Virus record (IMG/VR): IMGVR_UViG_3300032287_004273
Span: 15,359-79,358 of that record
Length of the DNA: 64,000 nt
Origin: a virus
Direction: 5' to 3' (one strand)
Both the position numbers and the translations under genes were made by a program. Shown here one piece after another: positions 1 to 64,000 of this stretch. Positions within the stretch are counted from its first letter, which is position 1. Every line of letters begins with the position of its first letter. A model generated the notes under the pieces. It had not been told where the DNA came from, ran no database searches, and saw only the letters and a list, made by a program, of their open reading frames with translations.

Positions 1-521
1 TGAGAAGTTTGCTGTGCGACTGCTTGAGGCGAATCTCTCGATGTTATCGCCATTATGCCTTGCACTAGCAAGCTTAAACCAGTAGACACTAAAGCTGAAG
101 CGATTACTCCGAGCGTTGAGAAAGTAGTAACACCTATTGTAAAAGTGCCAAGAAACGCTGCGCTTGCAGCAGCTGTAGTAGCAGCTGACATTGAGCCAAC
201 TACCGCTCCTCCAGTAGCTAAAAATGACAGACTTAAGCCAGCCATCATTAATGCTCCAACTCCAACAACTACAAGTACGACCGCTATTATAATAAGAAAC
301 TTTTTTCCACTTCCAGATAATATTGGCACAAAATATAAATTAGAATCTTTTCTAATTATTGAATAATGACAACCCTTATTAGATAATTCAATTAATTTTT
401 TTCTAAATCCATTTTTAACGCAATCAATAGAATCAATGACTTTATTCAAATTCCCTAAATGGATTTGAATTTTTTTTCCAAAAATTTTACCCAAATAACC
501 TTCGAAAATTATAGTAGTCAT
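1..521 (-). CDS. tail assembly protein I-like (3' end truncated by window edge)
   Basis: Not in ORF track. ATG at 521 overlaps the TGA of the upstream gene; reads MTTIIFEGYLGKIFGKKIQIHL... then a long Gly/Ala hydrophobic stretch; follows gpL- and gpK-like genes as in lambda L-K-I order. Confidence 0.7.
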   Translation of the reverse strand, partial: MTTIIFEGYLGKIFGKKIQIHLGNLNKVIDSIDCVKNGFRKKLIELSNKGCHYSIIRKDSNLYFVPILSGSGKKFLIIIAVVLVVVGVGALMMAGLSLSFLATGGAVVGSMSAATTAAASAAFLGTFTIGVTTFSTLGVIASALVSTGLSLLVQGIMAITSRDSPQAVAQQTS

Positions 522-964
522 GCTAATTCCTTTAACCTTTGCATTATATTTACATCATAATCTTTGTTTTTGGGCTCATAAATAGAAAATTTTTCAGTAG
601 TCACAGAATATATGAGAAATGGAAAACAGCAATTTTCAGAAGTTTTTTCGTCAAAATCAGATGGAGATGAATCGCCATATAAATGCGTATGATATATAAC
701 TAATATCCTATAATTTTTCATAAAACTTAAATAATCGAATGGATCTATTAAAAAATAAGCTTCTGGACTTTTTGATCTATTTTGCATTTTTTTATAAACA
801 ATATTATCATTTTCATCCAAGCCCACTAAACCACATAATTCTGCAAATAAACTATAATCCCCTTCTTTTTTTAAAAAACTAATTAATTCTTTAGAATTTT
901 TAAAATAAAATAAGTTTTCAGAATCATTCATATTTAAATTTGTCAGTTCCAGGAAATCCTCCAA
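518..964 (-). CDS. JAB/MPN-domain tail tip protein K-like
   Basis: ELCG ... YHTH ... SPSDFD JAMM motif; between gpL- and gpI-like genes. Confidence 0.75.
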   Translation of the reverse strand: MEDFLELTNLNMNDSENLFYFKNSKELISFLKKEGDYSLFAELCGLVGLDENDNIVYKKMQNRSKSPEAYFLIDPFDYLSFMKNYRILVIYHTHLYGDSSPSDFDEKTSENCCFPFLIYSVTTEKFSIYEPKNKDYDVNIMQRLKELA

Positions 965-1973
965 AAGGTAAAACAGAATTAACTTCTAGAGTGTCATTAT
1001 AGGCAATATAACCTTTTGAATTTATAAAACTATTTTTTAAAAATCTTTTTTGACATGCAGATACGCTTTTGGAACAGCCATCTTTTTCCCAACTTAATAA
1101 ATCCTTATTTGGAGAATTGTATTTATTTGCTGAATTATTTTTTATGCAAACAAACCAAGTTCTAGCGGGATCTTTTAATCCATTAATATCTAAATTTTCA
1201 ACATATGCAATATCGCCAGCAATATAGGACTTACCAATAGTCCATACAAATTTTTTAATTGTTTCTTCAAAAGTTCCATTTATATAATTTCCCGCTGCAT
1301 CTTTAATATGCATTGTTGAAGATGGAGGAATTGTAAAATCTGTATCATCCTCCTTGCAGATTAAATCTCCTTGATAATTGCAACCTAGCCCCCTATATTG
1401 CCAATAACAATACCTACCATATATTCCCCTACTAGCAGTTTCTAAACTTTCTAAATCAAATGGAGTAATTAATTCAAATTGAATTATTTGTTTATTCTCA
1501 ATAATTTTTTGAGATATTAAATATCTTTCTTTTGAAATATAAGCTAATTCATTGGGAGATCCAAATGGGTTTTCTCCACCATCAAAATTTACAGCATCCA
1601 AATGTTTTAAAAATAATTTTATTCTAACAAATTTTCCATTTCTAAAGTCAGAATAATCTCTAAGTATATTTGATATAATATAGTCAACATTTGCTACGGT
1701 AACTTTTGGCCTTGGTAATCTACCCATTATGTTCGCTTCAAAACCTTCAACTTGAATCGCTGTAGCGTAATAAGAATTTTTATTCCATATAATATCTTTT
1801 GTTAAATTATTTGTTCCCGAATGGAATCTAAAAGGTTCTTCATCAACATCAAAATAAAGTTCGTAAAGCTCAATAACTGCTGTTGGTTCATTCTCAATCA
1901 AAGATTTGCCTACTAACGATCTGGCACTCTCCCCCAGTAAAATTCTTTGATCTATTTCTACTCCATTAGACAT
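924..1973 (-). CDS. minor tail protein L (lambda gpL-like)
   Basis: GRLPRPKVTVAN, FELITPFDL, CYWQYRGLGC, DGCSKSVSACQKRF, LPFGGFPG motifs with four Fe-S cysteines. Confidence 0.9.
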   Translation of the reverse strand: MSNGVEIDQRILLGESARSLVGKSLIENEPTAVIELYELYFDVDEEPFRFHSGTNNLTKDIIWNKNSYYATAIQVEGFEANIMGRLPRPKVTVANVDYIISNILRDYSDFRNGKFVRIKLFLKHLDAVNFDGGENPFGSPNELAYISKERYLISQKIIENKQIIQFELITPFDLESLETASRGIYGRYCYWQYRGLGCNYQGDLICKEDDTDFTIPPSSTMHIKDAAGNYINGTFEETIKKFVWTIGKSYIAGDIAYVENLDINGLKDPARTWFVCIKNNSANKYNSPNKDLLSWEKDGCSKSVSACQKRFLKNSFINSKGYIAYNDTLEVNSVLPFGGFPGTDKFKYE

Positions 1974-2038
1974 ATATTATAATAAAATTTAAAATAAAAA
2001 AGTTGACTTTATCTTAGAATAGTTTACACTCTTATTGT

Positions 2039-2566
2039 ATGATTTTCAGAAGCAAATACGATCACACTGGAGAAAGTCAGAAAATGGGACAGTCTGCAGA
2101 AAGTCTTTTTGAAGATTTAGCAAGGCAAAAAAACTTAAATCCTATTAAAGCGACGAAAAAGCAACAAATTTCTCATATAGATTTTATTTTAACTGCAAAA
2201 AATAATTTAAAATATTTTGTAGACGTTAAAGCAAGAAAAAAAAGCTGCAGAAGCGATTCAAAAGTTGATGACGAATTAGTTTGGGTAGAATTTAAAAATG
2301 TTTCTGGAAATAAAGGATGGATTTATGGCGCAGCAGATTACATTGCTTTTGAAAGAGAAGATGATTTTATTATAGTGTCAAGATTAAACTTAATTACTTT
2401 ATGTGACCGTTTAATCAATAAAAATTTAAAAACAAATACCTCCAAAGAGGCGCTATATAAAGTGTATTCACGAATAGGTAGAAATGATGAAATTTCTATG
2501 ATTAAAATGCAAGATATTTTAAAGAATATTAAAACTACAATATGGAAAAAATCTCAGCAGATTTAA
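2039..2566 (+). CDS. PD-(D/E)XK-family nuclease-like protein
   Basis: E...HIDF...VDVKARK motif; TTGACT/TACACT promoter directly upstream. Confidence 0.55.
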   Translation: MIFRSKYDHTGESQKMGQSAESLFEDLARQKNLNPIKATKKQQISHIDFILTAKNNLKYFVDVKARKKSCRSDSKVDDELVWVEFKNVSGNKGWIYGAADYIAFEREDDFIIVSRLNLITLCDRLINKNLKTNTSKEALYKVYSRIGRNDEISMIKMQDILKNIKTTIWKKSQQI

Positions 2567-2814
2567 AAGTAGTAGGAACAAATAATCTTCTAAAAAATTA
2601 TTTGGATAAAGAATTTAAAGCTTTATCAATTTCAGCAAATGACAGTAAATGCATTCTATGCAAACTTTGGGATAATAAACTTTTGGAGGAAATTTACTTT
2701 AATCAAAGCCCTAAAATTGAAATTACTTCTTACGGAATAACAATTGAGGGTATGGCTCAAGTTGGATATTTAATAGGAAATATAAAAGTGCTTTTAACAA
2801 ACATTAACAAATGA
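2542..2814 (+). CDS. hypothetical protein
   Basis: ORF overlapping both neighbours. Confidence 0.55.
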   Translation: MEKISADLKVVGTNNLLKNYLDKEFKALSISANDSKCILCKLWDNKLLEEIYFNQSPKIEITSYGITIEGMAQVGYLIGNIKVLLTNINK

Positions 2815-3776
2815 AAGAAATGTTTTCTTATAAAGATGTAGTTTTACTTCCAAATTATTCCGAAGTAAAATCAAGAGATAATTTATCAGCACAGGTAGAT
2901 TTTCTTGGTACTAAATTTAAATTGCCAGTTTTGCCAGCCAATATGGCTTGCACGATTAATTTTAAATGGGCAGAAACTCTTGCAAATGAAGGTTATTTTT
3001 ATATTTTGCACAGATTTTATGAACACAAGGAAATTTTACAATGGCTAACTGAAAAAAATTATTCTAACTTTCCTTTGAGTATTAGCGTTGGAGTCAAAGA
3101 TGCTGATTACGATCTACTCGAAAATTTAGCAGAAAATAATTACAAAGTTGATTTCGTTACAATTGATGTAGCGCATGGACATAACATTCTTGTCAAAAAT
3201 ATCTGCAAGTTTTTTCACCATTTGCCTTGGACTAAAAAGCCAAAATTAATTGTTGGAAATGTTGGTTCTATTTCGGGAGCAAAAGATTTAATTGAGTGGG
3301 GTGCTGACGCAATTAAGGTTGGACTTTCTATGGGTGCAGCATGCACTACATACAATAATACTGGAGTTGGTACGCCAATGTATTCTATTATTTCCGAAAT
3401 CAAAGAAGCAATGGAAAACAAAATTATGCTAAAAGTTCCAATTATTGCTGATGGACAAGTTAGAGAAGTGGGAGATGCGTGCAAAGCTCTTCATGCTGGA
3501 GCAGAAATGGTCATGGTGGGAGGTATGTTTGCGACTTGTTACGATAGCGCAGCGCCATTTAACGGCGACAAAAAAGTTTTCTATGGCTCTGCTTCTGCAA
3601 GGAACAAAGGAGAAGAGAAATATATAGAAGGAAAAGAAAGTTTAATGCAACCATCAAAAGACTCTACCCTTGTTCTTTTAAAAAAATTTGAGCAAGGAAT
3701 TAAGTCATCAATGTCATACGCTGGAGCATCATCGCCTTACGAATTGTGTAAAATGGAAGTAAGGAAAAGAGTATGA
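2811..3776 (+). CDS. guaC: GMP reductase (IMPDH/GMPR family)
   Basis: SYKDVVLLP, IDVAHGH, GNV, KVGLSMGAACTT, IIADG, SSMSYAG motifs. Confidence 0.85.
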   Translation: MKEMFSYKDVVLLPNYSEVKSRDNLSAQVDFLGTKFKLPVLPANMACTINFKWAETLANEGYFYILHRFYEHKEILQWLTEKNYSNFPLSISVGVKDADYDLLENLAENNYKVDFVTIDVAHGHNILVKNICKFFHHLPWTKKPKLIVGNVGSISGAKDLIEWGADAIKVGLSMGAACTTYNNTGVGTPMYSIISEIKEAMENKIMLKVPIIADGQVREVGDACKALHAGAEMVMVGGMFATCYDSAAPFNGDKKVFYGSASARNKGEEKYIEGKESLMQPSKDSTLVLLKKFEQGIKSSMSYAGASSPYELCKMEVRKRV

Positions 3777-4441
3777 CTCCCGAAATCAAAAACAAAATAC
3801 AAAGAATTTTAAACTATATAGAATCTGGCTCGCAAAATGGAAATTATGCAGCCATATCCCTGTATAAGGATGGGCCAAATCAAATCAAGCAAATCACATT
3901 CGGCAAAAGCCAAACAACAGAATGGGGTAATTTAAATAAATTAATATCCTTATATGTTGAAAAAGATGGAAAATTTGCAGACGAGTTAAAACCATACCTA
4001 CAAAAGATTGGAAAAGTTTCATTGGTTAATGATGCAAATTTACTTTCAATTTTAAAAGCTTCTGGTTTAGATCCAATCATGCAAGAATCTCAAGATGAAT
4101 TTTTTGATGAACATTATTGGAAGCCTGCAGTGAAATGGTTCGAATCAAACAAGTTTACTTTGCCGCTTTCTATGTTGGTGATTTATGATTCTTTTATTCA
4201 TTCTGGTAGTATTTTAAGCTTTTTAAGGAATAAATTTTCTGCTTCAATTCCTTCTAAGGGTGGAGATGAAAAAGAATGGATCACTTCTTACTTGAACGTG
4301 AGGCACGAATGGCTCAAGAATCACTCCAATCCCATTCTTAGAAAAACCATCTACAGAACAAGAGACATGCTCTTAGCAGTAGAAAAGGAAAACTGGGATC
4401 TTGAGCAAGTTTATCACTGCAACGGCGAAAATATCAGTTGA
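3773..4441 (+). CDS. chitosanase (GH46, lysozyme-like fold), probable endolysin
   Basis: IESGS...NY...DG...ITFG, QDEFFDEHYWKPA, IYDSFIHSG, YLNVR pattern. Confidence 0.7.
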   Translation: MTPEIKNKIQRILNYIESGSQNGNYAAISLYKDGPNQIKQITFGKSQTTEWGNLNKLISLYVEKDGKFADELKPYLQKIGKVSLVNDANLLSILKASGLDPIMQESQDEFFDEHYWKPAVKWFESNKFTLPLSMLVIYDSFIHSGSILSFLRNKFSASIPSKGGDEKEWITSYLNVRHEWLKNHSNPILRKTIYRTRDMLLAVEKENWDLEQVYHCNGENIS

Positions 4442-4486
4442 CTTTTGAAAACTTCTGATGTATTATCTGGGAGATATACGAAATTT

Positions 4487-4753
4487 ATGAATGAAGAAAT
4501 CCCTACAATCAGCGAGGCAATTAGCAAAGCGAACTCAGCTCAAGTAGATTGCCTTTGGGCCATCTTGAAATACAAGGAAATTGGTATCTTGCGCAAAATC
4601 AAGTGTATGGCCGAAGTTCTTAATTTTGATCTAGATTTAGCTTGCAAGGAATTGCCAATTAATGAAAATGGCTTTATCGTAGATTATAAAAGCCGTCATA
4701 TGATTCATGATATCCTTCTTGATAAGTCAAAACAACTTGCAGGAAGAAATTAA
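4487..4753 (+). CDS. hypothetical protein
   Basis: ATG downstream of a TTGACT-17-TATTAT promoter. Confidence 0.6.
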   Translation: MNEEIPTISEAISKANSAQVDCLWAILKYKEIGILRKIKCMAEVLNFDLDLACKELPINENGFIVDYKSRHMIHDILLDKSKQLAGRN

Positions 4754-4757
4754 AAAA

Positions 4758-4982
4758 ATGGAAGAAAAGTCAGTTCCTCAATTTGACGAGTTGCTTTCTG
4801 TCGTAAGTTACGAGATCCTTGATGGTAAGGACGAATACGTAACTTCTTACAGTGCCGATCTCAAAAAAAATACGAATGGTCGTCTTGATGGTCTAAAAAT
4901 GGCTAAAGATACTCTGAGGTATCGTCCAGATTATAGACTTTATGAAGTATATTCTAATGGGTATAGGAAACTGATTGATTAA
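4758..4982 (+). CDS. hypothetical protein
   Basis: ORF in operon, start reassigned to first ATG. Confidence 0.55.
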   Translation: MEEKSVPQFDELLSVVSYEILDGKDEYVTSYSADLKKNTNGRLDGLKMAKDTLRYRPDYRLYEVYSNGYRKLID

Positions 4983-4988
4983 TTTAAT

Positions 4989-5064
4989 CGCAGGTTGGAC
5001 AAGAGGTTAAGTCGTTTGGCTCATAACCAAAAGATCGGGGGTTCAAATCCCTCACCTGCAACCA
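4989..5064 (+). tRNA. tRNA-Met(CAT), initiator-like
   Basis: Cloverleaf, CTCATAA loop, GGTTCAAATCC T arm, encoded CCA, C1:A72 mismatch; only two G-C pairs next to the anticodon loop. Confidence 0.9.
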
Positions 5065-5345
5065 CTTTCGAGTAACCACAAACCCACTGGTAGTAGGAGG
5101 GGCTGTAATTGGAATGTAGCAGCCTGTAATTCCTGCTCGAAAGCGACACATGCCTCTCTGTGAATACGGGGTGCTTGGTCTGGGTTTCCAGACGCTGAGT
5201 TGTGCGACTAATCGGAGAGACGATTATAATCAGTTCCCCCAATTGGGGTGCGACACCTGCTGGTGGCTCCATGCCGCCAGACTTGATTTGGCATAGCACC
5301 TGATGCTTACGCTGGGTTGGGTCAATGGTGTGACACTGGGAGAGA
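5065..5345 (+). ncRNA. putative multi-stem structured RNA of unknown class
   Basis: GC-rich spacer between tRNAs with many nested stems (CTTTCGAGTA/TGCTCGAAAG, GGCTG/CAGCC, GGTGCT/AGCACC, GTCTGG/CCAGAC, AATCG/CGATT, CCCC/GGGG, CTGGTGGC/GCCGCCAG). Confidence 0.55.
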
Positions 5346-5359
5346 CTAGAAATTTTAAT

Positions 5360-5446
5360 AGGAGTGCGGCGAAGTTGGAGAGTCGCAGCAGACTGTAAAT
5401 CTGTTACCTTTTGGTTGAGTCCGTTCGAATCGGTCCACTCCTACCA
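5360..5446 (+). tRNA. tRNA-Tyr(GTA)
   Basis: AGGAGTG/CACTCCT acceptor, CTGTAAA loop, long variable arm, CCA. Confidence 0.9.
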
Positions 5447-5449
5447 TAT

Positions 5450-5521
5450 TCCTGTGTAGCTCAATGGTAGAGCGCCTCGCTGTTAACGAGGATGTTGTAG
5501 GTTCGAGTCCTACCGCAGGAG
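5450..5521 (+). tRNA. tRNA-Asn(GTT)
   Basis: TCCTGTG/CGCAGGA acceptor, CTGTTAA loop, GTTCGAG T loop; CCA not encoded. Confidence 0.9.
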
Positions 5522-5542
5522 CTTTTTTGTGTAAAAAATTAG

Positions 5543-6673
5543 ATGCAAACTTTCACTGAAAAATGGACTGATCTACATAAAGAAGTAGATTTAAATTTAC
5601 TAAGCAATAATTCTAATGAAGATGGTTTTGTTAGAATGGACTTGGTAATGCCCAAATTATATACTCCGAAACATTATTTAGCAACAAATGGATATTTAAA
5701 AGATCGAAAATTTTCAATAGATATAAACGGTTCTAAAAAAACGTCAAACGGAGAAGTTTATTTGAAATATGGATATTTTGTAATGAACAATGTTCATTTT
5801 TCAGATCAATATTTTTTTATAAAAGAAAATAAATATCAAGATTACAACTTTGGAATCGTTGACAATAATCCAGAAAAATCACTTGGACGTTTTTTGCCAG
5901 AGGCAGAAATTAAAAAAGATTTAAATCAATCAATAATAATTGAGGAACCTTGCTTTTTATGCTTACCCTCTAGGGGTCACTACCCAAATTATGGGGCATT
6001 TTTAACCCAAGTTACAACTCAAATTCATGAGTTTAGAAAAATTAATAAAACAATAAAAATTGCAGTAAATAAAACTTTAAAATGGCAAAATGCTGCATTA
6101 AAATATTTTTTTCCAGATTTAGATTTTATTGAAATTGATATTTGGCCAATGAAAAATAGTATCTTTTTTAAAAAAATTGTAATACCTTTTGCAAAAAACG
6201 CTACTATTTTATCTAAAAACGATATAGATTTTTTTAAAAAAAATAGCTTTCATAAAGATTCGAATCGAAGAATTTTCTTATCAAGATTAAAACAGAATGG
6301 AAGAAAATTAGTGAACGAAGATAAGGTTGTTGATTTCTTAAAAAGCAAAAATTTTGAAATTATCTTCCCAGAAGAAAAAGATACTCGACAAATTTCAGAA
6401 ATTTTAGGCGAAGCGGAATATGTTTTTGGAACTGGTGGAGCTGGAATGTTCAATTCCATATTTTGCAAACCAAATACTAAATTTCTATCGATAGAAGGCG
6501 GAAGATGGGCAACCGTACATTCAAAAATGTTTAGTGCAATTGGATTAGACTATTCAATAATACAACCGCACCCAACCTTACCCTTAGATCAAATTAAAAA
6601 TTTGGGACAATGTGAATCTTATGTTAATATTGATGAGTTTATTAATTTCGTAGAAACAAATTACAATTTGTAA
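5543..6673 (+). CDS. glycosyltransferase family 61 (DUF563)-like
   Basis: NYGAFL, RIFLSR...RKLVNE, FEIIFPE, GTGGAGMFNSIF motifs. Confidence 0.75.
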   Translation: MQTFTEKWTDLHKEVDLNLLSNNSNEDGFVRMDLVMPKLYTPKHYLATNGYLKDRKFSIDINGSKKTSNGEVYLKYGYFVMNNVHFSDQYFFIKENKYQDYNFGIVDNNPEKSLGRFLPEAEIKKDLNQSIIIEEPCFLCLPSRGHYPNYGAFLTQVTTQIHEFRKINKTIKIAVNKTLKWQNAALKYFFPDLDFIEIDIWPMKNSIFFKKIVIPFAKNATILSKNDIDFFKKNSFHKDSNRRIFLSRLKQNGRKLVNEDKVVDFLKSKNFEIIFPEEKDTRQISEILGEAEYVFGTGGAGMFNSIFCKPNTKFLSIEGGRWATVHSKMFSAIGLDYSIIQPHPTLPLDQIKNLGQCESYVNIDEFINFVETNYNL

Positions 6674-6674
6674 C

Positions 6675-6878
6675 ATGGGTCTAGAAAAAGCAATTCTTCA
6701 TAAGAAAGAAAAAAGAAAACCCTATAGATACTCTCAAAGGTTTGACTATTCCTGTCGGAATCATGGCTCATGCCCTTGGTGTTTACATAATCGCACTTAT
6801 TCTCATCGTAAAAATAAATTAATTTGTTTAGAAAAGATAAAAGAATTTAATAATGAGTGGAAGAATAGACAAGATTGA
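6675..6878 (+). CDS. small basic Cys/His protein
   Basis: SCRNHGSCPWC motif. Confidence 0.6.
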   Translation: MGLEKAILHKKEKRKPYRYSQRFDYSCRNHGSCPWCLHNRTYSHRKNKLICLEKIKEFNNEWKNRQD

Positions 6879-7263
6879 TTGGTGGCTTGAATTAGCAGAT
6901 GTCGCTTCAAAACGCAGCGAAGATCCCTATCACAAAGTTGGTGCGGTAGCAATTAGAGAAGACGGCTCAATTGCTGGCGTCAGTTATAATGGCGCACCAC
7001 CTAAAATAGAAATTGATTGGTCAGATCGAGAAAAAAGAAGACAATTTGTTATCCATGCGGAAACAAATTTACTAAGATATATTAAACCCCAAGAATGTCC
7101 AAATGTTGCGGTAACTTTAGCTCCTTGTTATGACTGCCTAAAGAATTTGGCTTCTTATGGAGTTAAAAAAATTTATTTTAAATCCTATTATGACAAATGT
7201 GATAGATCAATTCTTGCAAAAATGGCTTACATTTATAAAATAGAATTGTATCATTGTTCGTAA
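6853..7263 (+). CDS. dCMP deaminase
   Basis: RSEDP..KVGA, YNG, HAE, PCYDC zinc motifs. Confidence 0.9.
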   Translation: MSGRIDKIDWWLELADVASKRSEDPYHKVGAVAIREDGSIAGVSYNGAPPKIEIDWSDREKRRQFVIHAETNLLRYIKPQECPNVAVTLAPCYDCLKNLASYGVKKIYFKSYYDKCDRSILAKMAYIYKIELYHCS

Positions 7264-7318
7264 CTTTTTTATAAATAAAAAAAAACTTTATGTATTTCTT
7301 GTTGTAATATTTAATACA

Positions 7319-8446
7319 ATGAAAGACTACATACTGTGGACTAAAAAACCACAAATAAATTTAAAATCTGATAATTTTAATATTGCGCAATTAGCCCAAA
7401 TTATAGGTTACGCTGGAAATAATTCTGGGAATTTAATGTATGTGGAAGGTTTAAAAAAAATTTTAAATAAAAATATAGGCTTTAGTGAGTGGCATTGTTT
7501 TCCAAATGATGCAAAAAATTTAATTCTTCCAGCTGCTAATCAATTAGGAACGCATACTGATTTAGGAGCTTTGAAAAAATACTGGGAAAGTACTAATAAA
7601 AATATAATTATAGTATCGCTAGGTATTCAATCAAAATCTAATACCGAACCTATTTTAACAAAAGGAACCAAGGAATGGCTTGATTTTATAGTAAAAAACG
7701 TTGAAAATAAAAAATCTTTTATATCAACTAGGGGTGAACATACCAAATCATTTATAAACGATTTATACAATAAAGAAATCGCCAAAGTTTCTGGTTGCCC
7801 ATCTCAATTTTTGTCTAATCCAGAAGAAATGTTGAGTAGTTTAAAAAAACGTTTAAATAAAAAACTTTTAACATTAACTGTTAATTCGAGCCATTATGCT
7901 TGGTCATTTTTTTTTAAATGTGAAGAATTTTTTATAAATGAAATAAAAAAAAATGATGGAAGGTATATAGTTCAAGCTCCTGTTGAAAATATTTTATCTG
8001 TACTTTTGAAAAATGAAAGCGGAGAAAATATTGCAGAAGACGATTTAAGTTTTTTAGATATAAAAAATATATGTTCTTCTAATTTCTTTCACAATAAATG
8101 TGAATTTTTTATAGATATAGACGAATGGATGAACTGCGTTAAAAATTATGATTATAACATAGGCTGCAGAATACATGGTTGCATGGCATCTATGGCCGCT
8201 GGCGTGCCATCTTTTTTATTTGTGACCGATACCAGAACTAAAGAATTTGCAAAAACAATGCATTTACCACATACAGAAGATTTATCATTAGACGACCCTA
8301 TTAATTTTGCTAAAGAAAAATTAAAAACTCATGATTTTGAAAAAATGTTCCAAATTTGGAAACAAAATGCAAAAGTATTTAAAGAATTATTTGAAATTAA
8401 CGAAATATCATTAAGTTCTGAATTTTTAAACAACTGGATAAACTAA
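7319..8446 (+). CDS. polysaccharide pyruvyl transferase family protein
   Basis: NSGN, STRGEHT, GCPS, GCRIHG..A..AGVP motifs. Confidence 0.75.
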   Translation: MKDYILWTKKPQINLKSDNFNIAQLAQIIGYAGNNSGNLMYVEGLKKILNKNIGFSEWHCFPNDAKNLILPAANQLGTHTDLGALKKYWESTNKNIIIVSLGIQSKSNTEPILTKGTKEWLDFIVKNVENKKSFISTRGEHTKSFINDLYNKEIAKVSGCPSQFLSNPEEMLSSLKKRLNKKLLTLTVNSSHYAWSFFFKCEEFFINEIKKNDGRYIVQAPVENILSVLLKNESGENIAEDDLSFLDIKNICSSNFFHNKCEFFIDIDEWMNCVKNYDYNIGCRIHGCMASMAAGVPSFLFVTDTRTKEFAKTMHLPHTEDLSLDDPINFAKEKLKTHDFEKMFQIWKQNAKVFKELFEINEISLSSEFLNNWIN

Positions 8447-8447
8447 T

Positions 8448-9980
8448 ATGTCAAAAAAATATAAAAAATTACCAGATGATTTTGATGCGGGTTTGTATAA
8501 GCACATTCACAAAGATTTAAAAAAATATAATGATTTGGAAGCTAAAATTCATTATATGACAATAGGATTTGATGAACAAAGAAACTATCAATTAGAAAAT
8601 CAAATACCAAAAGATTTTGATGCAGAAATGTACAAATATTATAATCCAGATTTAAATTCAATGAATGATTTGCAGTTGAAAATTCATTATTTAAAATATG
8701 GCATATCAGAAGGAAGAGTTTACAAAATTGAATTACCTAATGATTTTGATGTAAAAACTTATGCGTTATTAAATAAAGATATAACTAATATGCCAAATGG
8801 GTGGCTTGAAATGCATTATTCTCAATACGGAAAAAAAGAAGATAGGAAATACAAAGATGATCTTTTTGATAAAGATTTTTTCATAAAAGAAAATAATATA
8901 ATAAATTATTCTGGATATCAAGATTATTTAAAAGACATTCGTCAAATTAAATCTAAAAAAATTAAAAATTTAGTAGATAAAATTAAAGAAATTAAAGATT
9001 GTATCTTGTTAATAAGCCATGAAAATTCAATATATGGCGCAACTAATTATTTATATACAATATACAAAATGCTTAAAAAAAATAACAAAAATGTTATTTT
9101 GATTGATGATTTTGAAAATACAAAAATATTAAATAAATTTTCTTTAAAAAAAGAAGAAGTTTTGACTTATCTTGGAGATCCGACTTTGTTGTACTGGATA
9201 TGCAATAAAATTAATCCAAAATTAATATATTTTAATTCAATGAATTCTCAAATTGCTGATGTGGTTAAATTTATAGACAAAAGCAAATATATTATTCATA
9301 GCCATGAAATTAGACAGCATTTTACTTGCGATATATTTCCAACTTTTGTTGTGTCAAAAAGAATAAGCGAGCAATACAATTCAATCCCTAAAATTCAGCA
9401 ACCTATTTTCACTGAAGATATGATTGAAATAATGAATAAAAACTTAAAAGAAAACTTTGAAGTTAGAAATTTAAATGGTCTAATAAATAAAAATAAAATA
9501 ACTATTGGTATGTGTGGTAGTTTAACAGAAAGAAAGAACTATAGATTATTTATTGAGACGGCAAAAGAATTAAAGGATTTTAATTTTCTTTGGATTGGTG
9601 GTAGCGAAACTATCGAAAGTAAAGAAATACCAAATCTGTACCATATAAAAGATACAAAGCGTCCACATTCATACTATAAACATATGGATTATTTTGTTCT
9701 TTTTTCTAAACAAGATCCATGCCCATATGTTGTTTTGGAAAATTTATTCATGGGAAATAAAGTATTGACTTTTAAAGAGAATATCTATACAGATCATAAG
9801 TGCGATCTTTTAAAAGACATTTACTTTGAATTTGACGGAGAAATTAATTTAGATAATGCTATTGAATTTATTCAAAAGATTTGCGTTAATAAAGCAGATA
9901 GATCAAATCAAAACGGCAAAATATATATAGAACAAAATTTCACGAAATTAACTGACGACATGTTAAATTTATTGAAATAA
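8448..9980 (+). CDS. glycosyltransferase (GT-B) with N-terminal repeats
   Basis: Three repeats P.DFD...Y......DL.......HY...G..E.R.Y, then SHE..GA, GSLTERKN, SKQDPCPYVVLE GT4-like motifs. Confidence 0.75.
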   Translation: MSKKYKKLPDDFDAGLYKHIHKDLKKYNDLEAKIHYMTIGFDEQRNYQLENQIPKDFDAEMYKYYNPDLNSMNDLQLKIHYLKYGISEGRVYKIELPNDFDVKTYALLNKDITNMPNGWLEMHYSQYGKKEDRKYKDDLFDKDFFIKENNIINYSGYQDYLKDIRQIKSKKIKNLVDKIKEIKDCILLISHENSIYGATNYLYTIYKMLKKNNKNVILIDDFENTKILNKFSLKKEEVLTYLGDPTLLYWICNKINPKLIYFNSMNSQIADVVKFIDKSKYIIHSHEIRQHFTCDIFPTFVVSKRISEQYNSIPKIQQPIFTEDMIEIMNKNLKENFEVRNLNGLINKNKITIGMCGSLTERKNYRLFIETAKELKDFNFLWIGGSETIESKEIPNLYHIKDTKRPHSYYKHMDYFVLFSKQDPCPYVVLENLFMGNKVLTFKENIYTDHKCDLLKDIYFEFDGEINLDNAIEFIQKICVNKADRSNQNGKIYIEQNFTKLTDDMLNLLK

Positions 9981-10138
9981 TGAAAAATATTCTTTATCTT
10001 TGGTTTAAAGCCCTTGGAGAAAAAGCTCATGAAGATCCCAAGATAGCTGATAGAGTTGCCATCATTAGGACGATAATTTTATTGATTTATTTAATCACAA
10101 ACTTCGTGATTATTGCTGGCGTAATTCGCCATTGGTAA
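9980..10138 (+). CDS. small membrane protein
   Basis: Not in ORF track; MKNILYLWFKALGEKAHEDPKIADRVAIIRTIILLIYLITNFVIIAGVIRHW, ATG overlaps the upstream TAA. Confidence 0.65.
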   Translation: MKNILYLWFKALGEKAHEDPKIADRVAIIRTIILLIYLITNFVIIAGVIRHW

Positions 10139-10180
10139 TTTTGCGCTTGACTTTTCATTAATTTTGCATATATTCGACGC

Positions 10181-11137
10181 ATGAAGACATTAGTAATCGA
10201 TTCCCACAAAGGTGGGCCAAAACTTTCCAACAATCTACACTTACTCAATGCAAAAACAATCTCAGATCACTTGGGCGCAGACCTCATCTGGTCGTATGAA
10301 GGAGTCAATGATAGCATTAAATCTGGCTATGACGCTATTATCTTTAATCACGCATCTCATTATTCTTTCGTGGATTATAAGTGGTTAGAAGAAAGTCCAA
10401 ATGCCAAACTTTTTTATATTACAAATGAATACAATCTGGGCGAACCTCGCGCACTTTGGATGGCTGTTAAGCGTGGACGTAAGTATGATGTTATTGCAAA
10501 TCATTCTCACGAGCCAAGCAAAGTGGTAATGAAGTATGTAGACAAATGGAACATTCTTAATCTAAATTCATTAATTCATTCACCAGTAAAAACAGACATA
10601 CACAGTAAAAATGACATCATTTATCATGGCTCATTTCGGGCCGACAGAGCAAAATATTTTAGCAAGTATCTTAGCTCTGATGTTATCGTTAGTACTCATC
10701 AAAAGAATCGTGAAAAATTCTTAAACGCTGGAGTAAAAACAGAAAAATTCATTGATAGAATTAAATGGGACAAGGATGGACTAGCTCCATATCTTTGTTC
10801 ACTTTATATCGAAGATGAAAAAACTCATACCTATTACAATCATCTAGCCAATAGATTTTACGAATCTCTAAATTATAATGTTATACCACTCTTCTCTGAA
10901 GAGTGCGTCAATACTATTGAGCTTTCGAAGTATCCAATTACAACTGATTTAATATTTTCAAATCCTGATCAATTAAAGCAAAAGTATGATTTCGTAAAAA
11001 ATAATCGAGATTATATGATTCAATTGTTGGTGAATTGGGATATTAAAGCTGGACAAGAAAAGCGCAAGGTATTGGATGATATTAAATATTTAGTTTATGG
11101 ACCAGAAAATTATACAGCTTCAATTAACGCAAGATGA
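10181..11137 (+). CDS. GT-B glycosyltransferase resembling T4 DNA beta-glucosyltransferase
   Basis: DIIYHGSFR and SLYIED...NRFYESL segments parallel BGT motifs as recalled; own TTGACT/TATATT promoter. Confidence 0.5.
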   Translation: MKTLVIDSHKGGPKLSNNLHLLNAKTISDHLGADLIWSYEGVNDSIKSGYDAIIFNHASHYSFVDYKWLEESPNAKLFYITNEYNLGEPRALWMAVKRGRKYDVIANHSHEPSKVVMKYVDKWNILNLNSLIHSPVKTDIHSKNDIIYHGSFRADRAKYFSKYLSSDVIVSTHQKNREKFLNAGVKTEKFIDRIKWDKDGLAPYLCSLYIEDEKTHTYYNHLANRFYESLNYNVIPLFSEECVNTIELSKYPITTDLIFSNPDQLKQKYDFVKNNRDYMIQLLVNWDIKAGQEKRKVLDDIKYLVYGPENYTASINAR

Positions 11138-11294
11138 ATTACAGATCATGAAGGAAGCTCTATGGAATTATCAGCTAGAGACTGACAGAAGTTCGAGAAA
11201 GCTTGCCTTTAGATATCTAAAAGGTATTGTTGAAGAGTTGACTTCAAAATCACAAAGATCAAAAGATCTATCCGAAAGAATAAAAGATTTATAA
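11097..11294 (+). CDS. hypothetical protein
   Basis: ORF in operon. Confidence 0.55.
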   Translation: MDQKIIQLQLTQDELQIMKEALWNYQLETDRSSRKLAFRYLKGIVEELTSKSQRSKDLSERIKDL

Positions 11295-11295
11295 T

Positions 11296-11898
11296 ATGGG
11301 CATGTTCGACACAGTTCTCGTCAAAGACAAACTAATTGAACCATTAGTTGATAAAGATATTTTCGAGGCTATTCAAAAAGATGTAGAAGATGGTTTTCTT
11401 TCTTTCCAAACAAAAGATTTAGAAAACTGTTTATTTTGCTACAAGATTGATGAAGATAAAAAATTAATGCAACAAAGATATGGTTTCATTGAAGACGAAA
11501 CTGAGCCTCTTGGAGGCAGAACTGAACCTCAAGAAGCCACTCACGATACTCGCACAACATATATTGAATTTTATGATGGTTTAGGAGAGGTTGGAGAAGA
11601 CAATATTTTTATTACTTTTAAAGCTCATATTGTTAAAGGTGAGGTTCAAGATATATCAGTTTTCCAAATAGAGAGAACTAATATAAAAGAAATGGAAGAG
11701 AATGGTAAAAAAATCCAAGAAAGATGGGCAAAAATTCGCTCAACTCCAGAATGGAGATTGTGGCATTTAATCAACAACATTGAATGGAAAATTAATAGAT
11801 TCTTTTATCCAGTTAGTCGCAAATACTCTTCCTTCAAAATATATTTAAGACAAAAAGCTGAATCAAAATTTCCAGATGAAAACTCTAGTAGTTGGTGA
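11296..11898 (+). CDS. conserved phage hypothetical (MGMFD...FQTKDL type)
   Basis: MGMFD start and FQTKDL motif. Confidence 0.65.
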   Translation: MGMFDTVLVKDKLIEPLVDKDIFEAIQKDVEDGFLSFQTKDLENCLFCYKIDEDKKLMQQRYGFIEDETEPLGGRTEPQEATHDTRTTYIEFYDGLGEVGEDNIFITFKAHIVKGEVQDISVFQIERTNIKEMEENGKKIQERWAKIRSTPEWRLWHLINNIEWKINRFFYPVSRKYSSFKIYLRQKAESKFPDENSSSW

Positions 11899-12604
11899 CG
11901 TTCATCAAAAAATAGATCAAGTCGAAAAAATAATTTCTGGTTGGAGTGATCAGATTATTTTTATTGGTGATTATTTTGATGACTTTAACGATACTCCAGA
12001 AGATGCAAGAAGAACGGCAAAATGGCTTAAAGAATCTTTGCAAAAGCCTAATAGAATTCATCTTATGGGTAATCACGATTACAATTATCGTATTCGCCCA
12101 CCAGGCGCTTACTACTGCTCTGGATTCACTTTGGAAAAATATGAAGTAATTAATTTAGAATTAACTCTTTCTGATTGGAAAATGATAAAATATTTCCATC
12201 ATGAAAAAGATTCTTCAACAACCTACTGGTTTTCTCACGCTGGCGTTAGCACTCATTGGTTTAAGCATCCTGTATTGGGACTCACGACGGAAGTGATCGA
12301 GAAAAAAGTTAAAGAAGCTGACGAAGCTATTGAAAATAGACTCTTCGACAGTCCTCAAACTGCATGCCTAACTGCTGTTGATATGTACAGAGGAGGAAGA
12401 TGTCAAAAGGGAGGACTGCTTTGGAATCACTGGACAAACTGCGAAGTATTTGATGGTATTACTCAAATCGTCGGTCACACCACAAGAGATAAAATTAAAA
12501 TCAAAAGAGGCAAAAGCTTTAATTCTAAAACAGTGAATATTGATACTCACTTAAAACAATTTTTAATTATTGATGATGGAAATTTAATTATTAAAAACGC
12601 ATGA
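11876..12604 (+). CDS. calcineurin-like metallophosphoesterase
   Basis: GDVH, GDYFD, GNHD, SHAG, GHT motifs. Confidence 0.9.
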   Translation: MKTLVVGDVHQKIDQVEKIISGWSDQIIFIGDYFDDFNDTPEDARRTAKWLKESLQKPNRIHLMGNHDYNYRIRPPGAYYCSGFTLEKYEVINLELTLSDWKMIKYFHHEKDSSTTYWFSHAGVSTHWFKHPVLGLTTEVIEKKVKEADEAIENRLFDSPQTACLTAVDMYRGGRCQKGGLLWNHWTNCEVFDGITQIVGHTTRDKIKIKRGKSFNSKTVNIDTHLKQFLIIDDGNLIIKNA

Positions 12605-12861
12605 TTTTACCACTAATAAGTAATTTATTAAAATTAGCAGTAGCATATTTTGAACTTAAAAATAAATCTTTTTATTATGATATACTCGAAAAATCCAGAA
12701 CCAAATGTAACCAACTTGCAGAAGAGATTGAAAAGCTTCGCGCCGAAGGCACTCAGTCTTCTACTGATCGCGCTGACGTTCTCTTCATGCGCCTCAAGTC
12801 AGAGCAAAAATACGCCGAACATCTTTCAGCCCAATATTCTAAGATTGAAGCAGGGAACTGA
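12601..12861 (+). CDS. putative i-spanin (Rz-like)
   Basis: Hydrophobic N-terminus plus coiled coil; overlapped in the +1 frame by a lipoprotein gene. Confidence 0.45.
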   Translation: MILPLISNLLKLAVAYFELKNKSFYYDILEKSRTKCNQLAEEIEKLRAEGTQSSTDRADVLFMRLKSEQKYAEHLSAQYSKIEAGN

Positions 12862-12961
12862 GTTAATTACTATAGACGGTCGATACATTGCTCAATGCGA
12901 TGAAGTTTGGCATAGTGATGCGCGTTATAGAAAATTAGAAAGAGAATCTTTGTACAAATGA
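12728..12961 (+). CDS. lipoprotein, putative o-spanin (Rz1-like)
   Basis: TTG start gives signal MKSFAPKALSLLLIALTFSS-C lipobox. Confidence 0.55.
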   Translation: MKSFAPKALSLLLIALTFSSCASSQSKNTPNIFQPNILRLKQGTELITIDGRYIAQCDEVWHSDARYRKLERESLYK

Positions 12962-13305
12962 ATTTATCTAAAAAAAATCTTGCAGTTATTTATGCTCACC
13001 AAATAGGATTTAAAATTAAAGATAACAAAATTTTTAATCCTTCAAATAACGAAGTGCAATTTTTCGTGAGAAACGGATGCCCTTCAATAAATGTTAAAGT
13101 GCCCATTGATCATATTAATCATGCAAAATCTGACAAAGAACTGAGAACAATTTCCGTTCATAAACTTGCTGCTTATGAAAAATTTGGAAGCGTAGTTTTT
13201 GAAAAAGATATTTGCGTTAAACATATTAATAATGACAAATTAGATTTTTCATTTTCAAATCTTGAAATATACAAAAAACTACCAGAAAACATAGAAGAAA
13301 CTTAA
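12958..13305 (+). CDS. HNH_3-like endonuclease, probably degenerate
   Basis: VHKLAAY...VKHINNDKLDFSFSNL; conserved Asn positions altered. Confidence 0.55.
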   Translation: MNLSKKNLAVIYAHQIGFKIKDNKIFNPSNNEVQFFVRNGCPSINVKVPIDHINHAKSDKELRTISVHKLAAYEKFGSVVFEKDICVKHINNDKLDFSFSNLEIYKKLPENIEET

Positions 13306-13306
13306 A

Positions 13307-14014
13307 ATGAAAGTAGATTTAATTGATTACATGGGTAGCGACTTGACAGTTGCTAATGCCGCTAGAGTTAGCTTTGACAAACAATCAGATTGGAACATTG
13401 TTAGTCACCAAAAAGAATGTTGGGATGATTCCCGAATAGTAGTGACATCTCCAGTTAGAGAATTAAAAGAAGCTGATAAAAAACTAATTAATTTCTTGGC
13501 TCGCGAAAATCACTGGACTCCATTTGGACATTGTTTTCTTCAATTCAGGATCAAAGCTCCAATTTTTGTCGCTCGCCAATTAGGTAAGCATCAAGTAGGA
13601 CTTACTTGGAATGAAATTTCTCGTCGCTATGTGGACAATGAACCAGAATTTTATTTTCCAGAAAAGTGGAGAAAAAAGAATCCAGACAAAAAACAAGGCA
13701 GCTATGACGACGAATTTGTCGAATTAACATTTGCTGAAGAGTGTCAACCAAAAGCAGTCGTAAATATGTGCAGGGAATTGTACAATGCAATGATTGATAT
13801 GCAAGTTTGTGCAGAGCAAGCAAGAATGATCTTGCCGCAAAACATGTATACAGAATGGTATTGGAGTGGATCTCTATACGCTTTTGCTCGCATTTGCAGT
13901 TTAAGACTCAAGAAAGATACTCAAAAAGAAACAAGGGATATTGCAGACATGATTTATAAATTGGCTGAAAAAAATTTTCCAGTTTCATGGAAGGCTCTTA
14001 TGTGTAAAGAGTAG
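13307..14014 (+). CDS. thyX: FAD-dependent thymidylate synthase
   Basis: ANAARVSF, HWTPF, ARQLGKH..WNEISRRY, EQARMILP motifs. Confidence 0.95.
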   Translation: MKVDLIDYMGSDLTVANAARVSFDKQSDWNIVSHQKECWDDSRIVVTSPVRELKEADKKLINFLARENHWTPFGHCFLQFRIKAPIFVARQLGKHQVGLTWNEISRRYVDNEPEFYFPEKWRKKNPDKKQGSYDDEFVELTFAEECQPKAVVNMCRELYNAMIDMQVCAEQARMILPQNMYTEWYWSGSLYAFARICSLRLKKDTQKETRDIADMIYKLAEKNFPVSWKALMCKE

Positions 14015-14015
14015 T

Positions 14016-14222
14016 ATGAAAGTAATAGTATGGCTATCTCAGCATAGTGAGCAAATTATAGAAGCTCTTACAGCAATCGTAACTGGTGCATCCGCATTAG
14101 CTGCACTGACTCCTACTCCAAAAGATGATACATTTTTAGGAAAAGCTTATAAACTTGTAGATTGGTTAGCTTTGAACGTAGGCAAAGCTAAAGAAACTGG
14201 AAAACAAGAAGTTAAAAAGTAA
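14016..14222 (+). CDS. small membrane protein, holin-like
   Basis: Hydrophobic segment plus TPTPKDD motif. Confidence 0.5.
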   Translation: MKVIVWLSQHSEQIIEALTAIVTGASALAALTPTPKDDTFLGKAYKLVDWLALNVGKAKETGKQEVKK

Positions 14223-14237
14223 TTAAAATATCTTTTT

Positions 14238-14270
14238 AAACCCCCAGCTCAAAAAGCTGGGGGTTTTTTT
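14238..14270 (+). terminator. intrinsic terminator
   Basis: CCCCCAGCT-CAAAA-AGCTGGGGG followed by T7. Confidence 0.85.
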
Positions 14271-14305
14271 GTTGACTTTTTTTAAAAAAAAATCATTATA
14301 CAAAC

Positions 14306-14767
14306 ATGATTTTCAAAAAAGGAATTGCCACAATATCTGTGGAAAAGGAAGGCAATTTTGTTAAAAAAGTTTTCCAAACTTCTAGTAAATATAAAAAAGA
14401 AAGAGATTTTTATCTTTTTACTGCCCCTTTACTTGACTTTGTGCCCAAGTTGCATAAATTCAATGATGAGTTAAAAACAATTTGGACGGAGTATTGTGGC
14501 CAATCTTTAAATTTAAAATATATTCCAAAAGATAGATACAAATTTAAAACCAAAATAAGGAAAATGGTTGAGTTTTTAGCCACATTAAACTTATATCATA
14601 ACGACATTAGATGGAAAAATATTGTAGAAAGTGATGATGGTAAGCTTTTTTTGATTGACTTTGAGGTCATTTCGAATGAGAATAAGGAAAGAGATCCAGA
14701 AAATATTATTACAGAAAAATATGAAAAAAGTACCAACAGTCCACGAACTAAGAAAAAAGGGTTATAA
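14306..14767 (+). CDS. minimal protein kinase/phosphotransferase-fold protein
   Basis: VKK, E, HNDIRWKN, LIDFE motifs. Confidence 0.75.
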   Translation: MIFKKGIATISVEKEGNFVKKVFQTSSKYKKERDFYLFTAPLLDFVPKLHKFNDELKTIWTEYCGQSLNLKYIPKDRYKFKTKIRKMVEFLATLNLYHNDIRWKNIVESDDGKLFLIDFEVISNENKERDPENIITEKYEKSTNSPRTKKKGL

Positions 14768-15161
14768 AGTTAGAGTTACCCATGTAAGACAATTTTTTAG
14801 ATTCAATCCGCAAACTGGAGAAAAGAAAAGGTTTTTCGCGGCATTTCAATCTAGTAAATTTTATAAAAAATTTAATTTAAAACCTGCGTCTGAACAGGAA
14901 ATGAAAGATGAATTCTTTTTGGATAGCAGGGGTGGAGAAACAATTATTGAAATTGCTTTTCCACAAGGGAGTGAACTTGGAAAGGGCGTCTCAATTTGCT
15001 CTGAACAAGATTCTTATGTTAAGAAAATTGGAATTAGAAAAGCTACAGCTTTGGCTTTAAAAAATATTGAAGAAAATAAAAAATTAAATGCTGACAGTTT
15101 TACAAAATTACTGGAACAAAATAAAGATCTCTATTCAGATTTGAGATCTCAAATGGCATGA
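14721..15161 (+). CDS. hypothetical protein
   Basis: ORF, start reassigned to ATG. Confidence 0.65.
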   Translation: MKKVPTVHELRKKGYKVRVTHVRQFFRFNPQTGEKKRFFAAFQSSKFYKKFNLKPASEQEMKDEFFLDSRGGETIIEIAFPQGSELGKGVSICSEQDSYVKKIGIRKATALALKNIEENKKLNADSFTKLLEQNKDLYSDLRSQMA

Positions 15162-15191
15162 TTCATAAATTTATTTGTTTATGTTTTTATT

Positions 15192-15225
15192 ATTTAGGCG
15201 ACATATGCTGTCGCCTAAATTTTTT
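15192..15225 (+). terminator. intrinsic terminator
   Basis: TTTAGGCGACA/TGTCGCCTAAA stem plus T run. Confidence 0.75.
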
Positions 15226-15333
15226 ATATCTATATAATTTTTTTATGAGTCTGTCTGTCGATCTTTCGGATAAACATGAACTAGGAATATGGAAATGTGT
15301 TGACAAATCAGAAAATGATGCCTAATATCTTTC

Positions 15334-15852
15334 ATGAACTTGTTTTGTCTAGATTCTGATCCAAATATTGCAGCACAATACAACTGCGACCAACACTGTA
15401 ATAAAATAGTGCTTGAGTGCGCTCAAATGATGGCTAATTGTTTCGATGTCACCGTACTTAAATCTGCTCCACCTAATATGCTTGGCCAACCTCGCAAGCA
15501 TTCTTACTTCAATCATCCTGTATCTAAGTGGATGCGGGAAACAATCGGCAACCTTCTTTGGTCTATCGACCACGCTTTCGCTCTTGAGCGCGAGCGTATT
15601 TATCGTGGATACAATCCACACTTTTCAATACGGTTTATCAACTGGGTTGCTGACAACTTTGACAAGTCAGTAGTTCCATATGGCGACCAAACAGAATTTG
15701 CAGTCGCTATTGCGCCCACAATGCAATGTCGCCAACATATAGCATTTAATAACGCAGATTCAGTTGGCAAATATCGTTTGTATTATCAATTTGATAAACC
15801 TTTTGCGACTTGGACTAAACGCAACAAACCAAATTGGTTTAACTCAATTTAA
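15334..15852 (+). CDS. pyrimidine-dimer glycosylase/endonuclease V-like protein
   Basis: MNLFCLD.DP..AA....DQH..KIVLECAQM, NHPVSKW, YRLYY, WTKR..PNW motifs. Confidence 0.7.
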   Translation: MNLFCLDSDPNIAAQYNCDQHCNKIVLECAQMMANCFDVTVLKSAPPNMLGQPRKHSYFNHPVSKWMRETIGNLLWSIDHAFALERERIYRGYNPHFSIRFINWVADNFDKSVVPYGDQTEFAVAIAPTMQCRQHIAFNNADSVGKYRLYYQFDKPFATWTKRNKPNWFNSI

Positions 15853-15853
15853 A

Positions 15854-16117
15854 ATGCGCGAAAATATTATAGAAATTTCAAAAGATAAATTTGATGATTT
15901 CTTTAGAGAAATCTATCCAAAACATCATAATATTGAAACTCAAAATGTTAGTGAAATTCATAGATTGTCAGCGTTTGAAAAAAATTATGTTAATCAAATT
16001 TTTGAATTGAATTATGGTTTTAGTTATGCAGGCATTTCAATAGATAAATTAAATTATCATTTACTTTTAGTAGACAAAAAATTATTTTCAGTAGCAAGAA
16101 TAAAATACGGCATATGA
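15854..16117 (+). CDS. hypothetical protein, KYGI family
   Basis: Ends VDKKLFSVARIKYGI. Confidence 0.6.
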   Translation: MRENIIEISKDKFDDFFREIYPKHHNIETQNVSEIHRLSAFEKNYVNQIFELNYGFSYAGISIDKLNYHLLLVDKKLFSVARIKYGI

Positions 16118-16533
16118 TAAAATACATTATATTAACTTCGCTACTATTATCGCCGCCCAAAGCTGAAGGTGGTGCTCGTGTTCAAAGTTTAGAAATTAAT
16201 CAGCAAAAAATTATTAGTAGCAATCTTGGAATTTTGCAACCAAATTTAATTATTTCGTTAAATGTCGGCGACTTGATTAAGTTTTATTTTCCAGATGGAA
16301 GTTGTGAAACTGGGATAGTAAAATCAAGAAAAGAAGAAAAAGATTGCATTAGAGTATTCGGAGACATTTCCAACAGAAGAGATTCGGGTTTTGGTTTTGG
16401 ATTAACTCCAAACGCTTTTGGAGGCGCACTTGTTTACAGAGATACTGAAAAAAATAAAATCTACGAAGCTAAATTCGATGACTTGCTTGGTGGATTTATT
16501 TTTCGTTTAAAAATACCAAGCATTGAGCTTTAA
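16114..16533 (+). CDS. hypothetical protein with possible signal peptide
   Basis: ORF in operon. Confidence 0.55.
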   Translation: MIKYIILTSLLLSPPKAEGGARVQSLEINQQKIISSNLGILQPNLIISLNVGDLIKFYFPDGSCETGIVKSRKEEKDCIRVFGDISNRRDSGFGFGLTPNAFGGALVYRDTEKNKIYEAKFDDLLGGFIFRLKIPSIEL

Positions 16534-16535
16534 TA

Positions 16536-16826
16536 ATGGAAGTTAAAATTGATTCTCTTGTTTATCAAGATTTTGTCCACGATTGGATAAAAAAAATTAA
16601 AAAAAAGAATCCAGAAAGATTGCCAGAAGATAAATTAGATTTACTTTACCAAGACTTTGATAGAGTAAATGGCTTAAAGCATTACGAGAGAATTTATACA
16701 AATAAATACTCTCCAGAAGATATTTTTAAAGTTGTCAATAAAGCTAAATATCTGTTTTTCAAATTGAAAAACAACCTTGACAGTTCCGAATATGATGGTA
16801 GTATCGAGGAAATCTATGAAAACTAA
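16536..16826 (+). CDS. hypothetical protein, KYGI-family related
   Basis: FKVVNKAKYLFFKLK segment. Confidence 0.55.
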   Translation: MEVKIDSLVYQDFVHDWIKKIKKKNPERLPEDKLDLLYQDFDRVNGLKHYERIYTNKYSPEDIFKVVNKAKYLFFKLKNNLDSSEYDGSIEEIYEN

Positions 16827-17367
16827 ACCCTTAAACGAACAAGAAATTGCAGTTTTATTCACAGAATATTTTTCTGAACTTAAAAAATATATTTTAAATT
16901 TTACTAGCTCAATTGATTTTGCTGAAGATTCGGCACAATTAAGTTTCATGAAACTTTGCAGAAATAAACCATCCTTTGAAACTCCTGAATCCGCAAAATG
17001 CTGGCTAAAAACAGTCGCTAAAAATTCACTTTTTACATTTCATAAAAAAAATAAAAAGTACATCTTTATTGATACTCAAGAGTCCGCTTCGGAAATTGAA
17101 AATCTGCAGCCTCAAATTGATGTCGCGAGTGGATTTGAAAATTTAGCTGATTTAGAAGAGGAAGTTCTTAATAGAACCACTTTAATTAGTTTAATGAACA
17201 AATTAACTAAAAAACAAAAAGAAGTTTTGCAACTCAGATACTTTGAAAATCTCACTTACGAACAAATAGCGCAAAAAACAAAAAATAAAGTTACAAATGT
17301 TGGTTTCTTGATTAACGAAGGAAAAAGGAATTTGAAAAAATTTTGGAACAATTACGCAAAAGCTTAA
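16816..17367 (+). CDS. RNA polymerase sigma-70 family (ECF-like) sigma factor
   Basis: Region 2 AEDSAQLSFMKL...WLKTVAKN; region 4 LTKKQKEVLQLRYFENLTYEQIA. Confidence 0.85.
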   Translation: MKTKPLNEQEIAVLFTEYFSELKKYILNFTSSIDFAEDSAQLSFMKLCRNKPSFETPESAKCWLKTVAKNSLFTFHKKNKKYIFIDTQESASEIENLQPQIDVASGFENLADLEEEVLNRTTLISLMNKLTKKQKEVLQLRYFENLTYEQIAQKTKNKVTNVGFLINEGKRNLKKFWNNYAKA

Positions 17368-17377
17368 TAAATATATT

Positions 17378-17725
17378 ATGATGATTAGCTCTCAAAAAAT
17401 CAAAGACATTTTAATGACCTCGTTTGCAGTTTTATCTGTTGCAGCGGTTTCTGTTTGCTACGATTCTTATTTAACAGATAAAGAATGGAAAGAAATGCTT
17501 CTCAAAGAAGGTTATGCGGAATACGATTCAAAAACTGGCGATTGGAAGTTAAGCAAACCAGAAATTGTAATGTTTAATCTTAACGACTTAGAAAGCAAAG
17601 GTCAAAAAATGCAAATTAAAATTGATGATTATTTAAAAGCTCTTGAGGCGGAAGTAGATAAATTCCAAAAGCAATCGGAAGCCATCATTGAAGGTGTAAA
17701 AACCTCTAATGGAAAAAAGAATTAA
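17378..17725 (+). CDS. membrane-anchored hypothetical protein
   Basis: N-terminal TM segment, coiled C-terminus. Confidence 0.6.
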   Translation: MMISSQKIKDILMTSFAVLSVAAVSVCYDSYLTDKEWKEMLLKEGYAEYDSKTGDWKLSKPEIVMFNLNDLESKGQKMQIKIDDYLKALEAEVDKFQKQSEAIIEGVKTSNGKKN

Positions 17726-17894
17726 AATTAGTTTTAATAATTCGACTCAACTTTGGACTGCTGAAACTGAAAGTGGAATTTTTATTGGAAAATCAAAAGA
17801 TAAAGAAAGTTTATACGAGCAAATTTTCTTGTATTTTAGAATAAATATTCACTTTTAATCTTGACTAAATATATAAATCTGTTAAATTTGAAAC

Positions 17895-18989
17895 ATGAGT
17901 ACTGACAAAAAAATTGACGTAACAAAAACTGCGCAAAGCAATGCCCTTGGACCATCTGCAATTAAATCTGCCATCAAAACCCTCTTGAAGGCTAGAGAGG
18001 TTCCTATGATTTGGGGACCGCCAGGGGTTGGCAAGTCAGATCTCTGTTTTGAGATTGGTAGAGAAACAAATAGAAAAGTTCTCGATATTCGTCTTGCACT
18101 TTGGGAACCAACTGATGTTCGCGGCATTCCCTTTTACGATCCAGAATCTAAAACAATGAAGTGGGCTCCACCTTCTGAGTTGCCACAAGGTAAAAAAGAT
18201 AATCCTATTATTTTATTTGATGAACTTCCTTCTGCGGCACCCACTGTTCAAGTTGGCGCATATCAAATTACTCTAAATCGCAGAATTGGTGAGTACGTGC
18301 TTCCCGAGGGTGCAGATATGATTTGCGCAGGTAATCGCGAAAATGATCGCGGCGTTACTTACAAAATGCCAATGCCCTTGGCTAATCGCTTGATTCATCT
18401 CCAGATGAAAGCGGATTTTAATGATTGGTTTCAATGGGCAATTAATAACGATGTGCATAATGACGTAGTTTCATTTTTGACTTGGTCTAAGAAAGATCTT
18501 TTTGACTTTGATCCAAAGTCTTCGTCAATGGCTTTTGCAACTCCTCGTTCTTGGGAAAAGGCATCTAACATTTTAAAGCATGTAACTAACGAATCTGAAA
18601 ATTTAGTTACTTCATTAATGGGGGGAGCAATTGGTGATGGTTTGGCAATCAGTTTCATGACTTATAGGAAACTTGCAAGCAAGCTTCCCAAAACAGATGA
18701 GATTCTAGATGGTTCGCTCAAGAAACTCAAGAACTCAAAAGACATTTCAATTCTTTACGCTATCTGCATTAACTGCTGCTCAGAACTGAGAGAAAGAATT
18801 GGTCAGAAAAATTGGTTGGAGCAAGTAGATAATTATTTTCAGTTTGCTCTTGACAATTTCATGCAAGAGATGATAGTTGTGGCAGTCAAGTTCGCATTGA
18901 GAAATTACGAACTGCCAATCGATCCATGTAAGCTTAAAACATACAACGCTTTCATGGAAAAAGTAGAAAAACATCTTTTCTCTAATTAA
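17895..18989 (+). CDS. MoxR-type AAA+ ATPase
   Basis: GPPGVGKS Walker A, LFDE Walker B, AGNR, LANR, TPRSW. Confidence 0.9.
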   Translation: MSTDKKIDVTKTAQSNALGPSAIKSAIKTLLKAREVPMIWGPPGVGKSDLCFEIGRETNRKVLDIRLALWEPTDVRGIPFYDPESKTMKWAPPSELPQGKKDNPIILFDELPSAAPTVQVGAYQITLNRRIGEYVLPEGADMICAGNRENDRGVTYKMPMPLANRLIHLQMKADFNDWFQWAINNDVHNDVVSFLTWSKKDLFDFDPKSSSMAFATPRSWEKASNILKHVTNESENLVTSLMGGAIGDGLAISFMTYRKLASKLPKTDEILDGSLKKLKNSKDISILYAICINCCSELRERIGQKNWLEQVDNYFQFALDNFMQEMIVVAVKFALRNYELPIDPCKLKTYNAFMEKVEKHLFSN

Positions 18990-18990
18990 C

Positions 18991-20166
18991 ATGCTCAAGA
19001 AAACGGAACAGTTGTCAGCTACCGATAAAATCATATCGGCAAGAATTAAATTGCTCTTAAGTCAACCGTTTTTCGGAAATATTGTATCTCGTCTCGAATT
19101 AGTCGAGACGAGACAATTTCCAACTGGAGCAACTGATGGATATAGATTATATTTTAATCCAGACTTTATTGATAAATTAACTTCAGCAGAAGTTTTATTT
19201 TTTGTTGCTCATGAGGCTTGCCATATCATTTTTCTTTATTGGGAAAGGCAGAATGATAGAATCAGTCAAATGTGGAATGCTGCTTCTGACTATGCCGCTA
19301 ATGATATTTTAAAAGTAAATAAAATTGGCAAATTAGTTAATGATTGTCTTTGGAGTGATAAGTATAAAAATTCTTATTCTGAAGAGATTTACGACGATCT
19401 GCAAAAAAATGCGCCCAAAAATGCTGCTGCATACGATAAATTCTTAAAAGATTTAGCTTCAAAGATTCTTGATACTCATCTGCCAATGGATAAAGATGGC
19501 GATGGCAATCAAAGAACTCAGGAAGAAATTGATACTTTAGTTAATCAAATCAAACAAGATATCATTTCTGGAATCCAATCTTGTGATTCTGGAAATAGAC
19601 CTCAAGGAATTGATAGAATTGTTGGATCTATCACGAATCCTCAATTATCTTGGCAAGAAGTCATTCGCCAAAAGTGCAAATCAAAAATAAAAAATGATTT
19701 TACTTTTATGCGACCAAGTAAAAGATCTTTTCATACTGGAGTGTATCTGCCAAGCATGCACGTAGAAGATCATATTGATATCTGCATTGCATTTGATGTT
19801 TCTGGCTCAATTGGAGATGATCTAATTTCACTATTCAAATCTGAGATCTTGGGAATTATTTCTGATTTTAAGTCTTGGAATATCAAAATGTGGAGTTTTG
19901 ATACCAAAGTATACAATGTCAAAGAATACTCGTCGGATGGCGATTCTGGCGTACTTGAATACGAACCTCAAGGTGGAGGAGGAACTGACTTCGAATGCAA
20001 TTGGGAATATATGAAAAAGCATGAAATAGATCCTAAGCTTTTCATTATGTTTACCGATCTATATCCATACGGAGGTTGGGGAGATCCAAATTATTGTGAT
20101 ACAATTTTCGTAGGCTACCACAACAAAACAACTATAGCTCCATTTGGAGAAACAATTCATTTATGA
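18991..20166 (+). CDS. DUF2201-type metallopeptidase/VWA protein
   Basis: ATDG, HEACH, DVSGSI MIDAS, GGGGTDF, FTD; adjacent to MoxR. Confidence 0.85.
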   Translation: MLKKTEQLSATDKIISARIKLLLSQPFFGNIVSRLELVETRQFPTGATDGYRLYFNPDFIDKLTSAEVLFFVAHEACHIIFLYWERQNDRISQMWNAASDYAANDILKVNKIGKLVNDCLWSDKYKNSYSEEIYDDLQKNAPKNAAAYDKFLKDLASKILDTHLPMDKDGDGNQRTQEEIDTLVNQIKQDIISGIQSCDSGNRPQGIDRIVGSITNPQLSWQEVIRQKCKSKIKNDFTFMRPSKRSFHTGVYLPSMHVEDHIDICIAFDVSGSIGDDLISLFKSEILGIISDFKSWNIKMWSFDTKVYNVKEYSSDGDSGVLEYEPQGGGGTDFECNWEYMKKHEIDPKLFIMFTDLYPYGGWGDPNYCDTIFVGYHNKTTIAPFGETIHL

Positions 20167-20537
20167 CGCTTTATAAAAAGGTTGGAAGAAAATATGTTGC
20201 AGTAAGCGACACTGAGGCTTATTCTGGACTAGACAATGGTCACTGGCTGATTTCTATCGAAAAGGGTTCGACAAGCTGCAGAAGGGCAATTAATCCAGCT
20301 TTTGCTGAATTAGAACTCGCTTGCCTCTTGACAAGTCATAGGGTTGTGAGCTATCTTAGTGAAGTTAGTGCTGGTAGACCAAAGAGTCGACCTTTGACAG
20401 AAAAAGAACAAAAGGCATTGAAGGCTTTTTACAAGATAGCTGGAAAAGATTGCTTGTTATATTGGGAATATCCCTCTCTGCAAGAAATGGCAGAAAAAAT
20501 AATTAAATTAATTGCTTCAAACGGAAAATGTACTTAA
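20163..20537 (+). CDS. hypothetical protein
   Basis: Overlapping start/stop. Confidence 0.65.
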   Translation: MTLYKKVGRKYVAVSDTEAYSGLDNGHWLISIEKGSTSCRRAINPAFAELELACLLTSHRVVSYLSEVSAGRPKSRPLTEKEQKALKAFYKIAGKDCLLYWEYPSLQEMAEKIIKLIASNGKCT

Positions 20538-20592
20538 ACTTATTGATGTTATATTTGATAATATTCCACACACCAAAATTTTTTAAAAACTT

Positions 20593-20844
20593 ATGACTGA
20601 CATTAATTATGAATTTATAGTAATTGAAACTATTAAAACTTATTTAAGCAATTCGAAGAAAGAAATTGAAATTAATTTAAATTCTTCAATCATCGATATT
20701 GGAATTGACTCACTAGATATGATAGAGATAGGTCTTTTGATCGAAGAAAAATACAAAATAAATGTCCCCGTAGATGATCTTTTGGGAAAGTCAGTTAACT
20801 CAATACAAGATTTAATTTTCTTTCTTCAAGAAAGCAACTCATAA
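20593..20844 (+). CDS. acpP: acyl carrier protein
   Basis: DIGIDSLDMIEI phosphopantetheine motif, acidic, 83 aa. Confidence 0.8.
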   Translation: MTDINYEFIVIETIKTYLSNSKKEIEINLNSSIIDIGIDSLDMIEIGLLIEEKYKINVPVDDLLGKSVNSIQDLIFFLQESNS

Positions 20845-20994
20845 TGATTGCATTATTTAATTCTTTTTTAAATCTTTTTGAAAAAATCTTAAAAAGATGT
20901 GTTTTAGTATGTTTTGCAACAATTGCATTTCCATTTGTAATGATAGCTTTTATGTTTGGAATAATAAATTTACAAAAAATAAATACAGAAGAAG

Positions 20995-22776
20995 ATGAAG
21001 ACTGAATCGCTAGAAATAAATTTAAATGAATTTACTAAAGAAGAATTAATCCTTCTTATTGAAATGGCTCACTCTAAGGACATGACTTTTAATGAGTGTA
21101 TTGTTTTTATAATTAAAAAAGCATTAAATGAATTCGAAACAATTGTCGAAACAATTGAAAGACTCAGAGCTGAACGAGCAACTTCAGATTCTGAAGAATG
21201 AGTATTTGGCTCGAAAAACTTTTCATCTAATAAAGACTGGAAAGGAACCTAAAAGAAAAAACTTATTTAAAAATTTATTTTACCTTGCTGGATTTGGAGA
21301 TAAGTATTTGTTAATGATGTCTACTGGACACAAAAGTATTAATTCTGAACTTTATCAATTTTGCAAAATAAAAACAAAAGAAATAATAGATGAAGACATG
21401 GCAGATTTCATGATTTCAAGCGTTTCTGAAATTTGCAGCAAATATTTAAATTTAGTTTCTTTTAATTTAAATAAATCTTATGTTTGGACTTTAGAAATAG
21501 CTTATTCCGACGTTCAATGGGAAAATATAGATTTAGAACTTTTATGTAATCATTCTGACAACATAGATATTGTTAATTATTTTCCCAGTATTATTAATTT
21601 TAAAAAAATTCCGCAAAATATTAAAAATATTTTAGAAGAAAAAAAGATAGCTTTTGAAACCAAAAAAGAACTCGAAAGACAGCAGATTATGGTTGACTAT
21701 CTTCTTTCTAAAGGTTATAATGTTCAAAAACCAAAATATGAATAGACATACTAAATTAAGTGTAAAACAACCTTACTTATCATTAAACAAACTCGTCTTT
21801 GACGAGGTCTTTGAATTTGACTTTTTTGATTTGAGTTCTTTGCAATTCTCGCTTTCAGAAGTTCAAAAGCAAGAAGGAAATGAAAAGTTTAATTTTGAAA
21901 TCAAAATTAATAGTAGCAAATGCACTATAAAATACTCAAGATTTCAAAAAGAAAATGAAGATATTTCGCTCGAAACTTTTGAAAAAATTCTGGAAGGCAA
22001 AGGTTATCTGATTGTCAAGCCAGTTAAGCCAGCAGTTAAACTAGCTGAGTCAATTAAACCACTAGATCCAAAACAATTTAAAATTGAACCTCTTTCAACA
22101 GCACAAATTGCAGATATAAAGAACTCTTTTGTAAAGAACTCTTTTGATACAAGGTTTATACCCACCATTACGACAGATTATTTAAGTAATTTATATCCGA
22201 ATGGATTAACTTCCGCTAATACCTCAAATACAAATAAATAACATGAAAATCAAAAACATAATCATTGGAGCAATTTTAATGAGCGCATCTATCGTTTCAG
22301 CTATTAAAGCTGTCGATAATAAACAGCCTAAATATTGTCCTGTTGTTGAGCCAATTTTAATTAATCCAGCGGATCTTTACGCTCAAAGTAGTGAGGAACA
22401 GCAATTTATTACTGAAGAGCATTGCTCAAAATGTCAATCTGGAGTTTTTAGATCTAGGATTGATGATCCAAAAAATGAAAAAGGATTAAGTTGCACGTTT
22501 TGCGGTTTCACTAAGTCTTAATAGCCTATGATTCCAGAAATAGGTAAAAAATATAATATAAATTATCTTCCTTGGCCAAGCTTCATAAAAGAACAATCCC
22601 TAGATAAGTATAAGGGTATTGGAACTTATGGAGGAGATTCAAGGATTGAAACCTATGGAATGGAATATGGAGCAGAAGCAAGTGAAATAATTTATTGGTT
22701 TACTGATCTAGAAGGTGGAAAGTGTGGTTGGTTCTCGTCCGAGGATATCATTTCAGAATATAAAGAAGAAGTGTAA
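20995..22776 (+). CDS. run of five hypothetical ORFs (20995-21201, 21128-21745, 21738-22241, 22243-22521, 22528-22776)
   Basis: Closely packed same-strand ORFs; 22243 has a signal peptide and CxxC pairs. Confidence 0.55.
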
Positions 22777-22785
22777 TATTATTAC

Positions 22786-23124
22786 ATGGATTCTAATCAT
22801 TTAAAAGAGTACGGCATAGACATAGGTCTTTTGGTGAGTGGTTTGTTCGGAGCCATACTTCTTACAAGCAAAGGTTCGGCTATGAACCTTCCTAGAACCA
22901 TATCAAGTTTAGTTGGTGGTGCCGCTTCAGCCAATTATATTACCCCTATCGTAGTTAATATTGCAAAATTAGACAATACACATTATCATTATGGTATAGC
23001 CTTCTTATTAGGATTCTTGGGCCTCAAAGGAATTGAATATTTTAGTAAAAAATTAATTCCCGAAGTTGTCGAAGAGCAACTCCCAGTAAAAAAGGCTAGA
23101 AAAACAACCAAAAAGAAAATTTAA
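22786..23124 (+). CDS. holin-like membrane protein
   Basis: Three TM segments, GLFGA/AFLLGFLG, basic C-tail; GTGTAA motif upstream. Confidence 0.6.
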   Translation: MDSNHLKEYGIDIGLLVSGLFGAILLTSKGSAMNLPRTISSLVGGAASANYITPIVVNIAKLDNTHYHYGIAFLLGFLGLKGIEYFSKKLIPEVVEEQLPVKKARKTTKKKI

Positions 23125-23125
23125 T

Positions 23126-23503
23126 ATGACTGGAATAGTATTAATCAATGCGATCTCAAATATAACAACATCAATTTCTTCATTAGCTTTGCTTTTACAT
23201 GTTTTTGGAGATCCAGATAATGAAATTTGGGATAATAAAATTAAAGCTTGGCTTGCAAAAATCGGTTTAAGCGTAATGATTTGTGGTGCCACATCTAACG
23301 CATTGACGCTATCAAATCCTCCTCCAACAGAAGTAGTTTTAAACGTAGGCATTGCTTTGACGCTATTCTGGCTATCTTGGTGGCAATGGGAACTCTTCCA
23401 AAGAATGCACAAAAAAGCTTCAGTTAAACAAGAGCAAAAGCCAGCAACAAAACCAACATTAAAAAGAACTTCTAGACCTAAAACGGTCAAGAAAAATGCT
23501 TAA
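23126..23503 (+). CDS. membrane protein (three TM, basic tail)
   Basis: Hydropathy by eye; follows the holin-like gene. Confidence 0.6.
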   Translation: MTGIVLINAISNITTSISSLALLLHVFGDPDNEIWDNKIKAWLAKIGLSVMICGATSNALTLSNPPPTEVVLNVGIALTLFWLSWWQWELFQRMHKKASVKQEQKPATKPTLKRTSRPKTVKKNA

Positions 23504-24188
23504 AAGGCTTTTTAATTTTAAATTTTCTAGTCTCAGTCTTTTTTCCAAGGCTGAGACTCTTGGCGTATACGTACAATATCCAATAGCAGACTTAGAGTGC
23601 GCTCAAGCATTAGGAGTAATTTGTAAAAAAAAATATAAAATTAAATATTTAAACCATAAAACTTTGACAAAAAAATCTTTAGAAAAGATTGATTGTTTAG
23701 CTTTCCCAGGTGGTTTGGGAGATTCTGATAATTTTGATCATTTACTAAAGGATAAAAAGAAAATCGTCCAAGATTACGTCGCTAACGGTGGCAAATATTT
23801 AGGTATTTGCATGGGTGGATATCTTGCGGGTAAATATTATTTTAATATATTAAAAAATGTAGACGCTGTTCAGTATATTAAAAGAAAAAGAGCTGAATTA
23901 CGATACGAACAAGAAACCGTAACTCCAATTAGATGGAGAGGTAAAACATACAAAATGTTTTTTTATGATGGCTGCGCTTTAGTTGGAGATCAATCTAGCT
24001 TTAAGACAATCGCAAGATATAAAAATGGCGATCCTATGGCCATTATTCAAGGTAATGTCGGCATTATTGGATGCCATCCAGAAAGCCCTAAATACTGGTA
24101 TGAAAACATGCCGTTCGAAAAATATTGGCATGGAGGACGAGATCACGAATTACTGCTTGACTTTATTGAGGAATTGATGCAGAATTAA
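23496..24188 (+). CDS. class I glutamine amidotransferase-like (BPL_N) protein
   Basis: FPGG, YLGICMGGY nucleophile, HPE. Confidence 0.75.
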   Translation: MLKRLFNFKFSSLSLFSKAETLGVYVQYPIADLECAQALGVICKKKYKIKYLNHKTLTKKSLEKIDCLAFPGGLGDSDNFDHLLKDKKKIVQDYVANGGKYLGICMGGYLAGKYYFNILKNVDAVQYIKRKRAELRYEQETVTPIRWRGKTYKMFFYDGCALVGDQSSFKTIARYKNGDPMAIIQGNVGIIGCHPESPKYWYENMPFEKYWHGGRDHELLLDFIEELMQN

Positions 24189-24194
24189 TGCAGA

Positions 24195-27100
24195 ATGAAG
24201 AATAAAAACGAAACAATCTTTATCGTAAGCAATCAAATTGTCTTCCCCAATTCAAAAATCAATTGGCCCGATTTAAATTATCCAGATTCTGGCGAAACAA
24301 TTCTTCGATATTTGCACCTAATTGATTATTCAAACAAAAAAATTCAATTAGATTCTGCAAACGGCCCTTGGTTTGAAAATTCTCAGCTTCCATCTGGCGT
24401 AGGTTTTTATAAAAAGATTTAATTATGCAGAACGGAAAAGGTTCAAAACCAAGACCAATTAAAAATTTTAGTAAGTTTGCGGATAATTGGGACGAAATTA
24501 ATTGGAACAATAAAAAGCCTAAAAAAAATGAAAAAAGTAAAAATCAAAACGCTGTGCTCGACTTGTCTGGACCCATTAGAAGTTGAATGGTCTGAGGAAA
24601 TGAATTGGGCTGGTGAAACAGTTACCGCTCACGAATACATGGCAAAAGCGTTAAATTCAGACTTTGCAAAGATCTGCTGTGATAAATGCTTGGATGAAAT
24701 GCCAGATTTTGATTTTAGCGATCCAAATTATAATGTGGAGTACGTATGAATTTATACAAAAAAGAACCAGAAACTTCAGAACTTGAATCCGTGACAACTC
24801 TTGTTCCAGAGGTTGGAAGTGTTGCTGATTTAATAGATTATTTAATTGATCAGCAAAACAAATATAAAAACCACGAACTCTTTTATAGTTTCGTAAGATC
24901 AAAGAAGGTGTATGGAGAATGACGATTCACTAATGGTCCAAATAGAAGAACAGGATTATCATAAACTTGTAGACACTATTATAGAAGAGTCTTATCTTTT
25001 AGAAGATGAAGATTTAAAATTATACAATAAACTTCTCACTAAGAAAAGACAAGAATTTGATAAGTCTTGTGGGCTCAAATTTGTTTCAGTAACTAGAAAA
25101 AACACATTAGACGGAGAAGACGAATTTGAAGATTACGTAAGATATACTTATTATCATAATTTTAAAGTAATAGATAAGAAAAAATACACTTGGGCAAAAA
25201 TAAAATATGGAATCTAACAAAACTATGAGCGAATCAAATGAATATTTAGTTTCATTCTTTGAGAATGATAATTGGTGGACCAGATATGAAAGCGCCGATA
25301 AAAATAGCGCAATCAAATTCTTTAATGAAGCTAAAGCAAATGAATCTTACAAAGATTGGCGACTAATTAAAAAGACAGTCTCTTTTGAAGTGCTTTATAA
25401 TGATGCGGCTCAGTTGGATCTGTTTTAATATGAATAAAATTTTATTAGTGATTGGATCAATCATAGTTTTAGTTTTTGGAGGCTTGACAACTGGTCTTTT
25501 ATTTGCTTATCTAATGAAGCAATGATATACCTACTCAAGATCTACAAGAGAGATAAAAGAAAAAAAACTGGCTATCGTTTCTGTGGTGAGTACGAATACG
25601 ATAGAAAAGACCCGCATTCGATGCATAGAGAGATAAAAGAGCTATATCCTTTATATTCTCGCGAGGAAGGGTATATGTTCCAAGTCTTTGAAAAAGAAAA
25701 TCCACCATTTGCTTCAACCAAAGATCCTGTATATCAAGCATGAAAATCTTCTTAGATGGCCACAAACCATTCGAAAAACATTTCAAAATTAAATTTGATG
25801 AGCCCAAAATTAAAATCCATAGTAATGGATTTATTTCTGTTACTATAGATTGGCATTCAAAGAAGGGTTGTGAGCATTTCTGGAGATTTAAATATCCAGA
25901 TTTGACCCACAAAATGTTTGGCGGCGAAACAATCTTTAAAAGAAAAAAATATTTAACTAAAGCTGCTGCATTTAATTTTCCAGATCTAAATGTAGATAAT
26001 GAGGATTGCAAGAAGGTGGATTTTAAAGAATTAAAAATGGCTTCTTGGTTTGATATATGCATTGGATCAGAAACGGAAGAAGAATTTTATAAAGATAGAT
26101 ATGATTACATTTTCTTCGAGAATACAAAATATGGTTTAGTTTGTTGGTTTGCGCCAGAAGGTTGGGAAGATTGGAATAACGCAAAAGATTTCGCACAATG
26201 AAACAACTACCAAATATCGGTTCCAAAATAATCTACAAGGGCACTCCACAATATTTTTGGTTTAAAAATATTATTGAAGATGCCAACAATCTTCTAGAGA
26301 TTGGAAAAGAGTATACAATTTCTAGGATGAGATTGAACTCTAGTTGGGTTAGCGTAGTGTTGGAAGAGTTCCCAGATAATAAATTTTCTTTAAGTTTTTT
26401 TAATTATGAATGACCTAATATCCATCAAAAAAGTAACTATTAATAATCATGATCATGCAGCAGTTAAGTTTAATCCAGACGAAGACATTAGTATGTCTTT
26501 CATACAAAATGCCGTATTTTCTTTGATTGTCACTGCTATACGTCCTCTCGAAGAAGAACAAAAACATATGTTTGTTCAATCTATTAAAGATAATATGTCC
26601 AAACTTGATTTGATCCAATTATCGAAAATGACAGAGATGAAATGAAATGCGATGAGTAGTTTAAGTGGACAGAACAGCAATGGACGCATTAGTGGTACAC
26701 GTTCGAGTCGTGTCTCATCGACCTTATTTTATCAATTACGAGAGTTGGATAGAAAGATTTCAAAAATTGACGACAACATAATATTCTGGCTTAGAATCTT
26801 TGATCACAAAGAAGCAAATAAATTAATAAAGAAAAGAGAAGTTCTCGATAAAAAGAGGCAGCAAGTCAGAAATAAAAGAAAAAAGTATGAAGCATAAAAT
26901 TGCTTATAAATTTTACTCCTATGAATGTGGCGACGGATGTTGCACTGAAACTGGGTACGATTGGTACGTAGACGGAGAATTTATTCTTCGTAGTCCAAGC
27001 GAGGACGCTGGATGGATGGCAGTAATACGAAAACTAGGAATTGATGCCACATTGGTTGGGTTGGATGAGAATGATGAAGAAATTTGGGAATTATAATATG

Positions 27101-29102
27101 CAACACTACGTTTTTGAATCTAAGAGAGATCTTCTGTATCATAATAATTATCTTGCTTTGAACGAGGCATTAGAGCAAGCAGGTGTAATGGTCCTTTTGT
27201 TATCAGCAAGTGTGAGCGAACTTCTAGACACCTTGGCTAGAAATAATATTGAGCTGAGTGCAAAATATCTTGACGTTCCAGAGAAATCCGTCTAATATTG
27301 TAGAATGAAAGACAAAACTCCTACACCTTCACTTGAAGAAAAGGTGAAGCAATACGAAGATTTTTTGCATAACATTAACATGATGCTTGTTTCTGGAAGT
27401 ATTAAAGGTGTTCAAAAACTTATTGATCATGCAGACTCTTGGTCATATAGTCATCGGGTAGGAAACGGAGAACTTACAGAAGAGCAACAGCAGGAATTAA
27501 TCAACAGAGCTTTCTGGAACCTCAATAATATTGATCTAAATTGACAGTCCACAGGAAACCCTCTAATATTGTAGTATGAAAATCAAAGATCAGACAGATG
27601 CTGATAAATTTGCTGTTGTTGCTGGCTTTAATTTGGGGTGGAGCAGCAAGTTGTGTACTCTTTCACTTTGCTTTGAAGGAAAAGAAGTGAAATTAAATCA
27701 AGAAGAATGTGATGAACTTCAAAGAGTGTTGAGTGGAAAATGTCATAAAATTCTTGCATTTAGAAACAAAGATGAGTATTCTGCTCACTCAGCAATCTTT
27801 ACATCCTCGACAGACAACAACTCAGGAGAATTGACAATTTATACAGAAGATTCAATTGCAAAGTTTTAAAATGAAATACTATTCCTACAACAAATATTCA
27901 TACAATGTTCATGGAGATGTTGAATCGTGTGTTGTAACATATACAGAATCAGAAATCATTAATATGCATTGGAACTTTTGGAAAAAAATTCTCATAGAGA
28001 AATTTGGCGAAGAGCATTTTACATTAAATTATTCAGAAAAAGATTGTATTGATCAATGGGTTGTATTAAACAAAGCTTGGGTAGAAGAAGTATGATAGAT
28101 AAACAAAAAATACTTTCAGAATTAACTAATCCAAAAAATATTAAAGAAGATGAATACTTGAGCATGAGCCAAGAAGCTTGGGCAGCTCATTTGAGCAGAC
28201 AACTCAATAAGCTTGACACTCCACAGGAAACCTGCTAATATTATAGTATGAAAACACAAGAAGAACTATTTTACGATATTATATTGCTTGGGCAAAAAGT
28301 GGACAACCTGAAAGGTTGGGTGCAGAATGATTTTGATCGAATGATCGCAGATGGTGGAATAACAAAAGAAGATCTTCAGAATCGTCTTCCTCAAATTTTA
28401 GATGATTTTGATGACACAATTGACAAACTAAATGTATTGAAACTTGCTGTGTATAATTCTGTAAAAGAATGCATCTATCAAATATGAGAACAATTAAATT
28501 TAGAATGTGGAGTAAAGAAGCAAAATTATGCTACAGACTTGTATTGCGCTAAAAAACGCAACATGCGTCCACAGGAAACCATCTAATATTGTAGCATCAT
28601 GAGCATCCAAGTATACGCTGAACAAAAAAATGGTTCTCATTTCACAAAAATTAAGATATCCTATGTGATAGAAGGTGTTTTAAACACATTAGAATTGAAA
28701 GATGATGATGCTCAACATTTGTTTGAGGTGTTAAATGGCAGACACGGTGTTATGTTTATTAATAAGAATGATGACACTCCCGCTATGCATATACAGAAGT
28801 AGTATATGCATCAAAGATCTTGGAAAAAGAAGGATTGGAGTATATAATTGAACCAGAATAATATGGCAATCAAACAAAGAACTATAACAGAATACTATTG
28901 TGATGCATGTAATGCTATGTGTTACGATATGAAACCATTCTCAATGCCTACACATGTAACAAACGTAGGATCAAGTAAATTACACTTTCATATAGTATTC
29001 CGATTTAGTAACACTATGCGAGACGGCAAACAGGATTGTTTGATTTGTAATGAATGTCAAAAAGAATATCTTAAAGTCTACTTAAAAGAATTGGAGAAAT
29101 AA
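24195..29102 (+). CDS. about 20 small hypothetical ORFs (e.g. 24528-24749, 24912-25217, 25207-25428, 25522-25743, 25740-26201, 26198-26413, 26406-26645, 26652-26897, 26887-27096, 27098-27295, 27305-27544, 27576-27869, 27871-28095, 28092-28238, 28248-28487, 28599-28802, 28848-29102)
   Basis: Densely packed + strand ORFs with overlapping starts/stops and internal promoters. Confidence 0.55.
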
Positions 29103-30406
29103 TATGAGAAAACTAAAATTTAGATGTTGGAATAAAGAGGAAAATAATTGGCTTAATACTAATTATTTAGAATGTATCAATACTGAAAAAGATAATTTAA
29201 AAGCATTGTATAGTAATACAGCTACTTTAATGTCTATTATTCACCACACTGAAGAGACAAAGGATCGTGTAGTTATTCAACAATTCACTGGCTTGACGGA
29301 AAAATAATGTTGAAATTTACGAAGGGGATATAGTTTCTTTAAATTTAGATTTAGATATTGTCTGCGATTTTTATAAAAAAAGCCAACACACATTGTTGCC
29401 TATTATTTTAAAGGAAATTAAAAACAATGTTTATACGGGGGAAGTAAAGTATGATGAAACTCCATTGGGTGAAGGAATATTAGGTCAATTTACATACTAT
29501 GTAGGTTTGATTCGTTTTGCTGATCTTAAATGTTTAGTTACCAAAAACAGCATTGAAGTAATCGGTAATATTTTTGAAAATGAAACGTAAGCTTATGGAT
29601 GAAATAAAAGAAGTTGTTGAATTTGTAGTACAATGGCAAAGTGAAAACAATAAATATGTTCGCTGTACAGCTTCATTCTCAACAGAAGAATATCTTCGGG
29701 AATACATTAAACATCGAAATATTACTCCTATAAAAATTTGGAGAGAAAGATCCACATTAGTAGATAATAAAGTAGTCAGCGTAGTTAAAGAAAATTATGA
29801 ATAAAGATATTGATCACGATTATACAGATGAAATTGTGTGTCCTTATTGTGGATGTGAATTTAGTGAATCTTATGAATTTGATGGAGATAGCGGAGAATG
29901 TGAATGTTATGAATGTGGGAAAGAATTTGAGTATTATCGGCACATAGAAGTAACGTACTGCACTTACGAAATCACAGAAGAAATGAAAGAGCAGAAACGG
30001 ATTAGAAACGAACAACACAGGCAGCGTATTGAAGAACTTCTCAAACAAGATGAAACGCAATCTAATGGATGAACTAACAGAAGGTATTTGTGCTTTTAGT
30101 ACAATTGCAAAATACAAAAAAGAGATGGAAGAGATTGAACAAATCTTAGGTAAAGCATTAGGTTATCCTTGGTTTAAAGACGATCAATGTAACTTTCCTA
30201 ATGCTACAGAAGCTGATGGAGTTGCTATTGGAGATCATACAGCTTGGTCTTTGGCACATCAAGCAGCAGATAGGATTAAGGAATTAGCTGAAGAAGTAGA
30301 TCGGCATAATGCAAGAGTTCATAAGTTGTCGTTGGAAGAATGGAGAACATTTGATCAAAGCTAAACAAAGCTTGACATCTCTCAGGAAACTCTGTATAAT
30401 AAGATA
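27270..30406 (+). promoter_or_regulatory. repeated sigma70-type leaderless promoters
   Basis: TTGAC(A/G)-17-TA(A/T)(T/A)AT-5/6-ATG at 27270, 27541, 28213, 30372, and a -35-less copy near 28568; shared spacer CCACAGGAAACC or a variant. Confidence 0.8.
29104..29590 (+). pseudogene. YopX-family gene split by a frameshift
   Basis: MRKLKFRCW...QQFTGLT then NNVEIYEGDIV...EVIGNIFE in another frame; break in the A run near 29300. Confidence 0.7.
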
Positions 30407-33400
30407 TGGAAACACACTTCGATGCATACATAAAGTTCCCAGCGACCTCAGAATATAATCTGGGGACGTTTGATCGTTTACGTAAATTGCTTGGTTCAGT
30501 AGAAGAAGTTGAATGTAGTTTTGCAATTGAGTTCTCCTGTGGAGATGGCAAGTATCTATCAGATCTAAACACAAAAGAGGAAATCGAAAAGTATGATGGT
30601 AATGTTTGTCTACTTACTCCTCCTCGTTTTAATATAATTAAAATGTCTCAGATGCCAGAGCAAATGAAACCCAATAAAGATTACCTCTTTACTGTCAAAT
30701 ACAATCCCAAAACAGAAGAACAAATCTGCTACATTAACAGAAAAGAAAGAAGCAGAAAAGAAATAAGAAGATAATTTCGGGCTAATGAAATTAAATTATC
30801 TAATAATCTTTGTTAGTCTTGTGTTAATAGATATTGCCTACATCTTTTATCTTAAGTATGTAGCTCAAAACAAAATAAATAAAGCGTCTGGTTGGGCATC
30901 GGTTGTTACTCTCTTGAATGGAATTATAATCATTAATTATTCCTCCGACATCTATAGCGTTCTTTCTGCGATGATTGGCGCATATGTTGGTACTTTTATC
31001 TCAATGAAATTCTTTAATAAAGATTAAAAATGAAAAATTACGACGATCTAGTAAAAAAATATCCAGAACTCTTCGTTGTTGAAGAGGATTCTCAAGAGCC
31101 TTTTGCGCATTTTGGCTTTGAATGTGGCATTGGATGGTATGACATCATCGATAAAGCGTGCCAGATAATATATTCTGAATATAAACATCACCTTTATATG
31201 CAAAAAATGTACAAACGAGATTTAGACGACATAGAAAAAACCATTCAAAAAAGGCAATCTTGGGATAAAGACAAGACTAGAGAATGGATTATTGCGCATA
31301 CTGAAGCATCTTATAGCAGTTACAGCAAGATGGCAGAAGAAGAAAAAGAAAGATTGCCCAAAACAGCCCAAATCAAAGAAAAATTTGGTACTTTACGCTG
31401 GTATGTAAACAATGCCGACAAAACTTCTCAAAAAATCATTGACTTTGCGGAGCTAATGAGCGAGAATACCTGCGAAGTTTGCGGTGAATATGGTAAAACC
31501 TACACAACAGGCTGGCATAAAACTTTTTGCTTAAAACATGCTATTGAAAAATATGGAAAAGAAAAAGTTGATCAGTACAACAGTTGAGAATGTAGAGATA
31601 ACTGTAGCTCCGCATACATATCTAGTCAACATCCAGAATAAAAAACAATAAATATGATAACTGAAAAAAAAATGTCACTTAGCGAACTGTTTGAAAGTTT
31701 TCCTTCTATTAATTTGTCTCTAAAAGAAATTAGAGAAATTATTCCTGCAGAGGAAGTCATGAGTAGAAAATTCGTCTTCATAGACTCAGATTTATTATTT
31801 TATATTGAAGAGGAATTTGGGAAGAGTCTTGAAAAAGAAAGCCGCAAAAACGAAAGAAGAGAATTACCTCCACCTCCAGAAGTTCATTATGTTTCTTCTT
31901 TAGGTATTCATAAAATAATGGAGGAAATGAACGATCTATGCGGCATGGATGAAATAGGTAGGTCAGATTTGGAAGTATTAGGATTTGACTATGGCGAAGG
32001 TGGAGAAAATTGTCATATTTATGAAATCCTTGATGAAGAAAAGTTTTTAAAAGGTAATGAACGATTTAATTTTAATTATAAGAATGTAGTTTTAACAAAG
32101 ACAGATAAATACGATTCAATATGAAATACCAAATCCGCAAAGTAGAAAAAGTAACCATCTGGGAAGCTACAGATGCAATTGAACTAAATCCTAAGTTCTT
32201 TAAGAAACTAAAAGATAACCCATACAAGGGCTCGACTGAAGAAGATTTCTTGAAGTATATCGATTCCCTTCGATTCGATCTACCACAAGAACTAGAGGAT
32301 ATTGATTTCGAAACCTATGACAAACTAAGAGATTTATTCGAAGGCGAAATGCAGAAAAACATTTACCATACAACAGCTGAACACTCCGAAGACTCTTGGC
32401 TCGAAATCGGTGACGTAGATCCTAGCTATTCTAAAAAAGGTGGGTTTAATTCTCGATTTGATACTCTTTAATGTATGGGACGTAATTATTGGGGAGATAT
32501 AGAAGGTAAGTTTTGGTTTAGCATTCAGCCGTCAGATGACGCTTCCTTTTTTAAGGAACCTTCCTTAATAAATGAAGATGACGATGGTGATGAAGTTTCT
32601 CTCACGTATTCCTTCGATGAATCAGATATAGAACTATTAGAGGATGCACTTGAGGAAATTGATAACGAACTTGGCCCTTGGAAAGAGAAAATTGATAAGT
32701 TCTGCAACCTCAAAGAATCATTTAGCGAAGATATCTTATGCAAGAAAACAGGTATACTTGCTGAAAATAGTCAATCAATTCTAGCTTTATATGCTCGCAT
32801 GAAACTAGGCAATCAAATATTAGATTGCGTTAAGGAGAATGGCGAATGCGTATTTGAATGTGAATTATAATTAATGAGTGAAGTAATAAAGTCTTTACTT
32901 CCATATGATATGGCAAGGGGAGGTCAGGTAATAGAAAAGCTTGACCTTACCTTTGCTAATCATAACAGAAAAAATAAGCTTCATTCATACGCTACATCCA
33001 AAATGGATGATTTGCGTAAACAGTATGAAGATACTATTGCCTTATGGGAATGGAACGAATACGTCGATACATTCGATATAGGCTTCGAACCCGTCGTAGG
33101 TAAGACGTACTACCTATACGAAGGCGTAACTAAGTTCGTATCCATACTCAGCCCAAAAGAGTTCAGAAAAAAATCATTAGGCACAATCAAATTGTCTAGT
33201 GATGGCTATTGGATCAAGTTAGATGAATAATATTATTTATTTATCTAATAGAGATGTCTGGAAAATATTTTCCATAACTTCCGCAAATAATAAAAAAGGA
33301 ATCAAGCCTTTTAAATTTGAGGATGTTGGTTTGAAATTTGTAGATGAATTATTGGAAGATGAAATAGACATCGAGAAACCTTACGATTCAGATTTGATTG

Positions 33401-33616
33401 TAGAAAAAAAACGACGCTTTGAAGTAATAGACAAAAAAGAGTTTATATTTTTTGCCATTAAGTATGGCATAAATTATAATTAATTATATGCGAAAGTTAT
33501 TTCGTTTTTATTGTCTTGATTGTGACAACGCATGGCTAGAAATCCTCAATGCAGATGAGATGCATTCAAGGTGCGAATACTGTAATAGTTTACAAACAGC
33601 AGAAGTGATAGATTAG
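29574..33616 (+). CDS. small hypothetical ORFs (29574-29804, 29797-30072 Zn-ribbon, 30050-30364, 30406-30774, 30785-31027 membrane, 31030-31587, 31654-32124, 32121-32471, 32475-32870, 32874-33230, 33223-33483, 33488-33616 Zn-ribbon)
   Basis: Packed ORFs; 31030 has ECGIGW/QIKEKFGTLR, 32475 has GDIEGKFWF, 32874 has FEPVVGKTYYLY motifs typical of phage hypotheticals. Confidence 0.6.
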
Positions 33617-33854
33617 GGGTAAAAAATCAAATTACAATCGCGGCTTAATGTAATTTATAATGAATTTTTATTCCAATTCCTCATTTGCTCTCTGTAGTTT
33701 GTAATGGAATATAGTAGTTATGGTCATTTATTGTAATTAGCCTAGTATATTACTGACTAGGCTCCAACAGAAGCGGAATGAAATTCAATAATCGAATCAT
33801 TGTCGTATTGTGACAGTCGATTACTAACTAGGTAAAAATTGCCTAGTCGTTATA

Positions 33855-34358
33855 TTAGAAACGATAGGTTAATAGGAATAGGGCAATCCATAACCAAATA
33901 ACATCGTCAGACCAAACGCTATAGAATATCGCGTGCGCCATGCGTTCAGCTTTGCTTGGTTCATACGATATCTCCACAGATGCGGGGAACTCCCAGACAG
34001 CATCTGGAGAAGGAAATACAGTAGAAGAATAGGTTATTTGTGCTGACTCACTATCACGTACAGCATCAAGAAGAGTAGAATTATCATCATATTTTTGGTT
34101 GCTATTGTCACCAATAACATTGGTGTCACCATCACTATCAACATCAGAAGAAGTATCAGATCCATCGATACTCATGATAAAAGCAGAAGGGGAAATAACG
34201 TAAGAATCATTAACATTAGCAATAGATGAACAAGAAGAAAGAGAAGATGAGTTAGATAATATAGAAGAAGAGTTAGAAGATAGATTACAAATACGCTTGT
34301 TTAACTCTCCCATCAATTTTGTTAGTTTATCTTTATCATTGGGAGTTAATCTACTCAT
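33855..34358 (-). CDS. Ser/Asp-rich protein with hydrophobic C-terminus
   Basis: Only leftward ORF here; GTGTAA motif 8 nt upstream of ATG. Confidence 0.5.
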   Translation of the reverse strand: MSRLTPNDKDKLTKLMGELNKRICNLSSNSSSILSNSSSLSSCSSIANVNDSYVISPSAFIMSIDGSDTSSDVDSDGDTNVIGDNSNQKYDDNSTLLDAVRDSESAQITYSSTVFPSPDAVWEFPASVEISYEPSKAERMAHAIFYSVWSDDVIWLWIALFLLTYRF

Positions 34359-34440
34359 AAAAAAATTTACACCAACGTAGCGGCGACGAACTAAAATAGT
34401 TGTAAGTTATTGCAGCAACAAAACTTCCAAAAATTTTATG

Positions 34441-34695
34441 CGATGAGCCAAATAATAACCACTAGGCAAAATTTGCCTAGTAACTCAAAAAAAACTCAAA
34501 AAATTTCATGACCTCGGCCAAATAAAGAGGTAGGCAATTTTTGCCTAGTACGTAAAAAAGCAAAAAATTTCATACAGCTCGCCAAATAAGCGCCCCTCCC
34601 AACTAGGCAAAATTTGCCTAGTAGATAAAAAGCAAAAAATTACCAGCAACCAAGCAAATAAATACCAGGGCAGCTAGGCAATTTTTGCCTACCAT
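34441..34695. repeat. four ~70-bp units each with palindrome TAGGCAA-N3-TTGCCTA (iteron/operator-like)
   Basis: Palindromes at 34463, 34531, 34604, 34675, each preceded by (G)CAAATAA and an A tract; related copies at 33829, 36535 and 47447. Confidence 0.85.
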
Positions 34696-34916
34696 TTAGT
34701 TATCGCCACCAATATGGTTAGTCACACAATTTCTTTTGTTTCTATGCTATTATATAGTAACACAAATCTAAACGTGTTTCGGGCAATCAAAGCAAATCAA
34801 ATCTTATATCAGACAATCAAACAAAAACAAAAACAATTTGGTGATTTAATTTTTTTTGATTTAAATGCGGCCAGGGGCTTGACAACTCCATTTCTTTCTG
34901 ATTTAATCTCTCCCAT

Positions 34917-35216
34917 ATGAATACCCAATCCTATGCTCAAACCGTAAACGAAACTGCAGCAACCAAGCGTGGACGTGGTCGCCCCGCAGGTTCGAACAGT
35001 TTTGCAAACGTACAAATCAAACAGTTGCTTACGCTTCTGTCTGAAGATGCAGTTGTTCCTGTCTCACGTATCTGGTTGCGTGATACATTTGGTGCGATTG
35101 CAGAACCCGCACCTGTCATCATCAACACAGCTAACAATACTGTAGTAGAAAATCAAACAGAAGAAAAAATTCAGTTCCACATCGAAAAATTTGAGGACGC
35201 GAATTGTCCTTTTTAA
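34917..35216 (+). CDS. small AT-hook DNA-binding protein
   Basis: KRGRGRP motif; TTGACA-17-TTTAAT promoter. Confidence 0.6.
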   Translation: MNTQSYAQTVNETAATKRGRGRPAGSNSFANVQIKQLLTLLSEDAVVPVSRIWLRDTFGAIAEPAPVIINTANNTVVENQTEEKIQFHIEKFEDANCPF

Positions 35217-35252
35217 TTGACATTTAAATTCCACCCCTATATATTTGCTCAC

Positions 35253-36176
35253 ATGTTTGACAACCTCATTGGACAATCCGAAATCAAAGATCAACTAGGC
35301 TTCTACTCGAAAGCCTTCCAAAAGACTGGCACTGTACCATTTATACTTCTGAATGGTGCTAAAGGTCTGGGCAAGACTGAGTTCCTCAAGGCGTTCAGCA
35401 AGACCATCACCAATAGTGATGGCAAGCCGCGCCCTATGCTGGAACTCAACTCCAGCACCATCAAGAACAATCAAATGTTCTTTGAGCAGATCTTTATGCC
35501 CATCGTGCAGGGAAACGAAGTAACTCTTTTCTTCGATGAGTGTCATGCACTCCCTAACGATCTGGTGATGGCATTCCTGTCCATCCTCAATACAGAACGT
35601 ACACCTTACAAGGAGTTCAACTGGAGAGAGTATACCTTTACTTTTGATTTCACTAAGATCTCCATGATCTTTGCAACTACCGAGTTAGATAAACTATTTC
35701 CTCCTCTTAAGGATCGGCTGACTGTTCTTGATTTCAAACCATATAATCAAAATGAGTTAGCCGCAATCATCAAGGGTCGCTTGCCAGATGTAGAGTTTGA
35801 AGATGGATTGGTTGAGGAGATTGCCACCACCACCAGAGGTAATGCACGTGATGCTGTAAAGCGTGCAAAGCAAATCGAATTGTACTGCGAGACCAACAAT
35901 TCTAATTTGTTTCTTAAGGATGAGTGGAATGATCTTCGTAAAGTGCTTGGCATCAAACCTTTGGGGTTATCTAATACAGAGGTGCAAGTGCTTGAGATTC
36001 TTAACGCTAGAGGGCCATCCACCTTACAAACTATCGCAGCAGTGACTGGCATGAGTCGTACTGCAATCCAGAAGGATGCTGAACTGTATCTCCTACAGCG
36101 TGGACTCATGAAGATCAATGGTGTTCGCGAGCTTACCAGATTAGGTGCAGACCTAATCAAACAAATGTCAGAGTAG
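35253..36176 (+). CDS. ruvB: RuvB-like Holliday junction branch-migration ATPase
   Basis: FDNLIGQ, GAKGLGKT, FFDECH, ATT, PLKDR, RGNAR, C-terminal winged helix ELYLLQRGLM; leaderless promoter. Confidence 0.85.
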   Translation: MFDNLIGQSEIKDQLGFYSKAFQKTGTVPFILLNGAKGLGKTEFLKAFSKTITNSDGKPRPMLELNSSTIKNNQMFFEQIFMPIVQGNEVTLFFDECHALPNDLVMAFLSILNTERTPYKEFNWREYTFTFDFTKISMIFATTELDKLFPPLKDRLTVLDFKPYNQNELAAIIKGRLPDVEFEDGLVEEIATTTRGNARDAVKRAKQIELYCETNNSNLFLKDEWNDLRKVLGIKPLGLSNTEVQVLEILNARGPSTLQTIAAVTGMSRTAIQKDAELYLLQRGLMKINGVRELTRLGADLIKQMSE

Positions 36177-36223
36177 AGAGTAGTCAAACAGCCCCCCTTC
36201 GAGTGAAGGGGGGTAACTCTTTT

Positions 36224-36487
36224 ATGGCCAAACCTCAATATATCTTTAGACACTTCAGCATAAGGAAGTCAAGAACTATTTTGTTTCATTGCTTGTATAA
36301 TCCGAAGACATTAAGAATCACAGCTATGAGTGCATTCAACTTTGACAGTGGAGTGGGGGAAGAATGCGACTACAGCAAGTTCACCGACGAAGAGTTGAAC
36401 TACACGCTCGCGTGGTTAGAACTCATGCTCGAAACAAAGCTATGGGAAGAGCAAGATGAGTTAGAGAAGGGTAAGGAAGAAGAATAG
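36224..36487 (+). CDS. hypothetical protein
   Basis: Last rightward ORF before convergence. Confidence 0.5.
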   Translation: MAKPQYIFRHFSIRKSRTILFHCLYNPKTLRITAMSAFNFDSGVGEECDYSKFTDEELNYTLAWLELMLETKLWEEQDELEKGKEEE

Positions 36488-36575
36488 TCAAGAGTAAAAA
36501 TTAACAAAAATTATTTCAAATAAGACGAAATAAGTAGGCAAAAACTGCCAGGGGGAGCCCTGGTCACAAAAGACT

Positions 36576-36607
36576 ACACCCCACCCTTTCGGGTGAGGTG
36601 TTTTTTA
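36576..36607. terminator. terminator at the convergence of rightward and leftward units
   Basis: ACACCCCACCC-TTTC-GGGTGAGGTGT plus T run. Confidence 0.7.
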
Positions 36608-36670
36608 TTGGGGGGAAATTTATTTACTTTTTATTTTTGGTTGCGAGTGCGAAGACAACTAGTAGAACAA

Positions 36671-37258
36671 TTAAGATTTGCATTTGCTGGGGGCATATGG
36701 TTCTCCTGTTTCTAGGTTGATGAGGACAACGTCGTCGATGTGACCTCCGTCTTTTACGTTCTTAGCATAGACATCGATCATAAGACTTGGTGTTATATGT
36801 CTTGCGTATACATAGATCTTGCCACTCGCAACGTTTCTGATTGCCCACTTGGCACCTTTTGGTACGCAGAGCCACTTGCTACTGCTATAGCATCTCTCTA
36901 CTGGTATTCCCAGCTTCCTCATCCAAGACTTCCAAGTAGGCCCATGTCCCCAACCCTTGTTGACTTCCCAATCTAAAGCGTGTGCCCATTCGTGTAGAAT
37001 AGTTTCTTTTGCTTTTTGTAAGAAGTTCGGGCTGTTCTTGTTTATGTGTATTATGTGGGTGGAAAGCTCGATTCGTTTTGTCTTTCCATTATTAGATCTC
37101 CAAGCCCTGCCCATTACAGTCCTCAGTCTTTTGTTCCATTTGATTTCCCACCCTTCTAGGATGGGATACTGGAGCTTGATCTGAGCAGAGATTTCTTTGA
37201 ACAATGTATTTACTTCGGCAATCATATTAGTCATCGTCTCTAAATTATTCTTCGTCAA
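36671..37258 (-). CDS. SprT-like zinc metalloprotease
   Basis: WNKRLRTVMGRA, IELS, TILHEWAH, GHGPTWK. Confidence 0.85.
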   Translation of the reverse strand: MTKNNLETMTNMIAEVNTLFKEISAQIKLQYPILEGWEIKWNKRLRTVMGRAWRSNNGKTKRIELSTHIIHINKNSPNFLQKAKETILHEWAHALDWEVNKGWGHGPTWKSWMRKLGIPVERCYSSSKWLCVPKGAKWAIRNVASGKIYVYARHITPSLMIDVYAKNVKDGGHIDDVVLINLETGEPYAPSKCKS

Positions 37259-37451
37259 ATTCTTTTTCTCCTAGTGGTTCAGAGTCAATCGAAAAGAAAA
37301 CTTCGTCTTTGTAAAGATAGTCTCCCTCACCACTAGCAATGTGAATGCCAGTTACATTGTGAAAGTTATCATATACTTCCACGATTACATGGGAGTCAAG
37401 TTGATCGGCAGTCATGCGACCTAAGTCTTTTATTAGTTGTCTGTATGTCAT
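37245..37451 (-). CDS. hypothetical protein
   Basis: MTYRQL start, overlaps the next gene. Confidence 0.6.
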   Translation of the reverse strand: MTYRQLIKDLGRMTADQLDSHVIVEVYDNFHNVTGIHIASGEGDYLYKDEVFFSIDSEPLGEKEFDEE

Positions 37452-37470
37452 ATTTTTTAGCAATTTAAAG

Positions 37471-37547
37471 TGGCGTACCCAGCAGGGTTCGAACCTGCGA
37501 CCAACGGATTAGAAATCCGTTGCTCTATCCAACTGAGCTATGGGTAC
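37471..37547 (-). tRNA. tRNA-Arg(TCT)
   Basis: GTACCCA/TGGGTAC acceptor, TTTCTAA loop, CCA. Confidence 0.92.
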
Positions 37548-37904
37548 TTAAAGACAAGGGTGGAAAGCAAGATCTACATCCTTGCGGTGATATTCTTCAG
37601 ATAGAATGCGCTTTGTCAAGACAATTTCCACCTTGCCAAATGGATAAACATATATCTCACCATAAGTGCCAGCGCCCATATCGAAATCTGGATAATGCTC
37701 CTGTAACAAATGTTCAATTTCATCTTGATAGATTGGAGCAACTTCTTTACTGGAAACGAGTTTGTCCCCAAGCGCAAAGTACACGCAGGAATCAAACCAA
37801 TGAGTACAGGAATCCTCAGAAGTCCAGTGATAGATTGCGTACTTTAGATCACGACTCTTTAGAACCTCAACAAGATCAAGCAATGTCTTTTCCATATGCG
37901 TCAC
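37548..37904 (-). CDS. hypothetical protein
   Basis: First gene of its cassette; TTGCCT/TATGAT promoter. Confidence 0.6.
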   Translation of the reverse strand: MTHMEKTLLDLVEVLKSRDLKYAIYHWTSEDSCTHWFDSCVYFALGDKLVSSKEVAPIYQDEIEHLLQEHYPDFDMGAGTYGEIYVYPFGKVEIVLTKRILSEEYHRKDVDLAFHPCL

Positions 37905-38024
37905 ATCATAAACAATCTTAGCGAGAAGGCAACATTTATTTCAAAAATATTTACGCACTTGTGCGTAATAACACTTGACAGGGAGCCAGGGCTACCCCTG
38001 GGGCGTAACCACCTCATTCTGAGG

Positions 38025-38110
38025 TGGTAGCTAGGGCGGGACTCGAACCCGCACGCCCTACTGGGCAACAGATTTTAAGTCTGTTGTGTCTGCCATTTCA
38101 CCACCTAGCC
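38025..38110 (-). tRNA. tRNA-Leu(TAA)
   Basis: CTTAAAA loop, long variable arm, CCA. Confidence 0.92.
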
Positions 38111-38125
38111 GAAAGAAAAAGAAAG

Positions 38126-38198
38126 TGGGGACGGAGGGATTTGAACCCCCAACCAAGCGATTATGAGTCGCCTGCTCTGACCATTGAGCTACATCCCC
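38126..38198 (-). tRNA. tRNA(CAT), probably Ile2 (lysidine)
   Basis: Anticodon arm GGCGACTCATAATCGCT as in bacterial Ile2 tRNAs; fully paired acceptor. Confidence 0.85.
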
Positions 38199-38204
38199 GA
38201 AAGC

Positions 38205-38591
38205 TTACAATTCAAAAGCGAGAATGTTATCTGATGGAAGAAAGTTCAACTCTGCCTCACCTTCATATAAGGAATATCCTAGCACAGTCAAAGCAAAGAC
38301 GCAAGCATTATCGTAAGAAAAATCTCGAAAGGAATGGATCTCTACACCATCATCTTTGTCCACAATGTAGTAGTCTTTAATCTCATCAGATAAAGATTTA
38401 GGTTCTACACGAAAGCCCAAATGTGTAAGGGCTTGTTCTTCAGGTGTTTGCGGTGATTCTTTATCAATCATTACTTGTTCCTGAAAGGAAGTGTCATCTT
38501 CGATTAGTGTATACGGTTGGTGCATATTTATTTCTTTAACATTAAGCATATTACGACGAGGGTTACGATTAGAGCATCCATAATTAGACAT
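38205..38591 (-). CDS. hypothetical protein
   Basis: Overlaps the upstream stop. Confidence 0.6.
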   Translation of the reverse strand: MSNYGCSNRNPRRNMLNVKEINMHQPYTLIEDDTSFQEQVMIDKESPQTPEEQALTHLGFRVEPKSLSDEIKDYYIVDKDDGVEIHSFRDFSYDNACVFALTVLGYSLYEGEAELNFLPSDNILAFEL

Positions 38592-39279
38592 GAATTACAA
38601 AGCCCGAATTATCTTTTTTTGCTGGCCCCTTGGCACGCAGTCCCACGATTGTATTCTTTGGATCAAGGAAGCGAAGATCGTTTTCATCTCCGTCAATGAC
38701 TTTGAAACCTTCGTGTTCTGTTGGCAAGGGTTGATCTTTTTTAGTGGAGAAAACAAAGGCTGAATTGTTTCCTTTTGCTAAAGCTGCGAAAGCTTTAACT
38801 TGAGACACTTTAGTCTCTGCGCGTGAGAAAGTCAAGTGGTAATTTGAAATTGTCAAGTCCAAACGATCAAACAATTTTGTGTAATCATAGAACTGCACAC
38901 CAGAAAAATGCTGGAAAATGTTTTTGCCCTTGTGGATAATGTCTTCCCATCTGACATCGGAAGTTAAGTTGAGACGAAACACAGCTTGCAAACTTTTCTT
39001 TGCGGCTGATTTGATTCCTGTCTCAATTTCTTTGATTAAATTATCCATGAACAAAGCTTGTTCCTCAAAGAAGCTTTTTGTTTTTTCGATTCGCTGTGGC
39101 TGAACCATGACACCCATGCCAGCCAAGTTAAGGCATGAATCTGTGCAACCTTTAGATCTGCCTTGGCAAACTTCATAACCGCTAATGTTAGCGGGTGCAA
39201 AGTGAATGCCAAAGGTTTCGTATCCGAAGGATCTGCCCTTGAGCGTTTTGTAATTAGCAACGGTGAGTAATTTTTGCAT
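38584..39279 (-). CDS. GP88-like (CxxxxxxCxxxC) phage protein
   Basis: VCQGRSKGCTDSCL, RLNLTSD, FYDYTK, YHLTFS, DGDENDLRFLD. Confidence 0.65.
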   Translation of the reverse strand: MQKLLTVANYKTLKGRSFGYETFGIHFAPANISGYEVCQGRSKGCTDSCLNLAGMGVMVQPQRIEKTKSFFEEQALFMDNLIKEIETGIKSAAKKSLQAVFRLNLTSDVRWEDIIHKGKNIFQHFSGVQFYDYTKLFDRLDLTISNYHLTFSRAETKVSQVKAFAALAKGNNSAFVFSTKKDQPLPTEHEGFKVIDGDENDLRFLDPKNTIVGLRAKGPAKKDNSGFVIHV

Positions 39280-39380
39280 GGGTGAAGAATATCATGAGCA
39301 AGGGGTGGTGCAACAATTATTTCGCAAAATATTTACGCCTTTAGGCGTAATAGTTCTTGACATCCCAGCCAGGGCTACCC

Positions 39381-39577
39381 CTGGCCCCCACCCGATGGGT
39401 GGGGGTCAGCTTCCCGATAGCGTTGGTTGTCAGTTAAACAAACCAAAAAAAGCAAACCAACAATCTATTTGGAAGAGAAAGTAACTGGCCCCCACCCCAC
39501 TGGGTGGGGGTCAGCTTCCCGATAGTTTAGCTCGCTGAGATCCCCTCAGAAAACGCGAGCATCATCTATTTGGAAGA
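39381..39577 (-). ncRNA. two tandem ~100-nt units with constant scaffold and variable insert (candidate sRNAs)
   Basis: Repeats at 39381-39420/39485-39525 and 39463-39476/39564-39577; the scaffold halves base-pair. Confidence 0.45.
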
Positions 39578-40465
39578 ATGGAATTGTCCAAGATTCTGTC
39601 AAGGTAGAACATTCCGAAGTGTGGTTGCTCCACCTTACCGTTCTTTGCTACTATGTAGAGAGTGACAGCTTCAGGTGGGCAATGGTTAGTTCCACCTTTT
39701 GATCCTTTCTTTACGCCAGTACGAACAGTGTAGGTGTTTGTTTCACCTTTCTTGTTATGGTACTTGATCGAAAAGAACTTTCCGTTTGTTGTTGCGATAA
39801 TGCGTTTGCCGATCATATGTGGTGCTGGTTCGAGTGTGTTATTATTCATATAATTATCGTGAAAGATCAACTTGATTGCCATCCTCATCTTCGTCGTCGA
39901 AGTCTTCGTCCTCGTCGTCCCAAACAACATCTGGTTCTGTGGTGTTCATTGCAATGGTAGCGAGCAGATGATCGTAGTCTCCGCTTTGCGCTTCTTTTAG
40001 AACCGCACGAACTTCTTCTTGTGACCAACCTTGGCGAAGCGCGTTGCTTCTCCATGTACCCATAATTGCAAATGCGTTGCCGTCGAGGCCGACCAGTTCC
40101 ATCTTAACTTTCTTGGTTTTTGTGTTTTGCATATCGCTTGTATTGTTTTTTGCTTGGTTGTACGACTCGCAACATTCTGTTGCCCCATCGTAAAGTTTTT
40201 TGATAGGTTACCCCATCGACAATCAGTTTTTGCTTTTTGGAGTCCATACTCTCAACATATCCTCATCCTTCATGATGTCAATCCCAAATCCCAATGTTTG
40301 GAAAGTTTTCTGCAAAGTGTATGCTTGCAACTCAAGAATCTTTTTCATCTCGTTTGATGTCATAGCTTCACCGACAGCTTCCTGCGTAGCCCTGTGGAAT
40401 GCGTAAAGCATTTCACAAAACTGATTTACCAATGGGGTCAACTCTTTGATGGCGTCTTTGTTCAT
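39562..40465 (-). CDS. cassette of three hypothetical genes (40223-40465, 39854-40132 with DGNAFAIMG motif and acidic tail, 39562-39849)
   Basis: TTGCGC-17-TATGAT leaderless promoter at 40499. Confidence 0.65.
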
Positions 40466-40606
40466 GTGGGTATCATATACAGAGCAACCGAATGCGCAAC
40501 ATTTATTTCAAAAATATTTACGTCCTTGGACGTAATAGTTATTGACAGCCCAGCCAGGGGTGGCCCTGGACCCCCGCCTTTCGGCGGGAGACCATTCGTA
40601 TGGAAA

Positions 40607-40912
40607 TTAATGTGCGACTACTTCTGCTTCGTCGATTTCTATGCAGAACTCTCCGCCGCCAAGGGAGAATTCAAACTTATTGCCTGTAAGGGAAACTTCT
40701 TGAGGAAGCCTGCGATCTGTTTTATGGTTAAGCAGAACGCTGTGATCCATCCCATCTTTCCACCTTTCGAGGTGAACATTGGTGGGAACGAAGTGAGTGA
40801 TGTTATGCCAGAGGATCAATCTTTCTTTCTTTTTGATTGCTCTCTTGACTCGCTCAACGTGAGCGTGTTTGACTTTGATCGTGATGTTGGTGTTTCCAAT
40901 GTTTGTTTGCAT
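40607..40912 (-). CDS. hypothetical single-gene cassette
   Basis: TTGCAC/TATGCT promoter then TCTCAC-ATG. Confidence 0.65.
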   Translation of the reverse strand: MQTNIGNTNITIKVKHAHVERVKRAIKKKERLILWHNITHFVPTNVHLERWKDGMDHSVLLNHKTDRRLPQEVSLTGNKFEFSLGGGEFCIEIDEAEVVAH

Positions 40913-41074
40913 GTGAGAAGCATAGCAAAAGCTCTCATGCGTGCAACAATTTTAATTAAAAAAAATTACGCACCTGTGCGCAATAGTTGTTGACAGAAAA
41001 GCCAGGGGTAGCCCTGGCCCCCCGCATAGCGGGGGGTGGGTTGGGAGCGGTGTTACCCGCTCCCCCCGAAGGGC

Positions 41075-41845
41075 TTACGCTTCAGCGCCTGCAAGCTCTT
41101 CAACGTCAATCAGTTGGGGCTCAATGATTGATGCGTGACCCGCAATCGAATCGAAGATTGATTGCATGACCATCGTGCGAGCGGGGAGCTTGGTCAGGTC
41201 GGAGCCTTTCAGGTTCTCCGTCACAGAGTTGTACAGGTTCCACAAGGTGGGCGTGTTGAACTCAGGGTGACGGGGAGCCTTGAACTCTTGCGTGACGGCG
41301 AACACATCGCGAGCGGGAAGCGCCTTAGCTTCAGCGAGTTGAACTGAAAGCTCGCACGCACGATCAAAACCGATTTCGGTGTTCTGATACCGATTGATTC
41401 GGGTTTCCATATCCGTCCAATGCGAGAGAAGGCGACCGATGCCCTCAGACAAAACGCGAGGAATGTCGCGAATGATGTTGACGGTGTGACGGCGAGCCAG
41501 CTTCACATCGCTGGAAAAGCACAGGTTCTCGCATACGATCATGCGGTTGCCAATGCACATACTAGCAGCGAATGACTTGTCGTGCGCGTTACGCAATCCC
41601 AAGACGAGCTTGCGCGAATCGCTATTGATATCGGGGCCAGTGATCTGGAACCCGCCGAAGTACCGTTGACCGAAACGGCCCAGAGCGTGCTTTTCTTCGG
41701 TGACGCTGTAGCCTGCGCGATCCAAAGCGGAAAGCGTTTCTTCCACAAGGAAGGAATGGCTGATTGGGGTGAAGCTGTCCGTGCCATCTGGGGTACGGAC
41801 GGTTGCGAGTTCTTCACGGGAGACGAGGTTCTTTGCAATGATCAT
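41075..41845 (-). CDS. DUF932-family protein
   Basis: PISH, LRNAHDKSFA, RMIVCENLCF, RRHT, TLWNLYNSVTE. Confidence 0.8.
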   Translation of the reverse strand: MIIAKNLVSREELATVRTPDGTDSFTPISHSFLVEETLSALDRAGYSVTEEKHALGRFGQRYFGGFQITGPDINSDSRKLVLGLRNAHDKSFAASMCIGNRMIVCENLCFSSDVKLARRHTVNIIRDIPRVLSEGIGRLLSHWTDMETRINRYQNTEIGFDRACELSVQLAEAKALPARDVFAVTQEFKAPRHPEFNTPTLWNLYNSVTENLKGSDLTKLPARTMVMQSIFDSIAGHASIIEPQLIDVEELAGAEA

Positions 41846-42066
41846 ATGTTTGATTAGGTTTAATGGTTAACTGACAGAAGAGAGTCTCTCACAGCTTGGG
41901 TTTTAGTGCAACGGATTTTTTTGATTTTGAGCATTTATTTTCACCTCAGAAACCATGCCAAGCGCAAATATTTTTGCGCTTGAGCGTAATAGTCTTGACA
42001 GCCCCAGGCCAGGGGTAGCCCTGGACCCCGCCTTTCGGCGGGGTCAAGTGCCTGTGCGTGCCGCAC

Positions 42067-42932
42067 TTACGCCAGATGCGCGATCTTAGCCTCCACAAGG
42101 CGAAGGCGCTCGCGTGCTTCGCGCACATGCGCGAGAGCGAAGTCGGCCACGCCGTTAAGGAGTTCTATGTCGGCCTCTGTGGTGAGACGAGCGACGTTGA
42201 TGTCGCGGACGCACTCGCGTAACACGCGAAGGCTCGCGGTCATGAGTGCTGCGGAGGAGGCGGGTTGTGGTGTGTTTAGTGTCATATTAGGTGTAGCAGA
42301 CAGGGTGGATATCATCCCTTAGTCCATTCCATTTTCTGTTCATCATAATGGAATGGGTGTGCATAACTCTTTTGAGCCTTTGCTTGGATTCTGTCTTGAC
42401 TTTCTTCAACTTGGAAAGTTCCATTTGCAGATAGGTAATCTCATCAATGCTGAGACTTTTTGCGGCTTCAATGATTTGTTTTTTATTCATATTAATTTAA
42501 TGCTTTGATAATGCTTGCGCTGGAGCCCCCTCTGCGAGAAGGAGAAACGCAGAGGGAGCTTGCGCATAGCGCAACAGGGGAAACAACAACCCTGTCCTAC
42601 CGAAAGACTCTTGTCAAATGATTATTGACACCGTTCTTGAAAAACTCATAGTCAACGCAGTCAACCGCATCCAACTTGTACCCACCGATATTCCATTCAA
42701 ACAAAACGTCTGGGCTGGATGGTACGCGCTTCCATGCGTAGATGGTGGCGACTGTATCATTGGGGAATCTTAAGCGCCATTCGATGTTAACTTTTTCGCT
42801 TTCATCGATTGGATTATTATGCTTGTCAGGCGCACCGAATACAGCAACCAATTGGTCGTATGTGCATGAGATGTAACCTTTGAGCGAGGTTCCGTTGATG
42901 AGTGGCGTTCTTCTAACTGCTGTAGTTGTCAT
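42067..42932 (-). CDS. cassette of three genes (42597-42932, 42287-42490, 42067-42285)
   Basis: TTGCAC/TATCTT promoter at 42967; 42597 has GTSLKG, KVNIEW, TIYAWK, WNIGG motifs. Confidence 0.65.
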
Positions 42933-43040
42933 GGATAGAAAGATAGCACAGGAAAGAGTGCGTGCAACTTATTTTTCAAAAATAATTACGCCCTTGGGCG
43001 TAATAGTGCTTGACAGATCCCCAGGGCTACCCCTGGGCGT

Positions 43041-43115
43041 TGGTGGACAGGATGAGACTCGAACTCATAACCAACGCCTTAAAAGGGCGCTGCTCTACCA
43101 TTGAGCTACCTGTCC
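43041..43115 (-). tRNA. tRNA-Lys(TTT)
   Basis: GGACAGG/CCTGTCC acceptor, CTTTTAA loop, CCA. Confidence 0.92.
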
Positions 43116-43183
43116 CTTTGTGCCAGAGCCTCCCCCGCACTCGCGGGGGAGGATGGATGACACAACACACCTAACCACAGAAA

Positions 43184-43972
43184 TTATCTTGCTGCTTCAA
43201 AGCAGTGAGCCGCATGGAGTTCCAGATGTTTGCGGATGTCTTTAATTTTTTGCTTGACCTCATCTCTTTGAGAGACTGCCATGTTCCAACTCTCATCGCC
43301 CTTTGGGTAGTAGTCTCGCTTGTGAAACTCAACCGCAAAAAACTTTTCAGAGAATTGTTCTAGCGCACGAAGCGCATCGAAGTACTGTCCACCTAGTGAT
43401 TTGCCATCGTTGCCATTCATGTGGATGAATGGAAAACAAACAGAAGGATTATCAAGCTGGACTTGTGATTGTGCTGTTTCGGAGATCATTGTTGCAAGTA
43501 TGTTTGGATTTTTTCTTTTAGTTCAATGAGGAAGTTTTCTTCCACGTTCAATTCGTATGAGAGCTTATCTCTTAAGTCTGCATCCGTCAAGCAATGTTTG
43601 CAGATTTCGAGGGCTTTGGTGATGTCTTCTGGTGTGAGCATGATATTAGTCCCAACGTTGTTCAATAAAATCTTTGACCCTCATTTCCTGTAAGACAAGA
43701 AATTTAAATTTTTGTTTTAGTTTTGAAGTGAGTTCAATTAGACCATCAGCATATATCTTCGCATCACACTTGTCAAGTTTAAAACGAAGATCATGACCGT
43801 CTTGACGAGAAAACAAAGAAAACGTATCTCGTATTGTTTCAACATTATCATCGTAATGATAGACTTCTGATCCAAATTCGCTTTGAAGTACGAATGCCCA
43901 AGATTCACAAAGGATGTCTAACAGGTCTGATGGACTGATTGGTTTTGATTCTGCTTTCAATGGGTTGTTCAT
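43184..43972 (-). CDS. cassette of three genes (43646-43972, 43486-43641, 43184-43489)
   Basis: TTGCGC promoter at 44007; middle 51-aa ORF not in track. Confidence 0.6.
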
Positions 43973-44108
43973 GTTTAGAACTCTATCATGGGTTTTGATT
44001 CGCGCAACATTTATTTATCAAAAAATTACGCACTTAGTGCGTAATAGTTCTTGACAGTCGAGCCAGGGGTAGCCCTGGCCCCAACCCTTTCAGGTTGAGG
44101 CGGTTATA

Positions 44109-44532
44109 CTACTCGACCTCCTCTTCTTCCTCTTCTTCCTCTTCGTCGAGCCCACCGAAGAGCGAGTCCCACTCTTCGGCGGTAATGCCCGACTTAATGA
44201 ACTCCCGCTCGTCGGGAGTTAAGTTAGGGAACGCATCTTGCAGCAGAGCGCCTGCTGCATAGAGGTCGAGCTGCGTTTGCGTGATGGGAAGATCAAGCGT
44301 GTTGACTTCCCCCGATACCCACGATGTGCGTGTGATGTTCATGTTTTTATTATTTGTTGCTGATTTGACGGACAGAAGAAACTGGTGGCCATTCGGGCGA
44401 TTCGCCGTTAAGAAGGGCGATTTGATATTCGCGCTCTTCGATCATGCACTCGATTGCGGTTTGCAACTGGCGCAAAGAGTCGAGGTCGCTGAAGTTTTGC
44501 TTAATCAATTCGATCAATGGGTTCGTTCTCAT
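44109..44532 (-). CDS. cassette of two genes (44350-44532; 44109-44342 with QDAFPNL.PDEREFI motif and poly-Glu tail)
   Basis: TTGTGC promoter at 44566. Confidence 0.65.
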
Positions 44533-44673
44533 GGAAGAATCATCTCACAATTCTGCTTTTGCACAACAAAAAAAGAGCAAAAAAATTTACGCTGCAAGCG
44601 TAATAGTTGTTGACAGCCAGCCCAGGGGTAGCCCTGGCCCCCAACCCATTCGGGTTGAGGGCTTTAGCTCTGT

Positions 44674-45155
44674 CTACTTGGCCAAGTCAAAGAATGGGCC
44701 ACTGAACTGGATTTGCCGTTCGTGCGCAAGTGCTTGCGCCCGTTCACGTTCCTCCTGATCAGCCACCTGCTGATTGAGGATATGCGCCTCTTGCAACATT
44801 GCGCTGCACTCATGCGCAAGCATGAAAAGCAATGTGTGTTGCTCGCAAGTGAGCGCGAGTGGGTCGAGCCCCGCAATCATTTTGCGGGACTCGATGAGGA
44901 CTGCGTTTTGCATAAGTTGAAGTGCGTCTTGCATAGGATGTATTATTCGCGTTCTTGGAGTTGTTTGATTCTGCCTGCAATATGTTCTTTGGCCTCTGGC
45001 ACAAAAGTTGCCATACCTATCAAAAAACCTTCGAGGTGGCCAACGATGCACGCATCGACAAGTTTCTCGCCATGCCTTTTCGCGATGTCCGCCTTGGTAG
45101 CGGCCATGAAGGTTTGCATAATCTGAACTGCGTCTGTGTAGTTGTTTCTTTCCAT
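44674..45155 (-). CDS. cassette of two genes (44943-45155, 44674-44934)
   Basis: Starts reassigned to ATGs downstream of the promoter at 45189. Confidence 0.6.
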
Positions 45156-45318
45156 GCCCAAACAATAGCATAAAAAGAAAGGGCTACAATACTCTTTTTT
45201 CATGCCAAGCGTGAAAAAAAGTTCATAAAAATTTTCACTTAATAGCGTAATAGTTCTTGACACCCAGCCCAGGGGTAGCCCTGGCTCCCAACCCTTTCGG
45301 GTTGAGGGGTTTACGGGT

Positions 45319-45576
45319 TTAGTTGTATGCCTTGAGCGGCCCTTGGCCCTCGCACTCAATGCGATGGCGCTCAGTCAAGCGCTCAACCGTTTCAATCGTG
45401 TGCCGCAAAGAGGCTTGGAACTTTGGGTCGCCTTCAAAATCAAACTGCAAGTCGCGCAATGCGTGCTCAAGCATCATGGCCTGAATCGTGGTGCGCGTCG
45501 AGAGCTTGTTGCGTGGGTTCACGCTAGAGTATGCGTGAATTTTGCTGATCAGATCAGAGACTTTGATGTTTTCCAT
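45319..45576 (-). CDS. hypothetical single-gene cassette
   Basis: TTGCGC/TATTGT promoter. Confidence 0.6.
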   Translation of the reverse strand: MENIKVSDLISKIHAYSSVNPRNKLSTRTTIQAMMLEHALRDLQFDFEGDPKFQASLRHTIETVERLTERHRIECEGQGPLKAYN

Positions 45577-45742
45577 GCTCAGACAATAGCAGAAAACAAA
45601 ATGTGCGCAACACTCTTTTTTCATGCCAAACTTCAAAAAAAGTTTACAAAAATTTTCACCCTATTTCATAATAGTTCTTGACGCCCAGTCCAGGGGTAGC
45701 CCTGGACCCCAACCCTTTCGGGTTGAGGTGTTTGCGCTTATG

Positions 45743-45985
45743 CTATTCTTCCATCATGCACTCGATGGCCGCTTTAATCTTTGCTAGTGAATCTGGGTCA
45801 TTATATCCTTGACGGATTTGCTGAATGATTCCTTCGCATGATTGCGTATTCTCGACGAACGTGCATAACTCCTTGAAGTCTGGGTCGCTTGGAAGCGACA
45901 GCGCCCAATTCAGACTCTGCTGAATTGCGCGAAGCGCGTTTAGATCCCTGTCTTCGTAAGTGTCGGTGGTAGGATAGTCGTACAT
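45743..45985 (-). CDS. hypothetical single-gene cassette
   Basis: TTGAAC/TATGAT promoter. Confidence 0.6.
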   Translation of the reverse strand: MYDYPTTDTYEDRDLNALRAIQQSLNWALSLPSDPDFKELCTFVENTQSCEGIIQQIRQGYNDPDSLAKIKAAIECMMEE

Positions 45986-46118
45986 AACTGAGAGAATCAT
46001 ATACAAGAAAGTGTGCGGTTCAACATAAAAATTTTGCTTTTGATGCTTAATAGTTCTTGACAGCGAGTCCAGGGGTAGCCCTGGCGGCTTGTCAAGTATT
46101 TTCTTTTGTTTTTCTCAC

Positions 46119-46146
46119 AAAAAAAGCCGCCCGAAGGCGGCTTTTT
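46119..46146. terminator. bidirectional terminator, same stem-loop repeated at 46639-46668
   Basis: A-tract GCCGCC-CGAA-GGCGGC T-tract (UUCG loop on the - strand). Confidence 0.85.
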
Positions 46147-46161
46147 GTGCTTGACGCGATT

Positions 46162-46479
46162 TTAGAAATCGCCCCCTTCGCACTCGTTCATCGACTCCCA
46201 ATGGGAGTCGAGGAAACTGTCCTCCCCACCGCCGTAGTCCTCATCCGTCCCCCACCCAGCGGACGCGAGCGCATCCGCATCCGCCTCGCCATCCGTCATG
46301 CCGTCCCCTTCGTCTTCGCCCAGATCCTGCGTGCAATCGTCCCCCTCCGCCTCGATCTGCTCCGAAGGATCGTAGTACTCCCCAATCGAGGGGCAGCACC
46401 CGCAGCAAGGCGCGTCCTCGCAGGGGAACTGCGCGTGCGTGTTTTCGTCGTCTGAACCTGAATTAGATGATGTAACCAT
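46162..46479 (-). CDS. extremely acidic Cys-cluster protein
   Basis: CEDAPCCGCC and DADALASAGWGTDEDYG motifs; no Lys/Arg. Confidence 0.7.
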   Translation of the reverse strand: MVTSSNSGSDDENTHAQFPCEDAPCCGCCPSIGEYYDPSEQIEAEGDDCTQDLGEDEGDGMTDGEADADALASAGWGTDEDYGGGEDSFLDSHWESMNECEGGDF

Positions 46480-46683
46480 GCGCCAAACATAACACATAAA
46501 AGCAAAAGGTCAAAAACTATTTGCGTGCCAAGCCTGAATTTAAATTCATAAAAATTTCTCACAAATAGCATAATAGTTGTTGACGCCCGACCCAGGGGTA
46601 GCCCTGGATCTTGTCAAGAGTTTTTTTTATTTTAGTGCAAAAAAAAAGCCGCCCGAAGGCGGCTTTTATGGCGGCTTTTATGC

Positions 46684-46938
46684 TTAGAGCGCCATTTGCC
46701 TTTCGTGCGCGAACGCTTGCGCCCATTCGCGAGCGTCCTCCTCCGCTTCCCCGAATTCGACGGAGGCGACATCCGCCTCCTGCGCGAAACGCGCCTCCTG
46801 CGCGTTCGCGCAGGCAAAGGACGCGATTTGATGGAGGAGCGCGATGTGCTCCTCCGTCAGGGATGCGCAATTGAGGTCGCGCACGCAGGCGCGAACGTGA
46901 ATGAGAACCGCTGTGAGATTGGACGATGTATTAACCAT
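46684..46938 (-). CDS. hypothetical single-gene cassette, paralog of 42067 and 44674
   Basis: VRACVRDLNCASLT, AQAFAHERQ. Confidence 0.65.
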   Translation of the reverse strand: MVNTSSNLTAVLIHVRACVRDLNCASLTEEHIALLHQIASFACANAQEARFAQEADVASVEFGEAEEDAREWAQAFAHERQMAL

Positions 46939-47069
46939 GCGGATACAGTACAAAAAGAATGCTGCGATTGGAAGGATTATTTGCAAAAAATTTCTCACTC
47001 TATGCACAATAGTTGTTGACAGGGTGGCCAGGGGTAGCCCTGGGGGCTGTCAAGCTTTTTTTGCTTTTT

Positions 47070-47279
47070 TTATGCTTGCACAACTTGCATGTTCTGTGGG
47101 CGCATTGAGTACTCCTTAGAGTACTCCTCATTCGTGAGTATCAGCGCGAAGCTGATATCGAAGCGACCACTTGCAAACAACTCAGCGCGAACGCTTTTTG
47201 CTTCGTCGCGAGTCTCGCAACGGATAGTTTCATGCCCGAAGTTTCCCGCCTTGTTTAAGCTAACGTATAATGTGAACAT
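47070..47279 (-). CDS. hypothetical single-gene cassette
   Basis: TTGCAA-17-TATAAT then ATG. Confidence 0.65.
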   Translation of the reverse strand: MFTLYVSLNKAGNFGHETIRCETRDEAKSVRAELFASGRFDISFALILTNEEYSKEYSMRPQNMQVVQA

Positions 47280-47546
47280 GCGATGATTATAGGGTAACAA
47301 ATGTGCGATTGCAAAAACTATTTTCGTGCCAAGTGTATTTTTAATTCTTAAAAAATTTCCTACAAATAGCTCAATAGTGCTTGACAGGGTGGCCAGGGGT
47401 CCCCCTGGAGTTTTTTGCCTAGTGAGTTTTTGCCGCCTCCTAGAGGTAGGCACTTCTTGCCTAGCGCCAGGGATCATGCACTTTCTGCATCATGCACTGG
47501 TCGCATGGCCATGCATGGGCCGCATCCCATGCATGGCGTGCATGGC

Positions 47547-47654
47547 CTACTTCTTGCTCGTGAAGTATTCTGCGCATTCTGCAACCAGCGCAACGATGGT
47601 TATGAATGTCATGGGGAATAGGACTAATGCAGATGCTGCAATGATGTCTTTCAT
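47547..47654 (-). CDS. 35-aa hydrophobic peptide
   Basis: MKDIIAASALVLFPMTFITIVALVAECAEYFTSKK, preceded by (AC)13. Confidence 0.4.
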   Translation of the reverse strand: MKDIIAASALVLFPMTFITIVALVAECAEYFTSKK

Positions 47655-47657
47655 GGG

Positions 47658-47683
47658 GTGTGTGTGTGTGTGTGTGTGTGTGT
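47658..47683. repeat. (GT)13 microsatellite
   Basis: Perfect dinucleotide run. Confidence 0.95.
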
Positions 47684-47719
47684 AGGTTGGGGGGCTCGCG
47701 CCCCCCTTGTGATTCTTGC

Positions 47720-48623
47720 TTAGGCGTTTGCGTATTCTCTAACTAACTTAAGACCATTCACTTCCAACGTGCGGATTTTGGCCGCACTAGTGAAGCTGCG
47801 CGTGCCCTTGGCCGTTGAGAGGATGTATTGCGTACCAGCACCGCACGCCTTGGACTCAACTAAGGTGCCTTCGAGCGTCTTGAATTGTCCGTTATCGTTT
47901 ACGCGATCGTTTGACGATGCGTGGTAGGTGACTTTGATGTTCGATCCGTTTGCGATTGTCAGGTTTGCCATATGTGAGAAGTATAGGGAATTGAGGTTGA
48001 GAAACAAGATTTATTTGTGTTTTTTTAGTCTTTTTTCAAGGAGTTGATCGTGTTTTCGACGTATCGCTTGACATCATTATCCCAATTGATCATCAACCCT
48101 AGCACTGAAGTTAAAAAGGCTTCGGTTGAGACTTGGATCAATGCTTCGTCGCCATTCACGCGCTTGCACACGCTTTGTTTGTATGTTGCGACAAGGGTTT
48201 CGGCGATTTGCTGTGAGGCTTCGTAAGTTGTAATCATGTGAGAAGTATAGGGAGTTGAGAGAGGGAAACAAGGTTTATTTGTGTTTTTATTTCACTTTTT
48301 TCTGCAAGCGCAAAGCACTAGGAGAGAGAGAGTTAGGATGCTCATCTGCAAGTAGGTGAATGAGAGAAGGTTAAAGAGGAGGGATCGAACCTCCTCAGGT
48401 TGAGCGCTTAGTGAATGTAATCATGAGCGGCTTCGCCGCATTCGTCTGAGGGAATACTTTCAAGCTCCTCAGGTGTGAGCGCAACGTATTCATCACCAAC
48501 CTTTTTCAAGGCTTTAATGATGAAAGCATCACAAAAGTCTGGGTAGTCACACATATCAATTCCATCCATCTCAATGTCGAAGCATTCGACTGCTTCGCCG
48601 TTAACCGTTAATTTCATATCCAT
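47720..48623 (-). CDS. three single-gene units (48408-48623 acidic DYPDFCDAF type, 48025-48237, 47720-47971)
   Basis: Each has its own promoter; those at 47973-48025 and 48238-48290 are near-identical (TTGTTT-17-TATACT-TCTCAC). Confidence 0.7.
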
Positions 48624-48924
48624 GTGAGAAGACTAAGCGAAGCGCTTTCGAATCGCAACATCTATTTCATTTTTTTTTATGGGGCTCCCACCCTTGCAAC
48701 TTGCATTTTGTGCATGCCGCGCATGCCCCCCCATTATTTGAAAAATGCACTGCGTGCATCCCGCGCCAGGCCAGGGGGGGCCATATTTTCAGTCCACCAC
48801 TCCAAAAACAACCATTCCAAACTATACCCCTCCCCCTTTTTTTAAAATCATTATAATCTCTCCCTATACAATCAATAACTAAACTCAAAAAAAATCGGAC
48901 GCCTCTATTCGTGTAACCTTTTAT

Positions 48925-49533
48925 ATGAACCACGACGTAAACTTCAAGTGCTTCGTCCGCAGATCACACTTTACTAAAAATAATATGGACAAAGAGGTGT
49001 ACGACCCCTGCATTGCATTTGCCCTCCAATCAATCTCAGGAAAAATCATAACATTTCATATCATGACTGATTACGGAATGCTTCGCTCCAGAGTTCCAAT
49101 ATCAGAAATATTCCTTAAGCCGCCAGGACATGATATCCCCTATCACTACAAACAACTTTGGGACTGTTTTGGCGAAAAGGCTGAAGTCATAAGCTATAAA
49201 TATTTGAAAGAAAAGAGATGCCAAGTCATTTTAAAAGATAAAAAATTAATCTGGGCAACTTATATGTTTACTGTGGATTGGTATGACAATCCTTATAGCG
49301 AAGAACCAACCGATTACAAGTGTGGTCACATCCTAGCTGCAGATGACGGTTATTTATTATGTCAACCAAACAATAGAATATATTGGAAAGACTCGAATTT
49401 CATTTGCCGCGATTTTCCAATTGACAAAAAGGATATTAAAGTAGATCATGAGTTATTGTCTGTAGAAACTGCATCCGATAAATGGGTGTCAGAAGATACG
49501 GACTCATTTTACTACAATATCAATGAAAACTGA
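48925..49533 (+). CDS. conserved phage hypothetical
   Basis: QLWDCF, YMFTVDW, QPNNRI motifs; GTGTAA upstream. Confidence 0.7.
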   Translation: MNHDVNFKCFVRRSHFTKNNMDKEVYDPCIAFALQSISGKIITFHIMTDYGMLRSRVPISEIFLKPPGHDIPYHYKQLWDCFGEKAEVISYKYLKEKRCQVILKDKKLIWATYMFTVDWYDNPYSEEPTDYKCGHILAADDGYLLCQPNNRIYWKDSNFICRDFPIDKKDIKVDHELLSVETASDKWVSEDTDSFYYNINEN

Positions 49534-50116
49534 ACAACTGAAAGTATTCACATCGACAAAAGAACTGCTCGAACACTATTCTGACATCTCAACAGAAAAG
49601 AAAGATGAAATTGGCCACAAACATTTCATGATTTCAATTGAGCATCAGCTCAAATGGTTCAATGGCGGTTTAGGATCTATCACTTATTTTGAAACAATTA
49701 AAAATGATAAAATAGCTACAACCAAAGGCGAGTTTCTGTATAGCATGCACACAGAATATGTAAAAAATCTTTATGTAGGAGAAATTAAAAATGATAAAAT
49801 AACTGAACCCGTATATATTAAAGCAGATGGGTTCGATGATTGCTTGGTTGGATTGGGATTCCGTTTTGGCAATAGGGGAACCTTAGTTTATGATCAAGCA
49901 AAAGTAATCGATCGACTAATTAAAGACAGTGACGGGAGGATGTCTGAAGATGAAGCTTTAGAATATTATGAGTTCAATATCCTCGGAGCGTTTGTCGGCG
50001 AGAACATGCCAATCTTCGTAGAAAAATGCACTATGAAGGATATCAACGATCTAATTGAGGATGAATGTCCGCAAGATGAATGCTGTGGTGGAGGATGTCA
50101 CCAAACAGATTCGTAA
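49523..50116 (+). CDS. hypothetical protein
   Basis: C-terminal ADGFDD...EALEYYEFNILGA phage domain. Confidence 0.65.
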   Translation: MKTEQLKVFTSTKELLEHYSDISTEKKDEIGHKHFMISIEHQLKWFNGGLGSITYFETIKNDKIATTKGEFLYSMHTEYVKNLYVGEIKNDKITEPVYIKADGFDDCLVGLGFRFGNRGTLVYDQAKVIDRLIKDSDGRMSEDEALEYYEFNILGAFVGENMPIFVEKCTMKDINDLIEDECPQDECCGGGCHQTDS

Positions 50117-50517
50117 GATCCATTATCTAAAGTATAAAATATATTTTTAAAGCCCAAACCCTGCAGGACTTTCATACAGTTCTGACAGGGTTTTGCTATT
50201 TTTACTTTATCTTCATTATCGATTCGCACATTAACAAAAGTAAATTTAGAACAATCAGTTTTACCTATTTTAATAAGAGCGTCAATTTCAGAATGAATTG
50301 AAGCAATGTATTTTTCTGGATTGTCTTTAAATCCCTTGTAAACTCCAAAAATGTTTCTTCTGTGCAATTTTTTAAGATTATTTATTCCTATGCTTATTAA
50401 CTTATTCTTATTGTAAACAAAAGTTACATGAAAGGCTCTGCCCGTTTGCCTATCTTTCTTTAAGCATTTGGCTATTTCTATACATTTTTTTATTTTGGTA
50501 GTTGCGCTCTTAGTCAC
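50098..50517 (-). CDS. cytidine/deoxycytidylate deaminase-like protein (start uncertain)
   Basis: IGIN, HSEIDAL, KPCQNC. Confidence 0.75.
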   Translation of the reverse strand: MTKSATTKIKKCIEIAKCLKKDRQTGRAFHVTFVYNKNKLISIGINNLKKLHRRNIFGVYKGFKDNPEKYIASIHSEIDALIKIGKTDCSKFTFVNVRIDNEDKVKIAKPCQNCMKVLQGLGFKNIFYTLDNGSYESVW

Positions 50518-50551
50518 ATTAAGAGTGTAAAAAGATAAAAGGAATAAGTCA

Positions 50552-51448
50552 ATGCCATTTCTAAAATATTCAAACCTACCAGTTTTTGCAGAGTTTACTA
50601 TTGAAAATACTGCCCCATCAAAAATTGTAAATAAAGTTTTCATGGCTACAGAAGCTACTTTATCATTGGATGCAAATTTATCTCCGAATCGTTATCTAGG
50701 GAAAACTCAAGTTAGAAATGACTTTTCTTTAACTGGTCCACTAGAAGGCAAGTTTTCGATGTCTTTTATACCAATTGTAGAAAAAGACCAAGTAACGGTA
50801 ACTAACATACAAAAAGAAAATCAAACTGGATTTTTTGGGCTTACTGGAGATTTTCCTAATGGACATCAAATATTTTTTTCAAATTTCTTACTTAAAAAAG
50901 TATATCTTCAAGGCTATTCAGTAAAAATAAATCCATATCAACCAGTTTCCGTTTCAGCTAATTTTGTAGCTTATGACGTAACATCTTTAAAAGGACAGAT
51001 ATTAAATGAATTTACTACTCCATTAATTGTGCCCAAAACTCCATCTAGTCCATACTACGAATCTCTTCACGCATTAACTACAAAGATGGATGGATCTACA
51101 ACGAATATTCCATCAACTAAAATTTCAATAGAAGTGAATGTAGATTGCCAAAGAACTCCGCTTTATACATTAGGACAGCAAACTCCAGATTCAGTAACGC
51201 TAACTGCTGCAGAAAGAACAACAACAATACAAGGCGAAAATGTAGGAGCTATTATTGATATAACAGGAGCGAATCCAGGCGCTACAAATATACATTTTCT
51301 TCCATTAAGTAAAAGCGCTCAGACACCTGCGGCTGGCAATAATTCTTTATCATTTGACATAAATGGAAGAATTACATCGCAACAAATTTCTGTTGCGCAA
51401 AATTCAGTACTTAATGGAAGAGTTGTTATAAAAGAAGTGATTTTATAA
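50552..51448 (+). CDS. probable virion structural protein (tail-tube-like, beta-rich)
   Basis: Thr/Ser/Val-rich composition, late motif upstream. Confidence 0.4.
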   Translation: MPFLKYSNLPVFAEFTIENTAPSKIVNKVFMATEATLSLDANLSPNRYLGKTQVRNDFSLTGPLEGKFSMSFIPIVEKDQVTVTNIQKENQTGFFGLTGDFPNGHQIFFSNFLLKKVYLQGYSVKINPYQPVSVSANFVAYDVTSLKGQILNEFTTPLIVPKTPSSPYYESLHALTTKMDGSTTNIPSTKISIEVNVDCQRTPLYTLGQQTPDSVTLTAAERTTTIQGENVGAIIDITGANPGATNIHFLPLSKSAQTPAAGNNSLSFDINGRITSQQISVAQNSVLNGRVVIKEVIL

Positions 51449-51462
51449 TTTATAATATAAAA

Positions 51463-52203
51463 ATGGCAAAAAAACCAATCCTCAAAAGTGGAAAAGATTT
51501 AAATATTTCCCCTAAACAACACGAAAAAGTTAATTTCAAGCAAAGGCCCTTTAAGTTTTCCGAAAAACAAAAACAATTTCTAGAATTAGCTTTATGCGAT
51601 GATTCTAAAATAATTTTCTTAGCTGGACCAGCAGGAACATCCAAAACTTACATGTCGGTATATGCAGCAATTAATTTGCTTGCGAAAGATACGAATAAAG
51701 AAATAATTTATGTAAGAAGTATTGCCGAAAGCGCTGAAAAAGGACTCGGCAGTTTACCAGGCGAGGCAGATCACAAATTCGAACCATTTGTGACTCCACT
51801 TTGGGAAAAAATCGATGAAATGGTTTCGGAAGAGCATGCTGTATGGTTGAAAAAAAGCGAATTGTTATCTGCGAAGCCTATAAATTATCTTCGAGGCGCA
51901 AGTTGGGCGGACAAATTAATTGTTGCAGACGAAGCTCAGAATTTTTCTTACAAAGAATTAGTTACGCTTATTACCCGTATTGGCGAAAATAGTAAAATGT
52001 TTATTTGTGGAGATTTTATGCAAGCGGATGTAAAGTCTAGCGGATTTAGACAAATGTTTAATTTATTCAATGATCAAGATTCACAAGATAATGGAATTTT
52101 TTGTTTTGAATTTGATAACAACGACATTTACAGGAGTGGAATCTTAAAATTTATTATTATTAAATTGCAACAAGAAAAAGATAAAGAAAAGAGTAGTTCT
52201 TAA
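51463..52203 (+). CDS. phoH: PhoH-like ATPase
   Basis: GPAGTSKT, LGSLPG, YLRGAS, DEAQN, TRIG, GD..Q.D. Confidence 0.93.
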   Translation: MAKKPILKSGKDLNISPKQHEKVNFKQRPFKFSEKQKQFLELALCDDSKIIFLAGPAGTSKTYMSVYAAINLLAKDTNKEIIYVRSIAESAEKGLGSLPGEADHKFEPFVTPLWEKIDEMVSEEHAVWLKKSELLSAKPINYLRGASWADKLIVADEAQNFSYKELVTLITRIGENSKMFICGDFMQADVKSSGFRQMFNLFNDQDSQDNGIFCFEFDNNDIYRSGILKFIIIKLQQEKDKEKSSS

Positions 52204-52248
52204 TTTTATTTAAAATATATTTTCTCATTTGATTATAATGTAGAAAAT

Positions 52249-52626
52249 ATGGCATTCATATTCTGTTCCAACTGCGGCTCAAAAGCCGAATATAGCTTTT
52301 CTGCTCCAAACTTTTGTTCAAAATGTGGAGAATCTTTTTCTGGTAAAAAAAATACGTTTAAATTTGCTCCAGCAAATCAAATAAATCCTAATGTTGAAGA
52401 TATTGATGATGAAGAAGAGTCTGATAATGATTCCGAATCTTTTTATTCAAATTCAATAAGAGTGCCTCGAATAAGAAATATCGAAGTTGATATTTCTAAT
52501 TCTGAAATTGGAGCTAGAATAGTAAAAATGTCTGATTTAATTAATGGCAATCATAATCAGCAACCATTTAAAGCTGGGAGTCGCCAAAATTTAAACGAGG
52601 CAATTGATGAGCGGAAATCAAATTAA
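52249..52626 (+). CDS. zinc-ribbon protein
   Basis: CSNCG...FCSKCG. Confidence 0.7.
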   Translation: MAFIFCSNCGSKAEYSFSAPNFCSKCGESFSGKKNTFKFAPANQINPNVEDIDDEEESDNDSESFYSNSIRVPRIRNIEVDISNSEIGARIVKMSDLINGNHNQQPFKAGSRQNLNEAIDERKSN

Positions 52627-53308
52627 AAAATTTACATTTGAAGAAAAATGCGATGTTGTTAGCAAGGCTATAAACAAAAAAAGAAATAAATGGCAATTAA
52701 CAGCCATAACTTGGATGGATTTTGATGATGTTTCTCAAATAATTAAACTTCATATATATAAAAAATGGAACATGTGGGATCAGTCAAAGCCACTTGAGCC
52801 TTGGATAGGTAGAATAATAGCAAATCAACTTAAAAATTTAATTAGGAACAACTATACTAATTACATAAGACCCTGCTTAAATTGCCCTCACAATGGTGGA
52901 GAAGATCAATGCCTGATTTCTCCCAATGGAATTCAAAATAATTTTTGTGAATTGTATGCAAAGTGGGAAAAGCAAAAGAAAAATGGTTATGATTTAAAAA
53001 TGCCATTACCGCTAGAAAATCATAAGAAAGAAATTGAAGAAACTATAGATAGTTCATTCTTTTCGTTTGATAATGTGGATTTGCTGAATGGCGAAATGCA
53101 GAAAGTTTTAACAATAAAGCAATATAATGCATACATTATGCTTTTCTTTGAAAAAAGAGATGAAGAAGATGTTGCTCGATTTATGGGTTATAAAACTACT
53201 GAAAAAAATAGAATGATTGGTTACAAGCAGATAAAAAATTTGAAGAAATTGTTCAGAGAAAAAGCTGCTGAAATTTTAAAAAACAAAGATATTTTTTATG
53301 GAACCTAA
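52604..53308 (+). CDS. divergent sigma-factor-like protein (candidate late sigma)
   Basis: FDDVSQ...WDQSKPLEPWI..IIANQLKNLIR resembles region 2; Cys insert; region-4-like C-terminus. Confidence 0.6.
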   Translation: MMSGNQIKKFTFEEKCDVVSKAINKKRNKWQLTAITWMDFDDVSQIIKLHIYKKWNMWDQSKPLEPWIGRIIANQLKNLIRNNYTNYIRPCLNCPHNGGEDQCLISPNGIQNNFCELYAKWEKQKKNGYDLKMPLPLENHKKEIEETIDSSFFSFDNVDLLNGEMQKVLTIKQYNAYIMLFFEKRDEEDVARFMGYKTTEKNRMIGYKQIKNLKKLFREKAAEILKNKDIFYGT

Positions 53309-54362
53309 ACCTTCAAGTTTAAGTTTTGAGCAAGAACAATTTATATTAAATAATTATAAATTAGTCAAAGACTTAAACGTTTTGACTAAAAAAGTTTTTG
53401 AAGACGAAAGTCTTGATGGCAGATCAATTGAGGGCAAATTAATACGCGCATTTTTAGTAAGAAATAAGTTAACTTATAAAACTACAAAACATACAAAAGT
53501 AGATGCGATTGAATTAACCGAGGCAAATAAACATTTCATAATGCAATCTGCTGAAAATGGCATGAGTTCGTTTGCGATTGCCGAGTTACTGTTTCCAGAT
53601 AGGCAAGTAAAGAAGCTGGGAGCCGAACAGAGGGCTGTATTAGAACATATACGTACAGTTAACGAAGATTTCGTCCCAAGTCAAGAAAGTGGCTTATTGA
53701 CGCAATATAGCCCACCTAAATCTTATCCAAGATTAATTAAAAAAGTTTTCGATTCTACAGGCACTCAATTAGAAGAATTAAAACTCGCAAGAAATCAAAA
53801 AAATTGCTTGGATAAAATGGCAATTAATTTATCAAACTCTCGATTCATTAAAATAATGAATAACTATACCTCTAAAGATGATCGTAATCTTTTTGAGGAA
53901 GAATTTGTTAGATTAACTTGGGATAAACCAGATTTAACTGCTGACGAATTAAATTTATATATGAATGTTTGCAAGGAAATTATTAATTTGGAAGTAATAA
54001 GCAAACATTTGAATAAATTAAATGACTTATTTGAAGATGCGCAAGATCAAAACGAAATGACTGTTAAATTAGCTGAAATCATTAAAGCTAAAAGTGGCGA
54101 GTATCATCAATGCGAAGGAAGAATTGAAGCTTTAACAAAAAAACTTCAAGGAGATCGTTCCGAAAGAATGAAAAACAAACAAAGAGAAAATGCTTCGATT
54201 CTTTCACTAGTTCAAATGTTTCAAGAGGAAGACGAACGCAAAAACATGGTTAGAATTGCTGAAATGCAAAAAGAATTAGTTTCCAAAGAAGCTCAACGTC
54301 TTGAGGGCATGGCTGCATTTAAAGCTAGAGTTTTAGGAATATCAAAAGAAGATGTCATTTAA
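53298..54362 (+). CDS. HTH/coiled-coil protein, possible terminase small subunit
   Basis: Position upstream of TerL; helical. Confidence 0.4.
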   Translation: MEPKPSSLSFEQEQFILNNYKLVKDLNVLTKKVFEDESLDGRSIEGKLIRAFLVRNKLTYKTTKHTKVDAIELTEANKHFIMQSAENGMSSFAIAELLFPDRQVKKLGAEQRAVLEHIRTVNEDFVPSQESGLLTQYSPPKSYPRLIKKVFDSTGTQLEELKLARNQKNCLDKMAINLSNSRFIKIMNNYTSKDDRNLFEEEFVRLTWDKPDLTADELNLYMNVCKEIINLEVISKHLNKLNDLFEDAQDQNEMTVKLAEIIKAKSGEYHQCEGRIEALTKKLQGDRSERMKNKQRENASILSLVQMFQEEDERKNMVRIAEMQKELVSKEAQRLEGMAAFKARVLGISKEDVI

Positions 54363-55272
54363 CTGTTTAGAGTGTGAACAAGAATTTGATTCCGAAAGAT
54401 CTCTCCATGCGCACATAAAAAAGCATGGAATTTATCTTCATGATTATTTCGTAAAACATTTTTCACGTAGAAATCTATTAACCAATGAATTACTTCCGTT
54501 TAAAAATAAAGAATCTTATTTTGAGTATGATTTTAATAGTGTGTCTGAGGTTTACGCTTGGTGTGAGACTGCTAATCAAAAAACTGTCAGAAATTATATA
54601 TTAAGCAAGCTCGAAAGTAGAATTAAAAGTCGAAATTTAACTTTTGCACCAAATGAAATTGAACTTTATACAAGCATGCTTCCAAGCATATCTATATATA
54701 AAAAATTTTTTAAAAGTTATACGTTTGCATGCGAAGAAATTGGGGCAAGGCCAATGTTTAATGCAAAAATTCCAGATGGATTCTGGAATAATGACTCAAT
54801 TAAAGATTTAATAATTTTAACTGACACTAGGGAGCAGGAACCTTTATTTTTTGAAAAACAATTAGTTAGAAAACTTGATGTTGGCGACTATGCGATCCAA
54901 GATCATTTTGATTATACATTTGTTGACAGAAAATCCGAAGGGGACTTCAAGTCAACATTAAGTAAAGACAATTTTTTAAGATTTAAAAGAGAACTAGATA
55001 GATGTAGAGCAATGGATTGCTATTTATTTGTTGTCATAGAGTCCGATTTAAAAAAATTAGACGACTCGAATAAAAAATCAGCTCACAAAGCAAATATGAA
55101 ATATATTTATCATAACATGCGAGTATTGCAGCACGAATATAGAGATTGTTGCCAATTTGTTTTCTCTGGAAATAGAAAAAATAGCGAATATTTAGTTCCA
55201 AGAATTTTATTTCATGGAAAAAAGATTTGGAATGTTGATTTACAATATTTCATTAACGAAAAAAAATTATGA
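54352..55272 (+). CDS. C2H2 zinc finger plus ERCC4-type nuclease
   Basis: CLEC...H...H; DTREQ, GDY, DRKS..D, VVIE. Confidence 0.8.
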   Translation: MSFNCLECEQEFDSERSLHAHIKKHGIYLHDYFVKHFSRRNLLTNELLPFKNKESYFEYDFNSVSEVYAWCETANQKTVRNYILSKLESRIKSRNLTFAPNEIELYTSMLPSISIYKKFFKSYTFACEEIGARPMFNAKIPDGFWNNDSIKDLIILTDTREQEPLFFEKQLVRKLDVGDYAIQDHFDYTFVDRKSEGDFKSTLSKDNFLRFKRELDRCRAMDCYLFVVIESDLKKLDDSNKKSAHKANMKYIYHNMRVLQHEYRDCCQFVFSGNRKNSEYLVPRILFHGKKIWNVDLQYFINEKKL

Positions 55273-57128
55273 GTTGGGAACTTGGAAATCAAAAGAGTAG
55301 AAATATTAACAAAGATATTAATAAATTAATTCTTGAAAGAGAAGGTTTTCTGGACGAGAGGGAAGCTAAAGTTTTATTGTATAAATTTCTAAGAGAAAAT
55401 CCATCTTTCACTTCTGAGCTTTTAACTGGAGTAGAACTATTTCCATTTCAACATATGGCCATAAAGGCCATGTTTCAAACTGATTATTTTTTAGGAATTT
55501 GGAGTCGCGGTCTTTCAAAATCGTTTACCACTGGCGTTTTTGCTATTTTGGATGCAATTATGCATCAAGGCGTTCATATTGGCATCATATCTAAATCATT
55601 TCGTCAAGCAAAAATGATTTTTAGGAAGATTGAGGAGATTTCTAAGACAGTTAAGGCTTCTATGTTCGCAGAGGCCATTACAAGGGTTTCTAGAGGCAAT
55701 GATGAGTGGTTTATGGAGATCGGTAGATCTCGAATTACGGCACTGCCATTAGGTGATGGCGAAAAACTTCGTGGTTTTCGTTTTCAAAGAATGATTATCG
55801 ATGAATTTTTGTTGATGCCAGAAAAGATCTTTACAGAAGTTATAACTCCATTCTTGGCAGTTGTAGAAAATCCAACTGAAAGGCAAAACATTCACAACAT
55901 GGAAAGCAAAATGATTGCCGAAGGAAAAATGACCGAAGACGAAAGAACGATTTGGCCCAATAATAAAATTATTGGATTATCTTCTGCAAGTTATAAGTTT
56001 GAATATCTTTACAAGATATACCAAGAATACGAAAATTTAATTAATGCAGAAAATAATAAAAATCTAGCTCATAGAGTGATCATGCATTTTAGTTATGATT
56101 GTGCGCCAAGTCAATTGTATGATGGAGCTGCATTGCAGCAAGCAAAAGCGACTTTAAGTGAGTCTGCTTTCGAAAGAGAGTATGGAGCTGTTTTCACAGA
56201 TGATAGCAGTGGTTACTTCAAAGTAAGTAAAATGATGGCGTGTACAATTAAAGATGGCGAAGGTCAATCTGTTGAAATTGCTGGTGACCCAAATGCCAAA
56301 TATATCCTAGCATTCGATCCTTCTTGGTCAGAATCAGAAGGATCTGATGATTTTGCAATGCAGGTCATTAAATTAAATCAAGAAAAAAACACTGGAACTG
56401 TTGTGCATAGTTATGCGATAGCTGGAACTCCATTAAAAGAACACATATTTTATTTTCATTACTTATTAACTCATTTTAACATTGTTTGCATGGTTGGTGA
56501 CTATAATGGTGGCGTTCAATTTTTGAATTCCGTAAATGAAAGTGAACTTTTTAAAAATGCAAAGTTAAAAATTGAAACATTTGACGCTGATTTTGAAAAT
56601 TTGCAAGAATATAATGAAGCAGTCAGGAATTGCAGAAATCAATATAATTTATCTCAAAAAAGAATATGTCATTTAAGGAAGCCATCTTCTGGCTGGATTA
56701 GATATGCAAATGAATTGTTGCAGGCAGGCTTTGACCATAAAAAAATATTCTTTGCTGGAACCGCAATGAATGAAGACTATCAATCACAAAGAAATAAAAA
56801 TATCCCAATAGATGAAATTAAGTTTTTGCGCGTGGAAGATGAAAATCAAAGCTCTGGCGCGAAGATAATTGATTTTATTGAACATCAAAAAGACATGTTG
56901 GATTTAACTAAGGCTGAATGCGCCTTAATTCAACCTAGTACTACGACAAATGGAACTCAGACTTTTGATTTGCCACCTAATTTAAAAGGGCAAAAGGGTC
57001 CAGATAGAGCAAGAAAGGATTCTTATTCTGCGCTTATTTTAGGTAATTGGATCATGAATGTTTATTATGACATGATGACTGTGACAGTGCAAAAACCCGC
57101 TACATTTATACCAATGTTTATAAAGTAA
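55269..57128 (+). CDS. terL: terminase large subunit
   Basis: LFPFQ, SRGLSKS, LRGFR, IIDE, SSA, FEREY, AFDPS, KDSYSA. Confidence 0.9.
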   Translation: MSWELGNQKSRNINKDINKLILEREGFLDEREAKVLLYKFLRENPSFTSELLTGVELFPFQHMAIKAMFQTDYFLGIWSRGLSKSFTTGVFAILDAIMHQGVHIGIISKSFRQAKMIFRKIEEISKTVKASMFAEAITRVSRGNDEWFMEIGRSRITALPLGDGEKLRGFRFQRMIIDEFLLMPEKIFTEVITPFLAVVENPTERQNIHNMESKMIAEGKMTEDERTIWPNNKIIGLSSASYKFEYLYKIYQEYENLINAENNKNLAHRVIMHFSYDCAPSQLYDGAALQQAKATLSESAFEREYGAVFTDDSSGYFKVSKMMACTIKDGEGQSVEIAGDPNAKYILAFDPSWSESEGSDDFAMQVIKLNQEKNTGTVVHSYAIAGTPLKEHIFYFHYLLTHFNIVCMVGDYNGGVQFLNSVNESELFKNAKLKIETFDADFENLQEYNEAVRNCRNQYNLSQKRICHLRKPSSGWIRYANELLQAGFDHKKIFFAGTAMNEDYQSQRNKNIPIDEIKFLRVEDENQSSGAKIIDFIEHQKDMLDLTKAECALIQPSTTTNGTQTFDLPPNLKGQKGPDRARKDSYSALILGNWIMNVYYDMMTVTVQKPATFIPMFIK

Positions 57129-57162
57129 CTTTAAAGTCAACTTTTAAGTGTAATAAATTCGT

Positions 57163-59199
57163 ATGTCTGAAAAAAGGAAGTATAATAAAAAGTCTGAATA
57201 TTGGAACTCTTTCAAAAAAAAGAATTTTCCAAAGCAAGTTGAAATTTCTCAAGGTTCAATGAGTGTTTCAATTCCGCCAATAGCTGCTGGAGAACCTTTT
57301 TATACTTCTGACGCTTCATATTCAAGAGGTGGCGATTCTAATAAAAATTCAGACAATAGAAATAACTCCTCTAGAGTTAATAGATCCGCATTATCTACTG
57401 TAGTTAATAGATTTAGCAGTATTAGATCTGGGTTGCTTCCTTATGAATATGCTTCTGATGGAGTAAACGTAAGAGAAGCTATTGAGCTTTGTCAAAAAGC
57501 TTATGCAAACGTTGCAATTTTTAGAAATTCAATCGATGTTATGGCAGAATTTGCAAATTCGGAAATATATTTAGAAGGCGGTAATAAAGCGTCAAGAGAT
57601 TTCTTTTATAGATGGTTTAACAAGATTAGATTATGGGATTTGAAAGATCAATATTTTAGAGAGTACTATAGAAGTGGAAATATTTTCCTTTATAGGATTG
57701 ATGGACAGCTTTCCCTAGAAGATTTTTCAACACTTTCTAAAACTTATGCTGCTGAAGGTTTAAAGCCAGATAAAATACCAATTAAATATATTCTGCTTAA
57801 TCCATTCGATATTGTAGCTCAAAGAAGCTTGAGTTTTGTTGGAACTTCTTATCAAAAAATTCTTTCGGAGTATGACATGGAAAGATTACGTAATCCAAAA
57901 GATGATTACGATAGAGAAGTTTTTAATGCTTTGCCAAAAGACGTTAAGGAAAAAATAGAAAAGGGTCAATATTACTCAAGAGGACTTTTAGTAGAAATTG
58001 ATAAGGAAAAAGTTTCTTACAGTTTTTATAAGAAGCAAGATTATGAACCTTTTGCAGTTCCATTTGGATTTTCTGTATTAGAACCAATTAATGCGAAATT
58101 AGAATTGCAAAAAATGGATCAAGCAATCACAAGAACTGTTGAAAATGTCATTTTATTGATAACTATGGGTGCCGAACCCGAAAAAGGTGGAATTAATCCA
58201 CAAAATCTTTATGCAATGCAGCAACTTTTCATGAATGAAAGCGTTGGTCGCGTTTTAGTTTCCGATTACACAACAAAAGCTGAATTTATTATCCCAGACA
58301 TTTCTAAAATCATTGGTCCAGAAAAATATCAAGTATTAAACGAAGATATTAGAAATGGCTTGCAAAATATAATGCTTGGTAGTGAAAAATACAACACTAC
58401 AGAAGTGAAAGCTCGCATTTTCATGGATAAATTGAATGAAGCTAGAAGAGCATTTTTAAATGACTTTTTGCAAAGAGAAATAAATAGGACTGCAAAAAAT
58501 TTAGGCTTTAGACAAATTCCTGTTGCTAAATTTACAGACATTGATTCAAAAGATCAAACCGAATTACTAAGAATAACAACAAGATTAATGGAATTAGGAA
58601 TCATTACTCCTCAACAAGGCTTGGATGTATTTAATACTGGCAGATTTCCAAATTCTGAAGAGATTGGTTCGACTCAAGATCAATTTGTTTCAGAAAGAAA
58701 GAAGGGTTATTATAATCCTTTAGTTGGTGGAGTTCCAGTTATCGCGCCACCAGCTCCAAAACTTCCAGCGGGAGCTTCTCCAGCAGTAGCAAAGCCAGCC
58801 GCTCCAGCAAAAAACACTACTCCTAAAGTAGCTGGAAGACCAGTTGGTAAAAAAGCTCCAAGCAAAACTATTAAAGGATATTCTCAAAAAAATATTCAAA
58901 AAGTAATATATAGCGCTGAAACTTTAAAGGAAAATATTGAAAAATTACTTTTGAAAAAATTCGAAAAACAAGAACTAAGTAAATCTCAATCAGAAATGGC
59001 AGATAAGTTATGCGAGTCAATCGTTTGCTCTTCAGAAATGCAAGATTGGAATGAAACAGCCGAATCTTGTGTAAACGATATAGATCAAATTATTGAACTC
59101 CAAACTATTAGTGAAATTTTAGATATTTCTGGAGAGCATGAGTTAGAAACTTATCCATCTGCAATTTTATACCATTCAGAAAAAAATGAGCAAATATAA
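57163..59199 (+). CDS. portal protein
   Basis: Position after TerL, size, IFRNSIDVMAEF/REYYRSGN pattern. Confidence 0.75.
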   Translation: MSEKRKYNKKSEYWNSFKKKNFPKQVEISQGSMSVSIPPIAAGEPFYTSDASYSRGGDSNKNSDNRNNSSRVNRSALSTVVNRFSSIRSGLLPYEYASDGVNVREAIELCQKAYANVAIFRNSIDVMAEFANSEIYLEGGNKASRDFFYRWFNKIRLWDLKDQYFREYYRSGNIFLYRIDGQLSLEDFSTLSKTYAAEGLKPDKIPIKYILLNPFDIVAQRSLSFVGTSYQKILSEYDMERLRNPKDDYDREVFNALPKDVKEKIEKGQYYSRGLLVEIDKEKVSYSFYKKQDYEPFAVPFGFSVLEPINAKLELQKMDQAITRTVENVILLITMGAEPEKGGINPQNLYAMQQLFMNESVGRVLVSDYTTKAEFIIPDISKIIGPEKYQVLNEDIRNGLQNIMLGSEKYNTTEVKARIFMDKLNEARRAFLNDFLQREINRTAKNLGFRQIPVAKFTDIDSKDQTELLRITTRLMELGIITPQQGLDVFNTGRFPNSEEIGSTQDQFVSERKKGYYNPLVGGVPVIAPPAPKLPAGASPAVAKPAAPAKNTTPKVAGRPVGKKAPSKTIKGYSQKNIQKVIYSAETLKENIEKLLLKKFEKQELSKSQSEMADKLCESIVCSSEMQDWNETAESCVNDIDQIIELQTISEILDISGEHELETYPSAILYHSEKNEQI

Positions 59200-60721
59200 A
59201 TATATTTCAAACTTCACAATTGGGCAAATTAAAGTTTGTCCTATTATTGATACCTTTTCAAAAGCATCTTTGGAGCATTTAGCTCCACTTATTCCAAACA
59301 ATGAAGTAGATCTTAATGAAAATATTGATCTTTTAGGAGTGGCTTTTAATGCCGCAGTCGTAAATCGCTTTAATAAAAATGATGATGGTATTGATACGGA
59401 AACTGCACTAAGAATTGCAAAACTTTTTAAGCATAAGCCCACGAATATTGAACACAAAAAGGATAAAGTGGTTGGTCATATTTTAACTGCTGGATTTAGT
59501 TCTTATGGAGAGAATAAAATCTTAACTCCAGATGAACTTGATGGATATTCGGACGCTTTCAACATAGCGCTTGGCGCAGTTGTTTATAAATTTGTTAATA
59601 AAGAATTTGTTAATGCGTTACAAGCTTCTTCGGAAGATGCCAATAGCGAATATTATGGAAAAATATCAACAAGCTGGGAATTAGGATTTAATGAGTACAA
59701 AATTGCAGTAGGTTCTGAAAATTTAAAAGAAGCAGAAATCATAACAAACGAAAAACAAATTAATGAATTAAAAGGTAAGCTAAAATCTTATGGAGGATCT
59801 GGAAAATTAGACGATGGAACAAAAATTTACAGACTAGTTGTGGGTGAAGTTTATCCACTTGGCATTGGATTCACTACTAATCCAGCCGCTGATGTTAATG
59901 GCATTATTACTGAAAGGGCTGACAATTACGAAATTAAAGAGGAGCCTAAAGCTAAAGTATATCAGTATAAGTCACACTTTTTTAACAAAAAAAATTCCCA
60001 TTCAAAAAATAACGATGTAAATTCTCAAAAAGAAAGTGATATGAATTTAGACAATTTTATTTCTGAAGTTAAGGAAGCTTTAACCGAAAAGAAAGTCTCT
60101 CAAGAGACTGCAGCTAACATGACTGCTACTTTCACTGAAGCTATTAAACAAAAAGATACGGAATATCGCCAACAATTAGATGCTGCCAAATTAAACCAAG
60201 AAGCATCTGAAAAAGAAAAACTAGAACTTAAGGCTTCAGTTGAAGAAGTAAAGCAACAATTGGCCGATGCTCTTTCCAAGCTTCAAGAATTCGAAGATCA
60301 TAAAAGATCTGAATTAGCTAAAGCTCGTTTCAATCAAAGAATGCAAGAAATCGATGAAGCTTTCGATTTAGATGACGAAGATCGTCAAATTTTGGCTGCA
60401 GACATTCAATCTTTAGACGAATCAGAAGAAACTTTCGCTGCTTATAAAAATAAAATGGCAGTTCTTTGGAAGAATAAGAATAAAAAAGCTAAAGAAGAAA
60501 AAGAAAAAGAAATGAAGGCCGCTATCGATGCAGAAGTTGAAAAAAGACTTTCTGAATTCCAGAAATCCAAAGCTTCAAACTCAGTAGATGAAATTTTAGA
60601 CAATGCTAAAGCTGTTGAAGCTGGAGTGCCAAACAATAATCAAGAATCTTCAAAACCAAACAAATCCCTTTACGAAAAATTCTCAGAAGCTTTCAAAAGG
60701 GAAAACATCACAATTTCTTAA
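59186..60721 (+). CDS. prohead protease/scaffold fusion
   Basis: NKNDD, NIEH, VVGHI, SWE, PAA; acidic coiled-coil C-half. Confidence 0.7.
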   Translation: MSKYKYISNFTIGQIKVCPIIDTFSKASLEHLAPLIPNNEVDLNENIDLLGVAFNAAVVNRFNKNDDGIDTETALRIAKLFKHKPTNIEHKKDKVVGHILTAGFSSYGENKILTPDELDGYSDAFNIALGAVVYKFVNKEFVNALQASSEDANSEYYGKISTSWELGFNEYKIAVGSENLKEAEIITNEKQINELKGKLKSYGGSGKLDDGTKIYRLVVGEVYPLGIGFTTNPAADVNGIITERADNYEIKEEPKAKVYQYKSHFFNKKNSHSKNNDVNSQKESDMNLDNFISEVKEALTEKKVSQETAANMTATFTEAIKQKDTEYRQQLDAAKLNQEASEKEKLELKASVEEVKQQLADALSKLQEFEDHKRSELAKARFNQRMQEIDEAFDLDDEDRQILAADIQSLDESEETFAAYKNKMAVLWKNKNKKAKEEKEKEMKAAIDAEVEKRLSEFQKSKASNSVDEILDNAKAVEAGVPNNNQESSKPNKSLYEKFSEAFKRENITIS

Positions 60722-60747
60722 CAGAAAAATCAACAATATAAAACATT

Positions 60748-61398
60748 ATGGGCAAAAGACTATTACCCTTTAGACAATATAACGAGCATGAAGTTATCAA
60801 CATGTTCGCACTCGATGATAGCGTTTTAACAGCTACTCAAAGTATCACAGAAACTCATTCTGGCGATGCTGGAGTTTTCGTTAAAGTTAGCGCTGGCGAT
60901 TTGGATGCAGATCCAGTTACGTACACTTCTGATTCTTACTTAGGTAAGACTGATTTTCCGTATGTTGGAGCTAATGGCTATCCAAAAGTCAGCTTAAAAG
61001 TAACTCCTGCTGCTTCTGGAGATAGATTCCCACTTGGAATTACTCTCTTTGAAACTGCAAAGTATGACGAGAATGGCCAAAAGCTTCTCTATTACCCTCA
61101 AAAGGCCATGGATCATCAAGTGTTGCTCCCTGGACAATCTGTACCAATCGCTACAAGAGGCATATTTACTTTAGCATCCGCTGCAATCGATGGAAATTTA
61201 ACTGTTGGAGCTGGTTTCAAGCTTTCGGCTAACGCTGGAAAAATCACTGGAGCTGCTCTTAACGACAGTGTGGCACTTGGAACAGTTTTAGCAAAAGGAA
61301 CTAGAGGAGATAATGGAATTTCCTACAAGTTGAAAGATGGTTCAACTCAGGGAGACGCATTCTCTGGTTCTTACGCGATCATCAAACTAGGTTTCTAA
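60748..61398 (+). CDS. head decoration/cement protein
   Basis: Gly/Ala-rich beta protein between scaffold and capsid. Confidence 0.55.
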   Translation: MGKRLLPFRQYNEHEVINMFALDDSVLTATQSITETHSGDAGVFVKVSAGDLDADPVTYTSDSYLGKTDFPYVGANGYPKVSLKVTPAASGDRFPLGITLFETAKYDENGQKLLYYPQKAMDHQVLLPGQSVPIATRGIFTLASAAIDGNLTVGAGFKLSANAGKITGAALNDSVALGTVLAKGTRGDNGISYKLKDGSTQGDAFSGSYAIIKLGF

Positions 61399-61416
61399 TT
61401 TAAATAAAATAAAGAT

Positions 61417-62586
61417 ATGAAAATCTCACTCAAAAGAACTCCCGAACAGATCGAATTAGTAAAGGCTATGGCCTCCAAAAATCGTGATGTTGCATATGAA
61501 GCTCAAGTAGCTTTAGCGCAATTTCTTGGACCTGTTCTCGCTGAAGTAATCAACAACGCTCCTGTGTTGTCGAATCTCTTCTCAACTCTTCAATTCAATT
61601 CAGAAGATAATCCTTCAATTCCTTTGGATTTGTATTACGACATCACTGATGAAGATTATATTACTGTTTACAGCCAACAAGTAGCTGGTGGTCTTCCCAC
61701 TAACCAAGTATTGCCTGTTACTCAAGAAATGAAGTTGACTACCTATACTCTCGATTCTGCTCTCAGCTTTGATAAGCGTTATGCAGCCAAGAGCCGCATG
61801 GATGTAGTTAGCAAAACCTTCACTCGCATGGCTCAAGAAATTCTTTCTAAACAAGAAAGAACTTCTGGAAACTTGATTTTAACATCTTTGGCTAATGCTG
61901 AAACAAATGGCAAAAAGCACATTCAAAGAGCTAATGCAACTGGTCGTTTCTTGCTCCAAGACATGAACGAACTTTTAACATTGTCTCGTAGATTGTTCAC
62001 TTCCTTCTCAGCTGGCACTCCTGCTGATGGAGTAGCTGGAATGGGAATCACTGATTTGATGATTTCTCCAGAAATTGAAGAAGAACTTCGCGCAATGGCT
62101 TACAATCCAATCAGCACCAAGGGCGTATTGGCTACAACTCCAGATGGCAGCAACCCTGGTATCGCTGCTCCTGAGTCTGTTCGTGTTGGATTGTTCAATG
62201 GTGGTGGTGTTCCTTCATTCTATGGCGTTAACTTGTTAATCTTTAACGAGTTTGGTCTTGGAAGAAAGTTCAACACAGTATTTGATACTGTAGCTGGTTC
62301 AACTCAATGGCTCAAAGCTGACGGTGGTTATGTTGGTGCTAATGCGGGATCTGGAAATGATTTCGATGGCTCTAAAGACGAATTGTTACTTGGCATCAAT
62401 CGCAATCGCGAATCATTGATTCGTGCAGTAGCGACTGATGGCGAGAATGGTTCTGAATTCAGCTTGATCGCTGATGACCAATACAGCATCCGCCAAGGAA
62501 AGATTGGTTACTTTGGTTCTCTTGAAGAAGGTCGTATGGTACTCGATACTCGCGCACTCTTCGGCAAGATTGTCAAGCGTTCCTAG
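61417..62586 (+). CDS. major capsid protein
   Basis: 389 aa, position, biased codon usage, strong terminator after. Confidence 0.8.
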   Translation: MKISLKRTPEQIELVKAMASKNRDVAYEAQVALAQFLGPVLAEVINNAPVLSNLFSTLQFNSEDNPSIPLDLYYDITDEDYITVYSQQVAGGLPTNQVLPVTQEMKLTTYTLDSALSFDKRYAAKSRMDVVSKTFTRMAQEILSKQERTSGNLILTSLANAETNGKKHIQRANATGRFLLQDMNELLTLSRRLFTSFSAGTPADGVAGMGITDLMISPEIEEELRAMAYNPISTKGVLATTPDGSNPGIAAPESVRVGLFNGGGVPSFYGVNLLIFNEFGLGRKFNTVFDTVAGSTQWLKADGGYVGANAGSGNDFDGSKDELLLGINRNRESLIRAVATDGENGSEFSLIADDQYSIRQGKIGYFGSLEEGRMVLDTRALFGKIVKRS

Positions 62587-62608
62587 TCAAAATTAACAGA
62601 TTAAAATT

Positions 62609-62641
62609 TGGCCGCTCCTTTAAAGAGCGGCCATTTTTTTT
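62609..62641 (+). terminator. intrinsic terminator
   Basis: TGGCCGCTC/GAGCGGCCA plus T8. Confidence 0.85.
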
Positions 62642-62653
62642 ATAATAAATAGT

Positions 62654-63013
62654 ATGAAAAATATCGATGATCTAGAGCAGACTAATGGAAAAGATTTTGT
62701 GGAAAAACAAAAAGCTTTGGAGGAATTATTGGGTGTAAATAAAATTAGTCCGTTTGGAACTAATGAACTGGAAGTTTTTGAAGAAAATTTAAAGCATAGT
62801 ACGCATTCAGATCTTCAAAGATTAGCTCAAAGAGTTGGTCTAAATCCATTTTTGGACAAAAGTAGATTAAAAGGTTCTTTGATTAAAGAATTTAAATCTT
62901 ATACAAAAAACTCTAGAAGAAACTTAATTCCACAACCTGTAAAGGAAATTAAATTAGATAAAAACAATCCAGAACACGCAGAAACTATTAAATTTTTAGG
63001 AGAAATATTTTAA
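62654..63013 (+). CDS. hypothetical protein
   Basis: ORF after capsid. Confidence 0.65.
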   Translation: MKNIDDLEQTNGKDFVEKQKALEELLGVNKISPFGTNELEVFEENLKHSTHSDLQRLAQRVGLNPFLDKSRLKGSLIKEFKSYTKNSRRNLIPQPVKEIKLDKNNPEHAETIKFLGEIF

Positions 63014-63570
63014 TGAGTCAATTAGGTATTCTAGCTAGTGGTATATATGTAACTGAATTTGATTCGGATTCTACGGCAGCAAGTTATAATCAAATTTCTG
63101 GTTGGTTATCAGAAAATTTAGGCTTATTGAATACTTTTCTTAATACTAGTTTTTCTGGACAAAATCCAAACTTTGGTTTGGAGGAGCAGGCTATATATAA
63201 AGAAATATATTTATATAATTTTTATAATAAACAGTCTAGGAATATTTTGAGAGGAATAACTGCAACGTCAAATGCTGGCGATAATATTCTTTCAGTTTCT
63301 GATGGAGACAATCAGATTACTTTTGTTAATAGAAACGAAGTTGGCAAAGTGTATAGAGATTTAGCAAAGGAATCGAAGCAAAAATTAGATGGTTTAGTTG
63401 CAAAGTACAATATCTATCAAGCAAAACCACTTCAAGTTGGTGGGCACGAATCTATTTCAGTATCTGGATCTATTTTAGATTATTCTTCTTCTGCCGTTGG
63501 TTCCGCTGAAGGAGATGGAGGACTTCCAGATTCAAATGACGGCATTTATGATGCTGGAGAAGATGTTTAA
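63013..63570 (+). CDS. putative head-tail adaptor
   Basis: Position and size only. Confidence 0.45.
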   Translation: MSQLGILASGIYVTEFDSDSTAASYNQISGWLSENLGLLNTFLNTSFSGQNPNFGLEEQAIYKEIYLYNFYNKQSRNILRGITATSNAGDNILSVSDGDNQITFVNRNEVGKVYRDLAKESKQKLDGLVAKYNIYQAKPLQVGGHESISVSGSILDYSSSAVGSAEGDGGLPDSNDGIYDAGEDV

Positions 63571-63592
63571 TAATTAAGTGTAATTATGTAAA

Positions 63593-64000
63593 ATGTCTAC
63601 ATATCTCAGATTTTTACAAAGAAGAACTTCCATAACGGGGAGAGTCCCAGAAGTTACTGGATTATGTAGTGGAGAACTTTACGTTCAACTTGCCGATAAA
63701 ACAATTTATTATAGGAATTGCGATCAGCAATTAACTACAGTTTTAACAGATGGTTATGCCTATGGGCAAAATGTTATAAAATTTAGCGGTGCTGAAAGTG
63801 GTGATTTTGCGCTTTGGAATGGAAGTAATTTTATTCCATATAATACTGGAGATTTAGCTTCTGCTATTCAAGCTTTCAGCGTTGATCTCACACCTTACGA
63901 AACGACTGGCTATGCACGTACATGCTACGTCACGACTGGCGAAACGGGATCGTTTGCAAGTAGCGTTGATCTCACACCTTACGAAACGACTGGCTATGCA
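63593..64000 (+). CDS. fibre-like structural protein (truncated) with 28-aa repeat
   Basis: MSTYLRFLQRRT...P..GEL..D; SVDLTPYETTGYA repeated at 63878 and 63962. Confidence 0.55.
   Translation, partial: MSTYLRFLQRRTSITGRVPEVTGLCSGELYVQLADKTIYYRNCDQQLTTVLTDGYAYGQNVIKFSGAESGDFALWNGSNFIPYNTGDLASAIQAFSVDLTPYETTGYARTCYVTTGETGSFASSVDLTPYETTGYA

Follow-up and report, generated by a model that had tools for sequence, protein, structure and literature searches.

What lies between tRNA-Met and tRNA-Tyr in this phage genome? The window analyzed here is a 64,000-nt stretch of a 79-kb IMG/VR virus record, AT-rich and with lambda-like tail genes upstream. On its plus strand, tRNA-Met (CAU), with its CCA encoded, spans 4989–5064 (ARAGORN; 62 bits with the Rfam tRNA model), and ARAGORN places tRNA-Tyr at 5360–5446 and tRNA-Asn at 5450–5522. 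The 295-nt spacer between the first two has a GC content of 0.50–0.53, versus 0.21–0.40 in its flanks, and positions 5065–5349 form a 51% GC island in a phage contig of about 30% GC. The first-pass annotation had located such an island directly behind the CCA of tRNA-Met, and so it is: the tRNA ends at 5064 and the island begins at 5065. The plus strand of the spacer contains no ORF of 50 aa or more. On the minus strand, a 92-aa ORF (5021–5299) overlaps tRNA-Met and has no match in Pfam. Here, we provide comparative evidence that 5065–5349 is structured RNA, encoded on the plus strand, and that it consists of three to four separate small modules, strung together and drawn from two RNA families, which we term D1 and the GYGAC/GAGAGA units.

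The predicted plus-strand transcript contains, in order, tRNA-Met, D1, unit A, a small hairpin, unit B, tRNA-Tyr and tRNA-Asn. Read directly from the sequence, the 3′ acceptor strand of tRNA-Asn leads without interruption into UUUUUU (5515–5535). This U-run is probably the end of the operon, with tRNA-Asn itself serving as the terminator stem. About 520 nt upstream of tRNA-Met, and separated from it by two small ORFs, is a sigma-70-like promoter match, TTGACT-17-TATTAT (10/12; 4438–4466, plus strand), which could drive the tRNA operon. The first ORF past the tRNA cluster (5543–6673, plus strand) encodes a glycosyltransferase of family 61 (Pfam PF04577, E 1e-19) and heads a run of ORFs that lack a PHROG match. 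Farther downstream, a 242-aa ORF (11876–12604, plus strand) has weak PHROG matches to RNA ligase and NinI-like phosphatase; it may represent part of an RNA repair system, the phage having tRNAs of its own. A second set of tRNAs (Arg, Leu, Met, Lys), dispersed over 37471–43115, is encoded on the minus strand, and models R1 and R2, described below, detect neither D1 nor units in its vicinity.

Comparative evidence and the D1 family

Folding energy is a poor guide to this locus. The plus strand of the stretch folds with a predicted free energy of −99.3 kcal/mol, but 20 of 200 shuffled sequences fold equally well (z −1.35). Because this value is not significant, the support for structure is comparative rather than thermodynamic. 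Five related contigs were located through a neighboring gene. Their spacers are 76–90% identical to that of the window, and whole blocks have been inserted or swapped among them. An 18-mer, TGTAATTGGAATGTAGCA (5104–5121, plus strand), is invariant in these five relatives, and indeed throughout the D1 subfamily to which the window belongs; it matched 22 IMG/VR contigs. A degenerate pattern for the 5′ half of D1 then retrieved 99 stretches from IMG/VR, nearly all of them genuine, and a pattern for the repeated motif in the 3′ part, the unit, retrieved at least 120. Thus, D1 is found in about 100 IMG/VR contigs, and units are found in at least 120 contigs that lack D1. The carriers of both families are all uncultured phages. 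As detailed below, substitutions in the stems are compensatory and include G-U pairs, which makes the fold strand-specific and therefore argues for RNA.

D1 is a 79-nt, three-helix RNA (5065–5143, plus strand), based on an alignment (A2) of 72 distinct homologs. Model R2 scores it at 88.5 bits and finds no second copy in the window. Helix P1 comprises 10 bp, 5065–5074 with 5134–5143. This stem had been proposed at first pass, and covariation bears it out: 95.7% of the cells in the alignment are paired, compared to 31–44% when the 3′ partner is slid; 8 of the 10 pairs show changes on both sides; and the covariation score is 0.50, versus about 0.11. Helix P2 (ACCA/UGGU; 5075–5078 with 5088–5091) closes a 9-nt loop, CAAACCCAC. 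Helix P3 (5096–5105 with 5120–5133) folds as a single hairpin in 70 of the 72 sequences, its stems diverse and its loop UGGAA constant. The 5′ strand of P1 continues unbroken into P2, and therefore P1 and P2 can stack to form a helix of about 14 bp, from which P3 branches off.

Twenty-four columns of the D1 alignment are invariant, 18 of which were fixed by the pattern used to collect the sequences; specifically, the AACCAC, CCC, TGGTA and TAGG columns, together with the CCT columns, were preset by the search pattern and the rule used to define the ends. A looser pattern, in which P2 is not fixed, matches almost nothing but coding sequence hit by chance. A stricter version, with the loop of P3 and the 3′ junction as its anchors, recovered 18 stretches. 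Sixteen of these keep the 5′-half pattern of D1 intact; of the other two, one is an L2 loop variant and one (locus L345) carries a compensatory variant of P2, ACCG/CGG. Hence, while the constancy of ACCA/UGGU in the set of 72 reflects the search pattern that fixed it, the 16 intact cases and the compensatory variant indicate that P2 is a helix whose sequence is itself under selection. For L2 CCC, GG of the P3 loop, UAGG and CCUG, several pairings are possible, and covariation is uninformative since all of these are invariant; our nested model uses UAGG/CC, whereas RNAalifold picked GG(loop)/CC. The family can be defined by P1, YAACCAC-N3-CCC-N2-UGGUA, UAGG, P3 with its UGGAA loop, (G)UAANUCCUR and P1′, all of which are present at 5065–5143.

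Where is D1 found? Of 87 non-redundant loci, 64 have a tRNA or tmRNA no more than 1.5 kb away, and its strand is in every case that of D1; the other 23 have no RNA gene within that distance. Twenty of 86 D1 copies start no more than 5 nt past the end of a tRNA (0–2 nt in 14 cases), often tRNA-Met, and 10 of 86 end no more than 15 nt before a downstream tRNA or tmRNA. One copy is placed exactly between tRNA-Pro and tRNA-His. D1 thus occupies tRNA arrays as a tRNA gene would, often in a tRNA-sized slot. No unit directly follows D1 in 57 of 86 loci. Among these 57 stand-alone copies, 25 have a U-run after P1, compared to 5 of 57 upstream controls, and nothing conserved is seen 3′ of P1′. The arrangement of these U-runs resembles that at the 3′ end of tRNA-Asn in the window. 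We also compared the D1 pattern to one genome each of 185,579 prokaryote species. Six matches were obtained, of which one is real, and this one lies on a phage-like contig of 28 kb and 32% GC in a Bacteriovoracaceae MAG. Gene clustering across D1 neighborhoods uncovered no shared protein partner, just synteny blocks of related phages and a spurious antisense ORF.

In several related phages, a tmRNA gene lies directly downstream of D1 or units (L019, about 1120–1550; L022, minus strand; L027, about 4000–4400; L028, about 2990–3380), and the same holds for L024, L042 and L101. ARAGORN predicts that the tmRNAs of these relatives encode tags of unusual length and acidity, ending in ...LAA or ...AAV; AESFDYAPSVAEADAFLEATGFVGAELLAA is one example.

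The GYGAC/GAGAGA units

The remainder of the island contains two copies of a second module. Its scaffold, deduced from 151 distinct copies, reads GYGA-CAC(C/A)-UGC, an insert of 4–70 nt, AGU-(G/U)GUG-YGAC, a gap of 1–2 nt, and then helix Pb, a G-C-closed stem of 4–6 bp around the hexaloop GAGAGA. In its minimal form of about 45–50 nt, the unit consists of two stem-loops 1–2 nt apart, with conserved non-canonical regions. The variable inner pair of helix Pa is C-G in 128 units and A-U in 22, with one exception. Positions 1–4 of Pb are paired in 100, 99, 96 and 87% of units, respectively, versus 11–50% in slid controls, and positions 2–4 each show 5–6 types of pair. About 25 nucleotides, at the junctions and loops of this small fold, are invariant among the collected sequences. 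The inserts fall into a few types, and both the A type and the B type have hairpins bearing compensatory changes.

Both copies in the window carry all elements of the family, and a covariance model built from 28 short units (R1) matches the whole 79-kb record at exactly these two places. Unit A (5143–5226, plus strand; R1 35.3 bits, E 2e-9), assigned from the anatomy of the 151 distinct units, shares its first nucleotide, G5143, with D1. Its Pa pairs 5147–5150 with 5201–5204 (5′ GCGA-CACA-UGCC, 3′ UGUG-CGAC) and encloses two covarying hairpins; its Pb pairs 5209–5214 with 5221–5226 around GAGAGA (5215–5220). Unit B (5250–5349, plus strand; R1 41.8 bits, E 2e-11) is supported by covariation in 33 B-type units. 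Its Pa pairs 5254–5257 with 5327–5330 (5′ GCGA-CACC-UGC, 3′ GGUG-UGAC), its insert holds a hairpin, CUGGUGGC/GCCGCCAG, followed by a second hairpin, and its Pb pairs 5336–5339 with 5346–5349 around GAGAGA (5340–5345). The island had previously been taken to end at 5345, which clips this last hairpin; the actual end is 5349. Just 5′ of unit B is a small palindromic hairpin, CCCC-AAUU-GGGG (5237–5248, plus strand). A hairpin of this kind, with the AAUU loop, directly precedes B-type units in about 21 loci, with compensatory variants such as CUCC/GGAG.

Units occur in arrays of one to five copies. Across 99 unit-bearing loci, GC content ranges from 0.28 to 0.70 (median 51%), and the sequence of the unit is kept throughout. 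In 27 of 96 unit loci, the gene immediately upstream is the major head gene phrog_1328, with the first unit about 30 nt past the stop codon. Cultured relatives of this head gene are all less than 30% identical to it, and the four podophages tested contain no unit; R2 does not match them either. We considered whether the 3′ hairpins of units might act as terminators and rejected the idea, as U-runs are not enriched after the last unit of an array (6/140).

Additional elements are seen near units in other phages. In close relatives of the window phage, a third module, ...CCAUGUGU(G/U)GAAGGAG(C/U)AA..., replaces the AAUU hairpin between units A and B (e.g., L003:7455–7515). The same module precedes units in GC-rich phages, being present in 12 loci, including L134, L169, L174 and L222. 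A fourth element, CCGCCAAGGCUAG...CCUCAAACCGGCGGG, folds into a long hairpin; it immediately precedes units in GC-rich phages and is present in 13 loci, including L116, L119, L129, L132, L217 and L226. Finally, one contig with two units also bears a type II hammerhead ribozyme (L158:11570–11632, minus strand; Rfam 43 bits, above the gathering threshold).

Modularity and relation to known RNAs

At first pass, 5065–5345 was described as an unclassified structured RNA of about 280 nt within the tRNA operon. That it is unclassified, structured and part of a tRNA operon holds, given the covariation and the lack of a match in Rfam. That it is a single RNA of two domains does not. Its domain 1 corresponds to D1, which in most loci occurs without a following unit, as noted above. 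Its domain 2 is in fact two copies of a separate module (R1 35 and 42 bits), one that occurs without D1 in the 99 unit-bearing loci: model R2 finds no D1 in these loci (0.96 Mb) at E values up to 1. The two strands of the GGTGCT/AGCACC helix proposed to close domain 2 belong to two different units, and the AGCACC region is replaced in L003–L005. As for the proposed outer arm, CTCTCT/GGAGAG, CTCTCT is a strand of a local hairpin and GGAGAG is part of an invariant hairpin loop. The count of at least five hairpins in domain 2 was sound, as there are at least seven downstream of the 10-bp stem, most of them with compensatory changes.

Comparison of related phages points in the same direction. Relatives carry D1 alone or D1 followed by one to four units, and a tmRNA and tRNAs can come between D1 and the units. 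Among relatives of the window phage, a B-type unit can be found between tRNA-Thr and tRNA-Asn, after a tmRNA, and in L012, L022 and L027 units are found between other tRNAs or after a tmRNA. In L003–L005, the spacer between units A and B has been exchanged for an unrelated module. On this comparative evidence, D1 and the units belong to distinct RNA families. Each family has a compact fold backed by compensatory changes, and as cassettes its members are shuffled, lost and multiplied independently among phages. Because the two families occur independently, the 285 nt in the window are a particular string of cassettes rather than one molecule of fixed architecture. In about 10 distinct contigs, though, the cassettes keep the order D1, unit A, spacer element, unit B, and it could be that the cassettes work together in the group of phages to which the window belongs.

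None of the RNA families that we searched accounts for either module. With Rfam 15 at the gathering threshold, only tRNAs are detected in the window; at E values up to 10, region 4900–5600 yields only tRNA-derived matches, and no RNase P, GOLLD, ROOL or HDV family. The Rfam tRNA model does not match 5065–5359. Scans of twelve unit loci returned only one tRNA and one hammerhead, both outside the units, and scans of one D1-only locus and one unit array, at E values up to 10, returned nothing relevant. ARAGORN finds no tmRNA in the window, and the first-pass judgment that the stretch is not tmRNA, RNase P or GOLLD agrees with these negative scans. With the full region, D1 itself, one D1 variant and one unit array as queries, blastn against 50,697 records of cultured phages returned only tRNA matches or noise. 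D1 and the units are apparently two undescribed, widespread families of phage RNA. A 2023 survey of IMG/VR lists 8,495 unnamed structured-RNA candidates, and D1 or the unit may be among them (PMC10690425).

In certain respects, D1 resembles a tRNA. It is tRNA-sized and sits in tRNA slots, with a closing stem of 8–10 bp and a 4-bp second stem in the position of the D arm. Unlike a tRNA, it lacks a T arm, an anticodon loop of 7 nt and a 3′ CCA. ARAGORN in standard mode makes no tRNA call on any of 72 D1 sequences, and its mitochondrial and armless modes make just three spurious calls, on the opposite strand. The Rfam models for tmRNA and YrlA do not match D1 either. Phage T4 offers a parallel. 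Its RNAs rnaC and rnaD (species 1 and 2) are likewise small RNAs whose genes directly adjoin tRNA genes of the T4 cluster and share their strand, and are stable RNAs with no function assigned in the T4 annotation; they have gone unexplained for about 50 years. There is no sequence or model similarity to D1 or the units: with filters off, R1 and R2 score no more than 10 bits in the T4 tRNA region, which is noise, and give nothing on rnaC/rnaD. Moreover, rnaC has a T-arm-like end, which is absent from D1 and the units.

Possible functions and alternatives

We lean modestly toward the idea that 5065–5349 is a tandem array of independent structured-RNA cassettes, expressed from the plus strand of a phage tRNA operon. 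The cassettes would be cut from a polycistronic precursor by the nucleases that mature the neighboring tRNAs, the simplest reading given that D1 and units have tRNAs on either side, spaced as tRNAs are. The 5′ end of the next tRNA would be cut by RNase P, as might the acceptor-like P1 of D1; recognition of D1 by RNase P is conjecture, because ARAGORN does not call D1, even in armless mode. The products would be stable small RNAs of about 80–105 nt, persisting like rnaC and rnaD of T4. These RNAs might then act through their invariant loops and junctions, either on a partner conserved across bacteria or on themselves. Sequence, and not just pairing, is kept across diverse phages, which points to a universal bacterial partner or a self-contained activity. 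Our working guess is that D1 may be a mimic of tRNA shape and a processing substrate, and that the units may work at the RNA level, in cis or as sponges, within transcripts whose expression is very high, namely tRNA operons and the major head mRNA. The label "tRNA-operon RNA" fits neither family overall, because 23 of 87 D1 loci lack nearby RNA genes and many units follow protein genes.

It is also conceivable, though we think it rather unlikely, that D1, the units or both represent new classes of self-cleaving ribozyme that cut the precursor of stable RNAs. For example, D1 might cut at its own 5′ end and free the mature 3′ CCA of the upstream tRNA, as has been proposed for theta ribozymes. 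These HDV-like ribozymes of gut phages lie within 5 nt of the ends of phage tRNAs (mostly tRNA-Met, suppressor tRNAs and tRNA-Leu) and have been proposed to trim tRNA trailers (PMC10879173). Like them, D1 is small, conserved and, in the 20 of 86 loci described above, 0–5 nt from the 3′ end of a tRNA, often tRNA-Met. Other features, too, are typical of small ribozymes, including about 25 invariant nucleotides at junctions and loops and the optional, variable stems of the units. A self-sufficient RNA would also explain, as would a universal partner, how the sequence of the unit is kept over the full range of GC content, and the type II hammerhead shows that one unit-bearing locus does contain a ribozyme. 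Nonetheless, no known ribozyme family matches at E values up to 10, the sequence names no cleavage site, and most D1 copies are not immediately behind a tRNA. The fold of D1 also differs from that of theta and HDV ribozymes, which form a nested double pseudoknot whose P1 closes ahead of P4 and whose P2 is the last to close; D1 is a simple three-way junction (P1, P2 hairpin, P3 hairpin, P1′), and the order of its helices does not fit an HDV-like arrangement.

Less likely still, in our view, is a role for the units resembling that of the put RNAs of phage HK022, in which they would affect, in cis, the RNA polymerase that transcribes them. Such an effect would confer resistance to pausing and to Rho-dependent and intrinsic termination across untranslated arrays of RNA genes and past the major head gene. 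The put RNAs, about 70 nt in length and comprising two stem-loops, bind the universally conserved zinc-binding domain of β′ (PMC9378689); putL and putR need no protein and act in cis on their own transcript strand. Units and put RNAs are alike in size (both about 50–70 nt), in having two stem-loops with almost no linker (a gap of 1–2 nt in units) and in their conserved non-canonical parts, and units are always on the transcribed strand with further genes downstream. The placement of units is different, however. They lie mid-operon, after genes and in RNA-gene arrays, not just past promoters, and tandem copies, up to five, would be unexpected for put; their host GC range is far wider as well. 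R1 finds no match in the whole 40.7-kb HK022 genome at E values up to 10 and, with filters off, scores at best 2.9 bits in the 24–30 kb region; R2 has no match in HK022 either. In addition, a T7-like head gene is present in many carriers, which may rely on a single-subunit polymerase.

We consider it improbable that the island encodes one multi-domain RNA of about 280 nt, with long-range helices closing domain 2, akin to a small GOLLD or ROOL. GOLLD and ROOL are orphan structured RNAs of phages and prophages that tend to adjoin tRNA genes, phage tRNAs included, though the Rfam models for them miss here. The recurrent order of D1, unit A, spacer and unit B, and the one-nucleotide overlap of D1 and unit A, which leaves no linker, would fit a single RNA. 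The proposed closing helices are not conserved, though, and the parts are separate in most genomes and exchangeable in L003–L005; furthermore, GOLLD and ROOL each consist of one large RNA, several hundred nucleotides long, as opposed to the separate modules of 50–105 nt seen here.

Finally, it is very doubtful that the stretch is no functional RNA at all but the remnant of a tRNA or pseudogene in decay, a repeat or a site for protein binding at the DNA level, or the 92-aa minus-strand ORF. That frame is open, look-alike ORFs cluster in 19 related loci, and D1 is tRNA-sized and within tRNA arrays. Yet stem substitutions are compensatory and include G-U pairs, which the opposite strand would read as C-A; the lengths of indels do not follow a period of three, entire modules are swapped, and the ORF overlaps tRNA-Met and matches nothing in Pfam. 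D1 lacks a T arm and anticodon loop, is negative with ARAGORN and has 24 invariant positions in 72 distinct sequences (18 fixed by the pattern, but intact in 16 of the 18 stretches from the scan that did not rely on them), the opposite of decay.

A tandem array of independent cassettes thus remains our preferred reading. Two compact folds, each with about 25 invariant nucleotides (24 in D1, 18 of them fixed by the search pattern), recur in hundreds of contigs of uncultured phages, and both are short enough for direct synthesis. Such conservation in small RNAs usually marks a ribozyme, an aptamer for a ligand or protein, or a means of engaging core machinery, for instance RNA polymerase, RNase P or the ribosome. 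The placement of the two families, in tRNA/tmRNA arrays and directly after the major head gene, likewise points to a level of RNA processing, or of control over expression, that has gone unstudied in phages, akin to rnaC and rnaD of T4, GOLLD and ROOL, and the theta ribozymes. A more ambitious proposal, which we hold only tentatively and judge more likely wrong than right by some distance, is that D1 is a new class of catalytic or tRNA-shape-mimicking RNA in tRNA/tmRNA arrays, and that the unit is another new class, with a machine conserved in all bacteria as its target. If this were true, D1 would mature or regulate these arrays; it might, for instance, release itself by cleavage from the 3′ end of the tRNA before it, or engage RNase P.

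Follow-up and report, generated by a model that had tools for sequence, protein, structure and literature searches.

Promoter-early stem-loop (PeSL) cassettes have been described in the T4-type phages RB49/phi1, T4/PST and KVP40/nt-1 (PMC2839356; PMC4122927). Crossovers were reported to be spread over the module (PMC2839356), and the PeSL authors raised the possibility of a protein that binds the stem-loop. PeSL cassettes are the closest known kind of element to the array described here, which lies in a window of 64,000 nt covering positions 15359-79358 of a 79,358-bp viral record. An earlier note on this window had held that its boundary motif matches neither PeSLs nor integron attC sites; this judgement has to be revised, since the array shows the defining PeSL anatomy and behaviour (PMC2839356; PMC4122927).

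The palindrome CCAGGG-N4-CCCTGG has 15 exact matches between 36548 and 47408, where 0 are expected by chance; 100 dinucleotide-preserving shuffles yielded none, and no further copy was found elsewhere in the whole 79,358-bp record. Successive copies are spaced by 365-1438 bp and every copy forms a boundary between leftward transcription units, with the genes and four tRNAs between copies all on the minus strand (Table 1). All copies are intergenic when leaderless ATG starts are used; long ORFs seemingly overlap a copy, the one at 47070-47477 for example, but begin ahead of the true ATG (47279). TTGAC and a spacer (5-8 nt after TTGACA) precede 14/15 copies, copy 1 being the exception, and the exact TAATAGTNNTTGAC is present in 9/15. 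On the plus strand the loop reads GTAG in 9 copies, CTAC in 3, and GGAG, GTGG and GTCC in 1 each, while the half-sites are 10 bp apart from centre to centre. No -10 box lies 17 nt after the plus-strand TTGACA, because that position falls inside the palindrome. These results bear out the earlier note on the number and confinement of the copies, the motif preceding 14 of them, the usual GTAG loop, the leftward units, the mirrored GTCAA of copies 12-14 and the missing -10 box, and its claim that all copies are intergenic holds once leaderless starts are used.

The record is only ~55% complete. Complete relatives measure ~110-140 kb, and those of 134-140 kb keep the order RuvB-like gene, array, large terminase. 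GC3 is 0.27-0.75 in cassette genes versus 0.19-0.27 in core genes, a heterogeneity indicating that the cassettes are of separate origin.

Table 1. Features of the array and its surroundings (positions in the window; R1-R4, relatives)
Feature	Position	Strand	Remarks
Array of ~14 leftward early-gene and tRNA cassettes	36535..47421	-	G+C 42-51% vs ~31% in rest of genome
RuvB homologue	35217..36176	+	convergent with left end of array
40-nt inverted repeat bracketing array, left arm	36528..36567		TAGGCAAAAACTG fused to palindrome; partner arm 47389-47428
Copy 1, left array end	36548..36563		no TTGAC module; looks like outward-facing terminator because CAGTTTTTGC follows on minus strand
Copy 2	37986..38001		loop CTAC; tRNA-Leu and hairpin just upstream (sense direction)
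Copy 3	39369..39384		loop CTAC
Copy 4	40554..40569		loop GTGG; GTAG in R1
Copy 5	41002..41017		in R1 fused with copy 6 into single loopless CCAGGGCCCTGG, intervening DUF932 cassette missing
Copy 6	42009..42024		fused with copy 5 in R1
Copy 7	43021..43036		loop CTAC; 4 nt past tRNA-Lys 3' end, no GC hairpin between
Copy 8	44063..44078		
Copy 9	44622..44637		
Copy 10	45269..45284		left limit of 412-bp cassette (45285-45690) missing in R1
Copy 11	45690..45705		right limit of 45285-45690 cassette indel; crossover within 16 bp, ±1
Copy 12	46069..46084		TTGAC left, mirrored GTCAA right (~38-bp dyad); canonical terminator further right
Copy 13	46592..46607		mirrored GTCAA
Copy 14	47028..47043		mirrored GTCAA; left limit of 365-bp cassette missing in R1
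Copy 15, right array end	47393..47408		looks like outward-facing terminator because AGTTTTTTGCCTA follows on plus strand
tRNA-Arg(TCT)	37471..37547	-	inside cassette 1
tRNA-Leu(TAA) and tRNA-Met(CAT)	38025..38198	-	
tRNA-Lys(TTT)	43041..43115	-	cassette elsewhere in array in R2, R3, R4
GP88-family (PF17338) protein	38584..39279	-	order relative to DUF932 cassette reversed in R2, R3
DUF932 protein cassette	41075..41845	-	present in R2, R3, R4; absent from R1
Example promoter	43972..44024	-	UP-like A/T stretch, TTGCGC, 16 nt, TAGAGT, 7 nt, ATG at 43972 (leaderless)
Example conserved spacer and H3	44025..44062	-	TGTCAAGAACTATTA; H3 is ATTACGCAC-TAA-GTGCGTAAT, then T-run; terminator-like
Example hairpin H1	44079..44100	-	variable, GC-rich, GAAA loop; 3' end of upstream unit; abuts palindrome

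Motif order is identical in all units. Read along the sense (minus) strand, each boundary opens with H1, a GC hairpin of variable sequence, followed by the palindrome, TGTCAA-N-AACTATTA, a covarying hairpin (H3) with a T-run, an UP-like A/T stretch and the promoter. The promoter motif, TTGCnn-N16-TATnnT-N6-ATG, is a strong sigma70-type match with a predicted leaderless mRNA, and the arrangement of -35 box, 16-17 nt spacer, -10 box and, after another 6-7 nt, an ATG was found in 61 of the 77 units scanned in this record and its relatives (12/15 within this record). The promoter of each unit is 55-90 nt past the palindrome on the minus strand, with the -10 box 6 nt from the ATG. No Shine-Dalgarno sequences were found in the genome, and the same leaderless promoter type heads plus-strand genes at 10181 and 17895. 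Of 252 distinct modules, 165 have an H1, and no fewer than 40 different H1 stems occur. H3 stems covary: 133 of the 209 modules contain a perfect H3 hairpin of 6 bp or more, versus 4 in shuffled controls, with 18 different arms, and H3 together with its T-run has a terminator-like score. RNA folding gave three separate hairpins (z-scores -2.4 to -4.9). From these motifs, we infer that the modules have both promoter and terminator activity. The palindrome's own part in termination is doubtful, because a U-tract follows it only in the two end copies.

The same module was found on 60 further contigs, and cassette content and order differ among relatives, with breakpoints at the boundary module, as the earlier note's view of a modular early-gene array with a palindrome at cassette boundaries had implied. 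The close relative R1 differs by three exact palindrome-to-palindrome indels (45285-45690, 47044-47393 and 41018-42009), and at one junction precisely the 4 nt of the loop are gone. More distant relatives have reordered cassettes; GP88, DUF932, tRNA-Lys and other cassettes are arranged differently among R2, R3 and R4. Approximately 6 of 16 large breakpoints lie at most 20 bp from a palindrome (binomial P = 8e-4), and further indels fall within cassettes. In pairs sharing only one flank, which are phylogenetically non-independent, the spacer, the loop and the first 4 post-palindrome nucleotides each follow one flank in some cases and the other flank in others; roughly 1/3 of reassortments have the spacer on the 'wrong' side, and ~1/5 the post-palindrome bases. 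Population crossovers thus centre on the palindrome and spread across the whole module, which fits homology-driven exchange rather than a site-specific recombinase.

Across 302 kb on the 61 contigs, this record included, we counted 300 perfect sites, 13 single-mismatch variants (9 at the innermost pair, 0 compensated) and 2 loopless copies. The 300 copies sit on cassettes 65-95% identical in nucleotide sequence and contain no compensated stem changes, and the loop takes 18 different forms. These arms that never covary, beside a varying loop and covarying neighbouring hairpins, suggest a sequence-specific reader, and as part of the best explanation the palindrome alone within the module is under sequence-specific rather than structural selection. 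The sequence suggests that this reader is probably a dimeric DNA-binding protein, and fixed arms, a variable loop and half-sites 10 bp apart are what such a protein would require. The earlier note's proposal of one dimeric protein acting at every boundary is supported to this extent, while neither the array nor its surroundings yielded a candidate DNA-binding protein. Loop orientation is strongly biased (GTAG 83 vs CTAC 14), which a fully symmetric dimer site does not need. At the equivalent genomic position in more distant lineages, the boundary is CCAGGC-N4-GCCTGG in L246 and GACCCC-N3-GGGGTC (10 copies) in the complete relative G001; in G003 the central hairpin is GC-rich and conserved in structure while variable in sequence, implying that a sequence-specific reader is not a general requirement of this architecture.

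The G003 hairpin also favours an alternative in which the palindrome is a mere RNA or DNA hairpin, acting as a second terminator or a 3'-end-stabilising stem within a three-hairpin stack, kept uniform by recent copying of modules and bound by no specific protein. Each palindrome directly follows its unit's 3' hairpin or a tRNA, the two end copies with their T-runs are canonical terminators by sequence, pairing of TTGACA with TGTCAA lengthens the stem in the mirrored copies, and the GGGG...CCCC-rich stem-loops of PeSLs are experimentally shown terminators (PMC2839356). However, 13/15 copies have no U-tract, the arms contain no compensated change while H1 and H3 covary freely, and gene conversion cannot hold two 6-nt arms identical yet skip the 4-nt loop and the spacer. 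We consider this reading unlikely, if worth keeping in mind.

A recombinase was among the options of the earlier note. In a reading along these lines, the palindrome would serve a dedicated recombinase or nuclease as its crossover site, cut at the centre to move cassettes in an integron-like or homing-like manner. The exact indels and the loopless junction in R1 could reflect central cutting; GTAG and CTAC interchange in the loop, as do GCAC and GTGC, a RuvB homologue is always next to the array, and a 40-nt inverted repeat brackets it. Against this, crossovers also occur outside the site, cassettes have internal indels as well, and 6-base arms with a 4-nt spacer are far below any known recombinase core site in size, making this role improbable. 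No circular contigs were found, and neither a tyrosine or serine recombinase nor a Y1 transposase was found in the 79 kb, although a missing recombinase or regulator proves little in a record only ~55% complete. Slightly less probable still is that the palindrome, perhaps with TGTCAAG, is a host transcription factor site borrowed to drive or time early promoters. In three diverged lineages TGTCAAG does precede the -35 box by 49-50 nt, and lineages of differing G+C, presumably with different hosts, carry different palindromes. Yet only close relatives keep a constant palindrome-to-promoter distance; it is 90-123 nt in others and 24 nt longer in class B units, which also weakens the activator option of the earlier note. 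Moreover, no minus-strand promoter lies downstream of copy 1 or of the copies flanking plus-strand units in R2 and R3, and when 185,579 bacterial and archaeal genomes were scanned for the pattern, the hits were limited to isolated chance matches and a single unrelated repeat family.

Combining these results, we favour, with a probability of about 0.6, a model in which this island houses the early accessory genes of a large uncultivated tailed phage and is built from PeSL-like autonomous cassettes with a putative dimer at the palindrome. Each cassette would use its own strong host-type promoter to express a leaderless mRNA carrying one to three small genes or tRNAs, and would end in a hairpin stack of H1, the fixed palindrome, and H3 with its T-run abutting the next promoter. 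The intervening modules would insulate units from each other and, being repeated, may double as linkers at which ordinary homology-driven recombination inserts, deletes and reorders whole cassettes with expression unbroken, in the manner of the PeSL cassettes of T4-type phages. The dimer, phage- or host-encoded, would read CCAGG(G) half-sites one helical turn apart on duplex DNA; it may act as a boundary or roadblock factor, or shut off the early genes.

Several other known systems share parts of this design. REP/BIME elements are likewise short GC-rich intergenic palindromes after gene 3' ends; REPs, however, are imperfect, dispersed over the host chromosome and tied to RAYT (Y1) transposases, whereas here a Y1 transposase was not found and none of the bacterial genomes scanned carries the array. 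Integron attC arrays also string small unrelated genes in tandem between palindromic separators, with content and order varying between relatives. In contrast to attC sites (57-141 bp, imperfect, with R/L boxes), the site here is a perfect palindrome of only 16 bp, a predicted promoter belongs to each cassette, no IntI-type recombinase was found and crossovers do not fall at a fixed position. The stoperators of cluster A mycobacteriophages, bound by L5 gp71 and Bxb1 gp69, are dozens of copies of a short conserved site in short intergenic gaps, through which one protein controls transcription across units, and the L5 consensus also contains TGTCAAG. Stoperators are asymmetric 13-mers found genome-wide in temperate phages encoding a known repressor; the site here is a palindrome confined to an early island, with no repressor or integrase seen.

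The PeSL cassettes share most with this locus. In both, repeated intergenic modules combine a strong sigma70-type promoter with an A/T-rich stretch and, upstream, a G-run/C-run stem-loop. The modules cluster where small genes of unknown function form a hyperplastic block, and at them close relatives insert, delete or replace whole ORFs through module-wide crossovers. They differ in including a Shine-Dalgarno sequence, where the mRNAs here are predicted to be leaderless, and in having one hairpin per module with variable stems, where each boundary here has three hairpins, one of them invariant in sequence across 300 copies. The phage lineage is also distinct, lacking T4 core genes and having a lambda-J-like tail protein, tRNA genes serve as cassettes as well, and the island is much higher and more heterogeneous in G+C than the core.

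The pattern CCAGGG-N4-CCCTGG occurs 15 times in the window by exact search and is absent from all 100 shuffles of it; no additional copy lies outside an 11-kb island when the whole 79,358-bp record, a linear IMG/VR viral contig of ~55% completeness (CheckV estimate), is searched. The array had been described accurately in the earlier note as to copy number, TTGAC context, mirrored GTCAA and minus-strand genes, and its statement that no full copy lies elsewhere in the window holds for the entire record. The island has a G+C content of 42-51%, against ~31% for the genome around it, and carries all of its genes and four tRNAs on the minus strand. TTGAC and a short spacer precede 14/15 palindrome copies, an exact TAATAGTNNTTGAC match is present at 9/15, and in copies 12-14 (numbered left to right) GTCAA is mirrored on the opposite side. 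The half-sites lie 10 bp apart, centre to centre, and the palindrome extends weakly and symmetrically, with G at -1 and -2 and C at +16 and +17. Two features argue against a perfectly symmetric site: the loop reads GTAG in 83 and CTAC in 14 of the pooled sites, and TGTCAA stands mostly on one side only.

Scanning IMG/VR for the pattern, we found the module, by which we mean the whole boundary between cassettes, in six other viral contigs (2-18 copies each), and a stricter pattern added 54 metagenome contigs, bringing the pooled set to 61 contigs (60 beyond our record), in which the palindrome occurs at 300 sites and distinct modules number 252. For the large terminase, IMG/VR contains 580 related loci, and complete relatives measure 110-140 kb. 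One of them (G001, 133.8 kb, with terminal repeats) keeps the order RuvB homologue, array, large terminase; a RuvB-like gene followed by the array, with the large terminase beyond where the locus extends, is found again in independent contigs and two complete genomes, which excludes an assembly chimera as the source of the G+C-rich island. The RuvB homologue adjoins the array in all relatives and in two of them (R2 and R3) has palindromes on both sides; no RuvA or RuvC partner was recognised. In bacterial genomes the pattern gave only single chance matches and one unrelated repeat family. That family, TTACCAATAATAGCTGAGAAnnCC-CCAGGG-N4-CCCTGG-GGATGAATCAGCTGG, is present in many copies at 11 loci of Thermotogae/Bipolaricaulota MAGs; it holds the palindrome by coincidence and is probably a MITE or IS end. 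A scan with the promoter-proximal hairpin alone returned chiefly single chance matches and was uninformative.

On the sense (minus) strand, each boundary runs from the upstream stop codon or tRNA 3' end through a hairpin (H1), the palindrome, a variable spacer of 5-8 nt, TGTCAA-N-AACTATTA, a further hairpin (H3) and an A/T stretch to the promoter and the ATG, and RNA folding yields three independent hairpins. H1 is GC-rich and variable in sequence, with a loop that is mostly GAAA, while H3 has the form TTACGnnn...nnnCGTAA followed by a T-run that abuts the UP-like stretch, the palindrome and H1 lying further upstream. In a consensus scan H3 and its T-run score as terminator-like, with a GC hairpin and then a U-tract in most class A units; the palindrome reaches such a score in its two end copies alone, the other 13 having no T-run.

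The A/T stretch before the promoter (e.g. AAATATTTTTGAAATAAATG) is close to the UP-element consensus. Behind it, a sigma70-like TTGCnn-N16-TATnnT followed after 6-7 nt by the ATG is found in 61/77 modules scanned in the window and its relatives (12/15 in the window), and is predicted to be a strong promoter. A 6-nt gap separates the -10 box from the start codon in 11 of the 12 window units for which a promoter was called, and the same holds for most units in five relatives; a genome-wide look found no Shine-Dalgarno sequence before any gene, the regions preceding start codons being A-rich. Together these features make leaderless translation most likely for the gene that opens each unit, on mRNA transcribed by host RNA polymerase. 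Promoters of this type also precede plus-strand genes.

Coordinates of features in the window
Feature	Position	Details
Promoters of + strand operon first genes	10141-10183; 17855-17897	TTGACT-N16-TATATT-N6-ATG; leaderless type, genes at 10181 and 17895
ECF-like sigma factor	16777-17367	+ strand; 196 aa; Sigma70_r4 E = 8e-10
TAGGCA-N5-TGCCTA palindromes	33829-34691; 47447-47463	6 copies vs 0.05 expected
Four phased TAGGCA-type copies	34463, 34531, 34604, 34675	~70 bp apart
RuvB homologue	35217-36176	+ strand; full-length; PDB 3pfi E = 7e-17
40-nt inverted repeat	36528-36567; 47389-47428	80% complementary
CCAGGG-N4-CCCTGG, copies 1-15	36548-47408	
Modules without called promoter	36548, 42009, 46069	
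Terminator-like palindrome copies	36548; 47393	minus strand; + strand
SprT-like gene	36671-37258	
Segment missing from R1	39472-39552	~100 bp, within 39381-39577
Small acidic products	39854-40132; 44109-44342; 46162-46497	poly-Glu/Asp tails
Indel vs R1, DUF932 cassette	41018-42009	
DUF932 gene	41075-41845	
Small proteins with shared motif	42067-42315; 46684-46989	possibly also 44674-45141
Indel vs R1, copies 10 and 11	45285-45690	
Indel vs R1, right end	47044-47393	

Several other explanations of the boundary were weighed against this host-type promoter. A Bacteroidota-type promoter (TAnnTTTG) would have the wrong spacing to the ATG, where the sigma70-type -35/-10 pair fits in most units, and the plus-strand TTGACA, though it resembles a genuine -35 box, has no -10 box downstream, even with the hairpins imagined extruded. 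The TTGGCAYG...TTGC of class B units recalls a sigma54 promoter, but its GG-to-GC distance is 18 nt and not 12, and the AAA+ neighbour is the RuvB homologue and not an enhancer-binding protein. CTATTA and the hairpins could suggest a T7-like or N4-type phage RNA polymerase promoter; no RNA polymerase gene was found in the 79 kb, and the large ORFs encode tail proteins. A promoter read by the ECF-like sigma factor that the phage itself encodes (AAC-N14-16-CGTAA, overlapping H3) can be matched at five array modules, but its five other matches in the genome are unlinked to gene starts; that factor presumably serves middle or late transcription.

Nor do other roles account for the palindrome. Its distance to the promoter is constant (96.5-98.5 or 120.5-121.5 nt) in the window and its closest relatives R1, R5 and R4, as helical phasing would demand, but spans 90-123 nt in R2 and R3, which rules this out. 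A known RNA family can be dismissed, as an Rfam scan of 33-50 kb matched the four tRNAs and nothing else. Each palindrome contains two CCWGG sites, which could suggest a restriction-site role, but elsewhere CCWGG is neither enriched nor avoided (22 observed vs ~32 expected by our own base-composition estimate).

The palindrome differs from the neighbouring hairpins in lacking covariation between its arms. Across 302 kb of the lineage there are 300 perfect copies, 13 with a single uncompensated mismatch (at the innermost pair in 9, leaving the core CCAGG-N6-CCTGG intact), 2 without a loop and no compensated variant, while the loop is seen in 18 versions, next to a spacer that also varies. H3, by comparison, has a perfect stem in 133/209 modules, with 18 different arms (shuffled controls, 4), and H1 has at least 40 different stems. 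The simplest reading is that the arms are putatively bound by a sequence-specific factor, since structural selection alone would permit compensated changes and gene conversion could not fix two 6-nt arms yet skip the loop between them; the half-site geometry would suit a dimer on duplex DNA. Where the earlier note had one dimeric protein acting at every boundary, the fixed arms and the half-site spacing thus support a probable protein site, but no candidate binding protein was found among the products searched, and binding is therefore something that we infer.

At the equivalent genomic position, more distant lineages carry other elements. One locus (L246) has CCAGGC-N4-GCCTGG, and three (in G001, L296 and L268) have GACCCC-N3-GGGGTC between two long GTAAGTCGTTGA...TCAACGACTTAC hairpins. 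With L283 added, these GACCCC-type loci (L363, at G001:C1:59000-76000, L296, L268 and L283; terminase identity 68-70%) consist of two GTAAGTCGTTGA-N3-5-TCAACGACTTAC hairpins flanking the invariant GACCCC-N3-GGGGTC, whose loop flips (GAA/TTC and GTA/TAC), and TGTCAAG, an A-rich stretch and a leaderless promoter come next. A complete 140-kb relative (L364, G003:C1:108000-127500) has 9 triple-hairpin modules in which the central GC hairpin is variable in sequence. Such differing elements at one genomic place indicate that the fixed sequence is a lineage-specific addition to a shared multi-hairpin boundary, where the underlying function of the hairpins is probably structural, i.e. insulation; lineage-specific palindromes would fit a co-evolving reader. 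A more elaborate scheme, which we regard as unlikely, would make the palindrome the operator of a dedicated boundary protein that insulates strongly transcribed cassettes and focuses recombination at their edges, allowing phage-borne cassette exchange with no integrase involved; the protein would have changed specificity from lineage to lineage (CCAGGG-N4-CCCTGG, CCAGGC-N4-GCCTGG, GACCCC-N3-GGGGTC), and the adjacent RuvB-like motor might assist.

Comparing the window with R1, its closest relative, in which shared parts are 88-97% identical, we examined eleven differences, eight of them large (>100 bp), and found three exact palindrome-to-palindrome indels. In the first, R1's lone module has its left flank from copy 10 and its right flank from copy 11, with the closest diagnostic mismatches at -1 and +17; at the right end of the array the crossover falls inside TTGACAGGGTGGCCAGGG and the loop goes with the right flank; and at the DUF932 cassette the R1 junction is CCAGGGCCCTGG, with the 4-nt loop lost. 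About 6/16 large breakpoints lie <=20 bp from a palindrome, a zone that covers 7.6% of the island (binomial P = 8e-4), and the other differences are internal to cassettes. A further segment in the window and missing from R1, just past copy 3, looks like a tandem duplication of a non-coding unit. Cassette order also varies among more distant relatives: GP88 precedes DUF932 in the window and R4 and follows it in R2 and R3. Right of these two in the window, the tRNA-Lys cassette sits to their left in R2-R4, and several cassettes are present or absent in varying combinations. These indels and reorderings at modules support the modular cassette system proposed before. The GC3 of cassette genes (0.27-0.75, vs 0.19-0.27 for core genes) shows wide gaps between neighbouring cassettes and thus points to separate origins.

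To follow crossovers across the lineage, we took site pairs from different contigs that share one far flank (>=90% identity), the other flank being unrelated; as these pairs are not independent, only the qualitative result is taken.

Fraction of site pairs in which the feature is identical, by flank shared
Flank shared	Spacer	Loop	First 4 nt after palindrome
Left only	0.41	0.48	0.31
Right only	0.26	0.55	0.57
Both	0.77	0.89	0.90
Neither	0.00	0.13	0.15

Crossovers centre on the palindrome, and a sizeable fraction lie on one side of it or the other, still inside the module; given the split linkage of spacer, loop and post-palindrome bases, they are therefore not confined to it. Such a spread is what recombination guided by a repeated module would give, and it resembles that of the mini-circles formed from PeSLs, the promoter-early stem-loop cassettes of T4-type phages, for which crossovers were experimentally mapped at several module points (PMC2839356). 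The recombinase that the earlier note had offered as one option finds no support in this spread, nor, as weaker evidence, in the gene content: the 79-kb record, itself ~55% complete, encodes no tyrosine recombinase (no PF00589 match at E<=1), serine recombinase or Y1 transposase. Excised circles did not appear among the contigs either, with no circular mini-contigs and terminal direct repeats in 0/54 metagenome contigs.

Among the cassette products are SprT-like, DUF932 and GP88-family proteins, as well as several small proteins that are very acidic. SprT-like and DUF932 genes are frequent in anti-defence regions of mobile elements, and small acidic proteins with poly-Glu/Asp tails are typical of DNA-mimic or anti-restriction proteins. 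Small proteins of different cassettes share a motif (..CVRD(I/L)N.A.LT.E....L......A.A...EAR..) and are therefore diverged paralogues scattered across the array. Another palindrome family, TAGGCA-N5-TGCCTA, which may be an operator array or origin, has four phased copies just upstream of the plus-strand operon ending in the RuvB homologue and one just right of the last CCAGGG palindrome. A 40-nt inverted repeat, each arm of which fuses an end palindrome to a TAGGCA-type half-site and a T-run, brackets the whole array; it is common to R1 and R5 but not R4.

To our knowledge, documented cases of PeSL-type shuffling have until now all come from T4-type myoviruses. Its logic is now seen in an unrelated, apparently abundant family of uncultivated ~110-140 kb phages, in a cleaner form where one exact 16-bp mark per boundary makes cassette gain, loss and reordering easily traced in metagenomes. 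The cargo is the kind of early accessory or anti-defence genes whose turnover shapes host range. Moreover, the fixed palindrome amid covarying hairpins and its replacement by other palindromes between lineages provide a testable handle on an old question of the PeSL papers, whether the stem-loop is read by a protein.

Judged on sequence features, the array does not qualify as an integron, a stoperator set or a REP/RAYT system. Integrons carry an IntI-type tyrosine recombinase beside the array, for which there is no counterpart in this ~55%-complete record; their attC sites are imperfect palindromes of 57-141 bp with R/L boxes and a fixed crossover, whereas here the palindrome is perfect, 16 bp long and without a fixed crossover, and their cassettes are promoterless under a common Pc, whereas the scan finds an own promoter at most window modules. 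Stoperators are asymmetric, orientation-fixed sites that go with a phage repressor gene; here the site is a palindrome, and the record encodes neither an HTH_3 nor an HTH_17 protein. REP/RAYT systems combine a Y1 (RAYT) transposase with chromosome-wide spread, whereas PF01797 is absent from the record and the matches in bacterial genomes are single and due to chance. The earlier note's view that the motif matches neither PeSLs nor attC sites is nevertheless not supported with respect to PeSLs, whose sequence-testable features are present: a promoter, an A/T stretch and, in the intergenic gap immediately before the promoter, a stem-loop; a hyperplastic location (15/15 modules in the island and 0 elsewhere, most island products having no family match), and indels at modules between close relatives, with crossovers on both sides of the palindrome. 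The differences are that PeSLs have a Shine-Dalgarno sequence at the module 3' end, where the array has an ATG 6-7 nt past the -10 box; that PeSLs belong to T4-type myoviruses, whereas the present phage has a lambda-J-like tail protein and showed no T4 core genes; that each boundary has three hairpins, one of them invariant; and that tRNAs serve as cassettes in an island foreign in composition to the core genome. The array thus appears PeSL-like in its working, yet the missing Shine-Dalgarno sequence and the non-T4 lineage mark it as a separate, lineage-specific form.

Follow-up and report, generated by a model that had tools for sequence, protein, structure and literature searches.

The window, i.e., the whole stretch of 64,000 nucleotides that was analysed (positions 15,359 to 79,358 of the 79,358-bp IMG/VR record IMGVR_UViG_3300032287_004273), is part of the genome of an uncultured freshwater phage with ~32% GC. 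The record is ~55% complete, the complete genomes of relatives comprise 134–140 kb, and the terminase is closest to those of Bacillus siphoviruses and of Microcystis phage MaeS (25–28% identity). Here, a leftward early-gene block is located between two rightward gene blocks, and the array of small cassettes found in it has a GC content of 42–50%, compared with ~32% in the rest of the window. The genes and transcription signals at this locus are the following (window positions):

34917..35216, + strand: 99-aa AT-hook protein (RGRGRP; p99), a candidate DNA binder, 57–59% conserved in the relatives G003 and G009
35217..36176, + strand: RuvB-like AAA+ ATPase with a C-terminal winged helix (Pfam RuvB_N, AAA and RuvB_C; PDB RuvB 3pfi, E 6.6e-17, residues 13–299)
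36576..36610: GC-rich hairpin H1 at the left end, with T-runs and terminator-like calls on both strands (predicted RNA folding energy −32.8 kcal/mol, z −3.1)
36671..47279, − strand: leftward array of 14 cassettes with small ORFs (SprT-like, GP88 and DUF932, the rest ORFans) and four tRNA genes
47286..47314, − strand: promoter of the rightmost array cassette (TTGCAA, 17 nt, TATAAT, 6 nt to the ATG at 47279)
47720..47971, − strand: 83-aa conserved early protein (p83), directly upstream of the right end

The RuvB-like gene is the penultimate gene of a rightward operon (34714–36487), the last stop codon of which (36487) lies 48 nt before the left end of the array, and hairpin H1 serves as a predicted convergent bidirectional terminator between this operon and the leftward array. 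Sigma-70-like −35 and −10 elements are found 6–9 nt before the ATG of 12 of the 14 first ORFs, or of 13 if the start at 45985, located 10 nt from its −10 element, is included; no such promoter was seen at the DUF932 cassette (start 41845). The pattern is that of a hairpin with a T-run (H3), an A/T tract, TTGCNC-16-TATnnT and then the ATG. No Shine-Dalgarno sequence was seen at the array genes, and the short distance from the −10 element to the ATG implies leaderless transcripts, i.e., the array mRNAs look leaderless.

Anatomy of the terminal repeats

Two families of palindromic sites are found at this locus, a 16-bp dyad with the sequence CCAGGG-N4-CCCTGG (PAL) and a 17-bp dyad of the type TAGGCA-N5-TGCCTA:

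33829..33845: TAGGCA-type dyad with one mismatch, just 3' of the stop of a leftward 167-aa gene, kept in G001
34463..34691: four perfect TAGGCA-N5-TGCCTA dyads (at 34463, 34531, 34604 and 34675; spacing 68–73 bp), upstream of the rightward operon that holds the AT-hook and RuvB-like genes
36535..36563, + strand: left composite end, a TAGGCA-type dyad (36535–36551; 14/17 to consensus) overlapping the first PAL (36548–36563; core GGAG) by 4 bp
37986..47043: 13 internal PAL copies (starts 37986, 39369, 40554, 41002, 42009, 43021, 44063, 44622, 45269, 45690, 46069, 46592 and 47028)
47393..47421, + strand: right composite end, the last PAL (47393–47408; core GTCC, i.e., GGAC on the minus strand) followed by AGTTTTTTGCCTA, with a degenerate TAGGCA-type dyad at 47405–47421
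47447..47463: second right-side TAGGCA-N5-TGCCTA dyad, both arms perfect, located shortly beyond the right end

The initial annotation described the array as bracketed by 29-bp inverted repeats. The segment 36535–36563 indeed matches the reverse complement of 47393–47421 at 25 of 29 positions without gaps and at 27 of 30 with one gap on each side, and in a repeat search the terminal inverted pair stretches to 40-nt arms at 80%. These repeats are the two outermost PAL copies, each overlapped on its outside by a second palindromic site. At both ends the TAGGCA-type dyad is always the outer one, overlapping PAL by 3–4 bp, and because both motifs are palindromic and their order is mirrored, the ends read as an inverted repeat. 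Any two palindromes juxtaposed outside and inside at both ends give such a repeat automatically.

Because 16 of the 29 nucleotides are the shared palindrome, the information in the repeat sits in the 13-nt outer flanks and the core. When these flanks are compared in inverted orientation, the terminal pair scores 10/13, while the mode of the 210 comparisons between PAL copies is 2–3; one other pair ties this score, which is accounted for by a TTGACA extended hairpin. The annotated specificity of the two end copies is borne out as well: all 15 PAL copies of the record are located at window positions 36548–47408, i.e., at or between the ends, cores of the form GGA(G/C) are restricted to the first and last of these 15 (the internal cores are GTAG, CTAC or GTGG), and none of the 13 internal copies has an adjoining TAGGCA half-site. 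Leaving the 34.5-kb cluster aside, exact TAGGCAAAAA occurs at 36535 and 47412 only. The right composite end is in other respects a normal type-B unit, its PAL centre being located 121.5 nt from the ATG at 47279.

The internal PAL units are composed, on the + strand, of an A/T tract, the covarying hairpin H3, AATAGTTSTTGACA, six unspecified nucleotides, PAL and a hairpin H1. Across 63 copies from six phages, collected with at most one mismatch allowed, the PAL arms differ at 2 of 756 positions, while the 4-nt centre is found in 13 types and flips. The centres of the 6-bp arms are 10 bp apart, which places the invariant half-sites at a distance of one helical turn around a variable middle, as in a protein-bound dyad operator. 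In contrast, the stems of H1 and H3, which are longer and carry GAAA loops, change in sequence yet keep their pairing, with G·U pairs being more frequent on the sense strand (48 vs 43 in H1 and 17 vs 3 in H3). The contrast between invariant arms and covarying hairpins is in line with a PAL dyad that is recognised by its sequence, more so than with a plain RNA hairpin. As a point against a protein site, PAL may yet act at the RNA level.

Recurrence, fixed orientation and absence of mobility features

The terminal composite is found also in the IMG/VR relatives G001 and G002 and in 13 metagenome contigs with diverged flanks. In G001 and eight metagenome contigs the left arm is identical to that of this record or changed at one position (11, C/G), while at most right ends of the relatives the TAGGCA dyad is near-perfect and shares 3 nt with PAL; the metagenome matches were found using a pattern that fixed most composite positions, so this invariance is partly due to ascertainment. 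The second right-side dyad is kept in G001, G002 and four of five metagenome right ends, with a shortened variant in L097, and the four 34.5-kb dyads are found also in G001. Because DNA identity within this close clade is only 83–90%, retention of the sites could reflect descent rather than selection.

In more distant relatives (G003, G004 and G009) the array and PAL are present, but the TAGGCA flank repeat is absent. The four 34.5-kb dyads are missing in G003 and G009, where another sequence or a PAL copy is found in their place. In G009, this PAL copy is located upstream of the RuvB-like operon at the position of a TAGGCA dyad in the present record, which indicates that the two dyad families are positionally interchangeable. 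The left end of G003 lacks the flank repeat and the GGAG core is carried internally, and the array can thus do without either feature. The right ends of G003 and G004, which were located via the flanking p83 gene, i.e., independently of the motif, have an equal architecture built from different sequences: in place of the two TAGGCA dyads of the present clade, a lineage-specific motif is found in two copies (CACGTACTT twice; GTGTACGTACA twice). An operator pair that co-evolves with its regulator would be expected to look like this. In the complete relative G008 an equivalent array with other repeats is found at the same place.

The main interpretation in the initial annotation took the inverted repeats for the defined ends of a mobile or invertible segment, on which a site-specific recombinase or a transposase would act. 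A 29-bp terminal inverted repeat that encloses a compositionally distinct block would agree with such a segment, and short inverted repeats around a DNA segment are also typical of transposon or IS ends and of hix/gix-type invertase sites. The mobile or invertible reading is, however, not supported and we consider it very improbable. The orientation and locus of the array are unchanged in the five collinear relatives (G001, G002, G003, G004 and G009), and one orientation was found in every sequence seen. Where both flanks are visible (G001 and G003), the array is located between the RuvB-like operon and the p83/terminase side, and in the partial contigs G002, G004 and G009 it is on the expected flank; neither empty sites nor a variable location were found among the relatives compared (G001–G004, G008 and G009). 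None of the 18 ends from this record, G001, G002 and the 13 metagenome contigs has a recombinant flank combination or an inversion junction, i.e., inner and outer flanks are cognate. Target-site duplications were not found either, the outer flanks, GAAATAAG on the left and GTGAGTTT on the right, containing no direct repeat. A search for tyrosine and serine recombinases and transposases (Phage_integrase, Resolvase, rve, DDE_Tnp_1 and Y1_Tnp) gave no match in this ~55% complete record, in G001 and G003, or in the complete relatives G007 and G008. Furthermore, a cassette crossed the array boundary between this record and G001, and both the absence of the flank repeat in more distant relatives that still have the array and the different repeats of the G008 array speak against this reading.

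Comparison with known repeat systems

The array has a counterpart in the promoter-early stem-loop (PeSL) cassettes of T4-type phages, for which a role in preventing spill-over of early transcription into late genes was proposed (Arbiol et al. 2010, PMC2839356; Comeau et al. 2014, PMC4122927). In the passages on PeSLs in these papers, as in the present array, units of a repeated terminator and a strong sigma-70-like early promoter surround small ORFans in a plastic region. A predicted stem-loop terminator, an A/T tract and an early promoter before small ORFs are found here in 12 of 14 units (13 with the 45985 start). As is described for PeSLs, indels and replacements between close relatives have their breakpoints in repeats: in the comparison with G001, 45315–45564 is lost between 174-bp direct repeats, an extra cassette (47044–47350) flanked by duplicated units is gained, and breaks at 46085 and 41036 are located just after PAL or H1. 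The phages described there are of the T4 type, however, while the terminase of the present phage points to a different group; PeSLs end in a Shine-Dalgarno sequence, while the genes here look leaderless; and each unit here contains an additional invariant 16-bp dyad, with a second dyad family capping the array ends. Nothing similar to the terminal composites is described in the PeSL passages of the two papers. The array is an analogue of the PeSL cassettes, not a member of this group.

The stoperators of Cluster A mycobacteriophages (L5 and relatives) are asymmetric 13-mers to which a monomer binds and which function in a single orientation (PMC9283540). The two systems would have in common many copies of one short, here putative, protein-binding site in short intergenic spaces, acting on transcription beyond promoters, but PAL is a symmetric dyad with a flipping centre, and neither an immunity repressor nor an integrase was found here. 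A TGTCAAG stretch of the unit may resemble the L5 stoperator site. On the IncP plasmid RK2, two palindromic operator families, those of KorA and KorB, are scattered over one replicon and sometimes adjacent, and the two repressors act together. That is a plasmid system with a ParB-family protein, while no ParB-like or KorA-like gene was identified here, so the comparison is an analogy only. Integrons (attI/attC) also contain a row of small single-gene cassettes with imperfectly conserved palindromic separators and a distinct end site. In contrast to integrons, the present phage has no IntI-type tyrosine recombinase, most cassettes have their own −35/−10 elements and terminator hairpins, and the long, imperfect attC contrasts with PAL, a short and perfect dyad whose arms are invariant.

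Possible function of the array ends

We give about even chances to a reading in which the composites are protein-binding regulatory boundary sites of the early-gene block, the left one possibly being a terminator as well. In support of this reading, all 15 PAL copies are found in the array with the end copies alone abutting TAGGCA, and the left PAL with CAGTTTTTGC and the right PAL with AGTTTTTTGC are both called terminator-like, both pointing outward. From the sequence patterns we infer that proteins bind at PAL and TAGGCA and that the ends act as boundaries. Boundary or insulating sites had been the fallback of the initial annotation, which is compatible with the findings and near this reading.

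The terminator-like calls could also mean that the end copies are merely outward intrinsic terminators, i.e., a PAL hairpin and a T-run with TAGGCAAAAA as the complement of the U-tract, the left one stopping leftward array transcripts and the right one rightward antisense or read-through transcripts. In an intrinsic terminator, a GC-rich stem-loop is followed within 0–2 nt by a U-rich tract. A consensus scan calls both ends of this record terminator-like, pointing outward (the left one on the minus strand, PAL then CAGTTTTTGC; the right one on the plus strand), in both end contexts PAL is predicted to form a GC-rich hairpin of 6 bp, and in the units 46069, 46592 and 47028 PAL is found inside longer hairpins followed by T-runs on the plus strand. 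At the left end, five T's that begin three nucleotides after the stem are kept in 10 of 10 variants. In most right-end variants, however, the T-run begins 5–6 nt past the stem (GCAATTTTTGCC, GCAAATTTTGCC); conservation there concerns the GCCTA half-site and the near-perfect dyad, not the hairpin-to-U distance, and the right-end fold is no more stable than shuffled sequences (z +0.4). Moreover, the T-run is missing after the left terminal PAL of G003, and the left end already has the strong bidirectional hairpin H1. Termination as the sole role appears rather unlikely.

We find it less likely still that the composites are a neutral by-product, with the terminal units escaping a homogenisation by which internal units stay alike. 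Gene conversion or illegitimate recombination at the shared GCC/CC microhomology would then have put a copy of the TAGGCA flank at each end, where it would have no function of its own. Such an origin would be consistent with the 13 types of the 4-nt PAL core, which looks neutral elsewhere, with junction nucleotides that vary among variants and match different 34.5-kb copies (e.g., AAATTTT vs AATTTTT centres), and with the confinement of the composite to one shallow clade. Yet, both ends retain the mirrored order in variants with diverged adjacent flanks, and other lineages keep a two-copy motif of different sequence at the same place. Only a small chance is given to the TAGGCA dyads being replication-initiator or origin-associated sites, in which case the array-end copies would be no transcription operators but accessory sites for loading, pausing or recombination. 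The perfect, phased 34.5-kb dyads, accompanied by A-tracts, are neighbours of the AT-hook and RuvB-like genes, in a long non-coding gap, but the AAA+ protein is a full-length RuvB homologue and not a recognised initiator, and in relatives the gap keeps its A/T-rich repeat scaffold but has no TAGGCA dyads.

Three phage proteins are candidates for a cognate binding protein: p83, p99 with its AT-hook and the RuvB-like protein with its winged helix. The p83 gene co-occurs with PAL, being present in G001–G004 and absent in the PAL-less G006–G008; its AF2 model is all-beta (pLDDT 76) with weak bL19-like matches only, and a fold search gave nothing significant. Neither the array ORFs nor the flanking small ORFs have a significant DNA-binding Pfam match.

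Each cassette is, in outline, composed of a sigma-70-like promoter whose position implies an mRNA beginning at the ATG or close to it, of one to a few small ORFs or tRNAs, and of a 3' region with a GNRA-capped covarying H1, the invariant 16-bp PAL, a conserved linear motif and a covarying H3 with a U-run, presumably the terminator. PAL flanks every cassette on both sides, like fence posts, the 29-bp repeats being the two outermost posts. In the boundary-site reading, PAL would be recognised by a factor common to the wider clade, and a clade-specific regulator would recognise TAGGCA. Through the overlap of the two sites, the two proteins would compete or cooperate right where the array ends. 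The left copy, with its five T's on the array sense strand, is probably also the last terminator of the array. The ends would thereby be regulatory boundaries of the early-gene block, towards the RuvB-like operon on the left and towards the immediate-early genes and the late block on the right.

Composite ends of the early array

The repeats that bracket the leftward cassette array are real, recurrent and located at the array limits. The initial annotation described them as 29-bp inverted repeats, and these are present at 36535-36563 (left) and 47393-47421 (right), with identity at 25 of 29 positions ungapped and at 27 of 30 with one gap per side. Each repeat joins a copy of the CCAGGG-N4-CCCTGG dyad (referred to as PAL) to a dyad of a second family, TAGGCA-N5-TGCCTA, members of which are found at the following positions:

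33829, TAGGCA-N5-TGCCTA dyad
34463, 34531, 34604 and 34675, TAGGCA-N5-TGCCTA dyads
36535, TAGGCA-N5-TGCCTA dyad with three mismatches and a 4-bp overlap with PAL
47405-47421, degenerate TAGGCA-type dyad
47447, TAGGCA-N5-TGCCTA dyad

Because both motifs are palindromic, the placement of one dyad outside the other at both ends automatically yields an inverted repeat. The non-trivial features of the juxtaposition are that it is confined to the two ends, that the overlap is nearly equal and that the cores are mirrored. All 15 PAL sites of the whole record lie within 36548-47408; the internal copies have GTAG, CTAC or GTGG centres, the first copy is centred on GGAG and the last on GTCC, which is GGAC in the opposite strand. 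The 13-nt PAL flanks of the terminal pair agree at 10 of 13 positions, as compared to a mode of 2-3 among 210 inverted flank comparisons. In 63 copies from six phages, found with at most one mismatch per copy allowed, the 12 arm positions contain 2 mismatches in 756, and the centre takes 13 forms and can flip. Since the half-sites are invariant and one helical turn apart, and the centre is free, PAL resembles a dyad operator, i.e., a predicted protein site, rather than a plain hairpin.

The repeats had also been proposed to be the ends of an invertible or mobile segment; inversion, absence of the segment, target-site duplication and recombinases were looked for, all with a negative outcome. 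The outer flanks hold no direct repeat outside the arms, neither Phage_integrase, Resolvase, rve, DDE_Tnp_1 nor Y1_Tnp was found in the record, in the relatives G001 and G003 or in the complete relatives G007 and G008, and the orientation and locus of the array are unchanged wherever compared, so that an invertible or transposable segment is not supported. An integron was rejected because there is no IntI and the cassettes carry their own promoters. The repeats are best explained, from their sequence, as composite sites in which two dyad families overlap, and we infer that they mark regulatory boundaries of an early array resembling the PeSL elements of T4-type phages. In a consensus scan, both end PAL copies are terminator-like and point outward. 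A T5 run lies three nt past the stem in all ten left-end variants; at most right ends of relatives the T-run begins 5-6 nt beyond the stem, with the GCCTA half-site retained. The fold of the window's right end is unremarkable. Termination is a likely additional role, predicted for the left end only.

Array units and their predicted promoters

Genes run rightward to 36.5 kb, leftward from 36.5 to 48.9 kb and rightward again from 48.9 kb. The GC content is ~30-34% over most of the window and 42-51% between 36 and 48 kb, i.e., the early array (36000-48000) is set within a genome of roughly 32% GC; foreign cassette origin or structured RNA content may be the cause. The array ORFs encode SprT-like, GP88 and DUF932 products as well as ORFans.

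On the minus strand, the inter-cassette unit is composed of a stop codon, the hairpin H1, PAL, a 6-nt spacer, the motif TGTCAAGAACTATT, the hairpin H3 followed by AAATTTTT, an A/T-rich tract, a promoter and ATG. The promoter has a -35 element (TTGCNC or similar), 16-17 nt, a -10 element (TATnnT) and 6-9 nt to the ATG. Of the 14 first ORFs, 12 show this geometry, or 13 if the one starting at 45985, with a spacing of 10 nt to its -10, is included; the cassette encoding DUF932 (start at 41845) lacks it. Eight units have the PAL centre 96.5-98.5 nt from the ATG, and four have it at 120.5-121.5 nt. An extra insert of ~24 nt in four units (45194-45226, 45615-45647, 46517-46549 and 47318-47350), which shifts the PAL-ATG distance from ~97 to ~121 nt, holds a TTTTTTCA-N9-TGAAAAAA inverted repeat around GCCAAG/CTTGGC. 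The units at 37986, 39369 and 43021 have a flipped PAL centre (CTAC on the + strand), and there PAL is preceded not by H1 but by a tRNA gene or by structured non-coding sequence.

H1 has many stem sequences, and 15 of its 33 distinct versions carry a GAAA loop. The H1 and H3 stems vary yet stay paired in every unit of 37929-47411, where the PAL arms between them are unvarying. The H1 stems sum to 389 nt on the minus strand versus 296 nt on the plus strand, and the H3 stems to 268 versus 225 nt. The numbers of G.U pairs are 48 versus 43 for H1 and 17 versus 3 for H3, a strand difference that is slight for the former and clear for the latter. Because pairing is better on the minus strand, H1 and H3 are best read as RNA structures of sense transcripts, and H3 with its U-run as a predicted cassette terminator.

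The distance from the -10 element to the ATG suggests leaderless or near-leaderless mRNAs, and several rightward genes have the same layout. A sigma-70-like -10 just 6-9 nt before the ATG is seen in most genes at 36671-48623 (-) and in several + strand genes (10181, 14306, 15334, 17895). Practically none of the 33 + strand genes checked is preceded by a Shine-Dalgarno motif, and translation in this phage seems to be for the most part leaderless or SD-less. An N4-type hairpin or phage RNA polymerase promoter, considered for the covarying hairpin and an ACTATTA motif, was rejected because ordinary -35/-10 hexamers lie downstream and the window contains no giant or T7-like RNA polymerase ORF. A rightward sigma-70 promoter at a conserved TTGACA was rejected as there is no -10 at 16-18 nt, and Bacteroidota-type or sigma-54-type promoters because their spacing is wrong when the sequence is read by eye.

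Outside the array, the leftward genes (47971, 48237) have a different repeated promoter unit (47972-48024, 48236-48288), composed of AAACACAAATAAA, TTGTTT, 16 nt, TATACT, TCTCAC and ATG at 48237, and with TCTCACAT at 47971. PAL is absent from both of these units, which therefore place a switch of promoter-unit family at the array boundary.

The array in relatives and metagenomes

The virus record of 79,358 bp, whose positions 15359-79358 form the window, is ~55% complete (CheckV). The window carries a large terminase gene (55269-57128), genes for a tail protein, ThyX and glycosyltransferases, further auxiliary genes and seven tRNAs. The terminase is just 25-28% identical to those of isolated phages and 68-96% identical to those of IMG/VR loci among the matches listed (80 of 580 confirmed). 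Near-identity searches of phage and plasmid collections gave tRNA matches only, as did Rfam. Two relatives are rated complete, G007 (140 kb) and G008 (134 kb, direct terminal repeats); G001 is 85.7 kb and G002 a 27-kb fragment.

Ten PAL copies are present in G001 and five, as far as the right end, in G002; the terminal copies of both show a GGAG core with TAGGCA adjoining on the outer side. Their arrays are collinear with the window and differ by whole cassettes with breakpoints in units, the same pattern as the cassette indels with breakpoints in repeat units described for PeSL elements of T4-type phages in two reports (PMC2839356; PMC4122927). The segment 45315-45564, which differs from G001, is flanked by 174-bp direct repeats, and duplicated units enclose an extra cassette (47044-47350), the ORF of which is homologous to a G001 gene outside the array. 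This ORF (47070-47279) shares 86% DNA identity with 15025-15207 of the G001 contig L083, to the right of the gene for p83, an 83-aa protein encoded beside the right end (47720-47971, minus strand); being inside the array here and outside in G001, the gene has moved across the array boundary between close relatives.

The composite-end pattern recurs in 13 metagenome contigs from several samples (8 left ends, 5 right ends), all with cognate outer and inner flanks and none with a recombinant junction. At most right ends, a near-perfect TAGGCAAAAATTGCC(CA) dyad overlaps PAL by 3 nt, so that the right end of the window is a degenerate version. Part of the invariance of the composite is due to ascertainment, because the search pattern fixed most positions; what is informative is its recurrence in diverged backgrounds and the lack of recombinant junctions.

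The array and PAL are kept in the more distant relatives G003, G004 and G009, in which there are no TAGGCA dyads. G003 has no flank repeat at its left end, and a GGAG core at an internal PAL. The right ends of G003 and G004, located through the flanking p83 gene rather than by the motif, carry two copies of other motifs (CACGTACTT twice; GTGTACGTACA twice) in the place of this clade's two TAGGCA dyads; the right-end motif of G003 was found at neither the left end nor the A/T-rich cluster of this relative. Upstream of the RuvB-like operon, G009 has a PAL copy at the spot of a TAGGCA dyad in the window phage. In G008, the equivalent array is also leftward, with repeats that are quite different. 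In this PAL-less array (contig L089, 6100-15840) an element of ~130 nt occurs ten times, each a long inverted repeat (~90-nt arm) of others.

Candidate regulators and proposed boundary function

The gene at 35217-36176 (+) encodes a full-length RuvB homologue, identified by a PDB search, by which an Orc/DnaA-like initiator was rejected for this AAA+ protein; the product of 34917-35216 (+) has an AT-hook. The p83 gene is found in G001-G004 and absent from the PAL-less G006-G008, a co-occurrence with PAL that is confounded because the genomes are related. The p83 model is a small all-beta fold with weak bL19-like matches. No DNA-binding assignment was obtained from Pfam and PHROGs on 40 ORFs, the PDB sequence search, a protein atlas, or AF2 and Foldseek for p83.

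Other repeats lie nearby. Clusters of short CATGCA-type palindromes (CCATGCATGG and variants), which may be a third, putative binding-site family, occupy non-coding DNA immediately beyond the right end (47480-47550) and 48690-48770, near the divergent promoter region at 48.7 kb. A (GT/CA)n run of ~13 units (~47658-47686), a possible slippage-prone tract, lies directly upstream of a small leftward ORF (ATG near 47653). An A/T-rich repeat, AAAAAATTTCAT-N7-GCCAAATAA, precedes each TAGGCA dyad (34416-34661); it is also seen at 100-650 in contig L085 and 30-1330 in L089, and is conserved in relatives without TAGGCA (in G008, AAATTACGAACGA-N8-GCNAAATAAAC eleven times). It is similar to the stretch from A-tract to AATAG in the array units and may be a promoter, an origin repeat or a bending element.

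A more far-reaching interpretation, which we consider improbable, is that proteins delimit the array as a domain within the genome of a virulent phage, with a PAL binder and a TAGGCA regulator as a two-factor boundary system. Here, a PAL-binding protein would occupy or bridge all 15 fence-post sites, and this occupancy would lead to array-wide silencing or insulation, modelled on ParB/KorB and stoperator systems. A second, fast-evolving regulator bound to the overlapping TAGGCA dyads would cap the domain at both ends and connect it with the phased group of TAGGCA dyads beside the RuvB-like operon.

The terminal repeats are a detail of the array architecture, not a new mobile element, and this architecture is known at the level of sequence, from metagenomic phages without a cultured host. 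It extends the PeSL idea, i.e., repeated promoter-terminator units that drive cassette shuffling, to a non-T4 lineage with apparently leaderless genes. If the composites are boundary operators, they would constitute a compact natural example of a phage partitioning a highly plastic early cassette block from neighbouring operons by means of two dyad families, and the replacement of one lineage-specific motif by another at this position would show that regulator and site co-evolve.

Follow-up and report, generated by a model that had tools for sequence, protein, structure and literature searches.

In the early region of phage T7, 3'-terminal stabiliser hairpins and RNase III sites lie between the phage early genes. 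T4-type phages carry promoter-early stem-loop (PeSL) elements, which join a stem-loop with abundant G and C tracts to an AT-rich region and a sigma-70 promoter (Arbiol et al., 2010, PMC2839356; Comeau et al., 2014, PMC4122927). PeSLs border orphan genes, and insertions, deletions and replacements come about through them (PMC2839356; PMC4122927); crossovers are located inside the stem-loops, and terminator and promoter activity as well as mini-circle formation were established by reporter assays and inverse PCR (PMC2839356). Structured RNAs at the 3' ends of mRNAs may also be released as small RNAs (sRNAs) that share the mRNA terminator, as for MalH (PMC8081044) and for CisR, which acts on CTX-phi (PMC13250501). 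The locus described here, in a window of 64,000 nt (the whole stretch of viral DNA that was analysed), has features in common with each of these systems.

The repeated cassette module and its likeness to PeSL elements

About 15 leftward cassettes occupy 37.9-47.4 kb of the window on the - strand, within the stretch 36500-47450, and are separated by one repeated module; most of the cassette genes have no Pfam or PHROG function. The module consists, in order, of a GC stem-loop, the palindrome CCAGGG-N4-CCCTGG, the element TGTCAAGAACTATTACGC..GCGTAAT with a T-run, an A/T-rich stretch, and a promoter, which in most modules reads TTGCRC, 16-17 nt, and a TATGAT-like hexamer after the A/T-rich run. 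The GC stem-loops keep their pairing while their sequence varies (about 12 modules besides the two units described below).

In architecture and behaviour this module resembles a PeSL, in a phage that is not demonstrably T4-type. Both are repeated intergenic modules of about 100 nt, with a stable stem-loop bearing G and C tracts (here directly after the upstream gene) and an AT-rich region upstream of a sigma-70-like promoter within the module. In both, small orphan genes of a plastic region lie between the modules, which are the sites of insertions, deletions or replacements between close relatives: the array of the relative G001 (L130/L131; 56.8-66.3 kb of G001) counts 10 modules, with neither the DUF932 cassette nor one of its neighbours. 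Unlike a PeSL, the module here adds two conserved hairpins, CCAGGG-N4-CCCTGG and TTACGC..GCGTAA with its T-run. A further difference is that most cassette ATGs (38001-47400) stand about 6 nt past the -10 hexamer, with no Shine-Dalgarno sequence, which suggests that the early cassette mRNAs may be leaderless or nearly so. The gene-specific, stop-codon-spanning hairpin with a variable tip that is our main subject is likewise not a PeSL part.

The orientation of the 4-nt core of the CCAGGG palindrome was recorded on the - strand, in the window for the following copies:

37986-38001, - strand, CCAGGG palindrome
39369-39384, - strand, CCAGGG palindrome
43021-43036, - strand, CCAGGG palindrome

Across all fetched loci, which are related so that the counts are not phylogenetically independent, the core is GTAG/GTGG after 7 of 7 units, GTAG/ATAG after 6 of 8 tRNA-adjacent copies, and CTAC/CCAC/CCGC after most protein-gene terminators. 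This "flipped" GTAG/GTGG core groups the unit with RNA genes, a hint of possible stable-RNA behaviour.

Two tandem hairpin units at the end of the 84-aa gene

The units lie between a gene for an 84-aa protein and the next cassette, and comprise the following features:

39562-39816, - strand, 84-aa gene (phrog_2267), encoding a basic protein with no assigned function
39485-39577, - strand, unit 1, extra compared with all relatives
39564-39577, - strand, 5' half of unit 1, 14 nt, exact TCTTCCAAATAGAT
39526-39563, - strand, insert of unit 1, type B', 38 nt
39511-39525, - strand, 3' half of unit 1, 15 nt, exact CTATCGGGAAGCTGA
39485-39510, - strand, GC stem-loop of unit 1 and CCAG
39477-39484, - strand, inter-unit junction TTACTTTC, 8 nt, not in single-unit relatives
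39381-39476, - strand, unit 2, orthologous to the single unit of L115, L065, L066, L068/069 and L070
39463-39476, - strand, 5' half of unit 2, exact TCTTCCAAATAGAT, a non-coding copy
39421-39462, - strand, insert of unit 2, type A, 42 nt
39406-39420, - strand, 3' half of unit 2, exact CTATCGGGAAGCTGA
39381-39405, - strand, GC stem-loop of unit 2 and CCAG
39369-39384, - strand, CCAGGG-GTAG-CCCTGG palindrome of the repeated intergenic module, overlapping the CCAG of unit 2
39333-39350, - strand, TTACGCC/GGCGTAA hairpin followed by ATATTTT, the sole T-run terminator-like site in this intergenic region
39286-39313, - strand, predicted sigma-70-like promoter, TTGCAC-16 nt-TATTCT, ending 6 nt before the ATG of the next gene
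38584-39279, - strand, downstream cassette gene, GP88 family (PF17338, phrog_1617)

The original prediction described two - strand units in which constant, mutually pairing scaffold halves enclose a variable insert of about 40 nt with a stem of its own, and this description was borne out. The 14-nt 5' half and the 15-nt 3' half each occur exactly twice, and a 36-nt block (3' half plus stem-loop) is repeated at 89% identity with a spacing of 105 nt, a repeat far beyond chance; the inserts (38 and 42 nt) have no sequence relationship to one another. In the minimum free energy (MFE) folds, both units form the basal stems P1 (CUUCC/GGAAG) and P2 (AUAG/CUAU), an insert-specific stem, and a 9-bp GC hairpin, the arms of which are CCCCCACCC/GGGTGGGGG in both. 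The fold stability is z = -4.7 for each unit, with 0 of 200 shuffles as stable.

The final codons of the 84-aa gene (ILPNR) and its TGA stop (39562-39564) form the 5' strand of the basal stems of unit 1. Because the 5' half of unit 1 is thus the end of the gene, the unit is the 3' UTR of that gene. The C-terminal tail of the protein, LDNSILPNR, is found only in relatives that carry the scaffold. Only unit 2 precedes the module promoter, and unit 1 has the stem-loop alone. No U-run follows the GC stem-loop of either unit (the tails are GUUACUUUC and GGGUAGCCC), and for this reason termination at these stem-loops is unproven: of the intrinsic terminator, defined as a GC hairpin directly followed by a U-run, the units have the hairpin half.

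No Pfam family matches the 84-aa protein. Its structural model (pLDDT 73.5) is predicted to comprise a helix plus a beta-barrel, and the structural matches are weak (Foldseek best E = 0.19; VIA Z <= 5.0), with a match list made up mainly of Sm/LSm/Hfq/WYL proteins; the Atlas lead is WYL_2, present in 13% of one cluster. The apparent resemblance to Sm/LSm/Hfq/WYL folds is a weak lead rather than a finding.

Described RNA classes did not account for the units. Rfam 15 returned tRNAs only for the whole window at gathering thresholds, and nothing better than E = 0.8 for 39000-40000 with E up to 10. A CRISPR mini-array or Cas12a handle was rejected: the relatives have a single unit, the 5' half is unable to form the handle hairpin, and no CRISPR family matched. 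Also rejected were type III antitoxin repeats (there are no identical tandem units preceding a toxin gene), a hammerhead or other ribozyme (the conserved core is missing after CUGA, and there is no Rfam match), and stop-codon readthrough or a + strand ORF at 39263-39484 (insert length differences among relatives are not multiples of three).

The nested palindrome might act as DNA, forming a hairpin or cruciform, or serving as a recombination or protein-binding site at the cassette boundary, its variable centre then being a by-product of palindrome-centre turnover and inter-phage exchange. The nest of inverted repeats adjoins the CCAGGG-N4-CCCTGG palindrome, the + strand folds at least equally well (z = -7.8), close relatives differ both in whole cassettes and in this unit, and PeSL crossovers map inside stem-loops (PMC2839356). 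However, the G.U pairs in P3, and in the stem of the distant orthologue L057, fit the - (sense) strand and become A.C mismatches on the other; P1 draws on coding sequence and is part of a transcribed 3' UTR; and no recombinase or nuclease partner was identified. We therefore regard a role at the DNA level as distinctly unlikely.

Conservation of the scaffold and origin of the extra unit

Relatives were gathered from freshwater metagenome contigs by searches with the 84-aa protein and its homologues. The scaffold occurs once in each of seven contigs, L115 (the same as G001), L065, L066, L067, L068, L069 and L070, in all of them directly 3' of the 84-aa gene orthologue. Three forms of the insert were distinguished:

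Type A, in L115, L065 and L068/069, shortened in L066 and diverged in L070: GTTGGT...GTTTA(A)CTGAC...ACCAAC
Type B, in L067: includes CTGAGGGG
Type B', in unit 1 of the window: about 59% identity to the L067 insert

The expectation that the scaffold would be found with different inserts in other phages thus held in part: there are at least two unrelated insert types among the seven contigs, all at one orthologous locus in a narrow clade. An exact 15-mer scan of IMG/VR gave 53 matches, one of them a true relative and the remainder chance coding sequence; a degenerate 19-mer scan recovered the same single relative. A blastn search of 39300-39700 against the phage collection gave no match, and the covariance model R1 detected no further scaffold copies in G000, G001 or G002, its weaker matches being the shared stem-loop at another cassette. 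Beyond the clade, a different hairpin separates the stop codon from a canonical U-run terminator in the distant orthologues L057/L116 and L074; in L057 the 5' pairing partner of the conserved GGGAA strand is another sequence, located past the stop codon. No hairpin follows the 84-aa orthologue in L071, L073 or L079.

Between the window and L070, L067 and L068, identity at the third codon positions of the 84-aa gene is only 63-72%, whereas the 39 non-coding nucleotides of the 3' half and stem-loop are identical in L070, L068, L069, L065 and L115, and differ in L067 by one unpaired base. L066 has a compensatory change from C-G to G-C in P1. Because the 3' scaffold is invariant despite synonymous divergence, and P1 has changed in a compensatory manner, we infer that the hairpin is under selection; covariation support is thin, the L066 change being the sole covarying pair. 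An identical 28-nt stem-loop, TGACCCCCACCC..GGGTGGGGGCCAG, closes a different cassette in L065 (643-751), L070 (396-504) and L072 (646-710), where a different hairpin (GTTTAG..CTAAAC) spans the stop codon of that gene; part of the identity may therefore reflect homogenisation by recombination. The insert changes at a roughly neutral rate with its stem retained, and GTTTA(A)CTGAC is kept in all type-A inserts, including the otherwise diverged one of L070. This conservation is not predicted by a purely structural role.

Among the contigs examined, two units (B' then A) are present only in this phage. Both flanks in the window have their closest match in the type-A phage L115; unit 1 and the junction TTACTTTC are therefore a 105-nt addition. 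The record is a metagenome-assembled contig and the tandem appears in no other, so that an assembly artefact joining two strain alleles, or a functionless neutral scar, has to be weighed. The 8-nt junction is unique sequence that could not be produced by joining both alleles, which makes an artefact unlikely, and the single unit is conserved under constraint; we give artefact or scar very little credence.

The most probable explanation, though far from a certain one, is that the units are a cis-acting 3'-end module of the 84-aa mRNA, duplicated by recombination between two allelic forms. The position of the single unit, directly after the orthologous gene in every relative with the scaffold, and the difference of whole cassettes between G001 and the window both count in its favour. 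In such a module, P1 and P2 would form by pairing of the last codons and stop with the conserved non-coding GGGAAG/CUAU strand, and would carry an apical hairpin whose sequence is free to vary; the GC-rich stem-loop directly after would be the generic stem-loop of the PeSL-like module. Together, the two hairpins would define and protect the transcript 3' end in cis, and could insulate the cassette from the next promoter. The tandem would have arisen in an L115-like type-A genome by recombination or duplication between the B' and A forms of the module, probably by way of the repeated scaffold and stem-loop sequences, leaving an extra cassette without an ORF and the 8-nt junction. The unit is comparable to the hairpins of the T7 early region in being an imperfect hairpin, with internal loops and a length of about 20 bp, that lies between early-type genes and could form an mRNA 3' end. 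A difference is that each cassette here has its own promoter.

The unit represents a selected, clade-specific 3'-UTR RNA structure of uncultured freshwater phages, with a frozen base and a tip exchanged between alleles, set in a PeSL-like cassette array of a phage that is not demonstrably T4-type. The ORF-less extra cassette would exemplify how repeated terminator/promoter modules generate small structural novelties. The main use at present lies in annotation, where such hairpins should not be labelled as sRNA genes or CRISPR-like repeats; metatranscriptome analyses also gain a defined target.

Complementarity to the DUF932 leader and the possibility of action in trans

A regulatory target for the type-A insert had been proposed at another cassette of the array:

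41075-41845, - strand, DUF932 gene
41867-41876, - strand, proposed target TGTCAGTTAA, at the predicted 5' end of the DUF932 mRNA, 21 nt before the ATG at 41845

The 10-nt complementarity between insert 2 and this leader exists as described: TTAACTGACA (39428-39437, - strand) is complementary to TGTCAGTTAA on the same strand. The proposal that the units are programmable small RNAs regulating the DUF932 cassette was not upheld. A 10-mer complementary match arises in 11% of dinucleotide-shuffled insert pairs (promoter/leader regions of 14 cassettes; P ~0.11), and a lack of significance against shuffled controls is what the original prediction had named as speaking against it. Against - strand RNA of the whole window, insert 2 by itself gives 15 complementary ten-mer matches, most of which fall on A-runs. 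When 204 candidate starts are ordered by duplex energy, that of DUF932 comes 21st, and pairing is predicted for most of the "seed", 8 of its 10 bases having an unpaired probability of 0.05-0.28. When G.U pairs are allowed, the test does not discriminate, because the U/G-rich inserts match many A-rich promoter regions. Nor do motif and target occur together: G001 retains TTAACTGAC, yet DUF932 homologues are absent from its 85.7 kb, which include the complete cassette array, and G002, L132, L133 and L073 have DUF932 with no type-A unit nearby. Over 59 distinct leaders and all type-A variants, DUF932 leaders are not consistently the top partners of the inserts. The complementarity is judged to be coincidental. 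One oddity is that the leader start GTYAGTT(C)AAAC is conserved in DUF932 relatives, 6-7 nt after the -10 box (L132, L133, L134, L073, G002), and could form 11-13 bp with the type-A motif, one of them G.U; a small probability therefore stays on an action in trans.

In its general form, an action in trans would mean that stable sRNAs arise from the units, by release from the 3' UTR or by transcription at a weak internal promoter, and act by base pairing through the apical insert or by protein binding, with the upstream-encoded, possibly Sm-like protein as one candidate partner. No convincing promoter of their own was found for the units; the sole - strand candidate, TGGACA-18-GATGAT at 39590-39561, is weak, lies within coding sequence and overlaps the end of the 84-aa gene, and would, if active, initiate RNA inside insert 1. 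This promoter-like sequence is in keeping with such a release, as are the constant scaffold with swappable inserts, the motif conserved in type-A inserts together with its Watson-Crick match to a leader start that homologues keep, the palindrome core common to unit and tRNA genes, and the Sm/LSm/Hfq/WYL folds as best structural matches of the 84-aa protein, weak as these matches are. sRNAs derived from 3' UTRs and acting on phage genes are known (PMC13250501), and the units share with MalH- and CisR-type sRNAs the 3' UTR position, a structured form ending in the terminal stem-loop of the mRNA, and a short conserved motif in a variable region. Unlike those sRNAs, the units lack a U-tail, a significant target and co-occurrence with the proposed target. 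The chance frequency of the 10-mer, the rank of the DUF932 leader and the mostly paired state of the motif also weigh against an action in trans, as do the restriction of the scaffold to one locus and the more distant homologues of the 84-aa gene that are without any hairpin. On balance, we consider release as trans-acting sRNAs unlikely; if true, it would make the unit a naturally modular phage small RNA.

In a more specific version, the RNA released from the 3' UTR would be modular and would expose the insert motif as a single strand, so that in type A GUUUAACUGAC pairs with the conserved 5' end, GUYAGUUAAAC, of DUF932-cassette mRNAs. The mRNAs targeted might belong to the phage itself or to co-infecting relatives, perhaps with help from the adjacent Sm-like 84-aa protein, and a phage with two units would carry two specificities; we hold this version to be very unlikely.

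The DUF932 cassettes have several features of their own. The region from promoter to ATG is unusually long (41846-41990 in the window; also in L132, L133, L134 and L073), and an element TTGGCATGG..TGA, which also occurs in some other cassettes, lies upstream at the DUF932 leaders. At the other end of the cassette in the window (41020-41075), an extra hairpin, GGGAGCGG..CCGCTCCC, is present between the stop codon and the GC stem-loop.
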